Assembly (NCBI GenBank): GCA_963754575.1
Contig: CAVWGQ010000006.1
Span: forward strand, 121,853 to 185,852
Reading direction: 5' to 3'
DNA from: an uncultured Actinomycetota bacterium
GTDB lineage: Bacteria > Actinomycetota > Actinomycetes > Propionibacteriales > Nocardioidaceae
DNA length: 64,000 nucleotides
The notes beneath the pieces are model-generated. The model saw nothing but the letters and a program-made list of their open reading frames with translations. It searched no databases and had not been told where the DNA came from. The translations under genes and the position numbers were made by a program. Shown here one piece after another: positions 1-64,000 of the stretch (position 1 is the first letter of the stretch; every line of letters starts with the position of its first letter).

Positions 1-1
1 G

Positions 2-355
2 TGGGTCATCCCGTCCGAGATCACCAAGGCGATGGAGGGGCTCGGCTCCTCGATCCACGAGATCGCCGGCATCCCGCAGGAAGCCACGCCGCGCACCCGG
101 GTCGACATGGGGCCGACCGAGCCGCAGCTCGCGAAGGGCTCCGACCAGCTGGGTCGGTCGGAGGCGAGCAAGGCCGTCGAGGAGGCGATCGCCGCCGCCG
201 CCGAGGCCGCGAACCCCGGCAAGGCTTCTCGTGCCGCCCAGACCAGCGGCGGGACCACACCGCCGCCTGCTGCCGAGGTGCCCTCGACGCCCGACGTCGG
301 CGACGCCCCGCCGCCGCAGGGCCCGCCCTCGCCGGGGGCGCCACCCGCTGAGTGA
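2..355 (+). CDS. SPFH/Band 7 (stomatin-like) protein, C-terminal fragment (5' truncated by window)
   Basis: Frame from base 2 reads WVIPSEITKAMEGLG, resembling the C-terminal segment of actinobacterial SPFH proteins, then a Pro/Ala-rich tail; stop overlaps the next start (GTGA). Confidence 0.65.
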   Translation, partial: WVIPSEITKAMEGLGSSIHEIAGIPQEATPRTRVDMGPTEPQLAKGSDQLGRSEASKAVEEAIAAAAEAANPGKASRAAQTSGGTTPPPAAEVPSTPDVGDAPPPQGPPSPGAPPAE

Positions 356-1123
356 CGGCGCTCGAGATCGTCGCGATCCTCGTGGCGGGGGTCGCGGCCG
401 GAACCATCAACACCGTGGTGGGGTCGGGGACGTTGATCACGTTCCCGACCCTGCTCGCGTTCGGCGTCCCGCCGGTGACCGCCAACGTCAGCAACACCGT
501 GGGCTTGGTCCCCGGCACACTCTCCGGCGCGGTCGGCTACCGCGCCGAGCTGAGGGGCCAGCGCTCCCGGTTGCTGCGGCTGGGCAGTGCCTCCGTGCTC
601 GGTGGTACGGCGGGCGCGGTGCTGCTGCTCCTGCTCCCCTCCGAGGCCTTCGACACGATCGTGCCGGTGCTGATCGGGCTGGGCGTCCTGCTCGTGGTCA
701 CCGGACCCGTGATCTCACGCCGCGTCGCCCGTCGCCCGTCGCGCCGAGTCCCGCGGCGGGCTGCCCGAGCACGGCGCGTGGTGGGTGTGGCCCGCGGTCG
801 CGGTGACGGGCGTGTACGGCGGCTACTTCGGGGCGGCGCAGGGCGTGCTGCTGGTGGCGATCCTCGGGATCGGCGTCGCCGACACGCTGCAGCGACACAA
901 CGCGACCAAGAACGTGTTGGCGCTGCTCGTCACCGGGATCGCGGCCGTCATCTTCATCGCCGTGGCCGACATCGACTGGCTCGTGGCCGGGCTGATCGCG
1001 GCCGGCAGCGTGGTCGGGGGCCAGCTGGGTGGCGTGGTCGGTCGTCGACTGCCACCGGTGGTGCTGCGCCTGGTGATCGTGGCGGTCGGAGTCACGGCGT
1101 TGGCCGCGCTCCTGCTGGACTGA
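352..1123 (+). CDS. Sulfite exporter TauE/SafE family membrane protein (frameshift near 740, probably a sequencing indel)
   Basis: N-half AGTINTVVGSGTLITFP in ORF 352; C-half GVYGGYFGAAQG..NATKN in ORF 785-1123; the frames join near 735-745. Confidence 0.85.
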
Positions 1124-1145
1124 GCCGGGATCCGGGCTGAGCCGT

Positions 1146-2090
1146 TCAGTCGACGTACGCCGAGACCCAGCGGCCCAGCTCGGCGTACACCTGCTGCCTC
1201 GGCCCGGGCAGCGAGAGCGTGACGTCGTGGCGGGCGCCCGGGATGCCGACGTAGGTCACGTGCCTGCCCAGCGCCGTCGCCCAGCGCCGGATCTGGGTCA
1301 CGTCCAGGACGACGTCGTTCTGGTGGACCTCGTCGTCCATCTGCTGCGGCCAGGCGGTGGTCGCCGACGACATCACCAGCACGGGACAACCGACGTCGAG
1401 CCCGGCCTGCAGCCGCGCGTGCCCGTGACGGACGGCCCGGAGCCAGCCGGCAAAGACCGGGAAGGACAGCAGCGGCTTGAGCTCGGTGTCGAACTCCCAC
1501 TCGCCCTCGTGGTCACGGTGCAGGCTGCGCGCGTAGTAGCCGTCGCTGCGCCGGGGCACGACGCGGTACGGCGTCCGCAGCCCGATCCGCTTGACCGCCA
1601 CCGTGCCCACGGTGCGGATCAACGTGCTGCCCTGCATGTCCAGCCACGGGGCGTTCAGGACCATGGCCGCCGCCTCGGGACGGCGGGCGTCGGCCCACAG
1701 GGCGGTGGTCAGTCCCCCCGTGGAGTGGGCACTCAGCACGACGTGGTCGTGGCCGTCCCGCGTCACCACGCGGTGCCACGCCGAGTCGAGGTCGGGGAAG
1801 TAGTCGGTCAGGTCGCGGGCGAAATGGGGCGACTGGTGGGGGAGCAGCGAGCGTCCGCACTTGCGCAGGTCGACGGCGTAGAAGTCGTAGCCCCGGGCGA
1901 GCCACCACTCGGCGTACCCGGTCTGGAAGAAGTAGTCGGCGAAGCCGTGGACGTGCAGCACGGCCCGACCGCGGGGGTTCTCGGGCGCGCGGTGGACCAG
2001 CGTCGCGACGACGGGTCCTTCGTCGTCGGGCGGGAAGTGGATCGTCTCGGCCGTCCAGGGTTCGCCGAGGACGTCGGTGGTGGTCGGCAC
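1146..2090 (-). CDS. Alpha/beta hydrolase (lysophospholipase-like)
   Basis: HGFADYF oxyanion motif, AHSTGG nucleophile elbow, D-x-V-L and HD catalytic motifs. Confidence 0.85.
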   Translation of the reverse strand: MPTTTDVLGEPWTAETIHFPPDDEGPVVATLVHRAPENPRGRAVLHVHGFADYFFQTGYAEWWLARGYDFYAVDLRKCGRSLLPHQSPHFARDLTDYFPDLDSAWHRVVTRDGHDHVVLSAHSTGGLTTALWADARRPEAAAMVLNAPWLDMQGSTLIRTVGTVAVKRIGLRTPYRVVPRRSDGYYARSLHRDHEGEWEFDTELKPLLSFPVFAGWLRAVRHGHARLQAGLDVGCPVLVMSSATTAWPQQMDDEVHQNDVVLDVTQIRRWATALGRHVTYVGIPGARHDVTLSLPGPRQQVYAELGRWVSAYVD

Positions 2091-2378
2091 AGCGTGATCC
2101 TAGGGCCAGGCGTGGTGTGGTCCCGCGGCCAGCAGCCGACGAGCGGGGAGCCCGCAGGGGCCGCATCCCGCCCGTTGTCCCGTCCTTTGTCCCCGATCGG
2201 TAACAGCGGGGAGACCGTTGTGCCACAGAGCTCCCACGCCGTCCCCAAAGCGGGCACGTGCGCTCCGGCGGCCGCCTAGTTTCATGACCACGGCATCACC
2301 GATGCCTGTGGCCGTGGGAGGCCACGTGGGAATGGCTCGTCGTGGCTGGGGCTGCGACGGGTGTGGGGAAGGACCTCC

Positions 2379-4814
2379 ATGCACGTCTCTTCTGCGCGCT
2401 TGCGCAACCTGTTCCTGGCACTGCTGGTCGCGGTGACCGGCATGGTGGTGCTCGCCGGCCCGGCCGTGGCACACCAGGGCAACATCACCGTCACCCAGAA
2501 GGCATGCGTCGACGGTGACACCGTCCGTGTGACCTACCAGGTCTCCTGGTCCGCCGTCCCGCTCAACGCACGCGGCACGCACGTGTTCAGCCGCACCGGC
2601 ACCGGCACCTTCAACGGTGCCTGGGACGACACGGCGTCGAAGGCAGCCGCGTGGGCCGACGTCGACCGCGGCGCGCTCAACAGCGAGTCGGGCTCCCGGT
2701 CCTGGACCGTCGAGCTGGACAAGTCGCAGTTCAGCGGCACCACGTCGGGCAACGGGCCCTGGGAGTACGCCTACTTCCCCTGGACCAACGGCAACACCGG
2801 CTCCCGCTTCCACGACACCCGCGTCGAGGGCTTCGACTGGAACCTCTGCGTGCAGGTCCCCGAGGGTCTCGAGATCTGCCACGCCACCGGTGCGACGCCC
2901 CAGACGACCACGATCGAGCAGGTCCGCAAGTACGAGAGCATCCGCCCCTCCGGCACCAGCCAGCTCAGCGGCCACGTCGGCGCCAGTCACCAGAACGGCC
3001 TCGACATCATCCCGCCGATCCTCGGCTACCTGCCGAACGGGCAGAACTGGACGGCGTACGGCCAGGAGGTCTGGAACGGCATCGACGGCGAGCACTGCGA
3101 GGTGCCCCGCAGCGACGCGACCGCGTCGGTGACGGTGACCGACCCGACCTGCCAGTCGGTCTCGGGCGTCACCTTCAACCCCGTCAACGCCACGGCCACC
3201 CCGGGGAACCCGAACCTCGAGCCGGGCACGCACAGCGTGACGTTCACCGCCGACTCCGGTCACCGCTTCGCGGACGGCCAGCGCACCAGGACGGTGCAGT
3301 ACACCGTGGTCGAGCGGCTCAGCGCCGATCTCGACCGGTGCGCGGCGAAGGACGCGACCGCGAGGGTCGAGCTGGTCTCGGACGAGTCCTGCACGAAACC
3401 GTCGGTGGTGTCGTTCGCCACGACCCGCGCCTCGGCGAGCCCCGCTGCAGCAGCGACGGCCCCGGGCACCTACTCGGTCACGTTCACCGCTGACTCCGGT
3501 CACCGGTTCGCCGACGGGGACCGCACGAGGACGGTTACCTACACGATCGATCCGACGCTCTCGGCCGACGAGGACCTGTGTGCGGCGAAGGACGCGGCCG
3601 CCAGCGTGGAGCTGGGGTCGGAGGAGTCCTGCACCACGCCTTCCGTCGTCACGTTCACGACGAGCAACGCCACGGCCGACCCGGCGGTGCCTGCGACGGC
3701 CCCCGGCGACCACTCGGTCACGTTCACCGCTGACTCCGGTCACCGGTTCGCCGATGGGGACCGCACGAGGACGGTTACCTACACGATCGATCCGACGCTC
3801 TCGGCCGACGAGGACCTGTGTGCGGCGAAGGACGCGGCCGCCAGCGTGGAGCTGGGGTCGGAGGAGTCCTGCACCACGCCCTCCGTCGTCACGTTCACGA
3901 CGAGCAACGCCACGGCCGACCCGGCGGTGCCTGCCACGGCCCCCGGCGACCACTCGGTCACGTTCACCGTCGACTCCGGTCACCGGTTCGCCGACGGCGC
4001 GCGGACGCTGACGGTGGACTACACGGTCGTGGGCCCGATCGACGCCGATGACGACCAGTGCGCGACAACTGACGCCTCGGCTGCGGTGGAGATCGTCACC
4101 GACGCGACCTGCACGAGCCCGTCGGTCGTCACGTTCACGGCGGCCCACGCCACCGCGAGCCCGGCGACGCCGGCGAGCGAGGTGGGCGACCACTCGGTGA
4201 CGTTCACGGCCGACGCGGGTCACCGGTTCGCCAACGGCAGCCGCACCCTGTCCATGCCCTACACGGTCCTCGGTCCGATCGACGGGGACGACGACCTGTG
4301 CGCCCAGAGCGATGCAGTGGCGGCACTCTTCGCCACCGACGCGACCTGCCTCGCCGGCGAGACCCTGGTGCTCGGTGACCCGGTGTTCGCGACCTGGGGC
4401 GAGCCGACCCTGAAGGAGGGGCCGGGTGACTACTCGGTGGTGGCCACGGCCGAGCCGGGTCACCGGTTCGCGAACGGTGAGCGCACGCAGAGCTTCGCCG
4501 GCTCGCTCGAGGGTCCGCGGGACCCGCTGGGCGAGGACTGCCTGGAGGTCGCGGGCGAGGAGGAGACCCAGCCCGTCGATCACGAGATGACGACCACCGG
4601 GTCGGCCACGGCGCCGACCACCGGGCCGACCACCGGGCCGACCACCGGGCCGACCGAGGTCCCGACCGAGGTCCCGACCGCGGTCGACGCGGGCGAGGCC
4701 GGGCGGTCCCCGTTCGACTCCGACCGCCACCCGCTGTGGCTGCTGGTCCTCGGCGGCGGCCTCGGCCTCATCGGCTTCGCCGGCTCGCGCCGGCGGAAGG
4801 CGGCGATCCGGTAG
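2379..4814 (+). CDS. Secreted repeat-rich surface protein with putative sortase sorting signal (VPTAVDAG + TM + basic tail)
   Basis: RBS GGAAGGA before ATG 2379; signal peptide; about six 80-aa Cys-containing repeats; PTTG/PTEV linker; hydrophobic C-terminus followed by RRRK. Confidence 0.8.
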   Translation: MHVSSARLRNLFLALLVAVTGMVVLAGPAVAHQGNITVTQKACVDGDTVRVTYQVSWSAVPLNARGTHVFSRTGTGTFNGAWDDTASKAAAWADVDRGALNSESGSRSWTVELDKSQFSGTTSGNGPWEYAYFPWTNGNTGSRFHDTRVEGFDWNLCVQVPEGLEICHATGATPQTTTIEQVRKYESIRPSGTSQLSGHVGASHQNGLDIIPPILGYLPNGQNWTAYGQEVWNGIDGEHCEVPRSDATASVTVTDPTCQSVSGVTFNPVNATATPGNPNLEPGTHSVTFTADSGHRFADGQRTRTVQYTVVERLSADLDRCAAKDATARVELVSDESCTKPSVVSFATTRASASPAAAATAPGTYSVTFTADSGHRFADGDRTRTVTYTIDPTLSADEDLCAAKDAAASVELGSEESCTTPSVVTFTTSNATADPAVPATAPGDHSVTFTADSGHRFADGDRTRTVTYTIDPTLSADEDLCAAKDAAASVELGSEESCTTPSVVTFTTSNATADPAVPATAPGDHSVTFTVDSGHRFADGARTLTVDYTVVGPIDADDDQCATTDASAAVEIVTDATCTSPSVVTFTAAHATASPATPASEVGDHSVTFTADAGHRFANGSRTLSMPYTVLGPIDGDDDLCAQSDAVAALFATDATCLAGETLVLGDPVFATWGEPTLKEGPGDYSVVATAEPGHRFANGERTQSFAGSLEGPRDPLGEDCLEVAGEEETQPVDHEMTTTGSATAPTTGPTTGPTTGPTEVPTEVPTAVDAGEAGRSPFDSDRHPLWLLVLGGGLGLIGFAGSRRRKAAIR
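3105..4545 (+). repeat. Intragenic 240-bp (80-aa) tandem repeats, about six units
   Basis: Recurring ..SVTFTADSGHRFADG.RT..Y.. motif at 240-bp period; copies at about 3473-3712 and 3713-3952 are nearly identical at DNA level. Confidence 0.95.
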
Positions 4815-4855
4815 CCCACGACCGGACGCCGTGCCCGAGGGCCCGGAGCGCAAGG

Positions 4856-4904
4856 ACAGCGCGGTGGATCGGTGGCACCCACTGGCACCGATCCACCGCG
4901 CTGT
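4856..4904. terminator. Perfect 19-bp-stem inverted repeat between convergent genes
   Basis: ACAGCGCGGTGGATCGGTG (4856-4874) pairs with CACCGATCCACCGCGCTGT (4886-4904); a second hairpin GGGTGACCTC/GAGGTCACCC follows. Confidence 0.7.
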
Positions 4905-5028
4905 TCCCGGTGGGTGACCTCGTGAGAGGTCACCCGACGACGTGCTGGGGCAGGCTGGCAGCCCACCACCGGCCTGCCCCGGAAGGACTCCCGCTGTGCA
5001 CGGCGGGGCACTTCCTGCACGTCGCGGT

Positions 5029-5544
5029 CTAGGAGGCGTCCCCGAAGTTGAGGACGCCGACGGTGCGGCCCTGGCCGTCGACCTTCACGGCGATGCCGGC
5101 CCAGCGGGCGCGCGGCTTCATGATCACCGCGCGGTGGCTGGGGGAGTTCATCCAGGCCTGCACGGCGACGTCGGGGGTCAGGCCGCTTCCTCGGACCAGC
5201 GTCTCGCCGGTCCACATCAGGTCGCACTGCTTGATGACCGTCATCTGGTCACGGTGCACGAAGTCGCCGGTGCGCTTGATCCGCCGCGCCCACTGCTCCG
5301 ACTTGCCGTCGACGCAGGACTGGAAGAGGCGGACCTTCTGCAGACCCGCGTCCACCCGCGCCTTGTTGATCTTCAGCAGGATCCGGTTCTCGAACTCGTT
5401 GAGGTTCCGCTGGGGGTCGACCCCGGGGTCCGTGGAGGGCGCCCAGGTCTTCGCCTGGACGGGCGAGCTGAGGACGGCACTGACGCCGACCACCACGAGG
5501 AGGGCGAGAGCGGCTGCGGAGAGCAGTCGAGCGAGGTGTCGCAT
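5029..5544 (-). CDS. Secreted CAP/SCP domain protein
   Basis: Signal peptide; INKAR, GETL and AWMNSPSHRAVI motifs typical of CAP domains. Confidence 0.9.
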   Translation of the reverse strand: MRHLARLLSAAALALLVVVGVSAVLSSPVQAKTWAPSTDPGVDPQRNLNEFENRILLKINKARVDAGLQKVRLFQSCVDGKSEQWARRIKRTGDFVHRDQMTVIKQCDLMWTGETLVRGSGLTPDVAVQAWMNSPSHRAVIMKPRARWAGIAVKVDGQGRTVGVLNFGDAS

Positions 5545-5820
5545 GGGGGGTCTCCGTGTGGTCTGGCCGCCGGGGTTCGGCCGTGGGCTTCGGCCGCTGG
5601 GTGGGCGACCGTGCGGAGGTCGAGGGGGTCGACCGCCTGGGGGGGACGACCTCCGGCGGGGGGTACCGGTGGCCGTCCTGTTGCCTTCGTTACTTCCGGA
5701 GGCGATGTGCACAGTTTGGTAACAGTGACCGCTCGACGGCAATAGTCCGAACGGGCCATTTGTGGGCTAGGGCATCCCGACCACCCGCGCGGATTTCGGC
5801 CGTGCCGGATACTGAGCAGC

Positions 5821-6489
5821 ATGAGTGGCGAGCCCCGGACCCGCGCGGCCTCCGGGTGGCTGACCCGGGTGCTGTTGGTCGTCGGGGTCCTCCTCGTGGT
5901 CGGCGGGCTGGCGGCGTGGTGGGCGCAGCCCGCCGAGGAGTCGCCCGTGCGGGCCGGCGATCCCGCGGCACCCTCGGACCCGGCGACCTCGCCGGTCGAC
6001 CAGGAGGTCGTGGAGCCGACCAGGCTGCCCCGGGCCCAGCAGGTTGCGACCGTGCCGGGCGCTCCGGATCGGCTCGTCGTCCCGGCACTGTCCATCGACG
6101 CACCCGTCGTCCCGATCGGGGCTCCCGGCGGCGTCCTGACGCCACCGGCCGACCCACAGACTCTCGGCTGGTGGGCCGACGGCGCCCGACCGGGAGCAGG
6201 CCATGGGTCCGCCCTCGTCACCGGGCACACCGTCCACACGGGCGGCGGCGCCATGGACGACCTCGAGAAGCTCGAGCTCGGCGACCGGGTCTGGATGCAG
6301 ACCGACCGGGGCCGGATCGGCTACGACGTACGCCGGGTCGCGGTGCTCGGCAAGGGAGAGCTGGCCGAGCGCGCCCAGCAGCTCTTCGACCAGGAGGTCC
6401 CCGGCCGCCTGGTGCTCATCACGTGCGAGGACTGGAACGGTGCCGAGTACCTCAGCAACGTCGTGGTCACCGCCACTCCCGCCGCCTGA
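5821..6489 (+). CDS. Class F sortase
   Basis: N-terminal TM anchor; P.RL.VPALSIDAPV, GWW, GH and LVLITC..Y.SNVVV motifs (His/Cys/Asn arrangement seen in class F). Confidence 0.9.
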   Translation: MSGEPRTRAASGWLTRVLLVVGVLLVVGGLAAWWAQPAEESPVRAGDPAAPSDPATSPVDQEVVEPTRLPRAQQVATVPGAPDRLVVPALSIDAPVVPIGAPGGVLTPPADPQTLGWWADGARPGAGHGSALVTGHTVHTGGGAMDDLEKLELGDRVWMQTDRGRIGYDVRRVAVLGKGELAERAQQLFDQEVPGRLVLITCEDWNGAEYLSNVVVTATPAA

Positions 6490-6662
6490 CGAGCTCGCAG
6501 ACCTCGCGGCCGCGCAGGCGTGAAAAAGTAGTTGACGTTGTGACGACCTGGCCGTAACTCCCTCGGAGCGAGTTCGTTGAGGAGAAGACATTCGCACCGC
6601 GTCCGCCACATATCGGACGCGGATCCGGGCCGGGGGGCCCGGGACAGCCGGGGGACTCTCCA

Positions 6663-7790
6663 GTGACCACCACCATCCGTGCGCGCACGCGCATCCTCGC
6701 GGCGTCGACCGCACTCGCGGTCTCCGCCCTCGGCGTGACCACGGCCGCGAGCGCCGCCCCCGGCAAGGCGCCGGGCCAGGAGCAGCGCAGCAGCCACGCC
6801 CAGTCTCGCGCGCAGTCGCACGGCGAGCACCAGAGCAAGCCCGGGGGCAGCTCCCACCAGAAGTCCGCGAGCACGGCGCAGGGTTCGCACGCCCCGACGC
6901 CGGGGCGTGGCGGGGGGCGGGCCGAGGCGCCCGGGCAGCAGCGGCAGCAGCCCACCGCGAGCGGCAAGCCCCGCAGCGGCCAGGACGGCACGGGACGGGG
7001 CGGGAAGGACCCGGCCGGCAACAACGGCACCGTCAAGATCACGCCCCACGGCGAGGTCGACGGCATCCCGCAGAACACGCCCCACGTCGGCTGCGTGTTC
7101 GACGTGGAGTGGTACGGCTTCGACGACGGTGACGACATCGTCTCCGAGGTCACCTTCGAGGCCTGGGCACCCACGCGCGCGCCGATGACCGTCGATGGTC
7201 CCGCCCAGGTCTTCGTCGGCGGCGACCCGGCCTCCGGAGCCGGCACCGACAGCGGTTTCGACGGTGAGGCGACGTACCGGCTCTCCTTCGACGGCGAGCC
7301 GCACCCGCGACAGGGCCACCACGTCAAGCTCACCATCCACACGCCCGGCTCGCAGGGTGCCGACACCAAGCACAAGGTGTTCTGGGTCGAGGACTGCGAG
7401 ACGGAGGGTCCCGAGACGCCGGACAGCCCCGAGACGCCGGACAGCCCGGACACTCCCGGCACCCCGGAGGTCGAGGGGGAGCAGGGCGTCGACACCCCGG
7501 AGGTCGAGGGCGAGCAGGGCGTCGACACCCCGGAGGTCGAGGGCGATCAGGGCGTCGACACCCCCGACGCGGGGAACGACATCGAGGTCGCCGGCGAGCA
7601 GGGCGTCGCCTCCCAGGGCGGCGACACGCCGGCCGGCGCACCGGCGGCGATTCCCTCCGCGGTCGACGCCGGGATCGACGCCGGCGTCACTGCGGCTCGC
7701 TGGGTCGCCACCCCGGGCGGGCTGTTCGCAGCCCTGCTCGGCCTGCTGACCCTCGCCGCCGGTCTCCTGCTCCGACGCCGGGGAGCCTGA
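6663..7790 (+). CDS. Secreted surface protein with acidic repeats and putative sorting signal (IPSAVDAG + TM + RRR)
   Basis: Signal peptide; core domain NNGTVKI..PHVGC..KHKVFWVEDC; PETPDS and EVEGEQGVDTP repeats; hydrophobic C-terminus followed by RRR. Confidence 0.8.
   Translation: MTTTIRARTRILAASTALAVSALGVTTAASAAPGKAPGQEQRSSHAQSRAQSHGEHQSKPGGSSHQKSASTAQGSHAPTPGRGGGRAEAPGQQRQQPTASGKPRSGQDGTGRGGKDPAGNNGTVKITPHGEVDGIPQNTPHVGCVFDVEWYGFDDGDDIVSEVTFEAWAPTRAPMTVDGPAQVFVGGDPASGAGTDSGFDGEATYRLSFDGEPHPRQGHHVKLTIHTPGSQGADTKHKVFWVEDCETEGPETPDSPETPDSPDTPGTPEVEGEQGVDTPEVEGEQGVDTPEVEGDQGVDTPDAGNDIEVAGEQGVASQGGDTPAGAPAAIPSAVDAGIDAGVTAARWVATPGGLFAALLGLLTLAAGLLLRRRGA
7413..7565 (+). repeat. Intragenic 18-bp and 33-bp tandem repeats
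   Basis: GAGACGCCGGACAGCCC(C/G) x2 plus one degenerate copy, then GAGGTCGAGGG.GA.CAGGGCGTCGACACCCC. x3. Confidence 0.9.
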
Positions 7791-7798
7791 CCCACGCG

Positions 7799-7836
7799 AC
7801 ACGGCGGCCGCCCCCGCAAGAGCGCGGCCGCCGTGT
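7799..7836. terminator. 13-bp-stem hairpin between convergent genes
   Basis: ACACGGCGGCCGC pairs with GCGGCCGCCGTGT. Confidence 0.65.
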
Positions 7837-7848
7837 GCGTGCCGGGCG

Positions 7849-8388
7849 TCAGTGCTGGTAGGTGCCGTGGATGATCGCGCGGCCGAGCGTCTTGAACGCG
7901 AGGTTGAAGCTCATCACGGCGTTCGACGCGTCGGCGTCGATGCCGAGGGTCTCCTCGCCCACGGCGTGCACCACGAAGAAGTAGCGGTGCGGCTGGTCGT
8001 TCGGCGGGGGAGCGGCGCCCATGAACCCGGCCTGTCCGCCGTCGTTGCGCAGCATGAACGCCGCGCCGGGGAGATCCGCCCCGACCTCGCCCGCTCCCGT
8101 CTGCAGCGACGAGACGTCTGCCGGGAGGTCGACCAGCGCCCAGTGCCAGAAGCCGCTCGGCGTCGGGGCATCGGGATCGAAGCAGGTGACCACGAAGGAC
8201 TTCGTCCCCTCCGGGGCGCCGGACCACGACAGCTGCGGCGAGGTGTTGCCGGCCTCCGCCACCTGGTCGTCCTTGAGGGCGGCTCCGTCGGTCACGTCGT
8301 CGCTGGTGACCGTGAAGCCGGGTCGTGGCGGCAACAGGTCGTAGGGGTTGGGGCTGACTGGTCGTTCGATCGTCGTGTCCACACTCAT
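7849..8388 (-). CDS. YbhB/YbcL family (PEBP/RKIP-like) protein
   Basis: SPQLSW, DPDAPT..FWHW and GAAPPP.D.PHRYFF motifs. Confidence 0.92.
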   Translation of the reverse strand: MSVDTTIERPVSPNPYDLLPPRPGFTVTSDDVTDGAALKDDQVAEAGNTSPQLSWSGAPEGTKSFVVTCFDPDAPTPSGFWHWALVDLPADVSSLQTGAGEVGADLPGAAFMLRNDGGQAGFMGAAPPPNDQPHRYFFVVHAVGEETLGIDADASNAVMSFNLAFKTLGRAIIHGTYQH

Positions 8389-8423
8389 GACCCCGACACT
8401 ACCCAGCGGTGCGCTGCGGAAGA

Positions 8424-9665
8424 ATGGGCTCGGTGACCCCTCCCGAGGACCTGCCGCCGTACCCCGTCGGCCTGCGGCTCTCCGGCCGCCGGGTGCTGGT
8501 CGTCGGTGGCGGGCAGGTCGCCCAGCGCCGGGTACCTGCCCTGCTGGCCGCCGGGGCCGAGGTGGTCCTGGTCTCCCCGGAGGTGACGCCGGCGCTGGAG
8601 GGGATGGCGGGTGAGCTCACCCTCGTGCTCCGTGAGTACGCCGAGGGCGACCTCGACGGGGTCTGGTACGCCGTGGCGGCCACCGACGACCCGGAGGTCA
8701 ACGCGCGGGTGCTCGCCTCGGCGGACGCGCAGCGGATCTTCTGCGTGCGGGCCGACGACGCCAGCGAGGCGTCCGCCTGGACGGCCGCGTCCGGTCGGCA
8801 CGGCCGGGTGACCGTCGCCGTGCTCGGCAACCGCGAGCCCCGCCAGTCGGCGGCGTTGCGCGACGACATCCTCGCGGCTCTCGCGGACGGCCGGCTCACC
8901 ACCACCGGTGCCCTCGACCGCGCTCCGGGCGTCGTGCTGGTGGGGGGTGGCCCGGGCGATCCCGGCCTGGTCACGGTGGCGGCCCGGCAGGCGCTCGCCT
9001 CGGCCGACGTCGTGGTCGCCGACCGACTGGCCCCGCGCGAGCTGCTCGACGAGCTCGGTCCGGACGTCGAGCTGGTCGACGTCGCCAAGCTCCCGCGGGG
9101 GCGCTCCGCGCTGCAGGAGGAGATCAACCGGATCCTGGTCGACCGTGCCGCGTCGGGCAAGCGCGTGGTCCGCTTCAAGGGCGGCGACTCCTTCGTGTTC
9201 GGCCGTGGCTACGAGGAGGTGCTGGCGTGCCGCGAGGCCGGGATCCCGGTGACGGTGGTGCCGGGGATCCCCAGCCCCGTGGCCGTCCCCGGCGTCGCCG
9301 GGATCCCGGTCACCCACCGCGGGGTCGCCCACTCGTTCACGGTCATCAGCGGCCACCTCCCGCCCGGGCACCCCGAGTCGCTCGTCGACTGGGCCGCGGC
9401 AGCCGGGGTCGGGGGCACGCTGGTGCTGATGATGGCGGTCGAGAACGCGCCGGCCATCGCGGCCGTGCTGCTCGAGCACGGTCGTGCGGCCCGCACTCCG
9501 GTGGCCGTCGTCTCCGACGGCACCATGGCCGCCGAGCGCACCGTGCTCTCCACCCTCGGTGACCTCGAGCGGCGGATGACCGAGGAGACAGTCCGGCCAC
9601 CGGCGATCATCGTGGTCGGCGAGGTCGTCGCCGTGGCCCACCCCGACGCGTTCGCGGAGGCCTGA
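8424..9665 (+). CDS. cobA: Siroheme synthase-like protein (precorrin-2 dehydrogenase domain + uroporphyrinogen-III C-methyltransferase)
   Basis: VLVVGGGQVA Rossmann motif; VGGGPGDPGL, VVRFKGGD.FVFGRG.EE and VVPGI motifs. Confidence 0.9.
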   Translation: MGSVTPPEDLPPYPVGLRLSGRRVLVVGGGQVAQRRVPALLAAGAEVVLVSPEVTPALEGMAGELTLVLREYAEGDLDGVWYAVAATDDPEVNARVLASADAQRIFCVRADDASEASAWTAASGRHGRVTVAVLGNREPRQSAALRDDILAALADGRLTTTGALDRAPGVVLVGGGPGDPGLVTVAARQALASADVVVADRLAPRELLDELGPDVELVDVAKLPRGRSALQEEINRILVDRAASGKRVVRFKGGDSFVFGRGYEEVLACREAGIPVTVVPGIPSPVAVPGVAGIPVTHRGVAHSFTVISGHLPPGHPESLVDWAAAAGVGGTLVLMMAVENAPAIAAVLLEHGRAARTPVAVVSDGTMAAERTVLSTLGDLERRMTEETVRPPAIIVVGEVVAVAHPDAFAEA

Positions 9666-10534
9666 TGGCCACCGTCGTCGAGGTGACCGACCCGGCCGAT
9701 CCGCGGCTCGCCGACTACCGCGACCTGCGCGACGTGGAGCTGCGCAAGCACCTCGAGGCCGAGCACGGGCTGTTCCTCGCCGAGGGCGAGAAGGTCGTAC
9801 GCCGGGCGGTGGAGGGTGGCTTCGAGCCGCGGTCGTTCCTGATGGCGCCGCGGTGGCTGGACGGCCTCGCCGACGTGCTCGGCACCACCGACGCCCCCTG
9901 CTACGTCATGTCCGAGGCGCTGGCCGAGGAGGTCACCGGCTTCCACGTGCACCGCGGTGCGCTGGCCTCGCTGCACCGCCGGTCGCTGCCGACCGTCGAC
10001 GAGGTGCTCGACGGAGCCCGCTCGGTCCTCGTCCTCGAGGAGGTGGTCGACCACACCAACGTCGGGGCGATCTTCCGCAGCGGGGCGGCGCTGGGCTTCG
10101 ACGCGGTGCTGCTGGCCCCGCGCTGCGCGGACCCGCTCTACCGGCGGGCGATCAAGGTGGCGATGGGCGCCGTCTTCTCGATGCCCTGGACCCGCCTCCC
10201 CGAGTGGTACGACGCGCTGCCCGCGCTGTCCGCGCGCGGGTTCACCACCGTGGCCATGACCCTCGCCGAGGACGCGGTGCCGATCGGGCAGGCGGTCGAC
10301 GGGGTCGAACGGGTCGCCCTGGTCCTCGGCTCCGAGGGCCACGGGCTGTCGCGGCACTGGGAGACCTCGGCCGACCGCCGGGCCGTGATCCCGATGGCCG
10401 CGGGCATCGACTCGCTCAACGTGGCGGCCGCCTCCGCGGTCGCGTGCTACGTCGCGGCCGCCCGGCGTACCCCGGGGTGGCCTAGTCGTGATGCCCAGGC
10501 ACGTCGGTCGAGATCGTGTGACGACACGACCTGA
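9665..10534 (+). CDS. TrmH/SpoU family RNA methyltransferase (C-terminus extended into an IS remnant)
   Basis: VDHTNVGAIFRS, LGSEGHGL and IPM..GIDSLNVAAA SPOUT motifs. Confidence 0.9.
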   Translation: MATVVEVTDPADPRLADYRDLRDVELRKHLEAEHGLFLAEGEKVVRRAVEGGFEPRSFLMAPRWLDGLADVLGTTDAPCYVMSEALAEEVTGFHVHRGALASLHRRSLPTVDEVLDGARSVLVLEEVVDHTNVGAIFRSGAALGFDAVLLAPRCADPLYRRAIKVAMGAVFSMPWTRLPEWYDALPALSARGFTTVAMTLAEDAVPIGQAVDGVERVALVLGSEGHGLSRHWETSADRRAVIPMAAGIDSLNVAAASAVACYVAAARRTPGWPSRDAQARRSRSCDDTT

Positions 10535-10745
10535 AGGTGTGGATGGGTGCAACGCCTCCGGTGTGGAGTGGAGCTGTCTGGAAACCGCCCACATCCAGGA
10601 GGCCTTCATGTCCCACGCCACCCACTCCAACGCAGCCCTGACCCTCGTGCACGACTCAGGCGCTGCACGGTCGGCGCGCCGCAGGCGGCCGGGGTGACGA
10701 TCCGCGACGCGAGGAAGCGCCGCTGACACCCAGCACCACAGCAGT
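10482..10745 (+). mobile_element. IS481-family remnant (left end + degenerate transposase N-terminus; possibly MITE-like)
   Basis: CTAGTCGTGATGCCCAGGCACGTCGGTCGAGATCGTG matches the IS end at 61890-61926 in 32/37 positions; ATG 10608 gives MSHATHSNAALT then, with a one-base shift, PRARLR. Confidence 0.75.
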
Positions 10746-10866
10746 GACAGCAGTACCCAGGCCGGCCGGCTGCCCCTCGGGGTGGCCGGCCGGTCGGTCG
10801 TCGGGGAACCCCACGCCCTCGCGTACCGTCCCAGGGGCGGCCATGATTCGAGGAGGAAGCGATCCG

Positions 10867-11295
10867 ATGACGAAGCGCACCCACGCACTCACGACCCCCA
10901 CCCTGTCCGTCCGGCTCGTCACCCTCGTGCTCGCCGGGCTGCTGCTCGGCGGCTGCGGAGGCGACGACGGGACCGCCACCGACCAGCCCGCGGAGGACCC
11001 CGTGTCGAGCTCCACCCCCAGCACCCCCGTCCCCGGTGCCGACTCCCCGGCCGCACGGGCAGCCGTGGCGGCGCTCGCGGCCCAGCTCGACCTCGGCGAG
11101 GACGAGGTCGTGGTGACGAAGGTCGAGGAGGTGACGTGGAAGGACGGCAGCCTCGGCTGCGCCGAGCAGGGCTCGATGTACACCCAGGCCCTCGTCGACG
11201 GCCAGCGCATCCTGCTCGAGGCCGGCGGAGGGACCTACGAGTTCCACGCCGGGGGCGCGCGCGACCCGTTCCTGTGCGAGGAGCCGACCGAGTAG
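10867..11295 (+). CDS. Putative lipoprotein of unknown function
   Basis: RBS GAGGAGG; lipobox LLGGC; domain VTWKDGSLGC..MYTQALV.G.RI.L. Confidence 0.75.
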   Translation: MTKRTHALTTPTLSVRLVTLVLAGLLLGGCGGDDGTATDQPAEDPVSSSTPSTPVPGADSPAARAAVAALAAQLDLGEDEVVVTKVEEVTWKDGSLGCAEQGSMYTQALVDGQRILLEAGGGTYEFHAGGARDPFLCEEPTE

Positions 11296-11366
11296 ATGAC
11301 GAGGGTCGGGCCACGGCACGGCCTTCCCCGACGCATGAGCAGTCGTGCCGCGGGTACGACCCGGCC

Positions 11367-11498
11367 ATGACCACGACACCGCAGGAGCCCGGCGAGAACC
11401 CCGAGATCGTCCCCAGCGGGGACCCCGAGCCGATCCCGACCGACCCGCAGCCCGGCATCGATCCCCACGAGGACCCGCAGACCCAGCCCGCTCCCTGA
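11367..11498 (+). CDS. Small acidic Pro-rich peptide (43 aa)
   Basis: ATG-to-TGA frame with GC-typical codon usage filling the gap between the lipoprotein and def. Confidence 0.4.
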   Translation: MTTTPQEPGENPEIVPSGDPEPIPTDPQPGIDPHEDPQTQPAP

Positions 11499-11522
11499 CC
11501 TCTGAGCTGAGCTGAGTCCGGC

Positions 11523-12116
11523 TCAGGCGGGCCAGCCCTCGGGGAAGTCCTCGGCGGCCTTGTCGTGCGCCTTCTGCAGCTTCTTGCGCAGCTTGGTCGG
11601 CACCCGGTCACCGAAGACGGTGCCCCGCGTGTGGTCGGTCTCGTGCTGGAGGCACCGCGCCAGCAGCCCGTCGCCCTCGAACGTCACCGGCTCGCCGTCC
11701 AGCCCGGTGCCGGTGACCGAGGCGACGTCCGGGCGCGCGCACTCGACGAAGGCGCCGGGGAACGACAGGCAGCCCTCGTCACCGACGTCGAGCTGGCGAT
11801 CGGCACCTTCCGGCACGGTGAGCACGGGGTTGCAGACCACGCCGACGGTGCGCTCGTCACTGTCGTCGGGGCAGTCGAAGACGAAGACGGCGACGTCCTC
11901 GCCGATCTGGCAGGCCGCGAGGCCGACCCCGTCCGCGGCGTACATCGTCGCGACCATGTCGGCCACCAGCGTGCGCAGCGCGTCGTCGTAGGCCGTCACC
12001 GGCTGCTGGGCACGGTGCATCACCGGGGTGCCCCACCGGGTGATCGGGCGGACGGTGCCGCCGGTGGGCAACGGGCCGTGCGGCGCGCGGACGGTCTCAT
12101 CGGGCTGCTCTGCCAT
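11523..12116 (-). CDS. def: Peptide deformylase
   Basis: GVGLAACQIG, EGCLSF and QHETDH motifs. Confidence 0.95.
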   Translation of the reverse strand: MAEQPDETVRAPHGPLPTGGTVRPITRWGTPVMHRAQQPVTAYDDALRTLVADMVATMYAADGVGLAACQIGEDVAVFVFDCPDDSDERTVGVVCNPVLTVPEGADRQLDVGDEGCLSFPGAFVECARPDVASVTGTGLDGEPVTFEGDGLLARCLQHETDHTRGTVFGDRVPTKLRKKLQKAHDKAAEDFPEGWPA

Positions 12117-12196
12117 GGGCGGAAGCCTAGGGAGGTCCTCGCGACGACGTGTGAGCGGGGACACGGCAGGCCGAAGCGCCCAGCCGTGGCGCGCTG

Positions 12197-12213
12197 TGTA
12201 ACTCGGAGTTACA
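12197..12213. promoter_or_regulatory. Perfect palindromic operator-like site upstream of the acyl-CoA dehydrogenase pair
   Basis: TGTAACTC-G-GAGTTACA ends 8 nt before ATG 12222; AT-rich within GC-rich DNA. Confidence 0.7.
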
Positions 12214-12221
12214 TTATCTGC

Positions 12222-13586
12222 ATGTCCCTCACCAGCTACCTCAGACCAGGCGGGAAGCACGGCCTCGCCAGCGGGGAGGCGCGTGACCCGATCGGGTACG
12301 CCGTCGCCGCGCTGAGCCGGATGGCCCAGAGCGACCTGCTCGACCGGGTCGGGCTGCGCAAGCAGGCCGAGCGGGGCGTCTTCACCGTCACCCGCAGCGG
12401 CTTCCGGGCCGCCACCTCCGCCGGTCGCACGTTCCAGCGGGTCGGCTCGGCCGATCAGGGCGGGGTCCGGGTGCCCAGCGCCACCCCGAGCGGCGTCTTC
12501 GACCTGACGCCCACCGAGGACGAGCAGATGCTGGTCGACGTGGTGACCGAGTTCGCCGACGAGGTCGTCCGTCCAGCCGCCGCTGCCGCCGACGACGCGT
12601 GCGCCGCTCCCGACGAGCTGCTGCGCTCCAGCCTGGAGATCGGGCTCCCGATCCTCGGCGTCCCCGAGTCGCTCGGCGGCATCTCCGAGGAGCGCTCGGC
12701 CATGGCCGGCACCCTGGTCGCCGAGGCGCTTGCCAGGGGCGACATGGGACTGGCGGTCGCCACCCTCGCTCCCGGCGCCGTGGCGACCGCGCTCTCGCTG
12801 TGGGGGAACGACCAGCAGCAGCAGACCTACCTGCCGGCCTTCACCGGCGACGACGTCCCTGCCGCCGCGCTCGCACTCGCCGAGCCGCGGGTGCTCTTCG
12901 ACGCCCTCGAGCCCGCCACCACCGCCCTGCGCGACGGCGACGAGATAGTGCTCGACGGGGTGAAGTCCCTGGTGGCCCGCGGGGCCGACGCCGAGCTGTT
13001 CGTGGTCGGCGCGATGTTCGAGGGGAGCCCGGCGCTGTTCCTGGTCGAGGCCGGGACGGACGGGCTCACCGTCGAGGGTGACCCCGCGATGGGGATCCGG
13101 GCGGCATCGCTGACGACGCTCCGGCTCTGCGGCGTCCGGGTCCCGGCCACGGCGCTGCTCGGTGAGGCGGACGGGTCGACGTACACCGAGTGCGTGCGGC
13201 TCTCACGGCTTGCCTGGTGCGCGCTGGCGGTCGGCACCGCGCAGGCGGTCCTCGACTACGTGATTCCCTACGTCAAGGAGCGGGAGGCATTCGGCGAGCC
13301 GATCGCCCACCGCCAGTCGGTGGCCTTCATGGTCGCCGACATCGGCATCGAGCTGCAGGCGATGCGCCTGGTGACCTACCGCGCGGCCTCGCGCGCCGCC
13401 GCAGGCAAGGACTTCTCCCGCGAGGTCGCCCTCGCCCGGTCATTGTGCGCCGACAAGGGGATGCAGATCGGCCTCGACGGCGTCCAGCTGCTCGGCGGCC
13501 ACGGCTACGTCAAGGAGCACCCGGTGGAGCGCTGGTACCGCGACCTGCGCGCCGTCGCGGTGATGGAAGGAACGGTGCTGGTCTGA
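12222..13586 (+). CDS. Acyl-CoA dehydrogenase family protein (FadE24-like)
   Basis: FDLT.TEDEQML, YVKEREAFGEPIAHRQSV and QLLGGHGYVKEHPVERWYRDLR motifs. Confidence 0.9.
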   Translation: MSLTSYLRPGGKHGLASGEARDPIGYAVAALSRMAQSDLLDRVGLRKQAERGVFTVTRSGFRAATSAGRTFQRVGSADQGGVRVPSATPSGVFDLTPTEDEQMLVDVVTEFADEVVRPAAAAADDACAAPDELLRSSLEIGLPILGVPESLGGISEERSAMAGTLVAEALARGDMGLAVATLAPGAVATALSLWGNDQQQQTYLPAFTGDDVPAAALALAEPRVLFDALEPATTALRDGDEIVLDGVKSLVARGADAELFVVGAMFEGSPALFLVEAGTDGLTVEGDPAMGIRAASLTTLRLCGVRVPATALLGEADGSTYTECVRLSRLAWCALAVGTAQAVLDYVIPYVKEREAFGEPIAHRQSVAFMVADIGIELQAMRLVTYRAASRAAAGKDFSREVALARSLCADKGMQIGLDGVQLLGGHGYVKEHPVERWYRDLRAVAVMEGTVLV

Positions 13587-14802
13587 TGCCGATTCACCTG
13601 GACGACCCGAAGCGGCTCCGCACGCTGCGCGACCAGGCCCACCAGGTCGCGATGAACTGCTGCGTCCGGTGTCCCGCAAGTACGACCGCGCCGAGCACGA
13701 GTACCCCAAGGAGCTCGACATGCTCGCGGCGATGATCGACGGGCTCTCCGAGTCCGGCGCGAGCGAGGGTGCCGGTGCCTCCGGCGTACGCCGTGACGAG
13801 CTGCCGCAGGACAAGGCCGGCGTGAAGAACGGCGCCAACCTCGCCTCCGTGATGTCGATCGCCGAGATGTGCTGGGGTGACGTGGGGCTGCTGCTCTCGA
13901 TGCCGCGCCAGGGCCTCGGCAACTCCGCGATCGCCTCGGTCGCCGACGAGGAGCAGCAGGCCCGTTTCGGCGACACCTGGGCCGCGATGGCGATCACCGA
14001 GCCGAGCACCGGCTCGGACTCCGCGAACATCCGGACCACCGCGGTCCTCGACGGTGACGAGTACGTCATCAACGGCGAGAAGATCTACGTCACCTCGGGA
14101 GAACGCGCCGGCAGCGTCGTCGTCTGGGCGACGCTCGACAAGAACCTCGGTCGGGCCGCGATCAAGTCGTTCGTGGTCCAGAAGGGCACCCCGGGGATGC
14201 GGGTGGAGCGGCTCGAGCACAAGCTCGGGATCCGTGCCTCCGACACGGCGGCGATCACCTTCACCGACTGCCGGGTCCCGAAGGAGAACCTGCTCGGCTC
14301 GCCCGACGTGGACGCCAAGCAGGGCTTCGCCGGGGCGATGGCGACCTTCGACAACACCCGTCCCCTCGTGGCGGCCATGGCCGTCGGCGTCGCCCGGGCC
14401 TCGCTCGACCTCACCACCGACCTGCTCGCGCAGGCCGGTGTGGTGGTCGACCACGACCGCCCGGCGCAGGTCCAGCACGCGGCCGCCGCGCGGCTGCTGC
14501 GGCTGGAGGCGGACTGGGAGGGTGCCCGGCTGCTGACGATGCAGGCCGCCTGGATGGCCGACAACCGCCAGCCCAACTCGCTGGAGGCCTCGATGGCCAA
14601 GGCGAAGGCCGGTCGGGTCGGCTCGGAGGTCACCCTCGGCTGCGTCGAGCTGGCCTCGACCCTCGGCTACTCCGAGACCGAGCTGCTCGAGAAGTGGTCG
14701 CGGGACTCCAAGATCCTCGACATCTTCGAGGGCACCCAGCAGATCCAGCAGCTGATCGTCGCCCGACGGCTGCTCGGCCTCTCCAGCGCCGAGCTGAAGT
14801 AA
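13586..14802 (+). CDS. Acyl-CoA dehydrogenase family protein (FadE23-like), frameshift near 13658
   Basis: ATG overlaps the upstream stop; MPIHLDDPK.. joins LRPVSRKYD.. if one base is restored; AITEPSTGSD and KILDIFEGTQQIQ motifs. Confidence 0.88.
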
Positions 14803-14809
14803 CCGCTCG

Positions 14810-15205
14810 TCAGGCCTTCCGGGCGATCCGCTCGGCCACGTCGGCCGGCGTGGAGTCGACCAGGCGCGGCTCGGCCTGCTCGTCGATGCTCGTGACGGGG
14901 GCGGTCCGCGGCGCCGGGGCCGCGGGCTGGACCGGGGCCGGGTCGAGGCCGAGGTCCTCGACGACGTTGACGGCATCGGGCTCGGTGCCGAGAGTGACGG
15001 CGGACGGGGTCGGCCCCGGCGTCGGGACGTCCACCGTCTGCCAGGCCGAGGCGGGTGCCGGGGGACCGGCCACCCGGTCGCGGGCGACCGAGACGGTCCC
15101 TCGGACGAGGCCGAGGGCGCGCGCGGCGATCCTGACGGGCAGCGCGATCACGGCTCCCGCGGCGTGGGTGGTGAGCTGCGGCAGCGAGGAGGGGGACAGG
15201 GTCAC
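14810..15205 (-). CDS. Hypothetical protein
   Basis: RBS AGGAG before GTG; Pro/Ala-rich 131-aa frame. Confidence 0.55.
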   Translation of the reverse strand: MTLSPSSLPQLTTHAAGAVIALPVRIAARALGLVRGTVSVARDRVAGPPAPASAWQTVDVPTPGPTPSAVTLGTEPDAVNVVEDLGLDPAPVQPAAPAPRTAPVTSIDEQAEPRLVDSTPADVAERIARKA

Positions 15206-15300
15206 GACCGGTTCTCCTGGGCAGTCGGGGACAGGACGACGGGCACGGGTGCCCGGTTGCTTCCACCGTACGTCCGTGCCCGCAGCCGCAGTCGGGTCGG

Positions 15301-15588
15301 TCAGGAGACGGCCTTGAACGGGTCGTGGTCGGCGAGGATCTTGTCGACCCTGGCCTGGTCGAGCCGGGCGTAGACGGCCTGGTTCTCCTGGGCGTCCCGC
15401 ACGCACTTGGCGAGGGTGAAGGTCGAGGTGGTCAGGTACATGACCCCCAGGCCCAGGAAGGCCCGGATCCAGGAGTCGACCGGCAGGTAGAGGACCGCGA
15501 AGACCATGGTGATCAGCGCGACGGCGAAGGAGATGCCGGCCTGCAGGAAGAAGGCGTTGGTGTTCTTGGTCGGGTTCGGAGTGCTCAT
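15301..15588 (-). CDS. YiaA/YiaB two-helix membrane protein
   Basis: AFF.QA.ISF..FL.LG..Y..TSTFTLAKCVRD pattern. Confidence 0.85.
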   Translation of the reverse strand: MSTPNPTKNTNAFFLQAGISFAVALITMVFAVLYLPVDSWIRAFLGLGVMYLTTSTFTLAKCVRDAQENQAVYARLDQARVDKILADHDPFKAVS

Positions 15589-15679
15589 GTGGAGAACCAT
15601 CCCGCCGACCCCGCTGCACCGGACCCGCGCGGCTACCCGGTCTGCGCTGAGTAGCCGTACCCGACCACCCCCGGGCGTC

Positions 15680-17017
15680 GTGCAGACTGACCCGGTGGCC
15701 ACCGACACGCGCACCGACCAGCGCACCGCCCAGATCCGCAGCGTCCTCGACGACGCCTTCGCACCCTTGATGAAGGCCGACCCGCAGGCGTTCCGTGGCA
15801 AGTTCCGCAAGATGGCCGGCGACGCGCACGCGTTCTACCGCGGCTCCGCCTGCCTGTTCTACGCCGACGTGACGGCCGAGGAGGATCCCTACGCCACCGA
15901 GCAGTCGGGGCGGATCTGGATCCACGGCGACCTGCACGTCGAGAACTTCGGCACCTACCTCAACTCCGACGGCCGGCTGGTCTTCGACATCAACGACTTC
16001 GACGAGGCCTACCTCGGCCACTTCACCTGGGACCTCCAGCGCTTCGCCGCCTCGCTCGCCCTGATCGGGTGGCAGAAGGCGCTGCCGGAGGAGGACGTGC
16101 GCCGCCTGATCGGCCGCTACGTGCGGTCCTACCTCGCGCAGGTCGACGAGTACCGCCGCAGCGAGGACGACAACGACTTCGCGCTGCACCTGGAGAACAC
16201 CTCCGGCCCGATCCGCGAGGCGCTGGTCAGCGCTCGCTGCAACCGGCGCGCCGACCTGCTCGACGGCACCACCGTCCTGGACGAGGGCGTGCGCAGCTTC
16301 CGCCACGACAGCTCGGTGCGGCAGCTGGCGAAGACCGAGCGGACGAAGGTCGTGAAGGCGTTCGAGCGCTACCTCGAGACCATCCCGCACGACAAGCGGT
16401 TCGATCGCGCGCTGTTCTACGAGCTGCGCGACGTGGTCGGGAAGTCCGGCTTCGGCATCGGCAGCGCCGGGCTGCCGGCGTACAACCTGCTGGTGGAGGG
16501 CTACAGCCAGGCGCTGGACAACGACGTGGTGCTGTCGATGAAGCAGGCGAACATCCCGGCCGTGAGCCGCTTCGTCGACACCTCGGCGATCGACGAGTAC
16601 TTCGAGAACGAGGGGCAGCGCACGGCGGTCAGCCAGCGCGCGCTGCAGGTGCACACCGACCCGCTGCTCGGCCATACGACCCTCGACGGCGTCGGCTTCG
16701 TGGTCAGCGAGGTCTCGCCCTACGAGGTCGACCTTGACTGGGGGGACCTCACCGAGCCCGACGAGATCGCCGAGGTGGTCGACCTGCTCGGGCGCGCCAC
16801 CGCGAAGATCCACTGCGCCTCCGACGAGGACAGCGAGCAGGACCTCGTCGACTTCCAGGTCGAGGAGGCGATCGCCGCCTCGCTGGACCGCCGGCGCAAG
16901 GAGTTCACGACCTGGCTCACCGACTGGGGCATCGCCTACGCCGACCAGGTGCGCGAGGACCACGCGTTCTTCGTGCAGGCGTTCCGCGACGGCTCGATCG
17001 GGGTCTCCGCGACCTGA
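15680..17017 (+). CDS. DUF2252 family protein (kinase-like fold)
   Basis: AFYRGSA, IHGDLHVENFG and FDINDFDEA motifs. Confidence 0.88.
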   Translation: MQTDPVATDTRTDQRTAQIRSVLDDAFAPLMKADPQAFRGKFRKMAGDAHAFYRGSACLFYADVTAEEDPYATEQSGRIWIHGDLHVENFGTYLNSDGRLVFDINDFDEAYLGHFTWDLQRFAASLALIGWQKALPEEDVRRLIGRYVRSYLAQVDEYRRSEDDNDFALHLENTSGPIREALVSARCNRRADLLDGTTVLDEGVRSFRHDSSVRQLAKTERTKVVKAFERYLETIPHDKRFDRALFYELRDVVGKSGFGIGSAGLPAYNLLVEGYSQALDNDVVLSMKQANIPAVSRFVDTSAIDEYFENEGQRTAVSQRALQVHTDPLLGHTTLDGVGFVVSEVSPYEVDLDWGDLTEPDEIAEVVDLLGRATAKIHCASDEDSEQDLVDFQVEEAIAASLDRRRKEFTTWLTDWGIAYADQVREDHAFFVQAFRDGSIGVSAT

Positions 17018-17095
17018 CGCCGATCGGGGAGTGACCTCCGTCTCCCGGCGCCGTTGGTACTGGCACGTACCCCCGGTGACCTCAGGAGGAAGACC

Positions 17096-18532
17096 ATGCG
17101 TCGTGCCCCACGACTCGCTGCAGCGGCCACCCTGGCCGTCGTCGCACTCACGCCCGGACTCCACACCACCAGCGCGGACGCCGCGCTGCCGCTGGTCAAG
17201 GCGAACGTGTCGGACCACCTCGCGCAGCAGCTCACCACGCTGTCGCTGGGGGAGCGGACGACCGTCATGGTGCACGGCACCGACCTCGCCGCCGCCGACC
17301 GCGCCGTCGCCGTGACGGGGATGGCCCGCACCATGAGCTTCGACAAGATCGGGGTGGTGGTGGCGCGGGCGACCAAGGCGCAGATCGCCGCCGCCCGGCT
17401 CCAGCCCGGCGTGACGTACGTCGAGGGCAACCAGCCGATCGAGTTCTCCCAGGTCACCTCCCACGCGGCGACCCGTGGCGCCGAGGCGATGCAGACCCTC
17501 ACGGGTGCCGACGGCACCGCGCTGACCGGCACCGGCACCAGCGTCGGCGTCATCGACTCCGGCGTCGACCCGACCCACCCCTTCCTCACCGAGGAGGACG
17601 GCACCTCGGCGGTCGTCAGCAACAACAAGACGGTGTGCGACCCCTTCGAGGCGTTCTGCGAGGTCATGAACCTCCCGAACAACGTCGACACCGACACCCT
17701 GTCGGTCGGCGGCCACGGCACCCACGTCGCCGGCATCGTCGCCGGTCGGCCCACCGAGCTCTCCGACGGCTCCACGCTGCACGGCGCGGCGCCGGGCGCC
17801 AAGCTGGTCTCCCTGTCCACCGGGGCCGGCCTGGTCATCATCGGCGCCGACACCGCTCTCAACTGGGTGCTGGAGAACCACGAGGCACCGTGCGGCGAGG
17901 GCGTCTCCGCCACCGTCTGCCCGCCGATCAAGGTCACCAACAACTCCTACGGCCCCAGCGGCGGCGGTGAGTTCGACCCCGAGTCGGCGACCGTGAAGCT
18001 GCAGCGCGCGCTGGCCGCCGAGGGCGTCGTCACCGTGTGGGCCGCCGGTAACGACGGCGGCGACGGCTCCGAGAGCCTCACCAACCCGCCGGGACAGGAC
18101 CCCACCGGCGGCATCCTGAGCGTCGCGTCCTACAACGACCTCGAGACCGGCACCCGCGACGGCGAGGTGAGCGAGTTCTCCTCGCGCGGCCTCGAGAGCG
18201 ACCGCTCGACCTGGCCGGACGTCTCGGCCCCGGGCGACACGATCACCAGCTCGTGCCGGATCTACCTCCCGATCTGCACCACCGGGCTCGATTTCGTCGA
18301 GGGCGGCGACTACAACACCATCAGCGGTACCTCGATGGCCGCGCCGCACGTGGCCGGCATCGTGGCGCAGCTGTTCCAGAAGGCGCCGGGCGCCACCCCC
18401 GCCCAGGTCGAGGACGCGATCACCACGACCGCCCACCCGTACGCCGTCGGCGCGCCGTACGCCGGCGGGTCGTCGTACGACAAGGGCGCCGGGCTGGTCG
18501 ACGTCGTGGCGGCCGCGAGCTCGCTTCCCTGA
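17096..18532 (+). CDS. Secreted S8 (subtilisin-like) serine peptidase
   Basis: RBS AGGAGG; signal peptide; VIDSG, HGTHVAG and GTSMAAPHVAG catalytic triad motifs. Confidence 0.95.
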   Translation: MRRAPRLAAAATLAVVALTPGLHTTSADAALPLVKANVSDHLAQQLTTLSLGERTTVMVHGTDLAAADRAVAVTGMARTMSFDKIGVVVARATKAQIAAARLQPGVTYVEGNQPIEFSQVTSHAATRGAEAMQTLTGADGTALTGTGTSVGVIDSGVDPTHPFLTEEDGTSAVVSNNKTVCDPFEAFCEVMNLPNNVDTDTLSVGGHGTHVAGIVAGRPTELSDGSTLHGAAPGAKLVSLSTGAGLVIIGADTALNWVLENHEAPCGEGVSATVCPPIKVTNNSYGPSGGGEFDPESATVKLQRALAAEGVVTVWAAGNDGGDGSESLTNPPGQDPTGGILSVASYNDLETGTRDGEVSEFSSRGLESDRSTWPDVSAPGDTITSSCRIYLPICTTGLDFVEGGDYNTISGTSMAAPHVAGIVAQLFQKAPGATPAQVEDAITTTAHPYAVGAPYAGGSSYDKGAGLVDVVAAASSLP

Positions 18533-18554
18533 GCGGGCTCGCAGCCAGCGGTCG

Positions 18555-19133
18555 TCAGCGCGAGCTGCGGGCGGTGCGGCCCCGGACGACGCCCACGAAC
18601 GCCTGGGTCGCCTCGTCGTCGCGGTCCACCAGCCAGGCGAGGGCTACGGAGGTCGGTGGCAGGTCCGTGACCGGGCGCGAGGCGACGTCCTTGCGCTGGA
18701 AGAGGCGGGCCACCGACATCGGGACCAGCGCCACGCCGCCGCCCGAGCCCACGACCTCGATCGCCTCGCGCTCCGACATCGCCGGCCAGGCGAGCTGGTC
18801 GACGTCGGGCGTCCAGCCGGACGCGTGGGGGCGCACGAGCTGCTCGTCGGCCAGGTCGGCCAGCTCGACCTCGGTGGCGGCCGTGACGAAGTGGTCGCGG
18901 GGGACCACGACGACCGCCACCTCGTCGTACAGCGGGATCAGGTGGAGCCCGTCGCGCTCGACGGGGAGTCGGACCAGGCACATGTCCAGCGAGCCGTCGC
19001 GGAGCATCTGCTCCTGGTCCTCCTCGGCCACCGGCACCAGCTCGAGGGGCTCTCGGCGACGGTCGCGCCACGCGGCCGCCCACTTGTCGGGGGTGGCGCC
19101 GGTGACGAAGCCGACGCGGAGGGGGGCGACCAT
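18555..19133 (-). CDS. Stand-alone LysR substrate-binding domain protein (no HTH)
   Basis: LRVGF..G start, D...VRLP, and GGGVALVP.SVAR C-terminal LysR-type motifs; no N-terminal HTH in frame. Confidence 0.8.
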   Translation of the reverse strand: MVAPLRVGFVTGATPDKWAAAWRDRRREPLELVPVAEEDQEQMLRDGSLDMCLVRLPVERDGLHLIPLYDEVAVVVVPRDHFVTAATEVELADLADEQLVRPHASGWTPDVDQLAWPAMSEREAIEVVGSGGGVALVPMSVARLFQRKDVASRPVTDLPPTSVALAWLVDRDDEATQAFVGVVRGRTARSSR

Positions 19134-19187
19134 GCCCCGACCGTACCGCCGACCCCGCCTGCGGGCCCGGGCCGGGACACTGGTGCG

Positions 19188-19589
19188 GTGACGTGGTCGT
19201 GGTGGACACTCGGCGGAGTCCTGGCGGGGCTGCTGCTGGTGTGGGTCGTGCTGGTGCTGCTGCTGTGGCGCGCCAGCCCGGGGGAGTCCCGGCTGCGCGA
19301 GGCGCTGCGGCTGCTGCCCGACCTGCTGCGGCTCGTGCGCCGGCTCGCGGGCGACCGCACGCTGCCGCGCGGGGTCCGCTGGCGGCTGTGGCTGCTGCTC
19401 GGCTACCTCGCGCTGCCGGTGGACCTGGTGCCGGACTTCCTGCCCGTCATCGGGTACGCCGATGACGCGGTCGCGGTCGTGTGGGCGCTCCGCTCGGTCA
19501 CGCGGGCGGCCGGGCCCGAGGCGCTCGAGCGGCACTGGCCGGGGTCACCGGAGGGGCTGGCCACCGTCCGTCGCTTCGTCGGTTCCTGA
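19188..19589 (+). CDS. YkvA/DUF1232 family membrane protein
   Basis: YLALPVDLVPDFLPVIGYADD motif. Confidence 0.9.
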   Translation: MTWSWWTLGGVLAGLLLVWVVLVLLLWRASPGESRLREALRLLPDLLRLVRRLAGDRTLPRGVRWRLWLLLGYLALPVDLVPDFLPVIGYADDAVAVVWALRSVTRAAGPEALERHWPGSPEGLATVRRFVGS

Positions 19590-19623
19590 GCGGGGACAAC
19601 TTCCGCGGTGGTAGGCACGTCCC

Positions 19624-21321
19624 ATGGGCGTGAGAGCCGCGATCCCCCTGGTCCTGCTGGCCGTGCTCGTGACGGCCGGCCCCGCCCTGCCCATCGGCGA
19701 CCAGGTCGGCCCGGCAGCCGCGGTGCCGGCCGCAGCCGCGGCTGGTCCCGGGCCGGCGACGGCCGCGCGGAGGCCACCGAACGTTGTGGTGGTGATGGCC
19801 GACGACATGCGGGTCGACGACCTCCGCTTCGCACCGTCGCTACGACGGCTGGTGGCCCGCCAGGGGATCACGTTCGAGAACTCGTTCGCGCCGTACCCGC
19901 TGTGCTGCCCGGCCCGGGCGTCGTTCCTCACCGGGGTCCACGCCCACCGCCACCACGTCTGGTCGCACGACCCGCCCTGGGGCTACCAGCGCTTCGACGA
20001 CTCGCGCACGCTGGCGACCTCGCTGCGCCGCGCGGGTTACCGGACCGGCTTCGTGGGCAAGTACCTCAACGGCTACGGGCCGCAGGACTCGCTGGTTTCG
20101 GGGAAGCCCTCGTGGCGCTACGTCCCGCGCGGCTGGACCGACTGGCGCGCCGCGTTCGAGAACCCGGACGTGCCCGGCATCCACGGCGGGACCTACTACT
20201 ACTTCGACACGCCCTACAACGTGAACGGTCGGGTCGACAACCGCTACCGGGGCCGTTACCAGACGAACGTCGTGGGTGACTTCTCCCTCGACATGGCCCG
20301 CCGGTTCTCCCGGCACCGCGACCCGTTCTTCATGTACGTCAACTACGTGGCGCCCCATCACGGAGGGCCGGTCGAGCCGGACGACCCGGGCCCGATCCGG
20401 GACCGGCGGGGACACCGACGGCTGCTCATGACCCCGGCCGTCCCCGACTCGGTGAAGGGCCGCTTCGATGACGTCGTACGCCGGGGGGCGGGCCTGCCCC
20501 GCGGCGGCGGCCCGGCGGAGGCGAGCGTCCGCGACAAGCCCGGCCGGCTCGGCAAGCTCCCGGAGTTCCTGCCCCGCGAGCGGCGGGCGCTGCGGGAGGC
20601 GACCCGGCAGCGCGCCGAGGCGGTGCACGTCATGGACGGCCAGGTCCGGCGTCTCGTGACGACGCTCAAGCGGACCGGTGAGTGGCGGCGGACGGTCTTC
20701 GTCTTCACCTCCGACAACGGCTACCTGCTCGGGGAGCACCGGCTGCTGCAGGGCAAGATCTGGGGCCACGAGCCGTCGCTGCGGGTGCCGATGCTCGTCA
20801 CCGGTCCGGGGATGCGCGGCGGGGGCGAGGACGGGCACCGACGACAGGACCCGATCACCACCGTCGACCTCGCGGCGACCATCCTCGACGTCGCCGGGGC
20901 GCGGGCGCCGTACGACCCGGACGGCGTCAGCCGGCTGCCGACGCTGCTCGACGGCGACGTCGGCTGGACGACCCCCGTCCTCCACGAGGCACTGCACACC
21001 GGGGGGCGCAAGAGCGGCGACTTCGACGACGTCCGGACCGCGATCGGGATCCGGACCTCGCGCTACGTGATGCTGCGCTACCGCAACGGTGCGGAGCTCT
21101 ACGACCTCGCCGACGACGCGGTCCAGAACCGCAACCGCTGGCGCTCGCAGGCCTACCGCGACGTACGGCGTGACCTGCTGGAGGTCTGGGACGCGATGAA
21201 GGACTGCCGGGGCGAGGAGTGCCTGGTCGCGCTGCCGCCGTCGCTGTCGGCCGGCGTGGCGGAGAACCGGGCGCGGACCCGGTCCTACTGGCAGCAGGTA
21301 CGCCGGGTCTACGGCTGGTGA
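19624..21321 (+). CDS. Secreted sulfatase
   Basis: Signal peptide; PNVVVVMADD, CCPARASFLTG (CxPxR), GKYLN and FTSDNG motifs. Confidence 0.93.
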   Translation: MGVRAAIPLVLLAVLVTAGPALPIGDQVGPAAAVPAAAAAGPGPATAARRPPNVVVVMADDMRVDDLRFAPSLRRLVARQGITFENSFAPYPLCCPARASFLTGVHAHRHHVWSHDPPWGYQRFDDSRTLATSLRRAGYRTGFVGKYLNGYGPQDSLVSGKPSWRYVPRGWTDWRAAFENPDVPGIHGGTYYYFDTPYNVNGRVDNRYRGRYQTNVVGDFSLDMARRFSRHRDPFFMYVNYVAPHHGGPVEPDDPGPIRDRRGHRRLLMTPAVPDSVKGRFDDVVRRGAGLPRGGGPAEASVRDKPGRLGKLPEFLPRERRALREATRQRAEAVHVMDGQVRRLVTTLKRTGEWRRTVFVFTSDNGYLLGEHRLLQGKIWGHEPSLRVPMLVTGPGMRGGGEDGHRRQDPITTVDLAATILDVAGARAPYDPDGVSRLPTLLDGDVGWTTPVLHEALHTGGRKSGDFDDVRTAIGIRTSRYVMLRYRNGAELYDLADDAVQNRNRWRSQAYRDVRRDLLEVWDAMKDCRGEECLVALPPSLSAGVAENRARTRSYWQQVRRVYGW

Positions 21322-22109
21322 GCGGCGAAGGCCTGGCCGCGCTCGCGCAGCGCCTCGCCGAGCCGGGCGATCGCGACCGGGCCGACGCCGTGCAGCGCCG
21401 CGAGGTCGGCGGCCGTCCAGGTCACGACCTGCTCCAGGGTGGTCACGCCGACGTGCCGCAGCGCAGCGGTCGCAGGAGCACCGGTGGAGCGCGGCAACGG
21501 CGTACCACCCGGGCGCGGAGCGCGCTCGCGGGGCGGCCCGCCGTGGTCGAGGACGGCCTCGCCGCGGGGTGAGAGCCGGTAGCCGATGGCCAGGGACTCG
21601 GTGAGCCCCTTCTCCTTGAGCTTGCGGACGTCGGCCTTCCACTCCAGCGTCTCCCGGCCGAGCTCCGCGGCGAGCTCGGGCGCGCGGACGCCGGGGGAGC
21701 GGTCGATGATCGCCAGCGTCGGCCGGGTCCAGGCGCCGTGCCTGGAGGAGGCGTCGAGCCGGTCAAGCCAGGCCCGTAGCTCCTCGATCTCCGGCGCTTC
21801 GGGCACGGTCTCGCGCAGCTGCTCGCGCGGGTCGCTGCCGGCGTAGGCCAGGCCGACGCGGAAGACGGGACGGTCGGTGCGGTGCGCGAGCGCCTGCTTG
21901 AGGGCGGTCACGCTCGCGGCGCCCGACCGGCGGGCGTCGTCGGCACGGAGGGCGGACAGCGCCACCTGCTCGACCGACGTCACCTCGACCAGGCCGACGG
22001 CGGTGCGCATCCGGGTGCCGACCTTCACCCTCGGCCGGTCCCACCGGCGGAAGGCGAGGTCGACGTCACCGGCCTTGATCGCCTTGAGCTCGGCGGGACG
22101 GATCATCAT
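21309..22109 (-). CDS. ASCH-like domain protein with winged-helix and C-terminal helix-hairpin-helix-like segment
   Basis: IKAG.VDLAFRRW.RPRVKVG (ASCH-like); K.DVRKLK..GLTESL.IGYRLSPRG; C-terminal L..LHGVGP.A. Confidence 0.65.
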   Translation of the reverse strand: MMIRPAELKAIKAGDVDLAFRRWDRPRVKVGTRMRTAVGLVEVTSVEQVALSALRADDARRSGAASVTALKQALAHRTDRPVFRVGLAYAGSDPREQLRETVPEAPEIEELRAWLDRLDASSRHGAWTRPTLAIIDRSPGVRAPELAAELGRETLEWKADVRKLKEKGLTESLAIGYRLSPRGEAVLDHGGPPRERAPRPGGTPLPRSTGAPATAALRHVGVTTLEQVVTWTAADLAALHGVGPVAIARLGEALRERGQAFAAHQP

Positions 22110-22150
22110 GCGCACAGTCTGACGTGGTGGCGGCTGATCCAGCCACCCAT

Positions 22151-23290
22151 CTACGACGTGCCGAACCAGGCATCGGCGAGGGCCTCGTCCATCCGTCCGT
22201 CGTAGGAGGGCCCCATGCTGTTCCAGTAGTTGGCGAAGGTGAAGTTGCCGGCGGCGATGACGGCTGCGCGCATCTGCGCGGTCTTCGCGAGGCGATCGGG
22301 ATCGTCCCCGGGGGAGCCGGCCTCGGCGAGCCCGACCTGCGCGATGCCCGCGGCGCGGGCGGCCTCGGTGATCCTGGCGACCTGGGTGGTGGGATTCTTG
22401 CCCTTGCCGAAGTAGGCGTCGAAGGCGAACACGTCGACGGTGCCCGCGGGCGGCGTCCAGTCGGCCACGTCGCGACCCGATCGCGGGTCCAGCGTCCAGG
22501 CCATCAAGATGTTGGTCGGGATGCATCCCTCGGCGCGCATCCACGGCGACTGGATCGTCCACTGGCGCTTGTACTCGGTGGACCACGCCTGGTAGGTCGA
22601 CGAGCCGGGGCCGCCGCGGTCGTTCTCCGGCTCGTGCTTGTAGGTGGAGTAGATCGTCAGGTCATCAGGGATGCCCGCCAGGAACGCCCGGATCGCCGTC
22701 TGGTCGGTGTCGCTCCACGAGACCACGAAGCTCCGGACGCCGGCGGCGTACGCCTCCTGCACCGAGATGTCGTCCATGAAGGAGACGCCGTTGAGGCGCT
22801 GGAAGAACACCCGGGCGATCTCGGCCCGCCCCGCGTAGACACGCTCGTCGATTCGCGGGTCCTCGGTGTAGTTGGCGCCGAAGATCGTCGCGGTCGGCGG
22901 CTCCTCCTCGGGCGGCGGAGGTGGCGGCGGTGGCGTGGTCGGGAGGGTGCGTGCGGACACCGTGGCGGAGAACGGGCTGACCGGCGTGGTGCCGTCGACG
23001 ACTCGTACCCGTGCGTAGTAGGCGGTGTCCGGGTTCAGTCCGCTCACGGAGACCTGGGTGGCAGAGGTCCACTTCGGCGTCGCGCCGCTCCACGTCGGGC
23101 TGGTGCTGATGGCGATCCGATAGCGCTCGGCCCCCTCTGGGGCGCTCCAGGCGAAGGTCAGGCTGGAGGTCGTGCTCGCCACGACGCGGAAGTCCTCGGG
23201 CGCGTCGGTGGCCGCCACCGCGGCGGTGGGCACGAGACCGAGGACTGCCAGCGGAAGGACGCTGAGGAAGGCGCGCAGGAGACGGGGCAC
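22151..23290 (-). CDS. Secreted FN3 + GH26-like glycoside hydrolase
   Basis: Signal peptide; FN3 (LTFAW, VSGLNPDTAYYARVR); Pro linker; HEPEND, DVFAFDAY, GLAEAG and YWN motifs. Confidence 0.65.
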   Translation of the reverse strand: MPRLLRAFLSVLPLAVLGLVPTAAVAATDAPEDFRVVASTTSSLTFAWSAPEGAERYRIAISTSPTWSGATPKWTSATQVSVSGLNPDTAYYARVRVVDGTTPVSPFSATVSARTLPTTPPPPPPPPEEEPPTATIFGANYTEDPRIDERVYAGRAEIARVFFQRLNGVSFMDDISVQEAYAAGVRSFVVSWSDTDQTAIRAFLAGIPDDLTIYSTYKHEPENDRGGPGSSTYQAWSTEYKRQWTIQSPWMRAEGCIPTNILMAWTLDPRSGRDVADWTPPAGTVDVFAFDAYFGKGKNPTTQVARITEAARAAGIAQVGLAEAGSPGDDPDRLAKTAQMRAAVIAAGNFTFANYWNSMGPSYDGRMDEALADAWFGTS

Positions 23291-23362
23291 GCCAACAGTG
23301 TCGCCCCGTCGGGTGCCCCGTGGGCCGCCCGTCAGGGATTCCCCCAAGTTCGGGGAGGCGGG

Positions 23363-24529
23363 TCAGCGGCCGAACCAGGCGTCCGCCAGGGCTCGGTCCA
23401 TGCGGGCGTCGTAGCTCTCCCCCGCGCCGTTCCAGTAGATCCCCCATTCGACGTTGCCCGCGGCCAGCAGGGCGACCCGCATCGCGACCGTGTTGGCCAG
23501 GCGCGCGGGATCGCCCGACGGCGCGCCGGTCTCGGCCAGGCCGGTCGGCAGGCCGGCCTGCCGGGCAGCGGCGGACATCCGCGCCACCAGCGCCGACGGG
23601 AGCTTGCCCTTCCCGTAGTAGGCGTCGAAGGCCATCACGTCGACCGTCCCCGCGGGGGGCATCCACTCGGCCAGCGTCCGTCCCGAGGACGGGACGAGGG
23701 TGTAGGCCATCAAAATGCTCGTGGGCACGAATCCCTCGGCCCGCATCACCGGGGCCTGCCGCACCCACTGCTGGCGGTACTCCGTCGCCCACGACCGGTA
23801 GGCGTCGCTGCCCGGTCGGCCCTCGTCGTTCTCCGGCTCGTGGTTGAAGGAGGTGTAGACGGTCAGCCCGGCCGGGATCGCGGCGAGGAAGCTCCGGACG
23901 GCAGCGAGGTCGGTCTCCTTCCAGGAGATGACGAAGGTGCGCACGCCGTCGTCGAGGGCCTCCTGCACCGCTCTGTTGCCCGAGAAGCGCGCCCCGTCGA
24001 GCTGCTGGAAGAAGATCCGGGCGACTTCGGCCCGACCGGCGTACACCCCCTCGTTGACGCTCTGGTCGGTCGTGTAGTTGGCACCGAACAGGGTGTCACC
24101 GCTCGGGGGCGGCGGGGTGGTCGGCGGCGGCGGCGGGACCCCGGGTTCGCCCGGTTGGCCCGTGGTGCGCACGGTCAGCGGCTCCGTGAAGGGACCGAGG
24201 GGCTGCGTGCCGTCGACGGCGCGGACCCGGACGTCGTAGCTCGTGCCGGGGAGCAGCCCCGTCAGCGCCACCTCTGTCCGCGAGGTCCAGCGCACGCGAC
24301 GGCGCTCCCCGGGGTCGGCCTCGGTGGGGGTCCACGCGACCCGGAACAGGGGAATGGCCTCGTCGGGCCGCGTCCACGCCAGCTCGACGCTCGAGGCGGT
24401 GGCGGAGACCAGCCGGAGGTCCGACGGCGCCGGAACCGCGGCGCCGGCCGAGCTGCTCACGAGCGCGAGCCCCAGTGGCGCCGCGAGCACGGCGCTGACG
24501 AGGAGCCGCAGCAGGCGGAAGCCGGTCAT
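23363..24529 (-). CDS. Secreted FN3 + GH26-like glycoside hydrolase (tandem paralog)
   Basis: Same architecture as the neighbour: LTGLLPGTSYDVRV, NHEPEND, DVMAFDAYYGKGK, GLAETG, YWN. Confidence 0.65.
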   Translation of the reverse strand: MTGFRLLRLLVSAVLAAPLGLALVSSSAGAAVPAPSDLRLVSATASSVELAWTRPDEAIPLFRVAWTPTEADPGERRRVRWTSRTEVALTGLLPGTSYDVRVRAVDGTQPLGPFTEPLTVRTTGQPGEPGVPPPPPTTPPPPSGDTLFGANYTTDQSVNEGVYAGRAEVARIFFQQLDGARFSGNRAVQEALDDGVRTFVISWKETDLAAVRSFLAAIPAGLTVYTSFNHEPENDEGRPGSDAYRSWATEYRQQWVRQAPVMRAEGFVPTSILMAYTLVPSSGRTLAEWMPPAGTVDVMAFDAYYGKGKLPSALVARMSAAARQAGLPTGLAETGAPSGDPARLANTVAMRVALLAAGNVEWGIYWNGAGESYDARMDRALADAWFGR

Positions 24530-25011
24530 ACTTGGGCTCCTATCGCGCGCTGCCGGGTGCTGGCGGTGGTTTCTCGGCGATATACCCAACGTTGGGGGCC
24601 GGGTGCTGCCTCACCATGTGAGATGTCGGCGCCTGCGCCGATCCGGTACGCCGGGTCCCCGGTGGTGAGGAACTCCGGGCGGCGACTCCGGCGGGCGCCG
24701 GTCGGGACGCACCCGACGGGTCCTCCGTCCGGTTCCGGTCGTTGTGCCCGGGCGGGAGCCCGGGTCCGGCGCGGCGGAGACGTCTGTGCTGGTGGGACGG
24801 CGTGTCGGCCTTCGCCGGCACGCTCTCGGGGGTGGTGCGGAGATGCTGTGGTGGCGGGGTGGGTGGTCGTCGTGTCCTGGGACATGGACGGATGCTCCAT
24901 CGGCTGGTCGGTCAGGTCGGCTCGTCGAGCCCTAGTCACGAGCCTGCCCTGTCCTCGCGCCCGGAAGTACCTGCGACAGGGCGTCGGGGGCCTCGGCGGT
25001 GCGCCGAGAAT

Positions 25012-25042
25012 GAAGAAAAGGCCCTGTGGAGCCAGGGCCTTC
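25012..25042 (-). terminator. Intrinsic terminator downstream of tRNA-Leu
   Basis: AAGGCCCTG/CAGGGCCTT stem followed on the minus strand by TTTTCTTC. Confidence 0.75.
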
Positions 25043-25046
25043 TCAG

Positions 25047-25132
25047 TGTCCGAGGGGGGACTTGAACCCCCACGCCCTAATACGGGCACTAGCACCTCAA
25101 GCTAGCGCGTCTGCCAATTCCGCCACCCGGAC
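25047..25132 (-). tRNA. tRNA-Leu (anticodon GAG)
   Basis: Minus strand: GTCCGGG/CTCGGAC acceptor stem, CTAGC-TTGAGGT-GCTAG anticodon arm, long variable arm, GTTCAAGTC T-loop; CCA not encoded. Confidence 0.96.
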
Positions 25133-25212
25133 GAGTGCGGTGGAACAGTAGCAAAACGCGACCGTGAGTCCCGCATCGGGATCCCCGCCCCGGGGCCGTG
25201 CAAGATGGGGGC

Positions 25213-26547
25213 ATGAGCGACGACACCCGTCACGATTCAGCGAGCCCCTCCTACGACCCGACGACCGAGGTCGTCGAGCTCTGTCGGGACCTGATCCGGA
25301 TCGACACCTCCAACTACGGCGACGGCTCCGGGCCGGGGGAGCGCAAGGCGGCCGAGCACGTCGCGACCCTGCTCGACGAGGTCGGCATCGAGTCGACGAT
25401 GGTCGAGCGGACGCCGGGACGCACCAGCCTGATCGCCCACTGGGGCAACCCCTCGTCCGACCGGCCGGCGCTGCTGCTGCACGCCCACCTCGACGTCGTC
25501 CCGGCCGCGGCCGAGGACTGGCAGGTCGACCCCTTCTCCGGCGAGATCCAGGACGGCTACGTCTGGGGTCGCGGAGCGGTCGACATGAAGGACTTCGACG
25601 CGATGCTGCTCTCGGTCGTGCGGGCACGCGCGCGCGCCGGCGTACTCCCGGACCGGCCGATCGTGATGGCGTTCACCGCGGACGAGGAGGCAGGTGGACA
25701 CCACGGCGCGCAGGTGATGGTCGAGGAGCACGCCGAGCACTTCGAGGGCGTGACCGAGGCGGTCGGGGAGGTCGGCGGCTTCAGCGCGACCGTGCGAGGT
25801 CGGCGGATCTACCTCGTCGAGGCTGCCGAGAAGGGCATGGCGTGGATGAAGCTCACCGCGCGCGGCCGCGCCGGCCACGGCTCGATGATCAACCCCGACA
25901 ACGCGGTGACCCGGATCTCGCAGGCCGTCGCGCGGATCGGCGCCCACGAGTGGCCGGTCCGACTCACCCCCGCGATGGAGGTGCTGCTCGCGACCGTCGG
26001 CGACCTGGCCGGCACCGAGGCGACGCCGGAGAACGCCGAGGCACTGGTCGAGGAGTTCGGGAGCGCCGCCCGGATGCTCGGCGCCGTCATCCGCCACACC
26101 ACGAACCCGACCATGCTCGGCGCCGGCTACAAGGCGAACGTGATCCCGACCGAGGCCACCGCGCACGTCGACGGCCGGTTCCTGCCGGGCTACGAGGACG
26201 AGTTCTTCGCGACCCTCGCCTCGCTCGTCGGCGACGGCATCGAGGTCGAGTACCTCTCCAACCAGAGCCCCTGGGAGACGCCGTACGACGGCGACCTGGT
26301 CGACGCCATGCACCGCTCGCTGCTCGCCGAGGACCCCGAGGCCCTGGTGGCGCCGTTCCTGATGAGCGGCGGCACCGACGCCAAGCACTTCCGCAAGCTC
26401 GGGATGCGCTCCTACGGCTTCACGCCGCTGCGACTGCCCGCCGACCTCGACTTCACCGCGCTCTTCCACGGCGTCGACGAGCGGGTCCCGGTCGACTCCC
26501 TCGAGTTCGGTGCCCGGGTGTTCGACCGGTTCCTCAACCAGGTCTGA
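25213..26547 (+). CDS. M20/M25/M40 family metallo-hydrolase
   Basis: HAHLDVVP, GRGAVDMK, ADEEAGG, GGTDAKH and HGVDER motifs. Confidence 0.92.
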   Translation: MSDDTRHDSASPSYDPTTEVVELCRDLIRIDTSNYGDGSGPGERKAAEHVATLLDEVGIESTMVERTPGRTSLIAHWGNPSSDRPALLLHAHLDVVPAAAEDWQVDPFSGEIQDGYVWGRGAVDMKDFDAMLLSVVRARARAGVLPDRPIVMAFTADEEAGGHHGAQVMVEEHAEHFEGVTEAVGEVGGFSATVRGRRIYLVEAAEKGMAWMKLTARGRAGHGSMINPDNAVTRISQAVARIGAHEWPVRLTPAMEVLLATVGDLAGTEATPENAEALVEEFGSAARMLGAVIRHTTNPTMLGAGYKANVIPTEATAHVDGRFLPGYEDEFFATLASLVGDGIEVEYLSNQSPWETPYDGDLVDAMHRSLLAEDPEALVAPFLMSGGTDAKHFRKLGMRSYGFTPLRLPADLDFTALFHGVDERVPVDSLEFGARVFDRFLNQV

Positions 26548-26549
26548 CC

Positions 26550-26768
26550 TCAGGTGGGCGAGGCCTCGCCCCAGAAGATCGTCGGCCGCTGCCGGATGAT
26601 CTTGCGCCGCAGCACGACCCGCCGGGTTCCGTCGGCGCGGATCTGCACCCGGTCGAGCTCCCAGCCACCGTGCTCGGCGCGCTCGACGAGCAGCCGGGTG
26701 ACAGCGTTGCGGGAGAGGTCGCGGGAGAGCGTCAGCCTCTCGAACTGCCACTCCACCCCGCGCCCCAT
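26550..26768 (-). CDS. Conserved actinobacterial small protein (DUF5703-like)
   Basis: LLVERAEHGGWELDRV..DGTRRVVLRRKI pattern. Confidence 0.8.
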   Translation of the reverse strand: MGRGVEWQFERLTLSRDLSRNAVTRLLVERAEHGGWELDRVQIRADGTRRVVLRRKIIRQRPTIFWGEASPT

Positions 26769-26798
26769 CGACCGCTCGGCCACCCGTGACGGCACCGG

Positions 26799-27746
26799 TC
26801 AGTACCCCGAGACGTCGTCGAGGGCGGCCACCAGCTCGTCAGGGAGCGTGAGGTCGTCGACCGCGAGGGCCGGGTACAGCTGGGCGGCGGTGCGGGCGCC
26901 GACGAGGGGAGCCGTGACGCCGGGGCGGTCCCGCACCCAGACGAGCGCGACCTGCAGCGGCGTCCACCCCAGGCCGTCCGCGGCACGGGCCACCGCCTCG
27001 ACGATGCCGGCCGTCCGCTCGGTCAGGTAGTGCTCGACGAAGCTCGAGAAGTGCGGTGAGGCGGCGCGCGAGTCAGAAGGGGTGCCGTGGCGGTACTTGC
27101 CGGTCAGCACGCCCCGGCCCAGTGGAGACCAGGGGAGCACCCCGAGACCGAGTGCCTGCGCGGCCGGGATCACCTCGGCCTCGACGTCGCGGTTGAGCAG
27201 GGAGTACTCGACCTGGGTGGACGCCAGCGTCGCGCGGCCGGGCGCGGCCCGCTGCCAGGTGGCGGCCTGGGCGGACTGCCAGCCGGAGTAGTTCGAGATC
27301 CCGACGTACGACGCGCGCCCGGAGGCGATCGCGATGTCGAGCGCGGAGAGCGTCTCCTCCAGCGGGGTGTCGTCGACCCAGGTGTGGACCTGCCACAGGT
27401 CGACGTGGTCGACCTGCAGCCGCTTCAACGACTCGTCGAGGGTGGCGAGCAGGTGGCCGCGGGACGCGTCGGTCACCCGTTGGCCGGTACGCCGCGAGAT
27501 GCCCGCCTTGGTGGCGATCACGACCTCGTCGCGGGTCACCACGTCGCCCACCAGCCGGGCGATCAGCTCCTCCGAGGCGCCGTCGCCGTAGCCGGCCGCG
27601 GTGTCGAGCAGGGTGCCGCCCGCCTCGGCGAACGCGATCAGCTGGTCTCGGGCCTCGTGCTGGTCGGTGTCGCGTCCCCAGGAGAGGGTGCCCAGGCCGA
27701 GCCGCGAGACCTTCAGACCCGTGTGCCCCACGGCGCGTTGCTGCAT
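26799..27746 (-). CDS. Aldo/keto reductase
   Basis: VSRLGLGT, LDTAAGYGDG.SE, IATKAG and SNYSGWQ motifs. Confidence 0.93.
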   Translation of the reverse strand: MQQRAVGHTGLKVSRLGLGTLSWGRDTDQHEARDQLIAFAEAGGTLLDTAAGYGDGASEELIARLVGDVVTRDEVVIATKAGISRRTGQRVTDASRGHLLATLDESLKRLQVDHVDLWQVHTWVDDTPLEETLSALDIAIASGRASYVGISNYSGWQSAQAATWQRAAPGRATLASTQVEYSLLNRDVEAEVIPAAQALGLGVLPWSPLGRGVLTGKYRHGTPSDSRAASPHFSSFVEHYLTERTAGIVEAVARAADGLGWTPLQVALVWVRDRPGVTAPLVGARTAAQLYPALAVDDLTLPDELVAALDDVSGY

Positions 27747-27777
27747 GTCGGGAAGGCTATCCGTAGGCTTGCCCGCC

Positions 27778-28602
27778 GTGTGGGACCTCCTCAAGGCAGT
27801 CGTGCTCGGCACCCTCCAGGGGTTGACCGAGTTCCTCCCGATCTCCAGCAGCGCGCACCTGCGGATCTTCCCCGAGCTGCTCGGCTGGGGAGACCCGGGC
27901 GCGGCCTTCACGGCCGTGATCCAGATCGGCACCGAGCTGGCGGTGCTGATCTACTTCCGCAAGGACATCTGGCGCATCGGCACGACCTGGCTGCGCTCGC
28001 TGTACCGCCCGGAGTACCGCGGCCACCTCGACTCGCGGATGGGCTGGTTCATCATCATCGGGTCGGTGCCGATCGTGGTGCTCGGGATCCTGCTCAAGGA
28101 CGTCATCGAGCGCGACTTCCGCAACCTGTGGATCATCGGCTGCACGCTGATCGTGCTCGGCATCATCCTCGGCGTGGCCGACCGGATCTCCTCGGACGAC
28201 AAGGGGATCAAGGAGCTGTCGCTGCGCGACGCGGTGCTGATGGGCCTGGCCCAGGCCTGCGCACTGGTGCCAGGTGTCTCGCGCTCCGGCGCGACGATCT
28301 CGATGGGCCGCTTCCTCGGCTACGAGCGGGAGGCCGCGACCCGTTACGCCTTCCTGCTGGCGATCCCGGCGGTCGTCGGAGCCGGCCTGTTCACGCTGCC
28401 GGACATCGGTGACGGGGACAACGCCTACGGCTGGGGGCCCACCCTGGTCGCGACGGTCGTCGCCTTCGTCGTCGGGTACGCCGCGATCGCGTGGCTGCTG
28501 CGCTACGTCTCGACCCGGTCCTACCTGCCGTTCGTGATCTACCGGATAGGCCTCGGGACGATGGTGCTGGTGCTGCTCGGGGTGGGCGTGCTCAACCCGT
28601 AG
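27778..28602 (+). CDS. uppP: Undecaprenyl-diphosphate phosphatase
   Basis: QGLTEFLPISSSAH and PGVSRSGAT motifs. Confidence 0.95.
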   Translation: MWDLLKAVVLGTLQGLTEFLPISSSAHLRIFPELLGWGDPGAAFTAVIQIGTELAVLIYFRKDIWRIGTTWLRSLYRPEYRGHLDSRMGWFIIIGSVPIVVLGILLKDVIERDFRNLWIIGCTLIVLGIILGVADRISSDDKGIKELSLRDAVLMGLAQACALVPGVSRSGATISMGRFLGYEREAATRYAFLLAIPAVVGAGLFTLPDIGDGDNAYGWGPTLVATVVAFVVGYAAIAWLLRYVSTRSYLPFVIYRIGLGTMVLVLLGVGVLNP

Positions 28603-28613
28603 CGCGGGCCTTC

Positions 28614-29591
28614 CTACAGCCAGCCCGACCGCTTGAAGAACCACAGCAGCCCGGCGGACGTGCCGACCATGAGCAGCACCGCCCACAGGTAGCCGAACTG
28701 CCAGTGCAGCTCGGGCATGTGGTCGAAGTTCATGCCGTAGATGCCGGCGATGAGCGTCGGCACCACGACCAGCGCGGCGCCGGCGGAGATCTTGCGCATG
28801 TCGTCGTTCTGCTGGACCGAGATCCGCGCGAGGTGGGCCTCGAAGGCGGTCGAGAGCAGCCCGTCGAGCTCGTCGATCGTGTCGGCGCACCGGCTGAGGT
28901 GGTCGCCGACGTCACGGAAGTACGGCGCCGCCTCGCGGTCGATGCCGTGCACGGTGCCGGTGGCGAAGCGGCTCATCGGGTCGCGCAGCGGCAGCACCGC
29001 GCGGCGTACCTCCGCGAGCTCGCGCTTCAGCACGTAGATCCGCGCCGAGTCGTTGGTGCGGTCCTCGGAGAACACCGAGATCTCGACCTCGTCGACGTCC
29101 TCGACGAGGGAGTCGGTGACGTGCTCGTAGCCGTCGACGACCTGGTCGCAGATCGCGTACACGACGGCCGAGGGGCCGTGGGCGAGGACCGCCTCACGTG
29201 CCTCGAGGGCCAGCCGCGCCTGCTTCAGCCCGCTGCCGTCGCCGTGCCGCACGCTCACGATGAAGTCGTCGCCGACGAAGAGGTTGATCTCGCCGGTCTC
29301 GACGGCGTCCTCCTCGTCGACGTACCAGAGCGTCTTGATCACCAGGAAGAGCGAGTCGGCGTAGCGCTCGAGCTTCGGGCGCTGGTGGGCGTTCACGGCG
29401 TCCTCGACGGCCAGCCGGTGCAGGGAGAACGCCGACGCCACCTCGGCCAGCTCCTGCGGGTCGGGCTCGTGCAGCCCGACCCAGACGAAGTCACCAGGTG
29501 TGGCGCTGTCGCGCATCGCGGCGAGGTCGGCCACGTCGCAGTCGACCGGGACCCGGGTGCCGTTGCGGTAGACGGCGCTGTCGACGATCAC
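28614..29591 (-). CDS. corA: Magnesium/cobalt transporter CorA
   Basis: HQRPKLE and GIYGMNFDHMPELHW motifs. Confidence 0.93.
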   Translation of the reverse strand: MIVDSAVYRNGTRVPVDCDVADLAAMRDSATPGDFVWVGLHEPDPQELAEVASAFSLHRLAVEDAVNAHQRPKLERYADSLFLVIKTLWYVDEEDAVETGEINLFVGDDFIVSVRHGDGSGLKQARLALEAREAVLAHGPSAVVYAICDQVVDGYEHVTDSLVEDVDEVEISVFSEDRTNDSARIYVLKRELAEVRRAVLPLRDPMSRFATGTVHGIDREAAPYFRDVGDHLSRCADTIDELDGLLSTAFEAHLARISVQQNDDMRKISAGAALVVVPTLIAGIYGMNFDHMPELHWQFGYLWAVLLMVGTSAGLLWFFKRSGWL

Positions 29592-29623
29592 GCACCGAGG
29601 CTAGCCCCAGTACAGTCCCCGGC

Positions 29624-30343
29624 ATGGCAACCGTGGTGCTGGTCCGACACGCACGCTCGACGGCGAACGCCAGCGGGGTGCTCACCGGCCGGCTCAAGGG
29701 CGTCCACCTCGACGAGACCGGGCAGCAGCAGGCGGCCCGGGCGGGGGAGCGGCTCGCGGCCGTGCCCCTCTCGGCCCTGGTGTCCAGCCCGCTCGAGCGG
29801 TGCCGGGAGACGTCCAAGGCCCTCGTGGCGCACCAGTCCGACGGGCTGCGTGTCACCACCGAGCGCGGGCTCGTGGAGTGTGACTACGGCGCCTGGCAGG
29901 GCCGACCGCTCAAGGAGCTGGCCAAGGAGAAGCTGTGGAAGGTCGTGCAGTCGCACCCCTCCTCGGTGACCTTCCCCGAGGGGGAGTCGATGGCGGCGAT
30001 GTCGTCGCGGGCCGTCGACGCGATCCGCCGCCACGACGCGCTGGTCGAGGCGGCCCACGGGCCGAACGCGGTCTGGGCCGCGGTCTCCCACGGCGACCTG
30101 GTGAAGGCGATCCTGGCCGACGCGCTCGGCATGCACCTCGACCAGTTCCAGCGGTTGCACGTCGACCCGGCGTCGATGTCGGTGGTGCGGTACGCCGGCG
30201 GCGCGTCGTACGTCCTGCAGAGCAACAGCCACGCCGGTGACCTGTCCTGGCTGGCGCCGCGCGGCAAGGGCAACGGCCGGGGCAGGGTGCCGAAGGCCGG
30301 TGTCGTGGGCGGTGGCGCGGGACCGTCTGGTGGGGGTCACTAG
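29624..30343 (+). CDS. MSMEG_4193-family histidine phosphatase/phosphomutase-like protein
   Basis: LVRHARS (the RHG position reads RHA), SSPLERC, ECDYG.W and SHGD motifs; synteny with DUF3090. Confidence 0.85.
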   Translation: MATVVLVRHARSTANASGVLTGRLKGVHLDETGQQQAARAGERLAAVPLSALVSSPLERCRETSKALVAHQSDGLRVTTERGLVECDYGAWQGRPLKELAKEKLWKVVQSHPSSVTFPEGESMAAMSSRAVDAIRRHDALVEAAHGPNAVWAAVSHGDLVKAILADALGMHLDQFQRLHVDPASMSVVRYAGGASYVLQSNSHAGDLSWLAPRGKGNGRGRVPKAGVVGGGAGPSGGGH

Positions 30344-30353
30344 GGTGGAGAAC

Positions 30354-30926
30354 GTGCCGATCGTCCACTCCTTCGACCCACCCGAACGCTTCGTCGCCGG
30401 GACCGTCGGCGCGCCCGGGGAGCGCACCTTCTTCCTCCAGGCGCGCGCCGGTGTCCGGGTCGTCAGCGTCGCCCTCGAGAAGCAGCAGGTGATCGCGCTG
30501 TCCGAGCGCATGGACCAGTTGCTCGACGAGCTGATGCAGGCCGACACCCGCGGCGTTGTCCCGGCCGTCGCACCGCTCGACCTCGACGACGCCGCTCCGC
30601 TCGAGCAGCCGATCGAGGAGGAGTTCCGCGCCGGGACCATGACGCTGTCGTGGGACCCCGACGACGAGCGGGTGGTCGTCGAGGTCTTCCCCTACAGCGA
30701 GGCCGCCGTCGTCAGCCCCGAGCAGATCGACGAGGACGTCGAGGAGCCCGAGCCCGACGAGCTGCTCGTCGTACGCCTGCCTGCCGCGGCGGCCAGATCC
30801 TTCGTGCAGCGTGCCGAGCGGGTGGTCGAGGCCGGGCGGCCGAGCTGCCCGTTCTGCGGCGGTCCGATGGACCCCGAGGGCCACCTGTGCGTGCGCGCCA
30901 ACGGGTACAAGCGCCGCGACCCGTGA
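30354..30926 (+). CDS. DUF3090 family protein
   Basis: RFVAGTVG.PG.RTFFLQA start and C-terminal CPFCG.P.DPEGH.C.R.NG. Confidence 0.88.
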   Translation: MPIVHSFDPPERFVAGTVGAPGERTFFLQARAGVRVVSVALEKQQVIALSERMDQLLDELMQADTRGVVPAVAPLDLDDAAPLEQPIEEEFRAGTMTLSWDPDDERVVVEVFPYSEAAVVSPEQIDEDVEEPEPDELLVVRLPAAAARSFVQRAERVVEAGRPSCPFCGGPMDPEGHLCVRANGYKRRDP

Positions 30927-31690
30927 CCCTGCTCGACGGGGAGCTCGAGCTCCACGGCCGGATCATGCCGGCGTCCAACGCGACGTTCGTGGGCGAGGTC
31001 GACGGGACCCAGGTCGTCTACAAGCCGATCGCGGGGGAGCGACCCCTGTGGGACTTCCCGGACGGCACGCTCGCGCACCGCGAGGTGGCGGCGTACCTCG
31101 TCTCGGAGGCGATGGGTTGGGACGTCGTCCCCCACACCTTCCTGCGTGCGGGCCCGCACGGCCCCGGCATGGTGCAGGTGTGGTGCGAGCCGGACCCCGA
31201 GCAGGCCGCGGTGACGATCGTGGCGGAGGGAGCGGTCCCGGAGGGCTACCGGCACGTCTTCGACGGCGTCGACCAGCACGACGCCCCGATCTCGCTGGTG
31301 CACGAGGACTCCGCGCCGCTGCGCCGGATGGCGGTCTTCGACGTCGTCGTGAACAACGCCGACCGCAAGGGCGGCCACGTGCTGGAGATGACGGACGGCC
31401 ACCGGTACGGCGTCGACCACGGGGTCGCCTTCCACCCCGACCACAAGCTGCGCACGGTGCTGTGGGGGTGGGCCGACGAGCCGCTCGCGGACGACGAGGC
31501 CGCCGGCGTACGACGCGTGCTGGAGGGCCTGGGCGGCGCCCTGGACGGCCCGCTCGCCGACGAGCTCGGCACGCTGCTCGACCAGGTGGAGGTCTCGCGG
31601 CTGGCGCGACGCTGCCGTCGACTGCTGGGCGACGGACGGTTCCCGCAGCCGCAGGGGGACTGGCCGGCCATCCCGTGGCCCCCCTTCTGA
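30923..31690 (+). CDS. SCO1664 family protein (PI3/4-kinase-like)
   Basis: VYKP..GERPLWDF, REVAAYL, NNADRKGGH and DHG motifs. Confidence 0.88.
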   Translation: MTLLDGELELHGRIMPASNATFVGEVDGTQVVYKPIAGERPLWDFPDGTLAHREVAAYLVSEAMGWDVVPHTFLRAGPHGPGMVQVWCEPDPEQAAVTIVAEGAVPEGYRHVFDGVDQHDAPISLVHEDSAPLRRMAVFDVVVNNADRKGGHVLEMTDGHRYGVDHGVAFHPDHKLRTVLWGWADEPLADDEAAGVRRVLEGLGGALDGPLADELGTLLDQVEVSRLARRCRRLLGDGRFPQPQGDWPAIPWPPF

Positions 31691-31725
31691 CCGGCCCACT
31701 GGGCGGTCACGGTTAGTCTCCTCCC

Positions 31726-32968
31726 ATGCGATCGTGGACCCCCCCGGACGTCCCCCGGCTGCCCGAGACCGGCCCGACGGTGAGGATCCACGACACCGCG
31801 ACCGGCAAGCCTGCCGACGTCACCCCGGTGACGGGTCCGGCCCGGATGTACGTCTGCGGGATCACGCCGTACGACGCCACCCACCTCGGGCACGCGGCCA
31901 CCTACCTCGGCTTCGACCTGCTCAACCGGGCCTGGCGCAATGCCGGCCACGAGGTGAGCTACGTGCAGAACGTCACCGACGTCGACGACCCCCTGCTCGA
32001 GCGAGCCGCCAAGGTCGGAGCCGACTGGGTCGAGCTGGCCGAGCGCGAGACCGAGCTGTTCCGTCAGGACATGACCGCGCTGCGCGTGCTCCCCCCCGAC
32101 CACTACGTCGGCGCCGTCGAGTCGATCCCGCTCGTCGTCGACCTCGTCCAGCGGCTCGACCGAGCTCGGCTCCGTCTACAGCGTCGACGACGACCTCTAC
32201 TTCTCGGTCTCGACCGACGACACCTTCGGTGAGATCTCGGGCTGGACCCGCGACCAGATGCTGGCGACCTTCGGCGACCGCGGGGGAGACCCCGAGCGGG
32301 CCGGCAAGAAGGACCCCCTCGACTGCGTCGTGTGGCGGGGCGAACGTCCCGACGAGCCGGCCTGGGACAGCCCGCTGGGACGCGGCCGCCCCGGCTGGCA
32401 CATCGAGTGCACCGCCATCGCCCTGGCCCACCTGGGCTCGGCCTTCGACGTGCAGGGTGGCGGCAGTGACCTGGTCTTCCCCCACCACGAGATGTGCGCG
32501 TCCGAGGCGCAGGTCGCCGACCCCGCCCACCGCTTCGCGCGCACCTACGCGCACGCCGGGATGGTCGGCTACGACGGCGAGAAGATGTCGAAGTCGAAGG
32601 GCAACCTGGTCTTCGTCAGCGCCCTGCGCAACAGCGACGTCGACCCGATGGCGATCCGGCTGGCGCTGCTGCGCCACCACTACCGCGCCGACTGGGAATG
32701 GACCGACGCCGAGCTCTGGGACGCCGTCGACACCCTCGCCGACTGGCGCCGTGCCCTCGCGCTGGGCGCCGGGGCACCGGCCGCGCCGGTGGTCACCTCG
32801 GTGCTCGCGGCCCTCGCCGACGACCTCGACGCCCCGACGGCCCTCGCCGCCGTGCAGCGCTGGGTCGACGCCACGCTCGGGACCGGGCGGCTCGCCGACG
32901 CGGGCGACGCGGACGCCGCCGCCACCGTCCACCAGCTGCTCGACGCCGCCCTCGGCCTCTCCCTCTGA
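31726..32968 (+). CDS. mshC: Cysteine:GlcN-Ins ligase (mycothiol synthesis), frameshift near 32161
   Basis: [33 protein letters not shown] and KMSKS motifs split across two frames by one extra base. Confidence 0.92.
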
Positions 32969-33015
32969 CCCTGTCGCCCCGTGGTCTGACGCCTCCCCGG
33001 GGGTCGTCGGGGCCT

Positions 33016-33076
33016 GCCGTTGGGGACCAATCGGCGGTGAAACCTGGGTCAAATCTGCCGTTGGTGACCAATCGGC
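33016..33076 (+). repeat. Paired 20-bp quasi-palindromic repeat, locus 1 (direct)
   Basis: GCCGTTGGGGACCAATCGGC (33016-33035) and GCCGTTGGTGACCAATCGGC (33057-33076), between convergent mshC and PAC2 genes. Confidence 0.95.
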
Positions 33077-33121
33077 ATGCCCCACGGCCGCCCGGGCCCG
33101 AGGCGACGCAGACCCGGTCGG

Positions 33122-33985
33122 TCAGGCCTCGTCGGGCCGGTTGCGCTTGAGGTAGCGCTCGAACTCCCGCGCGATCGCCTCGCCGGAGGCCTCGGGGAGG
33201 TCGGTGGTGTCCCGGGTCTCCTCGAGCGCGCGGACGTAGTCGGCCACGTCCTCGTCCTCCTCGGCCAGCTCGTCGACGCCGCGCTCCCAGGCGCGGGCCT
33301 CCTCGGGGAGGTCGTCAAGCGGGATGCTCGCCTCGAGGAGGTCCTCGAGCTGGCCCAGCAGCGCCAGCGTCGCCTTGGGGCACGGCGGCTGCGCGACGTA
33401 GTGGGGGACGGCCGCCCAGTAGGACACCGCCGGGATGTCGAGCTTGGTGCAGGCGTCCTGCAGCACGCCGACGATGCCGGTCGGTCCCTCGTACGTCGAC
33501 TGCTCCAGCTTGAGCCGGTCCACCAGGTCGGGCTCGGTGGCGGTGCCGGTGACCGGGATCGGCCGGGTGTGGGGGGTGTCGGCGAGCAGCGCCCCGAGGG
33601 TGACGACGAGCCGGCCACCGAGCTCGTCGCAGGCCGCGAGCACCTCTGCGGCGAACTGGCGCCAGCGCATGTTCGGCTCGATGCCGCGCACCAGGATCAC
33701 GTCGCGGTCGAGGTGGGGCGGGGAGGCGATCGCGATCTGGGTGGAGGGCCAGGTGAGCCGTCGGTGACCGAGCTCGTCGCTGCCGACGATCGGCCGGTTG
33801 ACCTGGAAGTCGTAGAAGTCCTCGGGATCGACCGCACCCACGACCCGGGCGTCCCATGCCCGCATCAGGTGGTCCAGCGCGGAGGAGGCGGCCTCGGCGG
33901 CGTCGTTCCACCCCTCGAACGCCGCGATCACGATGGGCTCGACCAGCCCGTCCACCAACCCGCCGGCGTCCTCGATCTCGATCAC
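33122..33985 (-). CDS. PAC2 family (proteasome assembly chaperone-like) protein
   Basis: AFEGWNDA, DPEDFYDFQVNRP, GIEPN..W, LADTPHTRP and WAAVPHY motifs. Confidence 0.9.
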   Translation of the reverse strand: MIEIEDAGGLVDGLVEPIVIAAFEGWNDAAEAASSALDHLMRAWDARVVGAVDPEDFYDFQVNRPIVGSDELGHRRLTWPSTQIAIASPPHLDRDVILVRGIEPNMRWRQFAAEVLAACDELGGRLVVTLGALLADTPHTRPIPVTGTATEPDLVDRLKLEQSTYEGPTGIVGVLQDACTKLDIPAVSYWAAVPHYVAQPPCPKATLALLGQLEDLLEASIPLDDLPEEARAWERGVDELAEEDEDVADYVRALEETRDTTDLPEASGEAIAREFERYLKRNRPDEA

Positions 33986-34155
33986 CCGGCCACCCTAGTC
34001 ACACACCGGTGCCCGCCCGGGTGAGGACCACGAGGATTTCGCCGGGCATCGGGGCGGGTGCCACGATGGTGAGCGGTGTCAGCATCCGGGAATGCCGTCC
34101 ACAGTGCGGACGCGCTGCCTAGGCTGGATGCCCACCTCGAGCCCGGAGGAGACCC

Positions 34156-37930
<3,775 letters not shown>

Positions 37931-37938
<8 letters not shown>

Positions 37939-38701
37939 CGTGTCGCGCGCTGGGGTTGACGCGTCGGAGGAGCGCCGATTGGTCCCCAACGGCAATGACA
38001 TGGCCCGGAGAACTGCCGTTGGTGACCAATCGGCAGCCCAGCGGGCCTGGCCGGCGGCGGTGCTCTGGGACATGGACGGCACGTTGGTGGACACCGAGCC
38101 GTACTGGATCGACACCGAGTTCGCACTGGCGGAGCGCTACGGCGCCAGCTGGTCGCAGGAGCACGCGCTCAACCTCGTCGGCCAGGACCTGCTCGAGTCG
38201 GGCCGCTACATCCGCGAGCACATGGGGATCGGCCTCGAGCCGGCGCAGATCGTCGAGGAGCTCCTCGACGGCGTGGTCGCGATGGTCGAGCGCGAGGTGC
38301 CGTGGCGACCGGGTGCCCGGGAGCTGCTGGCCGCGCTGGTCGACGAGGGCGTGCCGTGCGGGCTGGTCACGATGTCCTACGAGCGCTTCGTGGCACCGGT
38401 CCTCGCGGCCCTGCCCGAGGGTGCCTTCGAGGTGGTGGTGACCGGGGACGCGGTGAGCCACGGCAAGCCACACCCCGAGCCTTACCTCAAGGCGGCCCGC
38501 GAGCTGCGCCTGGAGCCGGCGGACTGCCTGGCGATCGAGGACTCCGACACCGGCACCCGCTCGGCGGTCGCGGCGGGGGCCACGGTCCTGGTAGTCCCGG
38601 CCCACGTCCCGGTGCTGGAGGGCGAACGGCGGGTCCTGCGGGACACGCTGGCCGGCCTCACGGTCGACGACCTGAGCGCCCTGCGAGCCGCAGGGTCGTG
38701 A
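37931..38701 (+). CDS. HAD family phosphatase (N-terminus apparently contains a repeat pair in frame)
   Basis: ATG overlaps the metH stop (ATGAGTGA); [15 protein letters not shown] and IEDS motifs. Confidence 0.85.
37974..38034. repeat. Paired 20-bp repeat, locus 2 (inverted)
   Basis: GCCGATTGGTCCCCAACGGC (37974-37993, reverse) and GCCGTTGGTGACCAATCGGC (38015-38034). Confidence 0.95.
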
Positions 38702-38716
38702 GGCGCGGGGTACGCC

Positions 38717-39604
38717 TCAGGCGAGGTCGTCGGCGGTGACGCTGCCGGGATCAGCCGGCTCGACCTCCGGCAACGGCGGGGGAGTGCCACCCCACGCGGG
38801 GCAGATGGCCTGGTGCGCGCACCAGTCGCACAGCCGGGAGCGGCGTGGCTGCCAGTCCCCGGTCTCGGTGGCGAGCTGGATCGCGCGCCAGATCGCCTCC
38901 ACCTTGCGCTCGGTGGCGAGCAGGTCCTGCTCGTCCGGGGCGTAGCGGACCAGCTCCCCGCTTCCGAGGTAGACCAGCTGCAGCATCGAGGGCACCACGC
39001 CACGGGTCCGCCAGAGGACGAGGGCGTAGAACTTCATCTGGAACAGCGCCTTCGCCTCCCAGCCGACCGCGGGAGCCTTGCCGCTCTTGTAGTCGACGAC
39101 CCGCATCGCCCCGTCGGGCGCCACGTCGAGCCGGTCGACGAAGCCGCGCAGCAAGAGCCGCGAGTCGAGCACCGCCTCGACGTACAGCTCCCGCTCCGCG
39201 GGCTCGAGCCGGCGCGGGTCCTCGAGCTGGAAGTAGCGGTCCAGGACCGTGCGGCACGAGGTCAACCAGCCGGCGACCTCCGGCCCCTCGCCGCCGAACA
39301 TCTCCGCGAGGGCGGGCTCGGCCTCGAGCAGGCCCTTCCACGAGGGCGCCAGCAGGTCGCGCGCCCGCTCGGGAGTGCGCTCGGCCGAGGGCAGGTCGAA
39401 GAGGTCCTCGAGCACCTTGTGCACCAGCGTTCCGCGCGCCGCGTCGGGGCTCGGGGGCTCCGGCAACCGGTCCACGATGCGGAAGCGGTAGAGCAGCGGG
39501 CAGGTGAGGAAGTCGCCGGCCCGACTCGGGGAGAGGGAGCCGAGCACCTCCACCCCGTCGACGGGCGTCGACAGCGGGAGAGCCGGCGAGTCGTCCACGG
39601 TCAT
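38717..39604 (-). CDS. RecB family exonuclease (PD-(D/E)xK)
   Basis: LSPSR..DF.TCPL.YRF, GFVDRLD and VVDYKSGK motifs. Confidence 0.9.
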   Translation of the reverse strand: MTVDDSPALPLSTPVDGVEVLGSLSPSRAGDFLTCPLLYRFRIVDRLPEPPSPDAARGTLVHKVLEDLFDLPSAERTPERARDLLAPSWKGLLEAEPALAEMFGGEGPEVAGWLTSCRTVLDRYFQLEDPRRLEPAERELYVEAVLDSRLLLRGFVDRLDVAPDGAMRVVDYKSGKAPAVGWEAKALFQMKFYALVLWRTRGVVPSMLQLVYLGSGELVRYAPDEQDLLATERKVEAIWRAIQLATETGDWQPRRSRLCDWCAHQAICPAWGGTPPPLPEVEPADPGSVTADDLA

Positions 39605-39677
39605 GGCGTCACCCTAGGTGGCTGGGCCGACAGCCGGCGTTGCCGGAGGTCGGGACCTGCTCGGATACCCTCGGCGC

Positions 39678-40853
39678 GTGTCCGACCCCGCTCCTGCCAG
39701 CCCTGACCCGCGGTCCGACGTGCCGCGGTCGCAGCGCCCGCGGGGGACCATCCGGCTCGGCACGCTCGTCGGCACCGACGTCCTGGTCACCACCTCGTGG
39801 TTCCTGGTCGCGGCCCTCATCGCGGTGGTGATGTCGCCTCGGGTCGAGGCGGTCGAGCCCGGCCTCGGTCCCTGGAAGTACGTCGCCGGGTTCCTCTTCG
39901 CCGTGGTGCTCTACCTCTCCGTGCTGCTGCACGAGATGTCCCACGCCCTGATGGCGACGCGCTACGGCTTCCGGGTCAGCTCGATCACGCTGCACTTCCT
40001 CGGTGGCATGACAGAGATCGAGGGCGAGGCCCGTCGGCCGCGCGAGGAGTTCATGATCGCCGTCGTGGGTCCGCTGACCTCCCTGGCCGTCGGGGTCGGA
40101 GCCGTCGGGTTGTGGTTCGTGACCCCGGACGGGCTGCTGCTCCTGGTGGTCGAGGGACTGGCCGGGGCGAACCTGCTCGTGGGCGTGCTCAACCTGGTCC
40201 CCGGGCTCCCACTCGACGGCGGACGGGTGCTGCGCGCCGCGGTCTGGAAGCTCACGGGCAGCCAGCACTCCGGCACGGTCGTCGCGGGCTGGGGCGGCCG
40301 GCTGACTGCGATCGCCGTGGCGTCGTACCCCCTGTGGCTGCAGGCGCTGTCCGGCTACCGGCCGGAGGTGCTCGACTACGCGTTGGCCTTCATCATCGCC
40401 CTCTTCCTGTGGACCGGTGCCAGTGCCTCGATCGCCAACGCGCGGCTGCGGCGCAAGCTGCCCGCGCTGGTCGCGCGCGACCTGGCCCGGCGGACCATCA
40501 CCGTCCCGGACGACCTCCCGCTGGCGGAGGCCGTACGCCGCGCGCAGGAGGCCCACGCCGGCAGCATCGTGACCGTGACCAGCTCCGGTCACCCGGTCGG
40601 GCTCGTCAACGAGGCCGCCGTCCTCGCGACCCCCCAGGAGCGCCGCCCCTGGGTCGCCGTCTCCACCGTCAGCCGCACCCTGGGCGACGGACTCAGCCTG
40701 CCCGCCACCCTCGTCGGAGAGGACCTCGTGATGGCCATCAGCCGCACCCCGGCACCGGAGTACCTCCTGCTGGAGCCCGACGGCGTGATCTACGGCGTGC
40801 TGACCACGGTCGACGTCGACCGCGCCTTCCGGGAGGTGGAGCGCCGTGGCTGA
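39678..40853 (+). CDS. Site-2 protease (M50) with CBS-like C-terminus
   Basis: LHEMSH and NLVPGLPLDGG motifs; multiple TM segments. Confidence 0.92.
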   Translation: MSDPAPASPDPRSDVPRSQRPRGTIRLGTLVGTDVLVTTSWFLVAALIAVVMSPRVEAVEPGLGPWKYVAGFLFAVVLYLSVLLHEMSHALMATRYGFRVSSITLHFLGGMTEIEGEARRPREEFMIAVVGPLTSLAVGVGAVGLWFVTPDGLLLLVVEGLAGANLLVGVLNLVPGLPLDGGRVLRAAVWKLTGSQHSGTVVAGWGGRLTAIAVASYPLWLQALSGYRPEVLDYALAFIIALFLWTGASASIANARLRRKLPALVARDLARRTITVPDDLPLAEAVRRAQEAHAGSIVTVTSSGHPVGLVNEAAVLATPQERRPWVAVSTVSRTLGDGLSLPATLVGEDLVMAISRTPAPEYLLLEPDGVIYGVLTTVDVDRAFREVERRG

Positions 40854-41808
40854 GGACGACACCCGGGACGCCCCCGACGTTCCTCTCGACGCGTGGTCCG
40901 GCGTCCACCGTGGACCTCTGCGCGAGGGCGAGTGGGTGCGCCTGGTCGACGCCAAGGGCCGGCGGCACAACATCTGCCTCGAGGCCGGCAAGCGGTTCTT
41001 CTCGAACCGCGGCCACCTCGAGCACGACGAGCTGATCGGGCGCGAGGAGGGCTTCAGCGTCACGTCGTCGGTCGGCGGGCAGTACCTCGTCTTCCGACCC
41101 TTGCTCTCCGAGTTCGTGGTCTCCATGCCGCGCGGCGCGGCCGTGGTCTACCCCAAGGACGCCGCGCAGATCGTGGCGATGGCCGACATCTTCCCGGGCG
41201 CCGACGTGGTCGAGGCCGGTGTGGGCTCCGGGGCGCTGACCTGCTCGCTGCTGCGTGCCGTCGGTCCCCACGGCCGGGTGACGTCGTACGAGCTGCGCGA
41301 GGAGTTCGCCGACGTCGCCCGGCGCAACGTCACCCAGTTCTTCGGCGGCGACCACCCGGCCTGGCAGCTGTCGCTCGGCGACCTGGCCGAGGAGCTGCCA
41401 CGATCCGGGGCGAAGGTGGACCGGATCATCCTCGACATGCTGGCCCCCTGGGACTGCGTCGACGCGGTGTCCGGCGCGCTGCGGCCGGGAGGGATCGTGT
41501 GCGGGTACGTCGCGACCACGACCCAGCTCTCGCGGTTCGTGGAGACCCTGCGCGCGCACGGCGGCTTCACCGAGCCGGCGGTCTGGGAGTCGCTGGTGCG
41601 GGACTGGCACGTCGAGGGCCTCGCCGTACGGCCGGGGCACAAGATGATCGGCCACACGGCGTTCCTCGTGACCTCGCGCCGGATGGCGCCGGGGGAGCGG
41701 GCGCCGTCGAAGAAGCGTCGACCTGCGCCGGGGGCCTACGGGCCCGACTACACCGGCCCGAGGCCCGCCGACCTGCCGGCGCTGCCCGAGGAGCCGGCCG
41801 GGTCCTGA
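40846..41808 (+). CDS. trmI: tRNA (adenine-58-N1)-methyltransferase
   Basis: MPRGAAVVYPKD, VEAGVGSG and LDMLAPW motifs; synteny with arc. Confidence 0.93.
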   Translation: MAEDDTRDAPDVPLDAWSGVHRGPLREGEWVRLVDAKGRRHNICLEAGKRFFSNRGHLEHDELIGREEGFSVTSSVGGQYLVFRPLLSEFVVSMPRGAAVVYPKDAAQIVAMADIFPGADVVEAGVGSGALTCSLLRAVGPHGRVTSYELREEFADVARRNVTQFFGGDHPAWQLSLGDLAEELPRSGAKVDRIILDMLAPWDCVDAVSGALRPGGIVCGYVATTTQLSRFVETLRAHGGFTEPAVWESLVRDWHVEGLAVRPGHKMIGHTAFLVTSRRMAPGERAPSKKRRPAPGAYGPDYTGPRPADLPALPEEPAGS

Positions 41809-41845
41809 GGGCGCCGCTCTCGCCGCTCGGGTGTCCGGTGAGGGT

Positions 41846-41906
41846 GCCGTTTGGTCACCAACGACACTTCGGTGGACCCCAGGGATGTCGATTGGTCACC
41901 AACGGC
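41846..41906 (-). repeat. Paired 20-bp repeat, locus 3 (both copies reverse)
   Basis: GCCGTTTGGTCACCAACGAC (41846-41865) and GTCGATTGGTCACCAACGGC (41887-41906), between trmI and arc. Confidence 0.92.
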
Positions 41907-42002
41907 GCACCCCGGGCCCCGGAAAATCCGATCCCGACAGGTGGTGTCTGGCCTCCGCCCGACCCACCACGCAGGTAGGGTCGAAATCGGGAGGTGACGC
42001 TG

Positions 42003-43760
42003 ATGTCGTCCACCGAAGGTCAGGCCCACGGCGAGCAGAACCGCACGCCCGAGGAGCTCGTGAGCCAGGTGCGCTTCCTCGAGGCGGAGGTCACCGACCT
42101 CCGACGCCGGTTGAGCGACGCACCCGGGCACTCGCGCTCCCTCGAGCTCCGGCTCGCCGACACCCAGCGGTCGCTCTCGGCCGTGACGTCGCAGAACGAC
42201 CGGTTGGCGCAGACGCTGCGCGAGGCGCGCGACCAGATCACCAAGCTCAAGGAGGAGGTCGACCGGCTGGCGCAGCCGCCTGCCGGCTTCGGCACCTTCC
42301 TGACCCGCAACGACGACGACTCGATCGATGTCTTCACCGGCGGTCGCAAGCTGCGCGTGAGTGCGAGCCCCAACGTCGACCTCGACACCCTGGTCCGCGG
42401 CCAGGAGGTCATGCTCAACGAGGCGCTCAACGTCGTCGCGGCCCTCGACTTCGAGCAGGTCGGCGAGGTCGTGATGTTCAAGGAGCTGCTCGCCGACGGC
42501 GACCGTGCCCTGGTGATCGCCAACGCCGACGAGGAGCGCGTCGTACGCCTGGCGGAGCCGTTGCGTGCCGAGACGCTGCGCGCCGGCGACTCTCTGCTGC
42601 TGGACTCGCGCGCCGGCTACGTCTACGAGCGGGTGCCGAAGTCGGAGGTCGAGGAGCTCGTCCTCGAGGAGGTGCCCGACATCGCCTACGACTCGATCGG
42701 CGGGCTCCGTGGGCAGATCGAGCAGATCCAGGACGCCGTCGAGCTGCCCTACCTCCACCCCGACCTGTTCCTCGAGCACCAGCTGAAGCCGCCCAAGGGC
42801 GTGCTGCTCTACGGGCCTCCGGGATGCGGCAAGACCCTGATCGCCAAGGCGGTGGCCAACTCCCTGGCCAAGAAGGTCGCCGCGAAGACCGGGCAGGAGG
42901 GGAAGTCCTACTTCCTCAACATCAAGGGCCCCGAGCTGCTGAACAAGTACGTCGGCGAGACCGAGCGGCACATCCGGCTGGTCTTCCAGCGGGCGCGTGA
43001 GAAGGCGAGCTACGGCACGCCGGTCATCGTGTTCTTCGACGAGATGGACTCGCTCTTCCGCACCCGCGGCTCGGGGGTCTCCTCCGACGTCGAGAACACG
43101 ATCGTGCCGCAGCTGCTGAGCGAGATCGACGGCGTCGAGGCGCTGGAGAACGTGCTCGTGATCGGCGCCTCCAACCGGCCCGACATGATCGACCCCGCCA
43201 TCCTGCGTCCCGGCCGGCTCGACGTGAAGATCAAGATCGAACGGCCCGACGCCGAGTCGGCCCGCGACATCTTCAGCAAGTACCTCACCGCCGACCTGCC
43301 GCTGCACCCCGACGACCTGGTGGAGTTCGGGAACGACACGGGGGCGACCACCGCGGGGATGATCCAGCGCACGGTCGAACGCATCTACACCGAGTCCGAG
43401 GAGAACCAGTTCCTCGAGGTCACCTACGCCAACGGCGACAAGGAGGTCCTGTACTTCAAGGACTTCAACTCCGGCGCCATGATCCAGAACATCGTCGACC
43501 GGGCGAAGAAGATGGCGATCAAGGACTACCTCGAGCTCCACCAGAAGGGGATCTCGGTGCGCCACCTGATGCAGGCCTGCGTGGACGAGTTCAAGGAGAA
43601 CGAGGACCTCCCCAACACCACCAACCCCGACGACTGGGCCCAGATCGCCGGCAAGAAGGGCGAGCGGATCGTGTTCATCCGCACGCTCATCACCGGCAAG
43701 CAGGGCACGGAGCCGGGTCGCTCCATCGACACCGTGTCCAGCACCGGCCAGTACCTCTGA
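42003..43760 (+). CDS. arc: Proteasome ATPase ARC/Mpa
   Basis: N-terminal coiled coil, GPPGCGKT Walker A, VFFDEMD Walker B, C-terminal GQYL. Confidence 0.97.
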
Positions 43761-43762
43761 CG

Positions 43763-44140
43763 ATGGCGTCGGGGGACGGGTCGATCGAGCGCAACGAGGT
43801 CGAGGCAGTGCTGGAGACGCGGCGCGAGCTGGGGCAGTCGTACGACGCGGCGCTGGTGGAGTCCTTCGCCGAGCGGGTCGAGGCCGCGGTGGCCGCGCGG
43901 GTCGCCGCCGAGACGGTTCAGCGGCAGAGAGGTGACCGGGACCGGGCGTCGGCTGGTCCCCGCCAGCTCGCGCTCGGCATCGTGTCCGCCGGAACCGGGA
44001 CCGGGATGACGGCGATCTGTCTGGGGACCACCCAAGGTGGCGTGACCGGACTCTTCGCGATGGCCGTCGGCTGGGCGGGCCTGGTGGGCATCAACCTCGC
44101 CCACTCCCGTCAGGGGCTCGGCCGCGCCGACAGCAGGTAG
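43763..44140 (+). CDS. Conserved actinobacterial membrane protein
   Basis: RRELG..YDAALVESF.ERV N-terminus and two C-terminal hydrophobic helices. Confidence 0.7.
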   Translation: MASGDGSIERNEVEAVLETRRELGQSYDAALVESFAERVEAAVAARVAAETVQRQRGDRDRASAGPRQLALGIVSAGTGTGMTAICLGTTQGGVTGLFAMAVGWAGLVGINLAHSRQGLGRADSR

Positions 44141-44736
44141 CCGTAGGCCCACGGGCGACCGATCGTCGGCCCCTCGAGGTAGGACGTCTCGAGGTGCGTC
44201 ACCTCGAACCCGGCGCCCGTCACGAGCGCCTCGACGTCACGAGTCAGGTGGCAGCCCCCGGCGACCCGCCGCTGGAGCGGGTCGAGCCGGTGCTGCCAGC
44301 GGGCCACACCGGGCTCGGGCGAGAGCCCGTGCTCGAGGACGCACAGGACGCCGTCCGCGCGCAGCACGCGGCGTACCTCGGACAGCGCGAGGACCGGGTC
44401 GGGGATGGTGCACAGGGTGAAGGTCAGCAGCACCGCGTCGTACGCCGCGTCCGGCTCGTCGAGCCGCTGCCCGTCGAGGCCGCGCCGCTCGATCGGTACG
44501 GCCGTCCTCGCCCGCCGCCGCTCCGAGAGCCGCCAACCGACGTCGGAGGGCTCGACCGCGGCCACCGAGGCCACGGCGGGCGGGTACCACCGCACGTTGA
44601 GACCGCTGCCGAAGCCGATCTCGAGGACCTGTCCGCGTAGCGGCGTACAGGCCTGGCGACGCAGCTCGCCGATCTCGGGGCTGCGCAACGCCCGATCGGC
44701 CATCCGGGGCACCACGCGGTCCGTCCACACACCCAT
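44110..44736 (-). CDS. Class I SAM-dependent methyltransferase
   Basis: VLEIGFGSG and FTLCTIPDP..LEHG motifs. Confidence 0.9.
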   Translation of the reverse strand: MGVWTDRVVPRMADRALRSPEIGELRRQACTPLRGQVLEIGFGSGLNVRWYPPAVASVAAVEPSDVGWRLSERRRARTAVPIERRGLDGQRLDEPDAAYDAVLLTFTLCTIPDPVLALSEVRRVLRADGVLCVLEHGLSPEPGVARWQHRLDPLQRRVAGGCHLTRDVEALVTGAGFEVTHLETSYLEGPTIGRPWAYGYLLSARPSP

Positions 44737-44806
44737 GGGGGTGAGACTAGGGCGCGTCGGCCCGGACGGCCCGTGATCGCGCCGTGCGGACTGTAGGGTC
44801 CGCCGC

Positions 44807-44884
44807 ATGCTGAAGATCGTTCTCATCGTGGCCGTCGTCGTCGTGGTCCTCCTGTTCGTGATGCCCAAGCTGCGCAAGCGCTGA
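44807..44884 (+). CDS. Small single-TM protein (25 aa, MLKIVLIVAVVVVVLLFVMPKLRKR), not in the ORF track
   Basis: TAGGGT -10 box (44794-44799) 7 nt before ATG; hydrophobic helix with basic tail; directly upstream of dop. Confidence 0.6.
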   Translation: MLKIVLIVAVVVVVLLFVMPKLRKR

Positions 44885-44914
44885 GTCGATCGACCGGCCG
44901 CGTAGGCTCGGAGC

Positions 44915-46424
44915 ATGAGCGTGCGGCGGGTCATGGGCACCGAGGTCGAGTACGGCATCTCCGTCCCGGGTCAGCCGTTGGCCAACCCGATGGTGGCGTC
45001 GTCGCAGGTGGTCAACGCCTACGCCTCGGCCACCGTCCGGGCGCGACGTGCCCGGTGGGACTTCGAGGAGGAGTCGCCGCTGCGTGACGCGCGCGGCTTC
45101 GACATGTCGCGCCAGGTGGCCGACCCCACCCAGCTGACCGACGAGGACCTCGGGCTGGCGAACGTCATCCTCACCAACGGCGCCCGGCTCTACGTCGACC
45201 ACGCCCACCCGGAGTACGCCACGCCCGAGGTGACCTCGCCGCTCGACATCGTGCGCTGGGACAAGGCAGGGGAGCAGGTGATGCTCGACGCCGCGCGACT
45301 GGCCGGCCAGCTGCCGGGCGGCACGCCGATCAACCTCTACAAGAACAACACCGACAACAAGGGGGCGTCGTACGGCGCCCACGAGAACTACCTGATGCGT
45401 CGACGTACTCCCTTCGGCGACATCGTGCGACACCTCACGCCGTTCTTCGTCTCCCGGCAGGTGGTGTGCGGCGCCGGTCGGGTCGGCATGGGCCAGGACG
45501 GGCGCAGCCACGGCTACCAGGTGAGCCAGCGCGCCGACTTCTTCGAGGTCGAGGTGGGACTGGAGACGACGCTCAAGCGTCCGATCATCAACACCCGCGA
45601 CGAGCCGCACGCCGATCCCGAGAAGTACCGCAGGCTGCACGTGATCATCGGCGACGCCAACCTCGCCGAGGTCTCGACGTACCTCAAGGTCGGGACCACG
45701 GCCCTGGTGCTCGCCATGATCGAGGACCGCTACATCGACCGCGACCTGACCGTCGAGGGGTCGGTCGCCGCGCTGCGGGCGGTCTCGCACGACCCGACGC
45801 TCAAGCAGCTGATCCGGTTGACCGACGGCCGCACGCTCACGGCCGTGCAGCTCCAGCTGGAGTACCTCGACCTCGCGAAGAAGTACGTCGAGGACCGACT
45901 CGGCAGCGACGCCGACCCGCAGACCGTGGACGTCCTCGCCCGCTGGGAGTCGGTCCTCGACCGGCTCGAACGCGACCCGATGCTGTGCGCGCGCGAGCTC
46001 GACTGGGTGGCCAAGCTCGAGCTGCTCGAGCACTACCGTCAGCGCGACGGGCTCGGCTGGGACGACGCCAAGATGCAGCTGATCGACTACCAGTACTCCG
46101 ACATCCGGCCCGAGAAGGGGCTCTACCACCGCCTCGCTCCGCCTCGGCCGGATCGAGCGGCTGCTCGACGACGTCTCCGTCGAGGCGGCCATGCACGACC
46201 CGCCCGTCGACACCCGGGCCTACTTCCGCGGTCGCTGTCTCGAGAAGTACGCCGAGCACGTCGCGGCCGCCTCGTGGGACTCGGTGATCTTCGACCTCCC
46301 CGGGCGCGACTCGCTGCAGCGGATCCCGACCATCGACCCGCTGCGCGGCACCCGCGCCAGCGTCGGCGACCTGCTCGACCGGTGTGACACCGCCGAGGCG
46401 CTCTTCGCCGCGCTCACCCGCTGA
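44915..46424 (+). CDS. dop: Depupylase/deamidase Dop, frameshift near 46135
   Basis: [23 protein letters not shown] and RDEPHAD motifs; C-terminus TRAYFRG..AASWDS in a shifted frame. Confidence 0.95.
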
Positions 46425-46454
46425 CTCTCGCCCCTCGGACGTCCGGGATTGGAC

Positions 46455-46515
46455 GCCGATTGGTCCCCAACGGCAGCGACACGCCGGGTCGACCTGCCGT
46501 TGGTGACCAATCGGC
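46455..46515. repeat. Paired 20-bp repeat, locus 4 (inverted)
   Basis: GCCGATTGGTCCCCAACGGC (46455-46474, reverse) and GCCGTTGGTGACCAATCGGC (46496-46515), between dop and pup. Confidence 0.95.
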
Positions 46516-46558
46516 AACGGTGCGCCCCCGGCGTGGTCCGCGGCGCTAGGGTCGTGAC

Positions 46559-46756
46559 ATGGCACAGGAGCAGAAGCAACCGCGGAAGTCGTCGGAGACC
46601 GACGAGGCTCCCGAGGCGACCATCGAGACCGACGTCTCCGAGCGCAAGGGGGCCCTCGACGACGACGTCGACGCGATCCTCGACGAGATCGACGACGTGC
46701 TCGAGAGCAACGCGGAGGACTTCGTGAAGTCCTTCATCCAGAAGGGCGGCCAGTGA
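46559..46756 (+). CDS. pup: Prokaryotic ubiquitin-like protein Pup (GGQ terminus)
   Basis: [23 protein letters not shown]. Confidence 0.97.
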
Positions 46757-47602
46757 CCGACCCGCGTCTCCCCGCGTCCTTCCTGCGGTCCGGCAGCTCC
46801 TCTTTCAGCGACTTCCTGGCCGAAGCCGCTCCCGACCTGCTGCCGAGCCGCCGTGCAGTTCCCCAGGGGCAGGCGGGTGACCTCGCCCCGCACGCGACCA
46901 CGATCGTCGCGGCCACCTTCCCCGGTGGGGTCGTGATGGCCGGTGACCGCCGGGCCACGATGGGTAGCGTCATCGCCCAGCGCGACATCGAGAAGGTATT
47001 CCCCGCCGACGAGTTCTCCTGTGTCGGGATCGCGGGCACCGCCGGCCTCGCGGTCGAGATGGTGCGGCTCTTCCAGACCGAGCTCGAGCACTACGAGAAG
47101 ATCGAGGGCACCACGCTCTCCATGGACGGCAAGGCCAACCGGCTCGCGGCGCTGATCCGGGCCAACCTCGGGATGGCGATGCAGGGGCTGGCCGTCGTGC
47201 CTCTCTTCGCCGGCTACGACCTGACCCGCGATCAGGGCCGGATCTTCAGCTACGACGTGACCGGCGGCCGCTACGAGGAGACCGCCTTCCACTCGGTCGG
47301 CTCGGGCTCGCTGTTCGCCCGCGGCTCGCTGAAGAAGCTCTACCGGGAGAACCTCTCCGAGGAGGAGGCCGTCACGGTGGTGGTGCAGGCGCTGTACGAC
47401 GCTGCCGACGACGACTCCGCCACCGGCGGACCGGACCTGACCCGCCGGATCTTCCCCGTCGTCCAGATCGTGACGGGCCGAGGGCGGGCACCGGATGCCC
47501 GACGGTGACGTGGCGGACGTCGCCGACCGGATGATCGCGGGCCGGATGCAGCGACCCGACGGTCCCGCGTCCGCGACCCTGACCGGAGGTGACGTCCGAT
47601 GA
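46753..47602 (+). CDS. prcB: 20S proteasome beta subunit, frameshift near 47476
   Basis: Propeptide then HATTIVA; AGDRRAT, GSGS and [10 protein letters not shown] motifs; the restored frame ends overlapping the prcA start. Confidence 0.95.
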
Positions 47603-48505
47603 GCATGCCCTTCTACGTCTCGCCCGAGCAGGTCATGAAGGACCGCGCCGACTTCGCCCGGAAGGGCATCGCGCGTGGCCGCTCAGTGGTGGCCGTCCAG
47701 TACGCCGACGGCATCCTGTTCGCCTCCGAGAACCCCTCGCAGGCCCTGCACAAGGTCTCTGAGATCTACGACCGCATCGCGTTCGCCGCCGTCGGTCGCT
47801 ACAACGAGTTCGAGAACCTGCGGATCGCCGGCGTACGGCTGGCGGACATGCGTGGCTATGCCTACGACCGCAGCGACGTGACCGGCCGCGGCCTGGCCAA
47901 CGCCTACGCCCAGACGCTGGGGACCATCTTCTCCAGCGGTGGCGAGAAGCCCTACGAGGTCGAGATCTTCGTGGGCGAGGTGGGCGAGGTCGCCTCCGAC
48001 GACCAGATCTACCGGCTCACCTACGACGGTCAGGTCGCCGACGTCCACGGGTACGCCGTGATGGGCGGGGCGGTCGACACCGTCGCGGGCTTCCTCGAGT
48101 CCCGCTACGAGGCAGGGTCTGTCCTTCGACGCCGCGCTCCACCTGGCAGTCGCTGCACTCGGGCACACCGACAGCAGCGACCGGGTGATCCCGGACGGGG
48201 CCCTCGAGGTGGCGGTGCTCGATCGCAACCGCGCCCAGCCGCGCAAGTTCCGGCGCATCCGACCGGAGTCCCTCGCGCAGGTGCTGGGCGATCGTGAGCC
48301 GGCGCCGGAAGAGCCGGCCGGAGGTGCCTCGACCGTGCCCGCGACGGACGACCCGTCCGACCCGACCGACCAGGTGAGCGGTGGAGTTCCTCCGTTGGAG
48401 CACCCCCTGACCGGCGAACCCGGGACACCTCGCCCCAGCGACCCCGTCGCCCCACCGCCTCCGCCCGTCGCGCCTCCGGTCGATCCCGACGACCCGATCG
48501 CCTGA
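47599..48505 (+). CDS. prcA: 20S proteasome alpha subunit, frameshift near 48117
   Basis: [26 protein letters not shown]; LEVAVLDR...RKFRRI in a shifted frame. Confidence 0.95.
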
Positions 48506-48551
48506 CGTAGCTCAGGGCAGGCCGCGGTCTACTCCGGCAACCCGCTGGGTT

Positions 48552-48612
48552 GCCGTTGGGGACCAATCGGCGTTCAGGCGGGCGATGGCGTTGTCGTTGG
48601 TGACCAATCGGC
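48552..48612 (+). repeat. Paired 20-bp repeat, locus 5 (direct), upstream flank of the nuclease-like gene
   Basis: GCCGTTGGGGACCAATCGGC (48552-48571) and GTCGTTGGTGACCAATCGGC (48593-48612). Confidence 0.95.
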
Positions 48613-48678
48613 GTCGAGGTTCTCCACAGATTGCTCCGGCGAGCCCTCACGAGGCGCCGGACCTTGGATCGTGGCGTC

Positions 48679-49663
48679 ATGCATCTCGACGACGGGCCAC
48701 CGATCCGCGGCCACATCAGGCTGGCGGGCTACCGGCGCGTGTCGCACGGGCTCTTCCTGCCGTCGAAGGAGGGGAGCGACGAACTCACCGAGCGCGAGTG
48801 GCGTCGGGACCTGGGCGCCTGGCTGCTCGTCCTTCCCCGCGGGGCGAGGTTCACCCACGTCACGGGTGCGCAACTGAAGAAGTGGAAGCTGCCCGCGCTG
48901 CCCGACCACCTTCCGGCGTTCGCCGTGGTGGGGCGCAACGATCCCCGCCCTCGGCGCAACGGGTTGGTCTGCTCGCGACTCGAGGTGGCAGCGCCTGGGA
49001 CCTTCGTCGACGGACTGCCCGTCGACGCCTCCGAGGAGATCCTGCTGCGCGCTGCCCGGGACCTGGGGCTGCTCGACCTACTCGTCCTGGTGGACTCGGC
49101 CCGCAGGATGGGTGACGTGGACTGCTGAGCGCATGCAGGCGGTCCTCGACAGTCGTCGCCCCGGCGTACGCCTGCTGCGTCGTGCGTGGCTGCTGTCGAG
49201 CGATCGTGCGGACTCGCCGGGCGAGACCTTGTTGCGTCTCTTCGACGTCACCATGGACGTCGAGGTGAAGCCCCAGGCGACGCTCTACGACGAGGCCGGC
49301 AACCTGGTCGGCGAGGCCGACCTGTGGGTTGTCGGGACCGATCTGATCCACGAGTACGACGGGGCGCACCACCGCGAGAAGGGACAGCAGCGGACGGATC
49401 TCCGGCGGGGTCGGGGCCTCGCCCAGACGTCGTACGACAGGCGCGGGTTCACCCTCGACGACCTGCTGAACCATGCCGCCGTGCTCATGCACGAGCTCGA
49501 CCGGGATCTTGGGCGTCGCCACGACCTACGGCGACTTCGTCGATGGCGGGTGCTGGTGGAGCAGTCGATGTACTCCGACGCGGGCCTGCGGCGGATCCGC
49601 AACCGGTGGCAGCGCCAGATGGGGGTCGCCGAGTGGTCGCGAACGGCACCCCGTGAGGCGTGA
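48679..49663 (+). CDS. AbiEi-like/DUF559 (Vsr-like PD-(D/E)xK) putative endonuclease; frameshift near 49120
   Basis: N-terminal part RVSHGLF..F.HVT.A.L..W.LP; C-terminal part DSPGETLLRL..PQ..ADL..HEYDG.HH..D.RR..L, typical of Vsr/DUF559-like folds (recognised from memory). Confidence 0.7.
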
Positions 49664-49688
49664 TTGTCGCCGTTGGGGACCAATCGGC
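49628..49688. repeat. Paired 20-bp repeat, locus 6 (inverted), overlapping the 3' end of the nuclease-like gene
   Basis: GCCGAGTGGTCGCGAACGGC (49628-49647; 17/20 match to the reverse consensus, inside the CDS) and GCCGTTGGGGACCAATCGGC (49669-49688). Confidence 0.9.
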
Positions 49689-49746
49689 GAGTGCCCAGCC
49701 GCCGGATGTCCGGGGCAAGCGCCCGGCACCGGCCTAGGGTGGTGAC

Positions 49747-51108
49747 GTGGACCGGCGGATCTTCGGTATCGAGAACGAGTACGGCGTCACGTGCACGTTC
49801 CGCGGGCAGCGGCGGCTGAGCCCCGACGAGGTCGCGCGCTACCTGTTCCGCAAGGTCGTCAGCTGGGGTCGGAGCAGCAACGTGTTCCTGCGCAACGGAG
49901 CCCGCCTCTACCTCGACGTGGGCAGCCACCCGGAGTACGCGACACCCGAGTGCGACGACATCGCCGAGCTGGTCGCCCACGACAAGGCGGGGGAGCGGGT
50001 CCTCGAGGGGCTGCTCCTCGACGCCGAGCAGCGGCTGCACGACGAGGGCATCGCGGGCGACATCTACCTGTTCAAGAACAACACCGACTCCGCCGGCAAC
50101 TCCTACGGCTGCCACGAGAACTACCTCGTCGGCCGCGCCGGCGAGTTCAGCAAGCTGGCCGACGTACTCATCCCGTTCCTGGTGACCCGCCAGATCATCG
50201 TGGGAGCCGGCAAGGTCACCCAGACGCCCCGCGGTGCCAGCTTCAGCGTCTCCCAGCGGGCCGAACACATCTGGGAAGGGGTCAGCAGCGCCACCACTCG
50301 CAGCCGACCGATCATCAACACCCGTGACGAGCCGCACGCCGACGCGGAGCGGTACCGCCGGCTGCACGTGATCGTCGGGGACTCCAACATGAGCGAGACC
50401 ACGACCCTGCTCAAGGTCGCCAGCTGTGACCTCGTGCTGAGGATGATCGAGGAGGGCGTGGTGATGCGCGACCTCACGATGGAGAACCCGATCCGCGCGA
50501 TCCGCGAGATCTCCCACGACGTGACCGGCCGCCGCAAGATCCGCCTGGCCAACGGTCGCGAGGCCAGCGCGCTGGACATCCAGATGGAGTACTTCTCCAA
50601 GGCACGCGACTTCGTGGACCGCCGTGAGCTGCGTACGCCGGTGATCGACCGCGCCCTCGACCTCTGGGAGCGCACCCTGAAGGCCGTCGAGTCCGACGAC
50701 CTCGACCTCGTGGACCGCGAGATCGACTGGGTCATCAAGTGGAAGCTGATCGAGCGGTACCGCGCCAAGCACGGGCTGCCGATGGGCCACCCGCGCATCG
50801 CGCAGCTCGACCTCGCCTACCACGACATCCACCGCGGCCGAGGGCTCTACTACCTGCTGGAGAAGCGCGGCGCCGTCGCCAGGGTGACGACGGACCTCAA
50901 GATCTTCGAGGCGAAGTCGGTCCCGCCCCAGACGACCCGCGCCCGGCTTCGTGGCGAGTTCATCCGCAAGGCCCAGGAGCGCCGGCGGGACTTCACGGTC
51001 GACTGGGTGCACCTCAAGCTCAACGACCAGGCGCAGCGGACGGTCCTGTGCAAGGACCCGTTCCGCGCCCATGACGAGCGGGTCCAGCGGCTCATCGACG
51101 GCATGTGA
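49747..51108 (+). CDS. pafA: Pup-protein ligase
   Basis: [29 protein letters not shown] and CKDPF motifs. Confidence 0.97.
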
Positions 51109-51133
51109 GCCGTCCTCCGGCGTCCCGGACGTT

Positions 51134-51194
51134 GCCGTTGGGGACCAATCGGCGAGGAAATCACTGGTCCGACTGTCGTTGGTGACCAATCGGC
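51134..51194 (+). repeat. Paired 20-bp repeat, locus 7 (direct)
   Basis: GCCGTTGGGGACCAATCGGC (51134-51153) and GTCGTTGGTGACCAATCGGC (51175-51194), between pafA and fkbp. Confidence 0.95.
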
Positions 51195-51288
51195 GACCAC
51201 CCCGGGAGCCCTCTCAGGTTCCTCTTGCCCGCCCGGGCTAGGGTGAGCGGCGCTGTCTCGACACCGCCCATGAACGTGATCAACGAAG

Positions 51289-52254
51289 GTGAACTCCGTG
51301 CTCCGTCGCTCCCTCGCCCTGCTCCTCGCGCTGCTGCTCGGCGGCGTCCTCGTCGCCTGCGGCGACGACTCCACGGACGGTGAGGGTGAGGGCGAGGGCG
51401 GCTCGGGGGGTGCCGGCCTGGCGTCGGTCGAGATCTCCGGCGAGCCCGGCAGCAACCCCGACGTCACGTGGGACGGGGAGATGCAGGCCGACGAGATCGA
51501 GACCGAGGTCGTCAGCGAGGGTGACGGCGACGAGGTGGAGAGCGGGGACCAGGTCTTCGCGCACATCTGGATCGGCAACGGCTTCGACCAGAAGATGGCG
51601 TTCAGCACCTACGACAACGAGCAGCCCCAGTTCCTCGTCGTCGACGAGCAGAACCTGAGCCCGCTGTTCCTCGAGGGCCTCGAGGGCCAGAAGGTCGGGT
51701 CCCGGGTCGCCATCGCGGCGTCCGCGGAGACCGCCTTCGGCGAGGCCGGCAACCCCAACATCGGGATCGGCAACAAGGACAGCGTGCTCACCATCATCGA
51801 CATCGTCAGCAGTGTCGACGACGGCCCGGAGGGCGAGGAGCAGCAGGCCCCGTCGTGGGTCCCCGACCTGCAGGGCGACGACGAGGCCCCGACCGGCTTT
51901 GACTTCTCCGGTACGCCGAAGCCGACCGGGAAGCTGCAGACCGCCGTGCTCATCGAGGGCGAGGGCGAGGTCGTGGAGTCCGGCCAGACGATGGCCGTGA
52001 ACTACCTCGGCCAGGTCTACGAGGGCAAGGCGCCCTTCGACGAGAGCTACACCAAGCAGGCCACGTCGTTCCCGATCGGCATCGGCCAGGTCGTCAAGGG
52101 CTGGGACCAGGCGCTGGTCGGCCAGACCGTCGGCAGCCGCGTCGTCCTCGCCATCCCGCCGGAGCTCGGCTACGGCAAGGGCGGCAACGAGCAGGCCGGC
52201 ATCGCGGGCACCGACACCCTCTACTTCGTCGTGGACATCCTCGGCGCGGCCTGA
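51289..52254 (+). CDS. Lipoprotein with two FKBP-type PPIase domains
   Basis: Lipobox LVAC; V.YLG..FD.SY, VVKGWDQAL and IPPELGYG motifs; first domain degenerate. Confidence 0.9.
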   Translation: MNSVLRRSLALLLALLLGGVLVACGDDSTDGEGEGEGGSGGAGLASVEISGEPGSNPDVTWDGEMQADEIETEVVSEGDGDEVESGDQVFAHIWIGNGFDQKMAFSTYDNEQPQFLVVDEQNLSPLFLEGLEGQKVGSRVAIAASAETAFGEAGNPNIGIGNKDSVLTIIDIVSSVDDGPEGEEQQAPSWVPDLQGDDEAPTGFDFSGTPKPTGKLQTAVLIEGEGEVVESGQTMAVNYLGQVYEGKAPFDESYTKQATSFPIGIGQVVKGWDQALVGQTVGSRVVLAIPPELGYGKGGNEQAGIAGTDTLYFVVDILGAA

Positions 52255-52288
52255 CGGGCGAGGGGGAGCGGCGGGTAGCGTCCTGCCC

Positions 52289-53264
52289 ATGGCGGCGGAC
52301 AAGAGCGAGCGACTGCTCAACCTGCTCATCATGCTGCTCATGCAGCAGCGCTTCATCGCCAAGGGCCGGGTGCGCGACCTGCTCTACCCCGGTTCCTCCG
52401 ACGAGGCGTTCGAGAGGATGTTCGAGCGCGACAAGGACGACCTGCGGGCGCTCGGCGTACCGATCGAGGTGGGCCAGCTCGACGCCTACTTCGACGACGA
52501 GCCGGGCTACCGGATCCGCTCCGACGAGCTGCAGCTCCCCGAGGTCGAGCTGAGCGCCGACGAGGCGCAGGTCGTGGGCCTGGCCACCAAGGTCTGGGAG
52601 CACGCCCGCCTCGCCGAGGCGACCAGCGGTGCCGTCCGCAAGCTCACCGCCGCCGGCGTACCCGTCGACGTCGGTGCCCTCGACCTGGTCGAGCCGCGCC
52701 TCGGCGCGGACGAACCGGCGTTCGACGCCTTCTGGGAGGCCGCCCGAGACCGGCAGGCGGTCGAGTTCGACTACCGCCGACCCGGCGGCGAGACCGCCAC
52801 CCGGCACCTCGAGCCCTGGGGCGTGGTCCGCTACTCCGGACGCTGGTACGCCGTGGGCTTCGACCGGGATCGCGCCGGCGAGCGGATCTTCCGGCTCTCG
52901 CGGGTGCAGGGTGCCGCCCGCGCTCGTCGGTGAGCCGGCCGCCTTCGAGGTCCCCGCGGGCGTCGACATCCGTGACATCGCCCGTCGGCTGGCCCCGCCC
53001 CCGGTCCCGGCGCAGCAGGCGACGCTGCTCGCCCGCCCCGGCACCGGCCACCAGCTGCGCCGCGCCGCCGACCGGGTGGAGCCCGGCGTGACCGGCCCCG
53101 ACGGGCGGGCCGACTGGGACCGGATCGAGCTGTCCCACCGCGGCGGCGACCTCGCCTCCGACGTGCTGGGCCACGGCCCCGACGTCGTGGTCGAGTCGCC
53201 CGCAGCCCTCCGGGCCGAGGTCGTACGCCGACTGGCGGCGCTCACCGCCGGGGGAGCGGCATGA
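52289..53264 (+). CDS. pafB: HTH-WYL transcriptional regulator PafB, frameshift near 52922
   Basis: KSERLLNL, MFERDKDDLR.LG.PI, RWYAVG.D.DR..R.FRLSRV motifs. Confidence 0.9.
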
Positions 53265-54232
53265 CCGGGGGCGCCCGCGAGCAGGTCGCCCGGTTGCTGA
53301 CCCTGGTGCCGCTGCTGCACAGCCGCGGCCAGATGGGCGTCGAGGAGGCGGCCGACCTGCTCGGCGTACCTCCTGCCCAGGTGGTGCGCGACGTGAAGGT
53401 GCTGTTCATGTGCGGCCTGCCCGGCGGCTACCCCGACGACCTGATCGACGTCGACCTCGACTCGCTGGAGGACGACGGCCTGATCCGGATATCCAACGCC
53501 GACTACCTCGCCCGACCGATGCGGCTCACCGCCACCGAGGCCACGGCCGTGATGGTGGCGCTGCTCGCCCTGCGCAACAGCGCCAGCGAGGAGACCCGCG
53601 AGATCGTCGACCGGGCGCTGGGCAAGCTGCAGGCGGCCACCGCCGGCGTCGGTGCCGTGGCGATCGACCCGGGCGTGGAGCCGGAGCCCGGCGACCTGTC
53701 CCGGCTGCGGTCCGACCTCGAGCGCGCCGTCCGCGACGGTCGCCAGGTGCGGCTGACCTACTGGGTGCCCGCCCGCGACGAGGAGACCGAGCGCGTCGTG
53801 GACCCCCGCGGCGTGGTGTCCTCCCACGGCGCGGCCTACCTCGCGGCGTGGTGTCACAGCGCCGAGGACGACCGGTTGTTCCGGCTCGACCGGATCCACG
53901 CCGCGACCGTCCTCGACGAGCCGGTCACCCGCGTGGAGCCGCTGGACACCGACCTCAGCGGGGACCTCTTCGGCTTCGACGAGCAGGCCGAGCTGGTCAC
54001 GCTGCGGCTCACGCCCGCAGCGTCCTGGGTCGTGGAGTACTACCAGGTCCGCGAGACCCGCCCCCAGCCCGACGGCAGCATCGAGGCCGACCTGCTGGTG
54101 GCCGACCGCCGGTGGGTGGAGCGGCTGGTGCTGCGGCTGGCGCCGGACGCCTCCGTCGTCGCTCCCCCCGGGTGGGCCGAGGCCGTCACCGGACGCGCCC
54201 GGGCGGCGCTCGGCCTGTACCCACCCCCGTGA
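53261..54232 (+). CDS. pafC: HTH-WYL transcriptional regulator PafC
   Basis: RLL.LVP, LFMCGLPG.YPDDLID and YL.AWC...R.FRLDRI motifs. Confidence 0.92.
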   Translation: MTGGAREQVARLLTLVPLLHSRGQMGVEEAADLLGVPPAQVVRDVKVLFMCGLPGGYPDDLIDVDLDSLEDDGLIRISNADYLARPMRLTATEATAVMVALLALRNSASEETREIVDRALGKLQAATAGVGAVAIDPGVEPEPGDLSRLRSDLERAVRDGRQVRLTYWVPARDEETERVVDPRGVVSSHGAAYLAAWCHSAEDDRLFRLDRIHAATVLDEPVTRVEPLDTDLSGDLFGFDEQAELVTLRLTPAASWVVEYYQVRETRPQPDGSIEADLLVADRRWVERLVLRLAPDASVVAPPGWAEAVTGRARAALGLYPPP

Positions 54233-54290
54233 GTAGGCTGGTCGGCGTAGGATCGATCTCGCACATCCCCGCTACCGAGTGAGGACCCCG

Positions 54291-54563
54291 ATGTACCCCA
54301 TGATCGGAATGCCCCAGGGCGCCGAGTGGCTGGTGATCCTGGCGATCGTCGTGCTCGTCTTCGGCGCCGCGAAGCTGCCCGACCTGGCGCGCGGGACCGG
54401 ACAGGCGCTGCGCATCTTCAAGGCCGAGACCAAGGGCCTCAAGGATGACGACGACGACCAGGAGGCCCCGGTCGAGCCGGCGCCCCCGGCCGAGCTCCCC
54501 TCCTCGACCGCCGAGGAGACCGTCGTCTCGCCGGAGCGCTCCACCGACGACCACCGCGCCTGA
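54291..54563 (+). CDS. tatA: Twin-arginine translocase subunit TatA
   Basis: VLVFGAAKLPDLARG.GQALRIFKAE. Confidence 0.95.
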   Translation: MYPMIGMPQGAEWLVILAIVVLVFGAAKLPDLARGTGQALRIFKAETKGLKDDDDDQEAPVEPAPPAELPSSTAEETVVSPERSTDDHRA

Positions 54564-54584
54564 CCCGCCGCTGCCTGCCCTGCG

Positions 54585-55418
54585 GTGATCTCGCGACTCC
54601 TCTCCCTGTTCCGGGGAAATCCCCAGCACCCGGTGGGCTCCGACGGCCGGATGGCCCTGTCGGACCACCTGCGTGAGCTGCGCGCCCGCTTGATGCGGGT
54701 CGTGCTCGTGATGCTGGCGGCGCTGATCGGGTCGCTGTTCTTCTTCGACCAGCTCTTCGACCTCGTCTACGGCCCCTACATCGACGCGCAGCAGACCCTG
54801 CCAGACGGTGCGAGCATCGCCACGACCAGCGGCGCGGGCGGCGGCCTGCTGCTCTACCTGAAGCTGTGCGGGTTCGCCGCGGTGATCGGCACCAGCCCCT
54901 ACTGGCTCTACCAGATCTGGGCCTTCATCCTGCCCGGGCTCCACGCGCAGGAGCGACGCTGGTCGATGGTCTTCGTGGCCATCGCCGGCCCGCTCTTCGT
55001 GGTCGGGGTGGTGCTCGGCTACGTCACGCTGCCCAAGGGCCTCGAGCTCCTGATCGGGCTCAACCCGGAGGGCATCACCAACCTCGTGGAGTTCAGCGAG
55101 TACCTCCAGTTCTTCTCCCGCACCATCCTGGTCTTCGGCCTCGCCTTCGAGATCCCGGTCTTCGTGGTGCTGCTCAACCTCGCCGGCGTCGTCACGGGCA
55201 AGAGCCTGGGCGCCCACCGGCCGTGGATCGTCATCGGGATCTTCATCTTCGCCGCCGTCGCCACCCCCTCCGCCGACCCGTTCACGATGACCTTCATGGC
55301 CGTGCCGATGGTGGTGCTGTTCTTCGTCTCCGAGGTCATCGCCCGCTTCAACGACCGGCGACGCGCCAAGCGCGGACCCAATGCCGGGCTGTCCCCGGAC
55401 GAGGCCTCGGTCCTGTGA
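54585..55418 (+). CDS. tatC: Twin-arginine translocase subunit TatC
   Basis: MAL.DHL.ELRARL, YQIWAFI.PGL and FEIP motifs. Confidence 0.95.
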   Translation: MISRLLSLFRGNPQHPVGSDGRMALSDHLRELRARLMRVVLVMLAALIGSLFFFDQLFDLVYGPYIDAQQTLPDGASIATTSGAGGGLLLYLKLCGFAAVIGTSPYWLYQIWAFILPGLHAQERRWSMVFVAIAGPLFVVGVVLGYVTLPKGLELLIGLNPEGITNLVEFSEYLQFFSRTILVFGLAFEIPVFVVLLNLAGVVTGKSLGAHRPWIVIGIFIFAAVATPSADPFTMTFMAVPMVVLFFVSEVIARFNDRRRAKRGPNAGLSPDEASVL

Positions 55419-55822
55419 CGCCGCCGGTCGCACCCACCGACGTCGACCCCTTCGACCTGCCGGAGTGGCTGGTCGGCTCCGACGTCGTCTGGCGCGCCGA
55501 CGGCGGCCTGCGCACCAGCCACGACGTGCCCGGCCACCTCGCCAACAGCCAGCAGCAGCGGCTCGAGTGCGCCTTGCTCGCCGTCGACGAGGCCTATCCC
55601 GCACCGGTCCTCGCCGACGACGTCCGCACCCGGGCGCACCAGGCCTGGCACCACGGCCAGGTGCTGCTCGTGGAGGTCCACGGCCGGCTCACGCTCGCGG
55701 TGCCGGGGCGCCGTTTCGACGCCGACCTCGTCATGGAGGCGCTCGCCCGGTTCGCCCGCGCCGTCGGCGCCTCGCCCGAGGACTGGGTCGTCCTGCTCCG
55801 GATCGGCTCGGCGCGCCGCTAG
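55415..55822 (+). CDS. Hypothetical protein
   Basis: GTG overlaps the tatC stop; DPFDLPEWL..; codon usage consistent with coding DNA. Confidence 0.7.
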   Translation: MTPPVAPTDVDPFDLPEWLVGSDVVWRADGGLRTSHDVPGHLANSQQQRLECALLAVDEAYPAPVLADDVRTRAHQAWHHGQVLLVEVHGRLTLAVPGRRFDADLVMEALARFARAVGASPEDWVVLLRIGSARR

Positions 55823-55831
55823 GCTCGCGGC

Positions 55832-56704
55832 GTGCCCCGCGAGATCGCCCTGCTGACGAACCCCACGGCAGGCAAGGGCCGTGGAGCGGCAGCCCGGGCC
55901 GCGGCGCTGCCCCGGCTGCGCGACGCCGGTTTCGTGGTCCGCGACCTGCACGGGATCGACGGCGACGAGGCGCTCGACCTGGCCCGCAACGCGATCGCCG
56001 ACGGGGTCTGGGCGCTGGTGGTGTGCGGGGGTGACGGCATGGTGCACCTCGCCGTCCAGGCGGTGGCCGGAACGACCACCCACCTCGGCATCATCCCGGC
56101 CGGCACCGGCAACGACGTCGCGCGCTACGTCGACATCCCGCGCAAGGACCCGGTCGCGGCGGCCGACCGCGTCATCGCCTCGTCGCCACGCCGGCTCGAC
56201 CTCGCGCGGTCGGGCTCGAAGTGGTTCGTGACCGTCCTCGCCGCGGGCTTCGACGCCGTCGTCAACGAACGCGCCAACGCCATGACCTGGCCCCGCGGCC
56301 AGATGCGCTACAACCTCGCCACCCTCGCTGAGCTGCGCACCTTCGAACCGCTCCCGTACGTCCTGGAGCTGGACGGGGTGACCCGCCGCCTGGACGCGAT
56401 GCTGGTGGCCGTCGGCAACGGCCCGTCCTTCGGGGGCGGGCTGCGGATCACCGAGGGCGCCCTGCTCGACGACGGGATGCTCGATGTCGTGATCATCAAG
56501 CCGATGAGCAAGGCTGGGCTCGTGCGCACCTACCCGAAGCTCTTCAAGGGGACCCACGTGAGCCATCCCCAGTACGAGCACCACCGGGTCCGCACCGTCA
56601 CGGTCGCGGCCCCCGGCATCGTGTCGTACGCCGACGGCGAGCGGTTCGGTGCGCTGCCGCTGACCATCGAGTGCGACCCCGGAGCGCTGAGCATCCTTGG
56701 CTGA
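55832..56704 (+). CDS. Diacylglycerol kinase family (YegS/Rv2252-like) lipid kinase
   Basis: NPTAGKG, GGDG, IPAGTGND and FGGG motifs. Confidence 0.92.
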   Translation: MPREIALLTNPTAGKGRGAAARAAALPRLRDAGFVVRDLHGIDGDEALDLARNAIADGVWALVVCGGDGMVHLAVQAVAGTTTHLGIIPAGTGNDVARYVDIPRKDPVAAADRVIASSPRRLDLARSGSKWFVTVLAAGFDAVVNERANAMTWPRGQMRYNLATLAELRTFEPLPYVLELDGVTRRLDAMLVAVGNGPSFGGGLRITEGALLDDGMLDVVIIKPMSKAGLVRTYPKLFKGTHVSHPQYEHHRVRTVTVAAPGIVSYADGERFGALPLTIECDPGALSILG

Positions 56705-59510
56705 GCAGGAGAGCACCGACCGGCCGAGCCCCGCGGCGGCGTACGCCGCCGACCGCGAGCGTCGCCGGTACCCCGTGCTGACCGACTTCAGCGCCCACTA
56801 CCCCTTCGGTCTCGACGACTTCCAGGTCCGCGCCTGCCGTGAGATCGAGGACGGCCGGGGCGTCCTGGTCGCCGCGCCGACCGGCTCCGGCAAGACCGTC
56901 GTGGGGGAGTTCGCGATCCACCTCGCCCTCGCCGGTGGGCGCAAGGCCTTCTACACGACCCCGATCAAGGCGCTCTCGAACCAGAAGTTCCACGACCTCG
57001 TCGAGCGCTACGGCGAGGACATGGTCGGCCTGCTCACCGGCGACCACACCGTGAACGGCGAGGCGCCGATCGTGGTGATGACGACCGAGGTGCTCCGCAA
57101 CATGCTGTACGCCGGGTCCCGCACCCTGCTCGGCCTCGGCTTCGTCGTGATGGACGAGGTGCACTACCTCGCCGACCGTGACCGCGGCGCGGTGTGGGAG
57201 GAGGTCATCATCCACCTGCCCGAGTCGGTGTCGGTGGTCTCGCTCTCGGCGACGGTCTCGAACGCCGAGGAGTTCGGTGAGTGGCTCGAGACCGTCCGCG
57301 GTGGGGGAGTGACCACCATCGTCGAGGAGCGGCGGCCGGTGCCGCTCTACCAGCACGTGATGGTCGGCAAGCGACTGCTCGACCTCTTCGCCGAGTCCGA
57401 CGTCGACGCGGCCGCCGGGTTCGTCAAGGAGGGCACCCCGGTCAACCACGAGCTCGAGCGCGTCGCCCGCGACGACTTCGCCGCCCACCGGATGCGCGAC
57501 CGGCGCTCACCGCGCAACCGCTCGCAGGCCCGCGGCGGGCGACAGTCGGGCCCGAAGCAGGTCGGCAACGGTCGGCGGGTGTGGATCCCGAGCCGGGTCG
57601 ACGTCATCGACCGGCTCGACCGGGAGTCGTTGCTGCCCGCCATCGTCTTCGTCTTCAGCCGGGTCGGCTGCGACGCGGCCGTCACCCAGTGCCTCTCGGC
57701 CAACGTCCGGCTGACCTCGCCGGAGGAGCGCGACACGATCTACGAGCACGTCGAGACCGCGTGCCGCCACCTGCCCGACGAGGACCGCCACGTCCTGGGC
57801 TACCACGACTTCCTCGACGCACTGTCCCGCGGTGTCGCTGCCCACCACGCCGGGATGCTGCCGGCGTTCAAGCAGGTCGTGGAGCAGCTCTACGTCCGCG
57901 GCCTGTGCAAGGTCGTCTTCGCCACCGAGACCCTCGCGCTCGGCATCAACATGCCGGCCCGGACGGTCGTGATCGAGAAGCTGTCGAAGTGGAACGGCGA
58001 GACCCATGCCGACCTCTCGCCGGGGGAGTACACCCAGCTGACCGGCCGGGCCGGGCGCCGCGGGCTCGACGTCGAGGGCCACGGGGTCGTGCTGTGGCAA
58101 CCCGGGCTCAACCCGCGCGAGCTGGCCGGGCTCGCCTCCACCCGCACCTACCCGCTCCGGTCGAGCTTCCGGCCGTCGTACAACATGGCGGTCAACCTGG
58201 TCCACCAGTTCGGCCGCGAGCGCTCCCGCGAGCTGCTCGAGCAGTCCTTCGCCCAGTTCCAGGCCGACAAGGCCGTGGTCGGGCTCGCCCGCCAGCTGCG
58301 CAAGAGCGACGAGGCGCTGGACGGGTACGCCGAGGCCGCCACCTGCCACCTCGGCGACTTCATGGAGTACGCCCGGATGCGTCGCGAGGTCACCGACCTC
58401 GAGAAGAGCGCGTCCCGGCAGCGCAAGGCCGACCAACGCTCGGAGGCCGTCGACTCGCTGCGCCGGCTCAAGCACGGGGACGTGATCCACGTGCCGTCCG
58501 GGAAGTACTCCGGCTACGCCGTCGTGATCGATCCCGGCACGTCCGGCCACGACGGCGAGCCGCGCCCCTACGTCGTGACCGTCGCAGGGCAGGCGCGCCG
58601 GCTCGCGCCCCCGGACTTCCCGACACCCGTCGAGGCGCTGACCCGGATCAAGGTCTCGGCCAAGTTCAACGGCCGCAACGCCACCATGCGGCGCGACCTC
58701 ACCTCCCTGCTGAAGACACGGACCCGGGACCTCCCGACGCCGGCACGGTCGCGCCGGTCGGGTGCCGGGGGCCGGGCCGAGGAGAAGGTCGACGCCGTAC
58801 GCCGGCGGCTCAAGGAGCACCCCTGCCACCAGTGCCCGGACCGGGAGGAGCACGCCCGCTGGGCCGAGCGCTGGCACAAGCTCCAGCGCGACTCCAGCAC
58901 GCTGCGCGCCCGGATCGAGCGGCGGACCAACACGGTCGCGCGGCAGTTCGACCGGGTGTGCGAGGTGCTCACCGCCCTGGACTACCTCGAGGGCGACAGC
59001 GTCACCGAGCGCGGCAGCCACCTGCGCCGGCTCTACTCCGACAGCGACCTGGTCGCGGCCGAGTCGCTGCGACGCGGGCTCTGGGACGGGTTGGACCCGG
59101 CCCAGCTGGCCTCGGTGCTCTCGATCCTGGTGTTCGAGGCACGCCGTCCCGACGACGCCTCCTCGCCGCGGCTGCCCGGCAGCCCGGCGCGCGAGGTGAT
59201 CGGCGAGATGGTGAAGGTCTGGGGCGAGCTCGACGGGCTCGAGCGGAGCCACGGCCTCGACTTCCTGCGCCAGCCCGACCTCGGGTTCGCCTGGGCCGCG
59301 TGGCGCTGGGCGGAGGGCGACGAGCTCGACGACGTGCTCACCGTGACCGACCTCGCCGCCGGCGACTTCGTGCGGTGGATCAAGCAGCTGCTGGACCTCA
59401 CGGGGCAGGTGGCCGACGCCGCCGGGCCCGGACCGCTGCGCGACACGGCGCGCGACGCCGTACGCCGTCTCAAGCGGGGCGTGGTCGCCTACTCGTCACT
59501 GCCCGAGTAG
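56697..59510 (+). CDS. helY: Ski2-like DEAD/DEAH box RNA helicase
   Basis: APTGSGKT, TPIKALSNQK, DEVH, ATETLALGINMPA and GRAGRRG motifs. Confidence 0.93.
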   Translation: MAEQESTDRPSPAAAYAADRERRRYPVLTDFSAHYPFGLDDFQVRACREIEDGRGVLVAAPTGSGKTVVGEFAIHLALAGGRKAFYTTPIKALSNQKFHDLVERYGEDMVGLLTGDHTVNGEAPIVVMTTEVLRNMLYAGSRTLLGLGFVVMDEVHYLADRDRGAVWEEVIIHLPESVSVVSLSATVSNAEEFGEWLETVRGGGVTTIVEERRPVPLYQHVMVGKRLLDLFAESDVDAAAGFVKEGTPVNHELERVARDDFAAHRMRDRRSPRNRSQARGGRQSGPKQVGNGRRVWIPSRVDVIDRLDRESLLPAIVFVFSRVGCDAAVTQCLSANVRLTSPEERDTIYEHVETACRHLPDEDRHVLGYHDFLDALSRGVAAHHAGMLPAFKQVVEQLYVRGLCKVVFATETLALGINMPARTVVIEKLSKWNGETHADLSPGEYTQLTGRAGRRGLDVEGHGVVLWQPGLNPRELAGLASTRTYPLRSSFRPSYNMAVNLVHQFGRERSRELLEQSFAQFQADKAVVGLARQLRKSDEALDGYAEAATCHLGDFMEYARMRREVTDLEKSASRQRKADQRSEAVDSLRRLKHGDVIHVPSGKYSGYAVVIDPGTSGHDGEPRPYVVTVAGQARRLAPPDFPTPVEALTRIKVSAKFNGRNATMRRDLTSLLKTRTRDLPTPARSRRSGAGGRAEEKVDAVRRRLKEHPCHQCPDREEHARWAERWHKLQRDSSTLRARIERRTNTVARQFDRVCEVLTALDYLEGDSVTERGSHLRRLYSDSDLVAAESLRRGLWDGLDPAQLASVLSILVFEARRPDDASSPRLPGSPAREVIGEMVKVWGELDGLERSHGLDFLRQPDLGFAWAAWRWAEGDELDDVLTVTDLAAGDFVRWIKQLLDLTGQVADAAGPGPLRDTARDAVRRLKRGVVAYSSLPE

Positions 59511-59579
59511 CGGGCCGGTGTTCCAGGCGACGATCGACCGCACACCGCGACGGTGGACCGCCCGCGGTAGCGTCCGCTC

Positions 59580-60707
59580 ATGCAGACCGACCTGCTCGTC
59601 GTCGGCGCGGGCCCCTACGCGTACGCCGCGGCGGCGTACGCCCGGCACCGAGGAGTCGCTACCCACGTCGTAGGCCACCCGATGTCGTTCTGGCGCGAGC
59701 AGATGCCGGACGACATGTTCCTGCGCTCGGGACCGGACTGGCACCTCGACGCGACGGGCGAGCACACCTTCGCGGCGTTCTTCGAGGACCGGGGGCTCGA
59801 CCCGGCCGACCACGACCCGATCCCGATCGGCGTCTTCCTCGACCACACCGACTGGTTCGGCGAGCAGAAGGGTCTGGACGTCGACGAGCGGCTCGTCGAG
59901 TCCCTGACCCTGCCGAACGGCCGGTTCGAGGCGGTGATGGAGGACGGCTCGACGATCGGGGCCGAGCGGGTGCTCGCCGTGCCCGGCATCCGACACTTCG
60001 CCCACGAGCCCGACTGGGCCACTGCCCTGCCAGCCGAGCGGCGCTCCCACACGAGCGATCTGGTGTCGTTCGACGAGCTGGCGGGGGCACGGGTGGCGAT
60101 CATCGGCGGCCGTCAGAGCGCGTACGAGTGGGCGGCGCTGCTCTGCGACCACGGAGCGGCGCAGGTGGACGTGGTGCACCGGCACGAGACACCGCGGTTC
60201 GAGCGGGTCAGCTGGGCGTTCGTGGACGAGTACGTGGACCAGACCCTCGCCACACGGGGCTGGTGGCGCGGGCTGTCGGCCGCCGACCAGCAGCACGTCG
60301 CACGCCAGTTCTGGGAGGTTGGCCGGCTGACCCTGGAGCCCTGGCTGGTGCCACGGCTTGACCCGGCGGTGGTGACCAGCCGACCGGGCTGCGCGGTGGT
60401 CGAGGCCGTCGCAACCGAGGAGGCGGTGACGCTCACGCTGTCGGACGGGACGATGCTCGAGGTCGACCACGTCGTGCTGGCGTCGGGGTACGTCGCCGAT
60501 CTGGCCCGGGTGCCCTACCTCGCCGGGCTGCTCGACCGGGTGTCCGTCACCGACGGGTTCCCGGACCTGTCACCGGGCTTCGAGACCACGCTGCCCGGGC
60601 TCTCGCTCGTCGGGTTCGCGTCGACCCGCGACTTCGGCCCGTTCTACGGCTTCACGAAGGGCTGCGCGTCGTCGGCGCAGATCGCTGTGGACGAGATGCT
60701 GCGCTAG
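59580..60707 (+). CDS. FAD/NAD(P)-dependent oxidoreductase
   Basis: VVGAGP FAD motif, IIGGRQSA second Rossmann motif, ASGY. Confidence 0.85.
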   Translation: MQTDLLVVGAGPYAYAAAAYARHRGVATHVVGHPMSFWREQMPDDMFLRSGPDWHLDATGEHTFAAFFEDRGLDPADHDPIPIGVFLDHTDWFGEQKGLDVDERLVESLTLPNGRFEAVMEDGSTIGAERVLAVPGIRHFAHEPDWATALPAERRSHTSDLVSFDELAGARVAIIGGRQSAYEWAALLCDHGAAQVDVVHRHETPRFERVSWAFVDEYVDQTLATRGWWRGLSAADQQHVARQFWEVGRLTLEPWLVPRLDPAVVTSRPGCAVVEAVATEEAVTLTLSDGTMLEVDHVVLASGYVADLARVPYLAGLLDRVSVTDGFPDLSPGFETTLPGLSLVGFASTRDFGPFYGFTKGCASSAQIAVDEMLR

Positions 60708-61926
60708 CTGTGATGCCCAGCCAGGTTGGTCGAGATCCTGCGCGATGGGGGCTGCCTGTCCCGATGGCGAGTGGGGCCGGTGGTGGTTGTACTCGTGGAC
60801 CCATGCTGGCAGAGCGGCGAGCCGGGCTGATTCGGAGTTGTAGACCTTCATGTCACACGCCCAGCCCTCGGCCAGACGTTCGGTCGGAAGCGTTCGATCG
60901 TGCCGCTGGTCTGCGACCGCAGGGCCGGGTTGTCGTTCACGGCTGACCCCCAGCTCGAGTGCGAGCGCTGTGACGTCTCCAGGCGCGACTTGTAGCAACT
61001 GCAGTTGTCGCTGAGCGTTACTCGCGTCAGACGCTCACGCACGAATCGGCGAACCGCGACCGCGTTGCGCAGGACCTCGGCCGACGGATTCCTTGGCATC
61101 CGTCGCCGTGGGCTTCGACGTAGGCGACTCGGGAGTGGTCGGCTCGATCACGGTGCGGAGGTAGCAGATCCCGATCGACGATTGCCGTCACTCGACCGTC
61201 GACGCGTGTCTGGTGCCGCGGCCCGACTGCGGTTGCCCGGCTTGCGCCCGACGTAGCGCCAGCCGCCGCCATCGGCGACCTTACCGAGCTTCCTGACGTC
61301 GACGAGGACGAGGTCGACCAGGTCGACCTCGTGCACGTCGACGGCAGAAGCTCGGTAGGTCGCCGGTGGCGGCGGCTGGCGCTATGTGGGCGAAGCAGGT
61401 TGAGACGGCAGCCGGGCCGCGACCGCGTAGACAAGCTCGAACAAGGGCGGCAATCGTCAGAGTCGGGATCGCCGATCTCGCACCGGGCCGAGCCGACTGC
61501 TTCCGACCGCAGACGCACGATGCTCACGGACGACGGATGCCAAGGAGTCCGGTCGGCCGATGGTGCGGTGCCGAGGAGCGGTCCACCGATTCCGTGGCGG
61601 ACCTTCTGCGCGGTAACGCTCGGCGACCACGTCGTTGCTCAAGTGCGCCAGTGAGACGTGACAGCGCTCAGCAGCTCGGGCGGGTGACCAGCCGTGCACG
61701 ACGACCAGGCGCGCGAGTCGGAGTCGCGGCACGTGAACGCTTCAGAGCCGAACGTTGGCGATGGGCTGAGCGTGTGACATGAAGTCCTACAACTCCGGGT
61801 GGCCGGCGCGGTTCTGCCAGCACGGGTCCACGAGTACCACCACCGCGGAGGCCTTCAGTCCATCGGGACAGATCAGATCGTGCCGTCGCCAGGATCTCGA
61901 CCAACGTGCCTGGTCATCACAGCTAG
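60704..61926 (-). mobile_element. Degenerate IS481-family element bounded by two inverted right-end copies
   Basis: Minus-strand fragments PRLRLARLVV, DVRKLGKVADGGGWRYVG, DHSRVAY, SDNCSCYK, PQTSGTIERF and HEYNHHRPHS across several frames; terminal IRs match in 34/37 positions. Confidence 0.88.
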
Positions 61927-61930
61927 CCGC

Positions 61931-62596
61931 TCAGTGGTGGCCGAGCGCGCGGCTGATCGCCTCGTCGACCGACGCGTCCCCCCCGACCAGCGTCCACTGG
62001 CGACCAGCGGTGCGACCGTCGTCGAGCACGGCGGCCAGGACGGCGGCCACGTCGGCGCGGGTGATGTCTCCCCGGTCCGCTTCCTCGGCCAGCAGCACCC
62101 TGTCGGTCGCCGGGTCGTCGGTGAGCCGGCCGGGCCGGATGATCGTCCACGCGAGGTCGCTGGCCCGCAGCGCGGCGTCGGCGTCACGCTTGGCCTCGAC
62201 ATAGGCGCGCCACACGGGCTCGGTGTCGTCGGGCAGCGGCTCGTCGACGCTGATGGCGGAGACCTGCACGAACCGGCCGATGCCGGCGGCCCCGGCGCCC
62301 GCGATCGACTTCAGGGAGCCCTCGAGGTCCACGCTGCGCTTGCGCTCGATGTTGCCGTCGGCGCCGCCGCCGGCGGCGAACACGACCGCGCCGCACCCCT
62401 CGAAGGCGGCGGCGAACTTCTCCTCACCGTCTCCCTCGATGTCGAGCAGCCGGCTCTCCACCCCGTGCTCAGCGAGGCGGTCCGCCTGCTCCTGGCGGCG
62501 CACGAGCGCGACCGGCTGGTGGCCTGCCTCCAGCAGCAGCGGGTGGAGCAGCCGGGCGATCTTGCCGTGGCCTCCGACGACAGCGATACGAGTCAT
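61931..62596 (-). CDS. NAD(P)H-binding SDR-like oxidoreductase
   Basis: IAVVGGHGKIA, FAAGGG, Y.EAK and IRPGRLTD motifs. Confidence 0.9.
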   Translation of the reverse strand: MTRIAVVGGHGKIARLLHPLLLEAGHQPVALVRRQEQADRLAEHGVESRLLDIEGDGEEKFAAAFEGCGAVVFAAGGGADGNIERKRSVDLEGSLKSIAGAGAAGIGRFVQVSAISVDEPLPDDTEPVWRAYVEAKRDADAALRASDLAWTIIRPGRLTDDPATDRVLLAEEADRGDITRADVAAVLAAVLDDGRTAGRQWTLVGGDASVDEAISRALGHH

Positions 62597-62638
62597 GGCG
62601 TCCACGCTACGCCGCAGGGGCAACGGCTTCCCGGGCGC

Positions 62639-63577
62639 TCAGCGCGAGCGCAGCGTGTCGAGCAGCCGCTGCACCGGGCCGCCGAGGTTGAACTCCCCGG
62701 CCAGCGCGGCCAGCATCTCCGCGTCGCGCGGCTCGCGCGGCAGGGTGGCGTCGACGGGTTCGAGTGCGAGGTCCCGTGCGACGGCGACCACCTGGGGGGC
62801 CACCGCGAGGTAGTCGATCGCCTCGCGCAGCTTCGCGCGGGGGTTGGGGCCGAGGTCGGCGTCCGGATCGTCCACGGCGGCCAGGATCCCGCTCATGTCA
62901 CCGAACCGGCCCAGCAGCGTGGCGGCCGTCTTGTCCCCGACGCCCTTGACGCCGGGCAGCCCGTCCGAGGCGTCCCCGCGCAGCGTCGCCAGGTCTGCGT
63001 ACTGGTGGGCGTCGACGCCGTACTTCTCACGGATGACGTCGTTGGTCACCCGCTCGTGCCTGCTCACGCCGCGGGCGATGTAGAGCACGCGCACCTGCGC
63101 CTCGTCGTCGACGAGCTGGAACAGGTCGCGGTCGCCGGTCACCACGTCGACCGGCATCCCGGCGCCGGTCGCGAGGGTGCCGATGACGTCGTCGGCCTCG
63201 TAGTGGTCGGCGCCCACGATCGGGATGCCGACGGCATCCAGCGCGGCCCGGATGAGGGGGATCTGCTGCTCGAGCGGGTCCGGCACCTCCTCGAGGTCCG
63301 GCTGGTCGGCGCGCGGGGCGACGACCCGGTGGGACTTGTAGGACGGGATCAGGTCGACGCGCCACTGCGGGCGCCAGTCGTTGTCCCAGCAGCAGACGAG
63401 GTGGGTCGGCTGGTACTCGCCGACCAGCCTGCTGATGAAGTCCAGCAGCCCGCGCACCGCGTTGACCGGGGTGCCGTTGTCGGCCTTGATCTCCGGGACG
63501 CCGAAGAAGGCCCGGAAGTACATCGAGGCGGTGTCGAGGAGCATCAGGCGCTGCGGGTCGTCGCTCACGAGCCGCAT
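62639..63577 (-). CDS. 5'-3' exonuclease (flap endonuclease-like)
   Basis: LLDTASMYFRAFF, YEADDVIG, VTGDRDL and GDASDGLPGVKGVG.KTA motifs. Confidence 0.93.
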   Translation of the reverse strand: MRLVSDDPQRLMLLDTASMYFRAFFGVPEIKADNGTPVNAVRGLLDFISRLVGEYQPTHLVCCWDNDWRPQWRVDLIPSYKSHRVVAPRADQPDLEEVPDPLEQQIPLIRAALDAVGIPIVGADHYEADDVIGTLATGAGMPVDVVTGDRDLFQLVDDEAQVRVLYIARGVSRHERVTNDVIREKYGVDAHQYADLATLRGDASDGLPGVKGVGDKTAATLLGRFGDMSGILAAVDDPDADLGPNPRAKLREAIDYLAVAPQVVAVARDLALEPVDATLPREPRDAEMLAALAGEFNLGGPVQRLLDTLRSR

Positions 63578-63609
63578 CCTGCCACGGCACACCCACTACG
63601 CTGTCGCGC

Positions 63610-64000
63610 GTGACGAGCGCCCCCCTGGAGTCCACCGACCGCCACATCCTCGAGCTGCTCGGGGCCGACGGCCGGATGTCCTACACCGACCTCGGCAAGA
63701 CCACCGGTCTCTCGACCTCCGCGGTGCACCAGCGGGTGAAGCGGCTCGAGCAGCGGGGACTGATCACGGGGTACGGCGCGACGGTCAACCACGACGAGAT
63801 CGGCCTGCCGCTGACCGCCTTCATCTCGATCACCCCCATCGACCCTGCGCAGCCCGACGACTACCCCCAGCGGGTGCGCGACATCGACGCGATCGAGTCG
63901 TGCTGGTCGGTCGCGGGGGAGGAGTCCTACATCCTCAAGGTGCGCGTCGCCACCCCCGGCGCCCTCGAGGACCTGCTCGCCCGGATCCGCGCCGCCGCCA
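63610..64000 (+). CDS. Lrp/AsnC family transcriptional regulator (3' truncated by window)
   Basis: D..IL.LL..DGR.SY.DL..GLS.SAV.QRVKRLE..G.I.GY; SVAGEESYILKV. Confidence 0.9.
   Translation, partial: MTSAPLESTDRHILELLGADGRMSYTDLGKTTGLSTSAVHQRVKRLEQRGLITGYGATVNHDEIGLPLTAFISITPIDPAQPDDYPQRVRDIDAIESCWSVAGEESYILKVRVATPGALEDLLARIRAAA

What the first reader, a model, noticed from the sequence alone, without database searches (positions are those of the whole stretch)
2379..7790. Class F sortase flanked by two candidate substrates sharing a non-LPXTG signal, P[TS]AVDAG
Seen in sequence: the protein at 2379-4814 ends EVPTAVDAG (VPTAVDAG at 4671-4694), then a spacer, TM helix and RRRK. The protein at 6663-7790 ends AIPSAVDAG (IPSAVDAG at 7650-7673), then a spacer, TM helix and RRR. 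The two are otherwise unrelated and neither has LPXTG. A class F sortase and a secreted CAP protein lie between them. Established knowledge: class F sortases are poorly characterised and sortases often cluster with their substrates. Inference: [VI]P[TS]AVDAG is the recognition motif of this enzyme.
Basis: partly seen in the sequence, partly recalled or inferred. Interest (0 to 1): 0.65.

Follow-up and report, generated by a model that had tools for sequence, protein, structure and literature searches.

The report
Sortase with its own VPTAVDAG signal
A Nocardioides bacterium encodes a divergent class F-like sortase beside secreted proteins whose tails carry VPTAVDAG instead of the textbook LPXTG; comparison with about 200 genomes indicates this tail is the enzyme's own sorting signal, which gives a poorly understood enzyme class candidate natural substrates to test.

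Summary
VPTAVDAG (4671-4694) and IPSAVDAG (7650-7673) each sit 38-39 residues before the stop of an unrelated secreted protein. Each is followed by a spacer, a membrane helix and RRR(K).

- **Not chance.** P[TS]AVDAG occurs only three times in the six-frame translation of the genome. All three have this layout.
- **Neighbourhood.** About 74 of 80 related sortase loci carry a same-strand gene ending [VLA]-P-[TSN]-x-[VI]-[DNEAS]-[AS]-G, then spacer, helix and basic tail. It usually lies immediately upstream of the sortase (median gap 53 bp).
- **Co-occurrence.** In 121 Nocardioidaceae genomes, tail and sortase subfamily co-occur (36/10/1/74, Fisher p = 2e-20).
- **The enzyme.** It has a sortase fold with conserved His136 and Cys202. 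It shows the class F Y-x-x-N-V-V-V signature, but scores only 66.9 bits against NCBIfam class F (cut-off 166). It forms a clade apart from canonical class F sortases.
- **Closest known.** Those canonical enzymes, in the same bacterial family, sit beside tails of the catalogued GVDTG type (NF058571). Our tails do not reach that model's cut-off.

AVDAG is therefore a lineage-specific relative of GVDTG, with Ala where Thr precedes the cut site. Other actinobacterial families show VPTxVPAG. I found nothing in print on either signal, and cleavage is not demonstrated.

The parts
2379..4814 (+). Protein A, 811 aa from ATG 2379 (817 aa from GTG 2361). It is a secreted multi-repeat surface protein: signal peptide, four or so repeats of about 80 aa, a TGPT/EVPT linker and a C-terminal sorting tail.
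   Evidence: ORF. No Pfam family. 240-bp tandem repeat x4.2 at 3240-4246. A-type passenger found in 14 of 80 related loci.
4671..4694 (+). VPTAVDAG motif of protein A, 39 residues before the stop.
   Evidence: Read directly. One of only three P[TS]AVDAG occurrences in the six-frame genome. Scores 67.8 bits against the tail profile A2.
4695..4811 (+). Remainder of A's tail: charged spacer EAGRSPFDSDRH (4695-4730), hydrophobic helix PLWLLVLGGGLGLIGFAGS (4731-4787) and basic end RRRKAAIR (4788-4811).
5029..5544 (-). Secreted CAP/YkwD-type protein (171 aa from MRHLARLL), transcribed divergently from the sortase. It has no sorting tail.
   Evidence: Pfam CAP 33.6 bits. Present at the same position in 31 of 80 related loci.
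5821..6489 (+). Membrane-anchored sortase, 222 aa. N-terminal helix at residues 11-34. Catalytic His136 (6226-6228) and Cys202 in LITCEDW (6424-6426). Asn213 in YLSNVVV (6457-6459) lies where other sortases have the catalytic Arg.
   Evidence: Pfam Sortase 63 bits. NF033748 class F 66.9 bits, below the 166 cut-off. H136, C202 and N213 are invariant in 16 homologues. AF2 pLDDT 80 and sortase-fold PDB hits at probability 1.0.
6663..7790 (+). Protein B, 375 aa. It is a secreted surface protein: signal peptide, disordered region, Ig-like beta-sandwich (about residues 120-245), an acidic TPEVEGEQGVD repeat linker and a C-terminal sorting tail. This is the commonest partner of this sortase.
   Evidence: ORF. 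528 homologues, nearly all labelled 'hypothetical', with no Pfam domain. AF2 model. B-type passenger in 42 of 80 loci. 33-bp repeat at 7460-7564.
7650..7673 (+). IPSAVDAG motif of protein B, 38 residues before the stop.
   Evidence: Read directly. Scores 47.9 bits against tail profile A2.
7674..7787 (+). Remainder of B's tail: spacer IDAGVTAAR (7674-7700), hydrophobic helix (7701-7772) and RRRGA (7773-7787).
   Evidence: AF2 places a helix at residues 351-374.

Best explanation
Proposed mechanism: this is a dedicated sortase-substrate cluster of a Nocardioides species.

Proteins A and B are exported by the Sec pathway. At least one further protein elsewhere in the genome (C7:64671-65753), and probably a long chaplin (C10:20079-22523), follow the same route. 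Each is held in the membrane by its C-terminal helix and basic tail. This presents the motif A-A-V-P-T-A-V-D-A-G-[L/E]-x-G, about 10-15 residues outside the membrane, to the membrane-anchored sortase at 5821-6489.

The sortase belongs to a distinct sister clade of class F. Its hallmarks are LITCEDW and YLSNVVV, and it has His136 and Cys202. It uses this motif as its sorting signal in place of LPXTG.

By analogy with LPXT|G and with the catalogued class F signal GVDT-G, the cut would fall between Ala and Gly of AVDA|G. Cys202 would form a thioacyl intermediate. That intermediate would be resolved by the amino group of the cell-wall precursor, which in this genus (by textbook knowledge) carries LL-diaminopimelate with a glycine bridge. 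The passenger would end up covalently on the wall.

What is shown:
- the motif and its fixed geometry;
- its restriction to C-termini;
- its near-exclusive genomic and phyletic pairing with this sortase clade;
- the match between enzyme clade and signal type.

What is inferred: cleavage itself, the scissile bond, the acceptor, and which sortase residues read the motif.
For: 1. Own genome. All three P[TS]AVDAG occurrences in the six-frame translation are C-terminal tails with a helix and a basic end. Two of them flank the sortase.

2. Neighbourhood. 68 of 80 related loci by strict criteria, and about 74 of 80 by looser ones, hold 89 or more same-strand ORFs with [VLA]-P-[TSN]-x-[VI]-[DNEAS]-[AS]-G, a 5-20 aa spacer, a helix and a basic tail. 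Pro2 and Gly8 are invariant.

3. The tail is carried by unrelated passengers. A and B share no similarity. The B-type passenger is in 42 loci, the A-type in 14, and other types in the rest. Hits in the global library range from 49 to 951 aa.

4. Position. A profile of the tail finds 420 cluster representatives among 1.84 billion proteins. In the best 150 the match is always at the extreme C-terminus. All 150 have a motif match within the last 70 residues, with the motif Gly a median of 44 residues from the end.

5. Phyletic pattern. In 121 Nocardioidaceae genomes: subfamily sortase with tail 36, sortase only 10, tail only 1, neither 74. Fisher p = 1.7e-20. The single 'tail only' genome has a divergent class F-like sortase right beside the tail. 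37 of 39 pairs lie within 600 bp, with a median gap of 53 bp, and some overlap by 4 nt.

6. Specificity pairing. In the same bacterial family, canonical class F sortases (NF033748, 145-186 bits) sit beside GVDTG_CTERM tails (..MPVGGVDTGxGG..). On a tree they form a clade separated by long, supported branches from the AVDAG-associated clade.

7. Other families. Related sortases in other actinobacterial families sit beside VPTEVPAG, VPTSVPAG, VPTAIPAG and VPTEIPAG tails.

8. Chaplin. The genome's long chaplin (six ChpA-C domains) ends in AVPTAVASG, a helix and RSARR. The only other long chaplin found in the family ends in canonical LPQTG, a helix and RRR. Streptomyces long chaplins are known class E sortase substrates (PMC8225981).

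9. No LPXTG or LAXTG tail protein was found in this genome.

10. The enzyme has a sortase fold, an N-terminal membrane helix, and invariant His and Cys.
Against: - There is no biochemical or proteomic evidence that any AVDAG-type or GVDTG-type tail is cut or attached.
- The only characterised class F sortase (Cutibacterium acnes) uses LPXTG (PMC8225981).
- Deleting all four class F sortases of Actinoplanes missouriensis gave no phenotype (PMC13251363).
- The canonical catalytic Arg on the last strand is absent: Asn213 is invariant there. Full transpeptidase chemistry is therefore not assured.
- The 10-20 residue charged spacer between motif and helix is longer than in textbook sorting signals.
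- Ten genomes have the sortase without a detected tail, and six of 80 loci lack an adjacent tail.
- Some tails lie far from the sortase: 2.8 Mb away in G096, and the C7 and C10 proteins in this genome.
- The Fisher test is not corrected for shared ancestry.
- The chaplin tail and a Pro-less VATAVDAG candidate score poorly against the tail profile.
Confidence: 0.78

Rival explanations
1. The tail is only a C-terminal membrane anchor with a conserved juxtamembrane motif. The sortase homologue acts as a protease that sheds or matures these proteins. Alternatively it binds them without catalysis, and no covalent wall attachment occurs.
For: The canonical catalytic Arg is replaced by an invariant Asn. 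The spacer between motif and helix is long and charged. The class F quadruple mutant of A. missouriensis has no phenotype (PMC13251363). No class F structure appeared among the solved-structure matches, and no natural class F substrate is known.
Against: His and Cys are invariant, and the sortase fold and membrane topology are kept. The tripartite layout matches sortase signals. Canonical class F enzymes carry the same Asn, and the one characterised class F enzyme is reported as an active transpeptidase (PMC8225981). The chaplin family elsewhere uses true LPXTG or LAXTG signals at the same position.
Confidence: 0.1
2. The sortase is a pilus-type polymerase like class C. Protein B (Ig-like) would be a pilin joined head-to-tail through the motif, and wall anchoring would be done by another sortase.
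For: The closest solved structures by fold are class C pilus sortases. B has an Ig-like beta-sandwich. The gene order, substrate gene tightly coupled to a dedicated sortase, resembles pilus islands. The genome also has two class E-like sortases that could do the anchoring.
Against: I noticed no pilin-type YPKN Lys motif or E-box in B, though this was by inspection only. The same tail sits on very different passengers, including a chaplin and a multi-repeat protein. Fold similarity to class C is no stronger than to classes A, D and E. Most loci have a single substrate gene and not a tip/shaft/base set.
Confidence: 0.06
3. The motif is read by a different enzyme, for example the two class E-like lipoprotein sortases of this genome or an unrelated protease. 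On this view, adjacency to the class F-like gene reflects co-regulation only.
For: This genome has class E-like sortases but no LPXTG or LAXTG substrates for them. Some tails are far from the class F-like gene.
Against: Tail presence tracks the TCEDW sortase subfamily genome by genome. Tail type switches to GVDTG exactly where the neighbouring enzyme is a canonical class F.
Confidence: 0.04

Closest known systems
NCBIfam NF058571 'GVDTG sorting domain' (GVDTG_CTERM) proteins paired with class F sortases (NF033748)
   Same: Both have a tripartite C-terminal module: a Pro-containing motif ending in x-V-D-x-G, a Gly-rich spacer of about 10-15 residues, a hydrophobic helix and a basic tail. In both, the gene lies immediately upstream of a class F-type sortase. 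Both occur on unrelated passengers in Actinomycetota. Some AVDAG tails give sub-threshold hits to the model at 15-25 bits.
   Different: The core is A-V-D-A-G and not G-V-D-T-G: Ala replaces the Thr before the presumed cut, and the Pro is one residue closer. Tails A, B and the chaplin tail do not hit the model at all, and the C7 tail scores 15.1 against a cut-off of 29. The partner enzyme is a separate clade (66.9 bits against 145-186 bits on NF033748). As far as I could find, neither signal has been tested experimentally or described in a paper.
Cutibacterium (Propionibacterium) acnes SrtF, the only characterised class F sortase
   Same: Both are membrane-anchored actinobacterial sortases for which NCBIfam class F is the best class match. 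Orthologues of the window's enzyme are named 'class F sortase' by NCBI.
   Different: The C. acnes enzyme is reported to use LPXTG, like class A (PMC8225981). This genome has no LPXTG proteins, and the enzyme is paired with VPTAVDAG tails. I did not compare the two sequences directly because the paper and sequence are not held.
Class E sortases with LAXTG substrates (Streptomyces SrtE1/E2 anchoring long chaplins ChpA-C)
   Same: Both are housekeeping-type actinobacterial anchoring systems using a variant motif. A long chaplin is among the candidate substrates here too (PMC8225981).
   Different: The motif is LAXTG, followed directly by the helix. The enzyme carries the His-Cys-Arg triad. The window's enzyme scores only 20.9 bits on the class E model.
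Canonical LPXTG cell-wall sorting signal (TIGR01167) and class A sortases
   Same: Both have an N-terminal signal peptide and a C-terminal motif, helix and basic tail. Both enzymes have a sortase fold with His and Cys.
   Different: There is no Leu-Pro-x-Thr-Gly. Ala occupies the position before Gly. The spacer is long. Asn sits where the catalytic Arg is. TIGR01167 gives only sub-threshold hits on the helix part.

Membership tests
Sortase superfamily (Pfam PF04203, peptidase C60) | Sortase-domain profile match above the curated cut-off | tested here: met
   63 bits against a cut-off of 26.6, covering profile positions 1-124 of 125.
Sortase superfamily (Pfam PF04203, peptidase C60) | Eight-stranded sortase beta-barrel fold with an N-terminal membrane anchor | tested here: met
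   AF2 model with pLDDT 80 and a helix at residues 11-34. Foldseek hits to class C, A, E and D sortase structures at E about 5e-9 and probability 1.0.
Sortase superfamily (Pfam PF04203, peptidase C60) | Catalytic His and Cys (TLxTC-type motif) | tested here: met
   H136 (TGHT) and C202 (LITCEDW) are invariant in 16 homologues down to 55% identity.
Sortase superfamily (Pfam PF04203, peptidase C60) | Catalytic Arg at the start of the last beta-strand (His-Cys-Arg triad, PMC8225981) | tested here: inconclusive
   No Arg follows Cys202. Asn213 is invariant in YLSNVVV at the start of predicted strand 210-220. Some canonical class F sequences also lack an Arg there. This was judged by sequence and predicted secondary structure only, with no residue-level superposition. 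An Arg elsewhere, for example the invariant R196, cannot be excluded.
Class F sortase (NCBIfam NF033748) | Score at or above the curated cut-off of 166 bits | tested here: not met
   66.9 bits, full-length match to positions 7-153 of 155. Six neighbours of GVDTG tails in the same bacterial family score 145-186 bits. Three of them pass the cut-off.
Class F sortase (NCBIfam NF033748) | Class F is the best-scoring class, and the Y-x-x-N-[VI]-V-V signature follows the TC motif | tested here: met
   Class F 66.9 bits, against 20.9 for class E and 17.1 for class C. YLSNVVV compares with YLDNVVV, YVGNTVV and YTANVVV in canonical class F.
Class F sortase (NCBIfam NF033748) | Falls inside the canonical class F clade on a tree | tested here: not met
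   Canonical, GVDTG-associated enzymes form a clade split from the window's clade by long branches with support 99/96 and 100/97. The root is uncertain.
GVDTG sorting domain (NCBIfam NF058571) | Score at or above the curated cut-off of 29 bits | tested here: not met
   The tails of A, B and the chaplin give no hit at E up to 10. The C7 tail scores 15.1 bits. The own genome has no hit over the cut-off.
GVDTG sorting domain (NCBIfam NF058571) | C-terminal motif, Gly-rich spacer, helix and basic tail, encoded beside a class F-type sortase | tested here: met
   Architecture and gene order are the same as for the GVDTG examples.
LPXTG cell-wall sorting signal (TIGR01167) | LPXTG (or LAXTG) pentapeptide | tested here: not met
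   Neither is present in A or B. TIGR01167 reaches only 12.6-15.2 bits, on the helix part, against a cut-off of 15.9.
LPXTG cell-wall sorting signal (TIGR01167) | Covalent attachment of the processed protein to peptidoglycan | not testable with these tools
   Needs biochemistry or proteomics.

The most novel reading that the evidence does not exclude
P-x-x-[V/I]-x-A-G would be a distinct sorting-signal class. It appears as VPTAVDAG in Nocardioidaceae and Kribbella, and as VPTxVPAG in other actinobacterial families. It would be read by a separate clade of class F-like sortases that work with His-Cys-Asn, without the canonical Arg. These enzymes would cut after Ala, not Thr, and attach a varied set of surface proteins to the wall, including a long chaplin. 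That would give class F-type sortases their first natural substrates and show that neither the Thr before the cut nor the Arg of the triad is obligatory for sortase chemistry.
Probability: 0.45. Interest if true: 0.68.

Novelty: new variant of a known kind. Interest (0 to 1): 0.56.

Why it matters
Class F sortases are widespread in Actinomycetota. Streptomyces coelicolor and Actinoplanes missouriensis carry several each. Yet their physiological substrates and roles are described as unknown, and the only enzyme studied was tested on LPXTG (PMC8225981, PMC13251363).

This locus and its roughly 200 relatives give a concrete and testable pairing. A defined enzyme clade is matched with a defined 8-13 residue signal and named candidate substrates.

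If confirmed, four things would follow:
- the sortase recognition repertoire would extend to a signal with Ala before the cut and a long spacer;
- the claim that all sortases need the His-Cys-Arg triad could be tested;
- many 'hypothetical proteins' of soil actinobacteria could be annotated as wall-anchored;
- a sortase/tag pair orthogonal to LPXTG might become available for protein ligation.

It would also show that the current NCBIfam models (NF033748, NF058571) miss a whole sister lineage.

Tried and rejected
- **PDB sequence search** with the sortase profile. Alignments stop at LITC, so the Arg question could not be settled that way.
- **Passenger clustering.** Single-linkage BLAST clustering of the passengers of the 150 best global hits collapsed 113 of 118 into one cluster. 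Shared low-complexity linkers are the probable cause, and the result was discarded as a count of families.
- **Chaplins.** I looked for long chaplins across the family to test systematically whether chaplins carry the tail. Only two genomes have one, so this is an anecdote and not a test.
- **Function of protein B.** The fold search gave only generic Ig-like matches (E about 3e-3) and no functional lead.
- **Promoter and terminator scans** of 4700-8000 found nothing.
- **Literature.** Searches for PTAVDAG, for GVDTG with sortase, and for Nocardioides with sortase and sorting signal found nothing relevant. The C. acnes SrtF paper is not held.
- **LALTG candidate.** I considered a protein at C27:409164-410837 whose helix contains LALTG as a class E substrate. 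The motif lies inside the helix, so it was not counted.
- **Pro-less candidate.** VATAVDAG at C7:685904-686581 scores 23 bits against the tail profile. It stays unassigned because its ORF runs on for about 100 Arg-rich residues.

Full report
**Observation.** The window is a 73% G+C actinobacterial chromosome segment. Orthologues place it in Nocardioides.

Protein A (2379-4814) continues with a 12-residue charged spacer, a 19-residue hydrophobic segment and RRRKAAIR. Protein B (6663-7790) continues with a 9-residue spacer, a 24-residue hydrophobic segment and RRRGA. Both start with signal-peptide-like N-termini and neither has LPxTG or LAxTG anywhere. They show no significant similarity to each other (best E = 0.55).

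Between them lie a CAP-domain gene on the minus strand (Pfam CAP 33.6 bits) and a sortase gene (Pfam Sortase 63 bits). The label 'class F' needs a qualifier. NF033748 is the best NCBIfam match, but at 66.9 bits against a cut-off of 166.

**Is it more than chance?** I laid the whole genome (3.73 Mb) and translated all six frames. P[TS]AVDAG occurs exactly three times in 7.46 million residues. Each occurrence lies 38-40 residues before a stop and is followed by a hydrophobic helix and a basic tail.

The third protein is a 277-aa secreted protein at C7:64671-65753, outside the window. A relaxed pattern adds a fourth: a long chaplin at C10:20079-22523 with six ChpA-C domains (Pfam 105.9 bits). It ends in AVPTAVASG, then a helix, then RSARR. 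No protein with LPXTG or LAXTG plus a helix and basic tail was found in this genome.

**Comparative test of the interpretation.** A scan of one genome per species returned 80 loci around relatives of the sortase, from Nocardioides, Kribbella and metagenome-assembled genomes.

- By strict criteria, 68 of 80 loci hold at least one ORF ending in [VLA]-P-[TSN]-x-[VI]-[DNEAS]-[AS]-G, a 5-20 residue spacer, a helix and a basic tail.
- That is 89 ORFs in all, every one on the sortase's strand. Pro2 and Gly8 are invariant, and VPTAVDAG is the commonest form at 34 of 89.
- Looser criteria recover six more loci. One of these (L024) has a tail cut short right after the motif. Six loci have none.
- The extended consensus is A-A-V-P-T-A-V-D-A-G-[L/E]-x-G.
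- The passengers differ: B-type in 42 loci, A-type in 14 and others in the rest. The CAP gene is present in only 31.

I then searched 121 Nocardioidaceae genomes (60 GTDB genera) with a 56-position profile of 67 tails (A2) and with a profile of the sortase subfamily (A1). Scoring a tail as present at 25 bits or more with the motif covered, and the sortase at 139 bits or more, gives this table: both 36, sortase only 10, tail only 1, neither 74 (Fisher p = 1.7e-20).

The single 'tail only' genome has a more divergent class F-like sortase directly beside an APTQVDAG tail. Of 39 tail-sortase pairs, 37 lie within 600 bp, with a median gap of 53 bp. The tail gene is usually the upstream one, and some pairs overlap by 4 nt. 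The p-value is not corrected for shared ancestry. Even so, the effect is large and spans many genera.

The same tail profile, run against 1.84 billion representative proteins, finds 420 clusters at E of 1e-3 or better. In the best 150, proteins of 49-951 residues, the match is always at the extreme C-terminus. All 150 have a motif match within the last 70 residues, with its Gly a median of 44 residues from the end.

**Relation to what is catalogued.** Notes from earlier agents of this scan pointed to NCBIfam NF058571, the 'GVDTG sorting domain', as a catalogued class F signal. I tested this here.

- The model exists, with 44 positions and a cut-off of 29 bits. It does not hit the tails of A, B or the chaplin at all, and gives 15.1 bits for the C7 tail.
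- In the same 121 genomes, 30 have a GVDTG_CTERM hit over the cut-off.
- Many of these tails, and all eight I fetched on purpose, lie next to sortases that score only 40-75 bits on my subfamily profile. Six such neighbouring enzymes score 145-186 bits on NF033748.
- Their tails read ..[MI]-P-x-G-G-V-D-T-G-x-G-G... Aligned from the Gly, G-V-D-T-G corresponds to A-V-D-A-G.
- A few AVDAG tails give sub-threshold GVDTG_CTERM hits of 19-25 bits.

On a maximum-likelihood tree of 111 catalytic domains, the GVDTG-associated enzymes form one clade. Long, supported branches (99/96 and 100/97) separate it from the clade that holds the window's enzyme and the AVDAG-associated enzymes. Three intermediate enzymes sit beside other variants: PEGSNAGTGG, APSGVPGG and APTQVDAG. 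Signal type therefore follows enzyme clade, as expected for cognate pairs.

A class-wide sample of 301 genomes shows related sortases in other actinobacterial families. These sit next to VPTEVPAG, VPTSVPAG, VPTAIPAG, VPTEIPAG and APTAVNAG tails.

**The enzyme.** His136 and Cys202 (LITCEDW) are invariant. The AF2 model (pLDDT 80) has an N-terminal membrane helix and a beta-barrel. It matches class C, A, E and D sortase structures at probability 1.0. No class F structure appeared among the hits.

After the Cys there is no conserved Arg. The last strand begins Y-L-S-N-V-V-V with an invariant Asn213. The same Y-x-x-N-[VI]-V-V signature is seen in the canonical class F enzymes, several of which also lack any Arg there. 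A review states that all sortases have a His-Cys-Arg triad (PMC8225981). This point deserves a structural check, which I could not make at residue level.

**The substrates.** Protein B's family comprises 528 homologues, nearly all labelled 'hypothetical', with no Pfam domain. Its model shows a signal helix, a disordered stretch, an Ig-like beta-sandwich (about residues 120-245) and a disordered acidic linker that contains the motif, followed by a C-terminal helix. PDB matches are generic Ig-like folds only. Protein A carries four or so 80-residue repeats, seen as a 240-bp tandem array at 3240-4246.

The long chaplin gives a suggestive natural comparison. Only one other genome in the family sample has a long chaplin, and it ends in canonical LPQTG, a helix and RRRPRRG. 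In Streptomyces, long chaplins are LAXTG substrates of class E sortases (PMC8225981). A known sortase-substrate family thus carries the AVxxG-type tail in this genome at the place where relatives carry LPXTG.

**Mechanism proposed.** Export by Sec, retention by the C-terminal helix and basic tail, and recognition of the motif by the membrane-anchored sortase. Then cleavage, most likely after the Ala of AVDA|G by analogy with LPXT|G, a thioacyl intermediate on Cys202, and transfer to the wall precursor. The pairing is shown. The chemistry is inferred.

Three rivals remain possible at low odds: shedding or a non-catalytic role, pilus polymerisation, and processing by the two class E-like lipoprotein sortases of this genome. 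The comparative data favour none of them.

**Novelty.** I found no paper containing PTAVDAG, or GVDTG together with sortase. Published work treats class F substrates and roles as unknown, or as LPXTG (PMC8225981, PMC13251363). The general idea, a non-LPXTG tail beside class F sortases, is already encoded in NCBIfam NF058571. Another agent of this scan also reported the same VPTxVxAG signal in a different genome.

I therefore rate this as a new variant of a known kind. It is solidly supported by genomics, untested at the bench, and of moderate interest.

Noticed in passing
outside the window: genome contigs C12:8968-9960 (+) and C6:207670-208536 (-): Two nearly identical sortase paralogues with a lipoprotein-type N-terminus (..LSGCSE..). 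They are class E-like (NF033747 61 bits, below the 160 cut-off) and have an Arg after the TLSTC motif. The genome has no LPXTG or LAXTG tail proteins for them.
   Followed up: partly
outside the window: C27:513789-515498 (-); also L083:17318-18814: This protein ends ..YLALPESGSEEDAHPSAGNG.., then about 30 aa, a helix and RRRRQ. A Nocardioides alpinus homologue reads ..YLALPASGSNADPHPSAGG.. with the same layout. It may be a substrate with an LPxSG-type motif for the class E-like sortases.
   Followed up: no
outside the window: C10:20079-22523 (-); L119:1447-3702 (-): A long chaplin with six ChpA-C domains ends in AVPTAVASG, a helix and RSARR. The only other long chaplin in 121 family genomes (G095) ends in canonical LPQTG, a helix and RRRPRRG. 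This looks like a natural swap of sorting signals on one protein family.
   Followed up: partly
window 6457-6459 (Asn213 of the sortase); L084-L105: Class F-type sortases, both canonical and this clade, carry Y-x-x-N-[VI]-V-V at the start of the last strand. Several have no Arg after the catalytic Cys, contrary to the textbook His-Cys-Arg triad.
   Followed up: partly
window 3240-4246 and 7460-7564: There are in-frame tandem repeats. Protein A has a 240-bp unit x4.2, with two of the 80-aa repeat copies identical in protein sequence. Protein B has a 33-bp unit x3.2 (TPEVEGEQGVD) just upstream of the sorting motif. A 12-bp TGPT/EVPT repeat runs into A's motif (4591-4685).
   Followed up: partly
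outside the window: C7:685904-686581 (+): A small ORF carries VATAVDAG (no Pro), a helix and QVRRGRR, and scores 23 bits on the tail profile. It could be a degenerate or variant substrate, or a chance match.
   Followed up: no
L024:7380-8987 (+); G079:C2:519702-520149; G027:C3:79321-82673; L116:1851-3126: Variation among relatives. One tail ORF stops right after VPTAVDAGI. One genome has the sortase gene split in two pieces. One has two tandem tail-sortase pairs. One has two tandem sortases with no adjacent tail.
   Followed up: no
window 5029-5544 (-): The CAP/YkwD-type secreted protein is divergently transcribed from the sortase only in the closest 31 of 80 loci, and it has no sorting tail. 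It is probably a neighbour and not a part of the system.
   Followed up: partly

What the first reader, a model, noticed from the sequence alone, without database searches (positions are those of the whole stretch)
33016..51194. Dispersed paired-palindrome repeat family with fixed 41-bp geometry, centred on a nuclease-like gene (candidate REP-like system with a non-HUH nuclease)
Seen in sequence: 14 copies of a 20-bp motif G[CT]CG-TTGG-[GT]GA-CCAA-T-CGGC, which can fold into a bulged hairpin. They form seven pairs starting at 33016/33057, 37974/38015, 41846/41887, 46455/46496, 48552/48593, 49628/49669 and 51134/51175. Every pair is exactly 41 bp start-to-start with a different 21-nt spacer. 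I saw none in the first 33 kb or after 51.2 kb. Two pairs bracket a single Vsr/DUF559-like nuclease gene; the other five are orphans at gene junctions. Established knowledge: REP/BIME elements are spread by an adjacent HUH transposase (RAYT) that they flank. Inference: this looks like an analogous element in which a PD-(D/E)xK-type protein is the cognate enzyme and the orphan pairs are its non-autonomous progeny. A spacing of about four helical turns suggests one protein complex binding both copies. I do not know of a described system with this architecture.
Basis: partly seen in the sequence, partly recalled or inferred. Interest (0 to 1): 0.92.

Follow-up and report, generated by a model that had tools for sequence, protein, structure and literature searches.

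The report
Paired palindromes flanking a nuclease gene
A Nocardioides pup-proteasome locus carries seven copies of a 61-bp double-palindrome module that behaves like REP/REPIN mobile repeats, but the single gene it always flanks encodes a DNA-binding Vsr-like nuclease rather than the usual REP transposase, which would be a new repeat-enzyme partnership if it is confirmed.

Summary
There are fourteen 20-bp arms in seven pairs, all 41 bp start to start, against 0.05 matches expected by chance.

- **What the unit is.** It is a 62-74-bp long palindrome resembling a REPIN. It has conserved arms and a diverged spacer of fixed length.
- **Distribution.** The family occurs in a Nocardioides/Marmoricola clade and is almost always paired. 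Spacing is 40 or 41 bp and is specific to each genome.
- **Placement.** Copies sit 5-80 nt behind stop codons: 18 in convergent junctions, 36 in tandem junctions and none in divergent ones. This rules out ordinary promoter operators.
- **Turnover.** Orthologous junctions differ between genomes, holding 0, 1 or 2 pairs, or up to 5 arms.
- **The bracketed gene.** It has no Pfam hit, but its predicted fold is an AbiEi-type winged helix joined to a Vsr/DUF559 nuclease. It is intact in relatives.
- **Association.** The gene is flanked by pairs in all 10 genomes that carry it at prcA-pafA. Three relatives that lack it also lack the motif. About half of each genome's detected copies lie within about 35 kb of it.
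- **Paralogues.** Copies of the gene at other loci carry different arms at about the same 37-41-bp spacing.

Binding, cleavage and mobilisation by this protein are inferred, not shown. The co-occurrence at the proteasome locus may reflect a single evolutionary event.

The parts
33016..33076 (.). Pair 1, arms (+,+), 41 bp start to start. It lies between the convergent 3' ends of mshC (stop 32968) and the PAC2 gene (stop 33122).
   Evidence: It folds as a long hairpin of -45.4 kcal/mol. A pair is present at this junction in all 5 genomes compared, and L055 has two.
37974..38034 (.). Pair 2, arms (-,+). It starts 35 nt after the metH stop (37938) and precedes a frame-broken HAD-like gene.
   Evidence: Hairpin of -44.9 kcal/mol. 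Metagenome contigs of a relative replace 37939-38049 with 15 nt, which is an empty site.
41846..41906 (.). Pair 3, arms (-,-), between the trmI stop (41808) and the arc start (41994).
   Evidence: N. aestuarii has the same rare orientation at this junction. The same junction holds 5 arms in L060 and 3 in L061.
46455..46515 (.). Pair 4, arms (-,+). It starts 30 nt after the true dop stop (46424) and ends 43 nt before the pup start (46559).
   Evidence: Hairpin of -50.1 kcal/mol. The pair is absent at this junction in L052 and in N. hankookensis L016.
48552..48612 (.). Pair 5, arms (+,+). It starts 46 nt after the true prcA stop (48505) and ends 66 nt before the ORF start.
   Evidence: A pair is present at this position in all 10 genomes that carry the ORF.
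48621..48629 (+). TCTCCACAG box between pair 5 and the ORF start. A GTCCACAG-type box is found upstream of all the family members inspected but one (L077), which has variant boxes.
48679..49663 (+). ORF for a two-domain protein: an AbiEi-like winged helix followed by a Vsr/DUF559-like PD-(D/E)xK nuclease. In the window it is split into 48679-49128 and 49112-49663 by one extra base near 49118. It is intact (about 316-339 aa) in relatives.
49628..49688 (.). Pair 6, arms (-,+). The first arm has 3 mismatches and encodes the last residues of the ORF. The second arm ends 58 nt before the pafA start (49747).
   Evidence: The second arm is conserved in 9 of the 10 ORF-bearing genomes and is absent in N. 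aestuarii.
51134..51194 (.). Pair 7, arms (+,+). It starts 25 nt after the pafA stop (51108) and ends 94 nt before the FKBP gene start (51289).
   Evidence: The (+,+) orientation is conserved in N. aestuarii and L052.

Best explanation
**What it is.** The pairs are copies of a REPIN-like palindromic module. Each module has two inverted 20-bp quasi-palindromic arms, 40 or 41 bp start to start, joined by a spacer whose length is fixed but whose sequence is free. The module belongs to a cassette of about 1.25 kb (pair, GTCCACAG box, gene, pair). The cassette gene encodes an AbiEi-type winged-helix domain fused to a Vsr/DUF559-type PD-(D/E)xK nuclease (window 48679-49663).

**Proposed mechanism (inferred).**
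1. Two protomers of this protein bind the two arms on one face of the DNA, about four helical turns apart. AbiEi and Rv2827c bind their inverted-repeat pairs in this way.
2. At its own gene, the upstream pair acts as an autoregulatory site and the downstream pair marks the 3' boundary.
3. Nicking or cleavage at bound modules, followed by copying during repair, has seeded extra gene-less modules. It also keeps them uniform within a genome.
4. New modules persist where insertion is tolerated, just behind stop codons, and mostly within about 35 kb on the 5' side of the gene.
5. When transcribed, the modules fold into hairpins of -33 to -50 kcal/mol. They therefore probably also act as 3'-end stabilisers or terminators between the pup-proteasome transcription units.

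**Shown versus inferred.** Shown: the repeat anatomy, its placement, its turnover, the genome-specific variants, the clustering, the protein fold, and the gene-repeat association. Inferred: binding, cleavage, copying and any RNA role.
For: **A real family.**
- Outside Actinomycetota, the genome scan returned only lone single arms, consistent with chance.
- Actinobacterial hits are almost always pairs: 39 at 41 bp and 27 at 40 bp, with 59 of 69 inverted.

**Placement at 3' ends.**
- 18 pairs lie in convergent junctions, 36 in tandem junctions and 0 in divergent ones.
- The chance of 0 of 54 in divergent junctions is about 2e-5 by junction count and 0.004 by intergenic length.

**Turnover at orthologous junctions** (arrays).
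- 27592/28614 junction: 0, 0, 1 and 2 pairs in four genomes.
- orfX/methyltransferase junction: 2 of 5 genomes filled.
- dop/pup junction: 4 filled, 2 empty.
- Tandem arrays occur in L028 and L060.
- One empty site appears in metagenome contigs.

**Genome-specific geometry and arm variants**.
- Window: 41 bp in 7 of 7 pairs.
- N. aestuarii: 40 bp in 14 of 15.
- CAWCGW: 41 bp in 11 of 12.
- CAWGVI: 40 bp in 6 of 7.

**Sequence conservation.**
- Arms are nearly invariant while orthologous spacers cannot be aligned.
- The KIGAM211 variant GCGG...CCGC keeps the outer stem through a change on both sides.

**The protein.**
- AF2 gave mean pLDDT 88.7.
- Foldseek top hit is Rv2827c (AbiEi), E 4.5e-4. 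It also hits the I-Bth0305I catalytic domain, NGO0050 and Vsr.
- D216, D229 and H233 are invariant in both alignments. E227 is invariant among the 43 orthologues and is E or D in the paralogues.
- Distant homologues hit DUF559, MTES_1575 and AbiEi models.

**Association between gene and repeats.**
- Pairs flank the gene in all 10 genomes that carry it at prcA-pafA.
- Three relatives without the gene have prcA abutting pafA (two) or unrelated genes there (one). They have no motif copy in 21 kb.
- About half of each genome's detected pairs lie from -34 to +2.5 kb of the gene.
- Paralogues at four other loci have their own arms at 37-41 bp, on both sides in L066 and L067.
- In L066 the upstream pair lies in a divergent promoter region, so it belongs to the gene and not to a neighbour's 3' end.

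**Precedent.** AbiEi-family monomers bind pairs of 23-bp inverted repeats at fixed spacing, 3 or 13 bp apart (PMC7319586).
Against: - No binding, cleavage or transposition data exist.
- All genomes with the gene and repeats at this locus are closer to the window by PafA identity (92.05-96.7%) than the three without (88.5-91.8%). The co-occurrence may therefore be one event in one clade.
- Rare arm orientations are conserved at orthologous junctions, so many copies are old and vertically inherited rather than recently copied.
- Copy number is low, about 5 to 15 detected pairs per genome, against tens to hundreds for classical REPINs.
- No target-site duplication or exact insertion boundary could be defined.
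- One paralogue (L077) has no pair of this geometry, and L068 has one only downstream.
- The GTCCACAG box is conserved across clades whose arms differ. It, rather than the arms, could be the site bound by the winged helix.
- Only 8-kb blocks containing an exact arm were retrieved. Genome-wide counts are lower bounds, and a RAYT or IS partner elsewhere is not excluded.
- The window copy of the gene is frame-broken.
Confidence: 0.45

Rival explanations
1. These are classical REPIN/MITE-type repeats mobilised by an unseen transposase (a RAYT or an IS) elsewhere in the genome. The AbiEi/Vsr-like gene merely sits among them, or it is a mobile gene that uses such palindromes as its landing site. On this view the repeats are its targets, not its progeny.
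For: - The architecture matches REPINs point by point (PMC3116915).
- IS elements are known to target REPs (established knowledge).
- In L066 the gene lies between two near-identical copies of one element, as expected after insertion into or beside an existing element.
- No paralogue of the gene lies near any dispersed copy.
Against: - No transposase-like ORF recurs next to pairs in about 35 non-syntenic blocks.
- ORF-less relatives have no pairs in the locus, and no state with a pair but no gene was seen at prcA-pafA.
- Copies cluster around this gene in five genomes.
- Independent paralogues carry different arms with the same geometry.
Confidence: 0.2
2. The protein is an autoregulated AbiEi-like DNA binder whose true operators are the pairs flanking its own gene. 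The dispersed pairs are host-selected binding sites, such as protein-dependent terminators, roadblocks or insulators between transcription units. They are inherited vertically and are not mobile.
For: - Arms are nearly invariant while spacers are saturated with change.
- Rare orientations are conserved at orthologous junctions, yet spacing follows the genome. This suggests co-evolution with a trans-acting factor.
- AbiEi and Rv2827c provide a precedent for operator pairs.
- Copies sit between an upstream stop codon and the downstream TAGGGT -10-like box.
Against: - Presence or absence and copy number (0, 1 or 2 pairs, or 3 or 5 arms) vary at the same junctions among close relatives.
- The neighbouring genes are functionally diverse: katG, sufS, uvrA-like, ppa, thiL and others.
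- The catalytic residues of the nuclease domain are conserved, which a pure binder would not need.
Confidence: 0.15
3. The pairs are ordinary promoter operators of a transcription factor that controls the pup-proteasome regulon.
For: Several pairs lie upstream of arc, pup, pafA and the FKBP gene, and the arm core TTGGTSACCAA resembles GntR-type half-sites (from memory only).
Against: - None of 54 pairs lies in a divergent region and 18 lie between convergent gene ends.
- The distance to the -10-like box varies: 31, 46 and 44 nt.
- Pairs are absent at the same promoters in relatives.
Confidence: 0.03
4. The pairs are sequence-independent intrinsic terminators or hairpins that look alike only by chance or because of base composition.
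For: The hairpins are strong and lie directly behind stop codons.
Against: - Near-identical 20-mers occur at unlinked sites and across species, against 0.05 expected by chance.
- There is no U-tract, and the terminator scan found none.
- The (+,+) pairs fold no better than shuffled sequence in two of three cases (z = -1.7) yet keep their arms intact.
Confidence: 0.03

Closest known systems
REPIN-RAYT systems (REP doublets forming hairpins; Bertels & Rainey 2011, PMC3116915, PMC3337134)
   Same: - Two imperfect palindromes lie in inverted orientation, with conserved ends and a spacer that is conserved in length but not in sequence.
- The elements are extragenic.
- They can form a long hairpin in ssDNA or RNA.
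- Higher-order tandem clusters occur.
- The associated gene is single-copy and is itself flanked by the repeats.
- Inheritance is largely vertical, with genome-specific sequence populations.
   Different: - The flanked gene is not a Y1/HUH transposase. It is an AbiEi-wHTH plus Vsr/DUF559 PD-(D/E)xK protein.
- There are about 5 to 15 detected copies per genome, not tens to hundreds.
- About half the copies cluster within about 35 kb of the gene.
- There is no conserved GTAG-type head.
- The host is an actinobacterium. The library search returned no paper on REPIN/RAYT in Actinobacteria.
AbiEi / Rv2827c antitoxin-repressors and their inverted-repeat operators (PMC7319586)
   Same: - Rv2827c (1zel) is the best structural match.
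- The family has an N-terminal winged helix.
- Monomers bind pairs of roughly 20-23-bp inverted repeats at fixed spacing upstream of their own gene. The paper suggests that a larger C-terminal domain goes with wider spacing.
   Different: - No AbiEii/DUF1814 toxin gene follows. The next gene is pafA.
- The C-terminal domain has a Vsr-like nuclease fold with conserved acidic and His residues.
- Spacing is 40-41 bp start to start, against 26 or 36 bp.
- Repeats also lie downstream of the gene and at the 3' ends of unrelated genes.
Vsr / DUF559 / EDxHD-type endonucleases, including the homing endonuclease I-Bth0305I (3r3p), NGO0050 (3hrl) and the R2 restriction-like endonuclease
   Same: - The fold of the C-terminal domain matches (Foldseek probability 0.94-0.99 for 3r3p and 3hrl).
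- The domain carries a D...(E/D)xDG..H motif.
- Mobile-element nucleases have this fold, which is a precedent.
   Different: - The protein itself gives no Pfam DUF559 hit.
- It is not inside an intron or intein.
- It is associated with dispersed palindromic doublets, which is not described for these families.
MITEs and other small palindromic repeats (Correia, ERIC, BIME clusters)
   Same: They are short non-autonomous palindromic units in intergenic DNA. They are often co-transcribed, and they affect mRNA 3' ends.
   Different: - No target-site duplication or IS with matching ends was found.
- The unit here is two separately conserved arms at a fixed distance, not a uniformly conserved element.

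Membership tests
REP/REPIN-RAYT | The unit is a short imperfect palindrome (REP). | tested here: met
   The 20-bp arm has the form GCCG-(A)-TTGG-NNN-CCAA-CGGC with one bulged base. The outer stem changes on both sides in KIGAM211.
REP/REPIN-RAYT | Units occur as inverted doublets with a spacer of conserved length, able to form a hairpin. | tested here: met
   59 of 69 pairs are inverted, and spacing is 40 or 41 bp in 66 of 69. Long hairpins of -33 to -50 kcal/mol are predicted.
REP/REPIN-RAYT | Copies are extragenic and reach tens to hundreds per genome. | tested here: inconclusive
   All copies are extragenic or overlap only the last codons of a gene. Only about 5 to 15 pairs per genome were detected, but only blocks with an exact arm were retrieved.
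REP/REPIN-RAYT | The cognate single-copy gene flanked by the repeats is a Y1/HUH tyrosine transposase (RAYT). | tested here: not met
   The flanked gene has an AbiEi-wHTH plus Vsr-like fold. No transposase-like ORF was seen next to other copies. A RAYT elsewhere in the genome could not be searched for.
AbiEi antitoxin family | The protein has an N-terminal AbiEi-type winged-helix fold. | tested here: met
   Foldseek 1zel (Rv2827c) gave E 4.5e-4 and probability 1.0. The paralogue P0401 hits the PADLOC AbiEi model at E 3.5e-4.
AbiEi antitoxin family | An AbiEii (DUF1814 nucleotidyltransferase) toxin gene lies adjacent. | tested here: not met
   The downstream gene is pafA and the upstream gene is prcA.
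AbiEi antitoxin family | A pair of inverted repeats upstream of its own gene is bound by the protein. | not testable with these tools
   A pair is present upstream in all 10 orthologous loci and in 3 of 5 paralogous loci. Binding was not assayed.
DUF559 / Vsr-like PD-(D/E)xK nucleases | The sequence matches the family model. | tested here: not met
   Pfam and NCBIfam gave no hit at E up to 10 for the intact orthologue. The distant homologue P0299 scores 21.8 bits against a cut-off of 20.6.
DUF559 / Vsr-like PD-(D/E)xK nucleases | The protein has the fold and conserved catalytic-type residues. | tested here: met
   Foldseek hits 3r3p, 3hrl and 1vsr. D216, D229 and H233 are invariant and position 227 is E or D. 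The assignment of these residues to the active site is by analogy.
Transcription-factor operator / regulon | Sites lie in promoter regions upstream of the regulated genes. | tested here: not met
   None of 54 pairs is in a divergent region and 18 lie between convergent 3' ends.
Intrinsic terminator | A GC-rich hairpin is followed by a U-tract. | tested here: not met
   The hairpin is present, but the flank is RNCCCC and the scan found no terminator.
MITE | The element has terminal inverted repeats and a target-site duplication, with an IS carrying the same ends. | tested here: inconclusive
   Comparison of filled and empty sites showed no duplication, but the flanks are too diverged to set exact boundaries.
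CRISPR array | There are direct repeats of at least 23 nt with unique spacers, often with cas genes. | tested here: not met
   The repeats are 20 nt. Most occur as inverted pairs, and the spacers of the arrays resemble one another. No cas gene is present in the region.

The most novel reading that the evidence does not exclude
This is a previously undescribed class of bacterial repeat-enzyme system. A single-copy gene encodes an AbiEi-type DNA-binding domain fused to a Vsr/DUF559 PD-(D/E)xK nuclease. The protein recognises a clade-specific pair of inverted arms set about 40 bp apart, and it copies or maintains gene-less doublets of those arms in nearby intergenic DNA. This would be a non-HUH analogue of the REPIN-RAYT partnership in Actinomycetota. 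It could also explain why DUF559/AbiEi-like genes are so numerous in actinobacteria.
Probability: 0.35. Interest if true: 0.88.

Novelty: new variant of a known kind. Interest (0 to 1): 0.72.

Why it matters
- REP/REPIN repeats are known to be tied to one enzyme class, the RAYT Y1 transposases. They are described mainly in Proteobacteria.
- A look-alike repeat population whose only consistent partner is a winged-helix plus Vsr-like nuclease would show that this kind of resident replicator evolved more than once, with different chemistry.
- It would give a testable function to a very large uncharacterised protein family: 4,256 clusters at 50% identity with E up to 1e-3.
- It would offer a natural protein-DNA pair with programmable, clade-specific 20-bp arms.
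- Even on the conservative reading, the modules punctuate every transcription unit of the pup-proteasome locus in this clade. They are likely to shape how that locus is expressed.

Tried and rejected
**Searches that found nothing.**
- An exact look-up of the window's Pup protein found no record.
- A viral-contig scan for the motif found 0 matches.
- An Rfam search of 32-52.5 kb found nothing meaningful.
- Pfam, NCBIfam and PADLOC gave no hit on the ORF orthologue.
- A PDB sequence-profile search gave no hit.
- The promoter and terminator scan around the ORF found none.
- Literature searches found no paper on REPIN/RAYT in Actinobacteria and none linking DUF559 to repeats.

**Searches that were uninformative.**
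It returned only 7 single hits, 6 of them on contigs of 59-65% G+C (the seventh on a 1.2-kb contig of 77% G+C). These are probably chance, so dispersal of that clade's arms remains untested.
- No public run holds more than 28% of the window's words, and no RNA run was found. Transcript ends could not be examined.
- Laying metagenome contigs on the region gave a mixture of relatives and only one useful empty site.

**Ideas rejected.**
- Promoter operators are rejected on placement.
- CRISPR is rejected on size, orientation and the similarity of the spacers.
- A chance or composition effect is rejected by the shuffles and by conservation across species.
- A link to the replication terminus or to chromosome organisation was considered but not pursued. 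ORF-less relatives have no copies in the same locus.
- Calling the window's ORF a pseudogene is rejected as unsafe. mshC, the HAD-like gene, dop and prcA are also frame-broken relative to their orthologues.


Full report
**1. Observation**

Shuffles gave 0.05 expected matches. All seven pairs are 41 bp start to start. Nothing else in the 64 kb matches at up to 3 mismatches. One lone 4-mismatch hit at 60365 is unpaired. Arm orientation is (-,+) in three pairs, (+,+) in three and (-,-) in one.

**2. Gene map**

The window is 71.7% G+C. It carries the actinobacterial pup-proteasome neighbourhood. The gene order, with the pairs P1 to P7 marked, is:

mshC | P1 | PAC2(-) | metH | P2 | HAD-like | RecB-like nuclease(-) | M50 | trmI | P3 | arc | orfX | methyltransferase(-) | dop | P4 | pup prcB prcA | P5 | ORF | P6 | pafA | P7 | FKBP | pafB pafC

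Each pair starts 25-47 nt behind the stop codon of the gene before it. The exception is P6, whose first arm lies inside the last codons of the ORF. P1 lies between two convergent 3' ends.

Five genes in the window are frame-broken relative to intact orthologues: mshC, the HAD-like gene, dop, prcA and the ORF. The break in the ORF, one extra base near 49118, may therefore be an assembly error.

**3. The family outside the window**

- Eleven blocks come from non-actinobacterial genomes. Each holds a single arm, consistent with chance.
- Hits from Nocardioides (N. aestuarii, N. hankookensis, N. ungokensis), Marmoricola and several soil Actinomycetota MAGs are nearly always pairs.
- Of 69 pairs, 39 are spaced 41 bp and 27 are spaced 40 bp, and 59 are inverted.
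- The spacers have a weak palindromic consensus, with 0.52 of positions self-complementary against 0.40 ± 0.02 in shuffles.
- The positions next to the arms are constrained: Y before the first arm, R after the second, followed by a C-rich run.

The unit is therefore a long palindrome of 62-74 bp. It folds at -33 to -50 kcal/mol. The z-scores are -4 to -6 for the inverted pairs, but only -1.7 for two of the three (+,+) pairs, which still keep perfect arms. Rfam has no matching family.

**4. Placement**

Of 54 pairs with a called gene on both sides, 18 lie in convergent junctions, 36 in tandem junctions and none in divergent junctions. In the same loci, 27 of 151 intergenic regions of at least 70 bp are divergent. 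The chance of 0 of 54 is about 2e-5 by count and 0.004 by length. This excludes ordinary promoter operators and fits an element tolerated behind stop codons. The neighbouring genes away from the proteasome region are unrelated housekeeping genes, such as katG, sufS, an ABC-F ATPase, a uvrA-like gene, ppa and thiL.

**5. Turnover and concerted features**

Syntenic regions from six related genomes, at 80-87% DNA identity, were compared junction by junction.

| Junction | State in the genomes compared |
|---|---|
| 27592/28614 | 0 pairs (window, L010), 1 (N. aestuarii), 2 (L008) |
| orfX/methyltransferase | filled in N. aestuarii and a Marmoricola MAG; empty in three others |
| dop/pup | filled in four; empty in L052 and N. 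hankookensis |
| mshC/PAC2 | always filled; doubled in L055 |

- Tandem expansions occur. L028 has three pairs at a 139-bp period, and L060 has five arms at a 41-bp period.
- Metagenome contigs include a relative in which P2 and its flanks are replaced by 15 nt.
- Spacing is specific to each genome: window 41 bp in 7 of 7, N. aestuarii 40 bp in 14 of 15, CAVQLE 41 bp in 8 of 9, CAWCGW 41 bp in 11 of 12, and CAWGVI 40 bp in 6 of 7. The arm variants are genome-specific too.
- The rare (+,+) and (-,-) orientations are conserved at orthologous junctions. This argues that those copies are old. It also argues that spacing changed in place or was overwritten, which points to a trans-acting factor with genome-specific geometry.
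- The arms are almost invariant, while the orthologous spacers cannot be aligned.

**6. The bracketed gene**

- The ORF is intact (316-339 aa) and lies at the same prcA-pafA position in relatives.
- Pfam and NCBIfam give nothing at E up to 10.
- An AF2 model built on 43 homologues is confident, with mean pLDDT 88.7 and pTM 0.86.
- Its best PDB fold match is Rv2827c, the M. tuberculosis AbiEi antitoxin (E 4.5e-4). The C-terminal domain matches the I-Bth0305I homing-endonuclease catalytic domain, the DUF559 protein NGO0050, Vsr and the R2 restriction-like endonuclease.
- D216, D229 and H233 are invariant, and position 227 is E or D.
- Distant homologues reach Pfam DUF559 and REase_MTES_1575 near the cut-off, and one hits the PADLOC AbiEi model.
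- The family is large, with 4,256 clusters at 50% identity and E up to 1e-3.

**7. Is the gene tied to the repeats?**

Evidence for a link:
- Pairs flank the gene in all ten genomes that carry it at prcA-pafA. In several of them the downstream pair is reduced to its second arm, and it is absent in N. aestuarii. These genomes include KIGAM211, L061 and L078. There the arms are variants (GCGGTTTGGTCACCAACCGC and others) whose outer stem has changed on both sides.
- N. cavernaquae, N. luteus and Marmoricola URHA0025 lack the gene. In two of them prcA abuts pafA, and in N. luteus unrelated genes lie between. None has a motif copy in 21 kb.
- In five genomes, roughly half of all detected pairs lie from -34 to +2.5 kb of the gene.
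- Paralogues at other chromosomal sites carry different arms with the same geometry:

| Locus | Flanking repeats |
|---|---|
| N. okcheonensis (L066) | the same 75-100-nt palindromic element on both sides, 40 bp start to start; the upstream copy lies in a divergent promoter region |
| Soil805 (L067) | arrays of AACTGGCGGCGTACGACGG at a 40-bp period on both sides |
| Leaf374 (L076) | two upstream pairs, the one measured 38 bp start to start |
| N. solisilvae (L068) | one downstream pair at 37 bp |
| L077 | none of this geometry |

- AbiEi and Rv2827c are known to bind, as monomers, pairs of 23-bp inverted repeats set 3 or 13 bp apart. The authors suggest that the wider spacing goes with the larger C-terminal domain (PMC7319586).

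Evidence against, or limiting the link:
- All genomes with gene and repeats at the proteasome locus are closer to the window by PafA identity (92.05-96.7%) than the three without (88.5-91.8%). That co-occurrence may be a single event.
- No paralogue of the gene lies near any dispersed copy.
- A GTCCACAG box is conserved upstream of the family regardless of arm type. It could be the true winged-helix site.
- A RAYT or IS elsewhere in these genomes could not be searched for.

**8. Interpretation**

The best-supported reading is a REPIN-like module that belongs to, and is probably recognised by, the AbiEi-wHTH/Vsr-like nuclease. Gene-less copies have been seeded locally and are kept uniform within a genome. 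The hairpins probably also act as 3'-end elements. I put this at 0.45. The anatomy, placement, turnover, fold and association are shown. Binding, cleavage and copying are inferred.

The rivals are:
- classical REPIN/MITE repeats with an unseen transposase, or repeats that serve as landing sites for a mobile nuclease gene (0.2);
- host-selected, vertically inherited binding sites of an autoregulated AbiEi-like protein (0.15);
- ordinary operators (0.03);
- generic terminators (0.03).

**9. Comparison with known systems**

The architecture matches the REPIN description closely: inverted doublets, conserved ends, a spacer of fixed length but free sequence, clusters, and a single-copy flanked gene (PMC3116915). 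It fails the defining feature of a RAYT Y1 transposase. The protein resembles AbiEi in fold and in the logic of paired repeats, but it lacks the toxin partner and carries a nuclease domain.

I found no description of this combination in the literature available here. I rate it a new variant of a known kind. There is about a one-in-three chance that it is a distinct non-HUH repeat-enzyme system.

Noticed in passing
window 31717-32968 (mshC), 38070-38710 (HAD-like), 44906-46424 (dop), 47593-48505 (prcA), 48679-49663 (ORF): Five genes within 20 kb are split across reading frames, while their orthologues in relatives are continuous. This suggests indel errors in a long-read assembly rather than true pseudogenes.
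   Followed up: partly
window about 46540-46550, 49730-49740, 51240-51250: TAGGGT (or TAGGCT in relatives) -10-like boxes lie just upstream of pup and pafA, and about 40 nt before the FKBP gene. They are conserved in relatives and always lie downstream of the repeat pair. This suggests separate promoters for each unit of the locus.
   Followed up: no
window 48621-48629; L061 about 9930-9985; L066 about 9905-9950; L067 about 9905-9950: A (C/T)TGTCCACAG-type box lies between the upstream pair and the start codon in nearly all members of the ORF family inspected, whatever their arm type (L077 has variant boxes). In three loci there are two boxes about 30 bp apart. It resembles the actinobacterial DnaA-box core TTGTCCACA (from memory) and could be the family's real operator or promoter element.
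   Followed up: partly
L060 2747-2930; L028 2231-2569; L067 9657-9877: The arms form higher-order arrays. L060 has five direct arms at a 41-bp period at trmI/arc in Nocardioides sp. KIGAM211. L028 has three whole pairs at a 139-bp period in a MAG. L067 has six arms of a different sequence at periods of about 40 bp beside a paralogue.
   Followed up: partly
L064 19580-19627 and 20173; L065 20628-20822 and 3018-3112: Relatives that lack the ORF have other unrelated short repeat families near the same locus. N. luteus has a 21-bp-period CGCCGAGACGTCAGAA repeat. Marmoricola has GAGCCTGTCGAA-type repeats.
   Followed up: no
L076 6990-7240; L077 7000-7080: Downstream of two paralogues there are different tandem arrays, with units of about 37 bp in L076 and about 15 bp in L077, instead of an inverted pair.
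   Followed up: no
window 2280-4814: A long ORF of 845 aa shows opposite-strand shadow ORFs that recur every 240 nt (3539-4219). This suggests internal tandem repeats in the protein.
   Followed up: no
window 48250-49477: In four soil, rock and biocrust metagenome runs, contig depth over the ORF at 88% or greater likeness is 30- to 100-fold lower than over the flanking prcA and pafA. This fits a fast-evolving gene, or one present in only part of the population.
   Followed up: no

Follow-up and report, generated by a model that had tools for sequence, protein, structure and literature searches.

The DNA analysed here (the window) is a single stretch of 64,000 nucleotides from an uncultured Actinomycetota bacterium. 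The genome from which it comes (G000) belongs to a genus which we take to be Nocardioides, judging by the names of the closest database HAD proteins. The window covers the Pup-proteasome neighbourhood. Reading of the translated ORFs, combined with Pfam on the orthologous contig, gave the gene order mshC, PAC2, metH, HAD, RecB-like nuclease, site-2 protease, trmI, arc, dop, a nuclease-like gene, pafA, FKBP isomerase and pafB. The C-terminus of MetH is conserved genus-wide, and the metH ortholog on the metagenome contig L071 showed the Pfam domains S-methyl_trans, Pterin_bind, B12-binding and Met_synt_B12. Between metH and the HAD core lies an inverted pair of short repeats (Table 1), whose two arms of 21 nt each are 95% complementary and stand 19 nt apart, and the RNA of the two boxes is predicted to fold into a 21-bp hairpin with a 19-nt loop.

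Table 1. Features of the metH-HAD junction and the other repeat pairs of the window
Feature	Position	Strand	Remarks
metH (B12-dependent methionine synthase)	34156..37938	+	Upstream gene, from the ORF list; TGA stop 37936-37938
HAD-family phosphatase ORF, coupled start	37931..38701	+	256 aa; ATG/metH stop overlap ATGAGTGA (37931-37938)
Shine-Dalgarno-like GGAGGAG	37966..37972	+	6 nt 5' of TTG 37979
Box 1	37974..37994	+	C-type, GCCGATTGGTCCCCAACGGCA; encodes R15-R16-L17-V18-P19-N20-G21; holds alternative start TTG 37979-37981
Spacer	37995..38013	+	19 nt; unconserved between copies or species; in-frame ATG 38000 inside
Box 2	38014..38034	-	A-type, inverted copy; + strand encodes A29-V30-G31-D32-Q33-S34-A35
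HAD core start	38048..38083	+	Residues 40-51, invariant alignment columns; first beta-strand A43-W46; GTG 38060 is V44
Sister pair, direct, 41-nt offset	33015..33075	-	Between 3' ends of mshC and PAC2; occupied also in L071
Sister pair, direct	41847..41907	+	Between trmI and arc/mpa; site empty in L071
Sister pair, inverted	46456..46514		Downstream of dop
Sister pair, direct	48551..48611	-	5' side of nuclease-like gene
Sister pair, inverted, degenerate	49629..49687		Between nuclease-like gene and pafA
Sister pair, direct	51133..51193	-	Between pafA and FKBP-type isomerase gene

The initial annotation had opened the HAD frame at ATG 37931, overlapping the metH stop, and had read it without interruption through the whole repeat pair into the HAD core. 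The sequence agrees on both points, as the overlap is present and no stop occurs in the HAD frame until 38699-38701, giving a translation identical to the one first reported; the alternative ATG at 38000 likewise sits in the spacer, as had been claimed. Other in-frame starts in the HAD frame are GTG 37940, TTG 37979 and GTG 38060, the last being the valine codon of VLWD. The TTG inside box 1 had been overlooked as an in-frame start in the initial annotation. Scanning the whole window against Rfam at the gathering threshold returned one tRNA only and no match at the pair, which ruled out a known riboswitch or leader there. A consensus scan of positions 37700-38900 found no promoter-like or terminator-like site, and no sigma-70-like promoter near the pair.

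The protein itself is a member of the HAD superfamily. Pfam HAD_2 matched residues 44-222 (E=5.7e-29), both HAD_2 and Hydrolase begin at residue 43/44, and DMDGT at residues 47-51 corresponds to the DxDGT nucleophile motif of HAD enzymes. An AlphaFold2 model built on a 24-sequence alignment had a mean pLDDT of 85, with values above 90 in the core and below 50 for residues 1-36, which are thus predicted to be disordered; the first strand was modelled at residues 43-46.

Paired boxes in the window and the genome

The junction pair belongs to a family built on a 20-nt box, CCGATTGGTC[C/A]CCAACGGCA, which occurs 14 times in the window, arranged as 7 pairs, where shuffled sequences would lead one to expect 0.00. 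Over the whole genome (3.73 Mb) the count of this box was 51, and the reversed control gave 0. A looser census of the genome gave about 29 doublets at 22 loci, 7 of which lie inside the 64-kb window; about 17 of the doublets are direct, with a box offset of 41 nt, and about 12 are inverted, with an offset of 39 nt. Each box is a bulged 8-bp palindrome (GCCG-A-TTGG-TCN-CCAA-CGGC). The spacers of the seven window pairs share no similarity, and a MITE with a conserved interior was ruled out on the ground that these spacers are wholly different. On comparison of sequences, the family appears to be restricted to a subset of the genus and concentrated round the Pup-proteasome region.

One gene of this region, the nuclease-like gene at 48.6-49.7 kb, was present in all 17 pair-bearing genomes (17/17), and also in G309, G276 and G116, in which the pattern used detected no pairs. 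Both halves of the nuclease-like protein were scanned against Pfam and gave no match. PF01797 (Y1_Tnp, the RAYT domain) had no match in G000, which is 92% complete, while the controls were positive, and a RAYT-driven REPIN was ruled out on this basis. No GTAG tag was found in the box or in the flanks of the seven window copies.

A second in-frame doublet was noticed in the same genome (C28:63880-63938), in the linker of a PabB-like chorismate-binding enzyme whose ORF is open and of high GC3 on either side of the doublet. It is read in frame 'a' (APIGPQR...CRWGPIG), unlike the HAD doublet, which is read in frame 'b' (RRLVPNG...AVGDQSA). Of the six frames of the box a single one contains a stop, that of the reversed A-type box (CRW*PI, TGG TGA); the second box in pabB is of the C-type (TGG GGA), and an A-type box at that place would give TGG TGA, a stop. 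Orthologs of pabB at 73-98% identity retain the doublet, inverted or direct; in others the linker is of unrelated sequence. Among about 22 loci, in-frame cases were found at two only, this linker and the HAD leader. In the HAD leader of other species we noticed an unrelated, abundant palindromic repeat, GGTCGAGGAGGG...CCCGTCACGAGACC, which lies in frame from the coupled ATG, reads LVEEG..APVTRP and has 240-550 matches per genome against a background of 30-80; this second repeat was also found in PabB linkers (P0147, P0180).

Reading frame of the HAD leader across the genus

By pattern scan of 301 genomes of the same genus, the metH stop was found within 260 nt (<=260 nt) of WDMDG in 153, and at 40 listed junctions metH ends in GAT-GA(C/G)-TGA, which contains an overlapping ATG. 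This coupled ATG is in the HAD frame at 36 of the 40 listed junctions, at 23 distinct lengths from 51 to 198 nt, corresponding to a binomial p of 1.3e-13 for 36/40 listed, or 4e-8 with a single entry per distinct length, although these values overstate independence because the sampled species share phylogeny. Being in frame in 36/40 listed cases at 23 lengths, the coupled ATG would be the normal HAD start in the genus; each of the four listed exceptions (4/40) has another start further downstream. The junction of G000, at 159 nt and with its coupled ATG in frame, fits the pattern of the genus.

A doublet of this family was present at about 17 of the 153 junctions, and these were compared with pairless controls. 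The TTG of box 1 lies in the HAD frame at 14 of the 14 pair-bearing junctions that have no in-frame stop after the pair, and in those 14 it stands at six distances from the W codon (-75, -84, -87, -90, -108 and -126 nt). Upstream of the pair, seven pair-bearing junctions with a coupled ATG show seven different ATG-to-box distances, ranging from 24 to 66 nt and each divisible by 3. Indels that leave the frame intact both before and after the pair are expected of a translated leader and not of an untranslated spacer. The four junctions with an out-of-frame pair (G253, G172, G264 and G009) all have an in-frame stop and/or their own start past the pair, which is truly intergenic there.

In G041, G167 and G061 there is no ATG, GTG, TTG or CTG in frame from the pair to AVLW, and at least box 2 would therefore have to be translated in these species, although this argument from the lack of an alternative start is not absolute because some orthologs in the genus apparently start at CTG. 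G298 and G098 have a possible start downstream of the pair. By the terms of the initial annotation, an equally long homologous N-terminus in orthologs free of the repeat would have refuted its reading. The alignment shows none: where the pair is missing, the N-termini are far shorter and not homologous, having 4-25 residues ahead of WPAAV/AVLWD.

An open frame through the pair is in itself no evidence of translation, because 65% of 43-codon windows, taken over all six frames of the 64-kb window, are stop-free; what goes beyond chance is the conservation of frame across species and not the openness of the frame. Codon-position GC of the leaders outside the boxes was 0.79/0.63/0.79 upstream of the pair and 0.70/0.58/0.67 in the spacer, the genes having about 0.72/0.45/0.96; as this is weakly coding-like, no positive evidence was drawn from it. 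The G000 leader is also rich in rare codons (AGT, CGA, TTG, AAT, AGA and CAA). It may be noted that in the G000 assembly dop, the nuclease-like gene and pabB show what look like homopolymer frameshifts, because of which claims on G000 that depend on the frame of a single base carry some risk.

History of the pair and its relation to known repeats

In a tree of the metH C-terminus plus HAD, the pair-bearing junctions were spread over seven clades or more, all of which have pairless sister groups with good support. Among the sampled genomes (n=48) every family carrier has a pair at the metH-HAD junction. Genomes with a 3-nt-loop junction pair hold 9-27 doublets, and the copies cluster in the same chromosomal neighbourhood each time; the 31 sampled pairless genomes hold no doublets except relics of 1-3. 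The 2-nt-loop variant TTTGGTCCCAAA (G167, G225, G186, G253 and G264) lies outside the pattern by which doublets were counted. A strict rule that a genome with the family has its junction occupied is contradicted by L071, in which the family is present and the junction empty, and we take it as a tendency only. This contig, the nearest relative found, encodes P0003 (87% HAD identity); within the G000/G143/G024 clade it groups as the sister of G000 (support 96/95). The family occupies its mshC-PAC2 site, its metH-HAD and trmI-arc sites hold no pair, and its HAD leader reads VTDPLAAPGAWPAAV against MSDVS... in G000, an in-frame indel of about 93 nt, or about 31 residues. The simplest history is one in which the pair was ancestral to G000, G143 and G024 and was lost once, by an in-frame deletion, in the lineage of P0003.

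Compared with G143, the closest pair-bearing genome among those sampled, the boxes of G000 are identical at 36 of 40 positions and the spacer at 8 of 19. The outer stem shows compensatory changes between species (GCCG/CGGC, GCGG/CCGC, GTCG/CGAC and GGG/CCC). As the boxes are conserved, the spacers random and the outer stem changes compensatory, the boxes would be constrained or homogenised at the level of nucleic acid; and since pabB uses another frame and most other sites are non-coding, their upkeep would act on the nucleic acid and not on the peptide. Individual sites thus appear to turn over slowly, and sequence comparison gives no sign of recent transposition at the metH-HAD junction. On longer time scales, gain and loss do take place, as seen from the patchy distribution of the family, the empty trmI-arc site in the sister contig and the unrelated repeat in the same leader of other species. 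The initial annotation had proposed a mobile element which was inserted into a coding region with preservation of the frame, similar to the palindromic elements of Rickettsia (RPEs), and had preferred mobility to a pure operator role. The in-frame position of the pair in the leader appears well supported, and in its way of working the element compares well with RPEs and intragenic REPs, but recent mobility at this junction did not hold up. Mobility as such is partly supported: long-term gain and loss speak for it, and the ancestral state of the pair in the clade, the conserved positions and the constrained boxes speak against it. Translation of the pair neither excludes a role in DNA or RNA nor demonstrates transposition.

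Palindromic repeats read in frame are established, according to the survey by Di Nocera et al. 2013 (PMC3733652), for the RPEs of Rickettsia and, in several phyla, for GTAG/CGTC REPs. The survey warns that a good many REPs assigned to N-termini by annotation lie outside genes in reality; it lists no Actinobacteria, for which CGTC REPs have not been reported. The family described here shares with the RPEs (RPE-1, and the short RPE-4/RPE-6, which are CGTC-tagged REPs; Ogata et al., as cited in PMC3733652) a dispersed palindromic character and in-frame copies in genes of functional proteins. RPEs occur as dimers that contribute 20-30 residues, frequently to an N-terminus or a linker, and leave the host fold unaffected; the tail of the HAD protein, predicted to be disordered, resembles this. 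In our data a dispersed, hairpin-forming repeat is evident from the box counts, the bulged palindrome and the predicted hairpin, and the sequence comparisons place in-frame copies in two conserved proteins. The family differs from the RPEs in its apparently unrelated sequence, in its host (Actinomycetota versus Alphaproteobacteria), in its tiny size of about 50 boxes, in the rigid 39/41-nt offset with frequent direct pairs, in the small share of in-frame loci and in positions conserved between species. The box of G000 starts with CGCC-GATTGG, not with CGTC, and variants in G143 and G008 read CGTC-G(A/T)TTGG.

The family also has features in common with REP/BIME and REPIN-RAYT systems (Bertels & Rainey; Nunvar et al.; Di Nocera et al. 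2013). Both are imperfect palindromes of 20-40 nt, found mostly as intergenic doublets near the 3' ends of ORFs; both have two box subtypes, C- and A-type here and Y/Z REPs in BIMEs; in both, species variants co-vary across copies and some copies are intra-ORF; and a co-occurring associated gene is known for REPIN-RAYT, to which the nuclease-like gene would correspond. On the other hand, the associated gene here has no Pfam match and no Y1/RAYT was found; head-to-tail doublets are at least as frequent as inverted ones, whereas HT dimers are rare in REP families according to PMC3733652; and the copy number is low and the copies cluster regionally. With no Y1 transposase, no GTAG and frequent head-to-tail doublets, the family falls outside the REPIN-RAYT class. 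Our literature search returned no described Nocardioides or actinobacterial REP/REPIN family that matches.

The nearest actinobacterial analogy is with the MIRUs, which were reportedly described by Supply and colleagues in 1997 as short actinobacterial repeats between the genes of operons, with short ORFs that overlap the flanking start and stop codons and so keep the coupling. The likeness lies in translation through a repeat between coupled genes. MIRUs are tandem direct repeats of 40-100 bp with separate mini-ORFs and no palindromic box, whereas the pair here makes an N-terminal extension, and the sequences are unrelated. By analogy, the pair resembles RPEs and intragenic REPs in its way of working, but would be a new family by its sequence.

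Competing readings and their meaning

We propose, with a probability of about 0.58, that the HAD gene of this organism is translated from ATG 37931 through the whole pair, and it is very probable that at least box 2 is translated. The HAD start would be translationally coupled to metH through the overlap of its ATG with the metH stop, and as the doublet sits downstream of what would be the real HAD start, it would be co-transcribed with metH-HAD and translated in frame 'b'. It would then form the middle of a roughly 39-residue, disordered and non-conserved N-terminal tail before the HAD core, and the doublet may persist by virtue of a leader that tolerates almost any sequence. With the HAD start overlapping the metH stop, a repeat placed just past that stop would always lie inside the HAD ORF. 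REP-type repeats favour a position just past ORF stops, as stated in the survey (PMC3733652), and at a coupled junction such a position would already be coding; only frame-preserving, stop-free versions would survive, unless a new downstream start arises, as it may have done in the four species with an out-of-frame pair.

If translation began instead inside the pair region, at TTG 37979 or ATG 38000, the stretch 37931-37978 would be an untranslated intercistronic segment, and the translated part would be reduced to part of box 1 plus box 2, or to box 2 alone. The strong Shine-Dalgarno-like motif ahead of TTG 37979 argues for this, and the public gene call P0002 (240 aa) begins at that codon. 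In addition, no coupled ATG exists in G024, where the HAD frame is closed upstream by the metH stop itself, leaving the box-1 TTG (after AAGGAG) and a GTG at -6 as the only canonical starts; the proteins P0007-P0010 are called from that TTG. G305 and G061 also lack a coupled ATG. Against such a start, GGAG before the box-1 TTG is similar in G024 and G008 but absent in G143 and in most other pair-bearing species, and a coupled ATG kept in frame so widely, including in 7/7 pair-bearing junctions that have one, would be unexpected if the stretch were untranslated. The two kinds of start are, moreover, not exclusive and both could be used, and we consider a start within the pair region unlikely as the sole explanation. 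It is improbable, in our judgement, that the pair is not translated at all, being an extragenic REP-like element or an operator in a 122-nt intercistronic spacer, with HAD starting from GTG 38060 or from a non-canonical codon just upstream and the frame open by chance owing to high G+C. The frequency of stop-free windows, the weak codon-position signal of the leaders, the availability of a GTG at V44, the clearly intergenic pairs of the four species named above and the published caution on N-terminal REPs (PMC3733652) are all consistent with it. The conservation of frame at many junction lengths and the species without any start past the pair point the other way. A start at GTG 38060 would also truncate the first beta-strand, in view of the limits of strand 1 and HAD_2 given above, and its product, M-L-W-D, is shorter than any unambiguous ortholog N-terminus, the shortest of these being M-K-A-A-L-W or M-L-A-V-L-W, with five residues before W. 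The codon equivalent to V44 is GTC or GTT in many species and so is not a conserved start, no SD lies upstream of GTG 38060, and the WPAA amino acids are kept in orthologs that start just upstream of them. On these sequence and model data GTG 38060 is an unlikely start for HAD.

A further reading, compatible with translation from ATG 37931, holds that the pair is primarily a conserved cis-acting site that is not currently mobile, its translation being incidental. Such a site might consist of two boxes bound by some co-inherited protein (say, the nuclease-like protein or a Pup-proteasome regulator), or it might be an mRNA hairpin that sets the metH/HAD expression ratio. We hold this to be possible, at somewhat less than even odds. 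It would account for boxes that are far better conserved than their spacer between G000 and G143, as expected of an operator whose orthologous sites are conserved amid diverged flanks (the junction is occupied in about 17 genomes), for the compensatory changes of the outer stem, for the fixed offset of the boxes in direct and inverted pairs, for the many pairs in junction-pair genomes against essentially none in the 31 pairless ones, with the same neighbourhood clustering, and for the nuclease-like gene in every pair-bearing genome; the 21-bp RNA hairpin and the lack of a RAYT (Y1 transposase) gene agree with it as well. However, direct and inverted pairs are both common, which means that the functional form shared by all pairs cannot be a long hairpin. 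The sites include the convergent 3' ends at 33015-33075, the HAD leader and the pabB linker, in place of the promoter or 5' regions typical of operators; the sister contig without pairs at metH-HAD and trmI-arc implies that individual sites are dispensable; and the nuclease-like gene also occurs in the three genomes with no pairs found by the pattern used. The more specific proposal, in which selection maintains the boxes as paired binding sites of a nuclease-like (non-HUH) or DNA-binding protein that is co-inherited and encoded in the Pup-proteasome locus, and has long kept them at fixed positions including the HAD leader and the pabB linker, is tentative and rather doubtful.

Coming back to translation from ATG 37931 through the pair, the preferred reading bears on annotation: in these genomes, calls of the HAD gene that follows metH should begin at the ATG overlapping the metH stop, and 'RRLVPNG...AVGDQS' in database proteins should be taken as real leader sequence and not as evidence of a new domain. 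Coupled junctions would force small intergenic repeats to become coding, and two unrelated families are found in frame in the same leader in different species. The phenomenon of in-frame palindromic repeats, of the RPE or intragenic-REP type, would thus be extended to an actinobacterial genus. Orthologs with and without the pair offer a tractable system for distinguishing an effect on mRNA, an effect on DNA, or no effect. If the boxes bind the linked nuclease-like protein, they would represent a new partnership of repeat and enzyme without RAYT; and if the pair is indeed a selected signal, a second, non-protein constraint would act on translated DNA, and the family would amount to a new type of domesticated REP-like system in Actinobacteria rather than a selfish mobile repeat.

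Doublets in the pabB-like gene and elsewhere in the genome

A second in-frame doublet, outside the window, was noticed within a gene for a PabB/TrpE-like chorismate-binding protein, where the linker that carries it reads ...FEHPAPGPD[[22 protein letters not shown]]IPDSYVKAF.... Its two 20-nt palindromic boxes are of the C-type, and TGA is thereby avoided, since an inverted A-type box would give this stop codon in that frame. A pair is kept at this position in eight orthologous proteins (P0122-P0126, P0130, P0137 and P0157) and is absent from four others (P0127, P0129, P0145 and P0166).

A clean presence/absence difference between sister genomes was observed for the trmI-arc doublet. The corresponding site in L071, a metagenome contig from a sister of the source genome, reads TGA+tttcgcggt+cccgacaggtgg, while the site in the window is longer by about 125 nt, doublet included. 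The source genome (G000) also contains arrays of doublets, which are listed in the table together with three apparent frameshifts. At each of the latter the gene runs on in a different frame that has good GC3, and the shift in pabB falls at a G-run when compared with the 98%-identical protein P0122. These frameshifts are probably homopolymer indel errors of the assembly, or else the genes are pseudogenes.

Doublets, doublet arrays and apparent frameshifts, with their positions
Feature	Location	Arrangement or basis
In-frame doublet, PabB/TrpE-like gene	C28:63880-63938	
trmI-arc site, with doublet	window 41808-41979	
trmI-arc site, without doublet	L071 14702-14782	
Array	C23:57674-57982	three direct doublets, 124-nt period
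Array	C7:282780-282994	double doublet
Array	C10:51081-51282	double doublet
Array	C11:9477-9668	double doublet
Array	C28:13102-13264	double doublet
Array	C7:446749-446940	double doublet
Frameshift, dop 3' part	window ~46100-46424	continuation in other frame, GC3
Frameshift, nuclease-like gene	window ~49100-49130	continuation in other frame, GC3
Frameshift, pabB N-terminus	C28 ~63620	G-run, versus P0122

Repeats at metH-HAD junctions of other genomes

Two different metH-HAD junctions were found in genome G008, on its contigs C9 and C11 (L040 and L041), each with an in-frame doublet and with leaders of 142 and 166 nt; contamination of this genome is 8%, and the double junction probably represents two strains or species within one bin. 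A palindromic repeat of an unrelated and abundant family, GGTCGAGGAGGG..CCCGTCACGAGACC, lies in frame in the HAD leader at the junctions L051, L060, L061, L059 and L052 (genomes G086, G119, G304, G182 and G266, respectively), where it reads LVEEG..APVTRP. Its pattern is matched 240-550 times per genome, and it was found as well in the PabB linkers of other species (P0147 and P0180).

Conserved upstream sequences and candidate start codons of HAD orthologs

Several species carry a conserved stretch 5' of the HAD core (L003, L004, L007, L009, L010, L023 and L058, loci with a long spacer or with metH not directly adjoining HAD), which in the HAD frame reads (E)(D/G)IL(N/S)T(E/A)...(P)AGQ (DNA GAGGACATCCTGAACACCGA...GCAGGTCAG) and could represent either a further conserved leader or an RNA element. 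One clade of HAD orthologs (L011, L037, L045, L046 and the junctions of G079, G087, G144, G081, G050 and G057) has the leader ..[16 protein letters not shown]. In several species of this clade no in-frame ATG, GTG or TTG follows the metH stop, and the sole start candidate is a CTG 3-6 nt past the TGA (TGACCCCTGA / TGAGCGCTGA), which suggests initiation at CTG or another mode of coupling.
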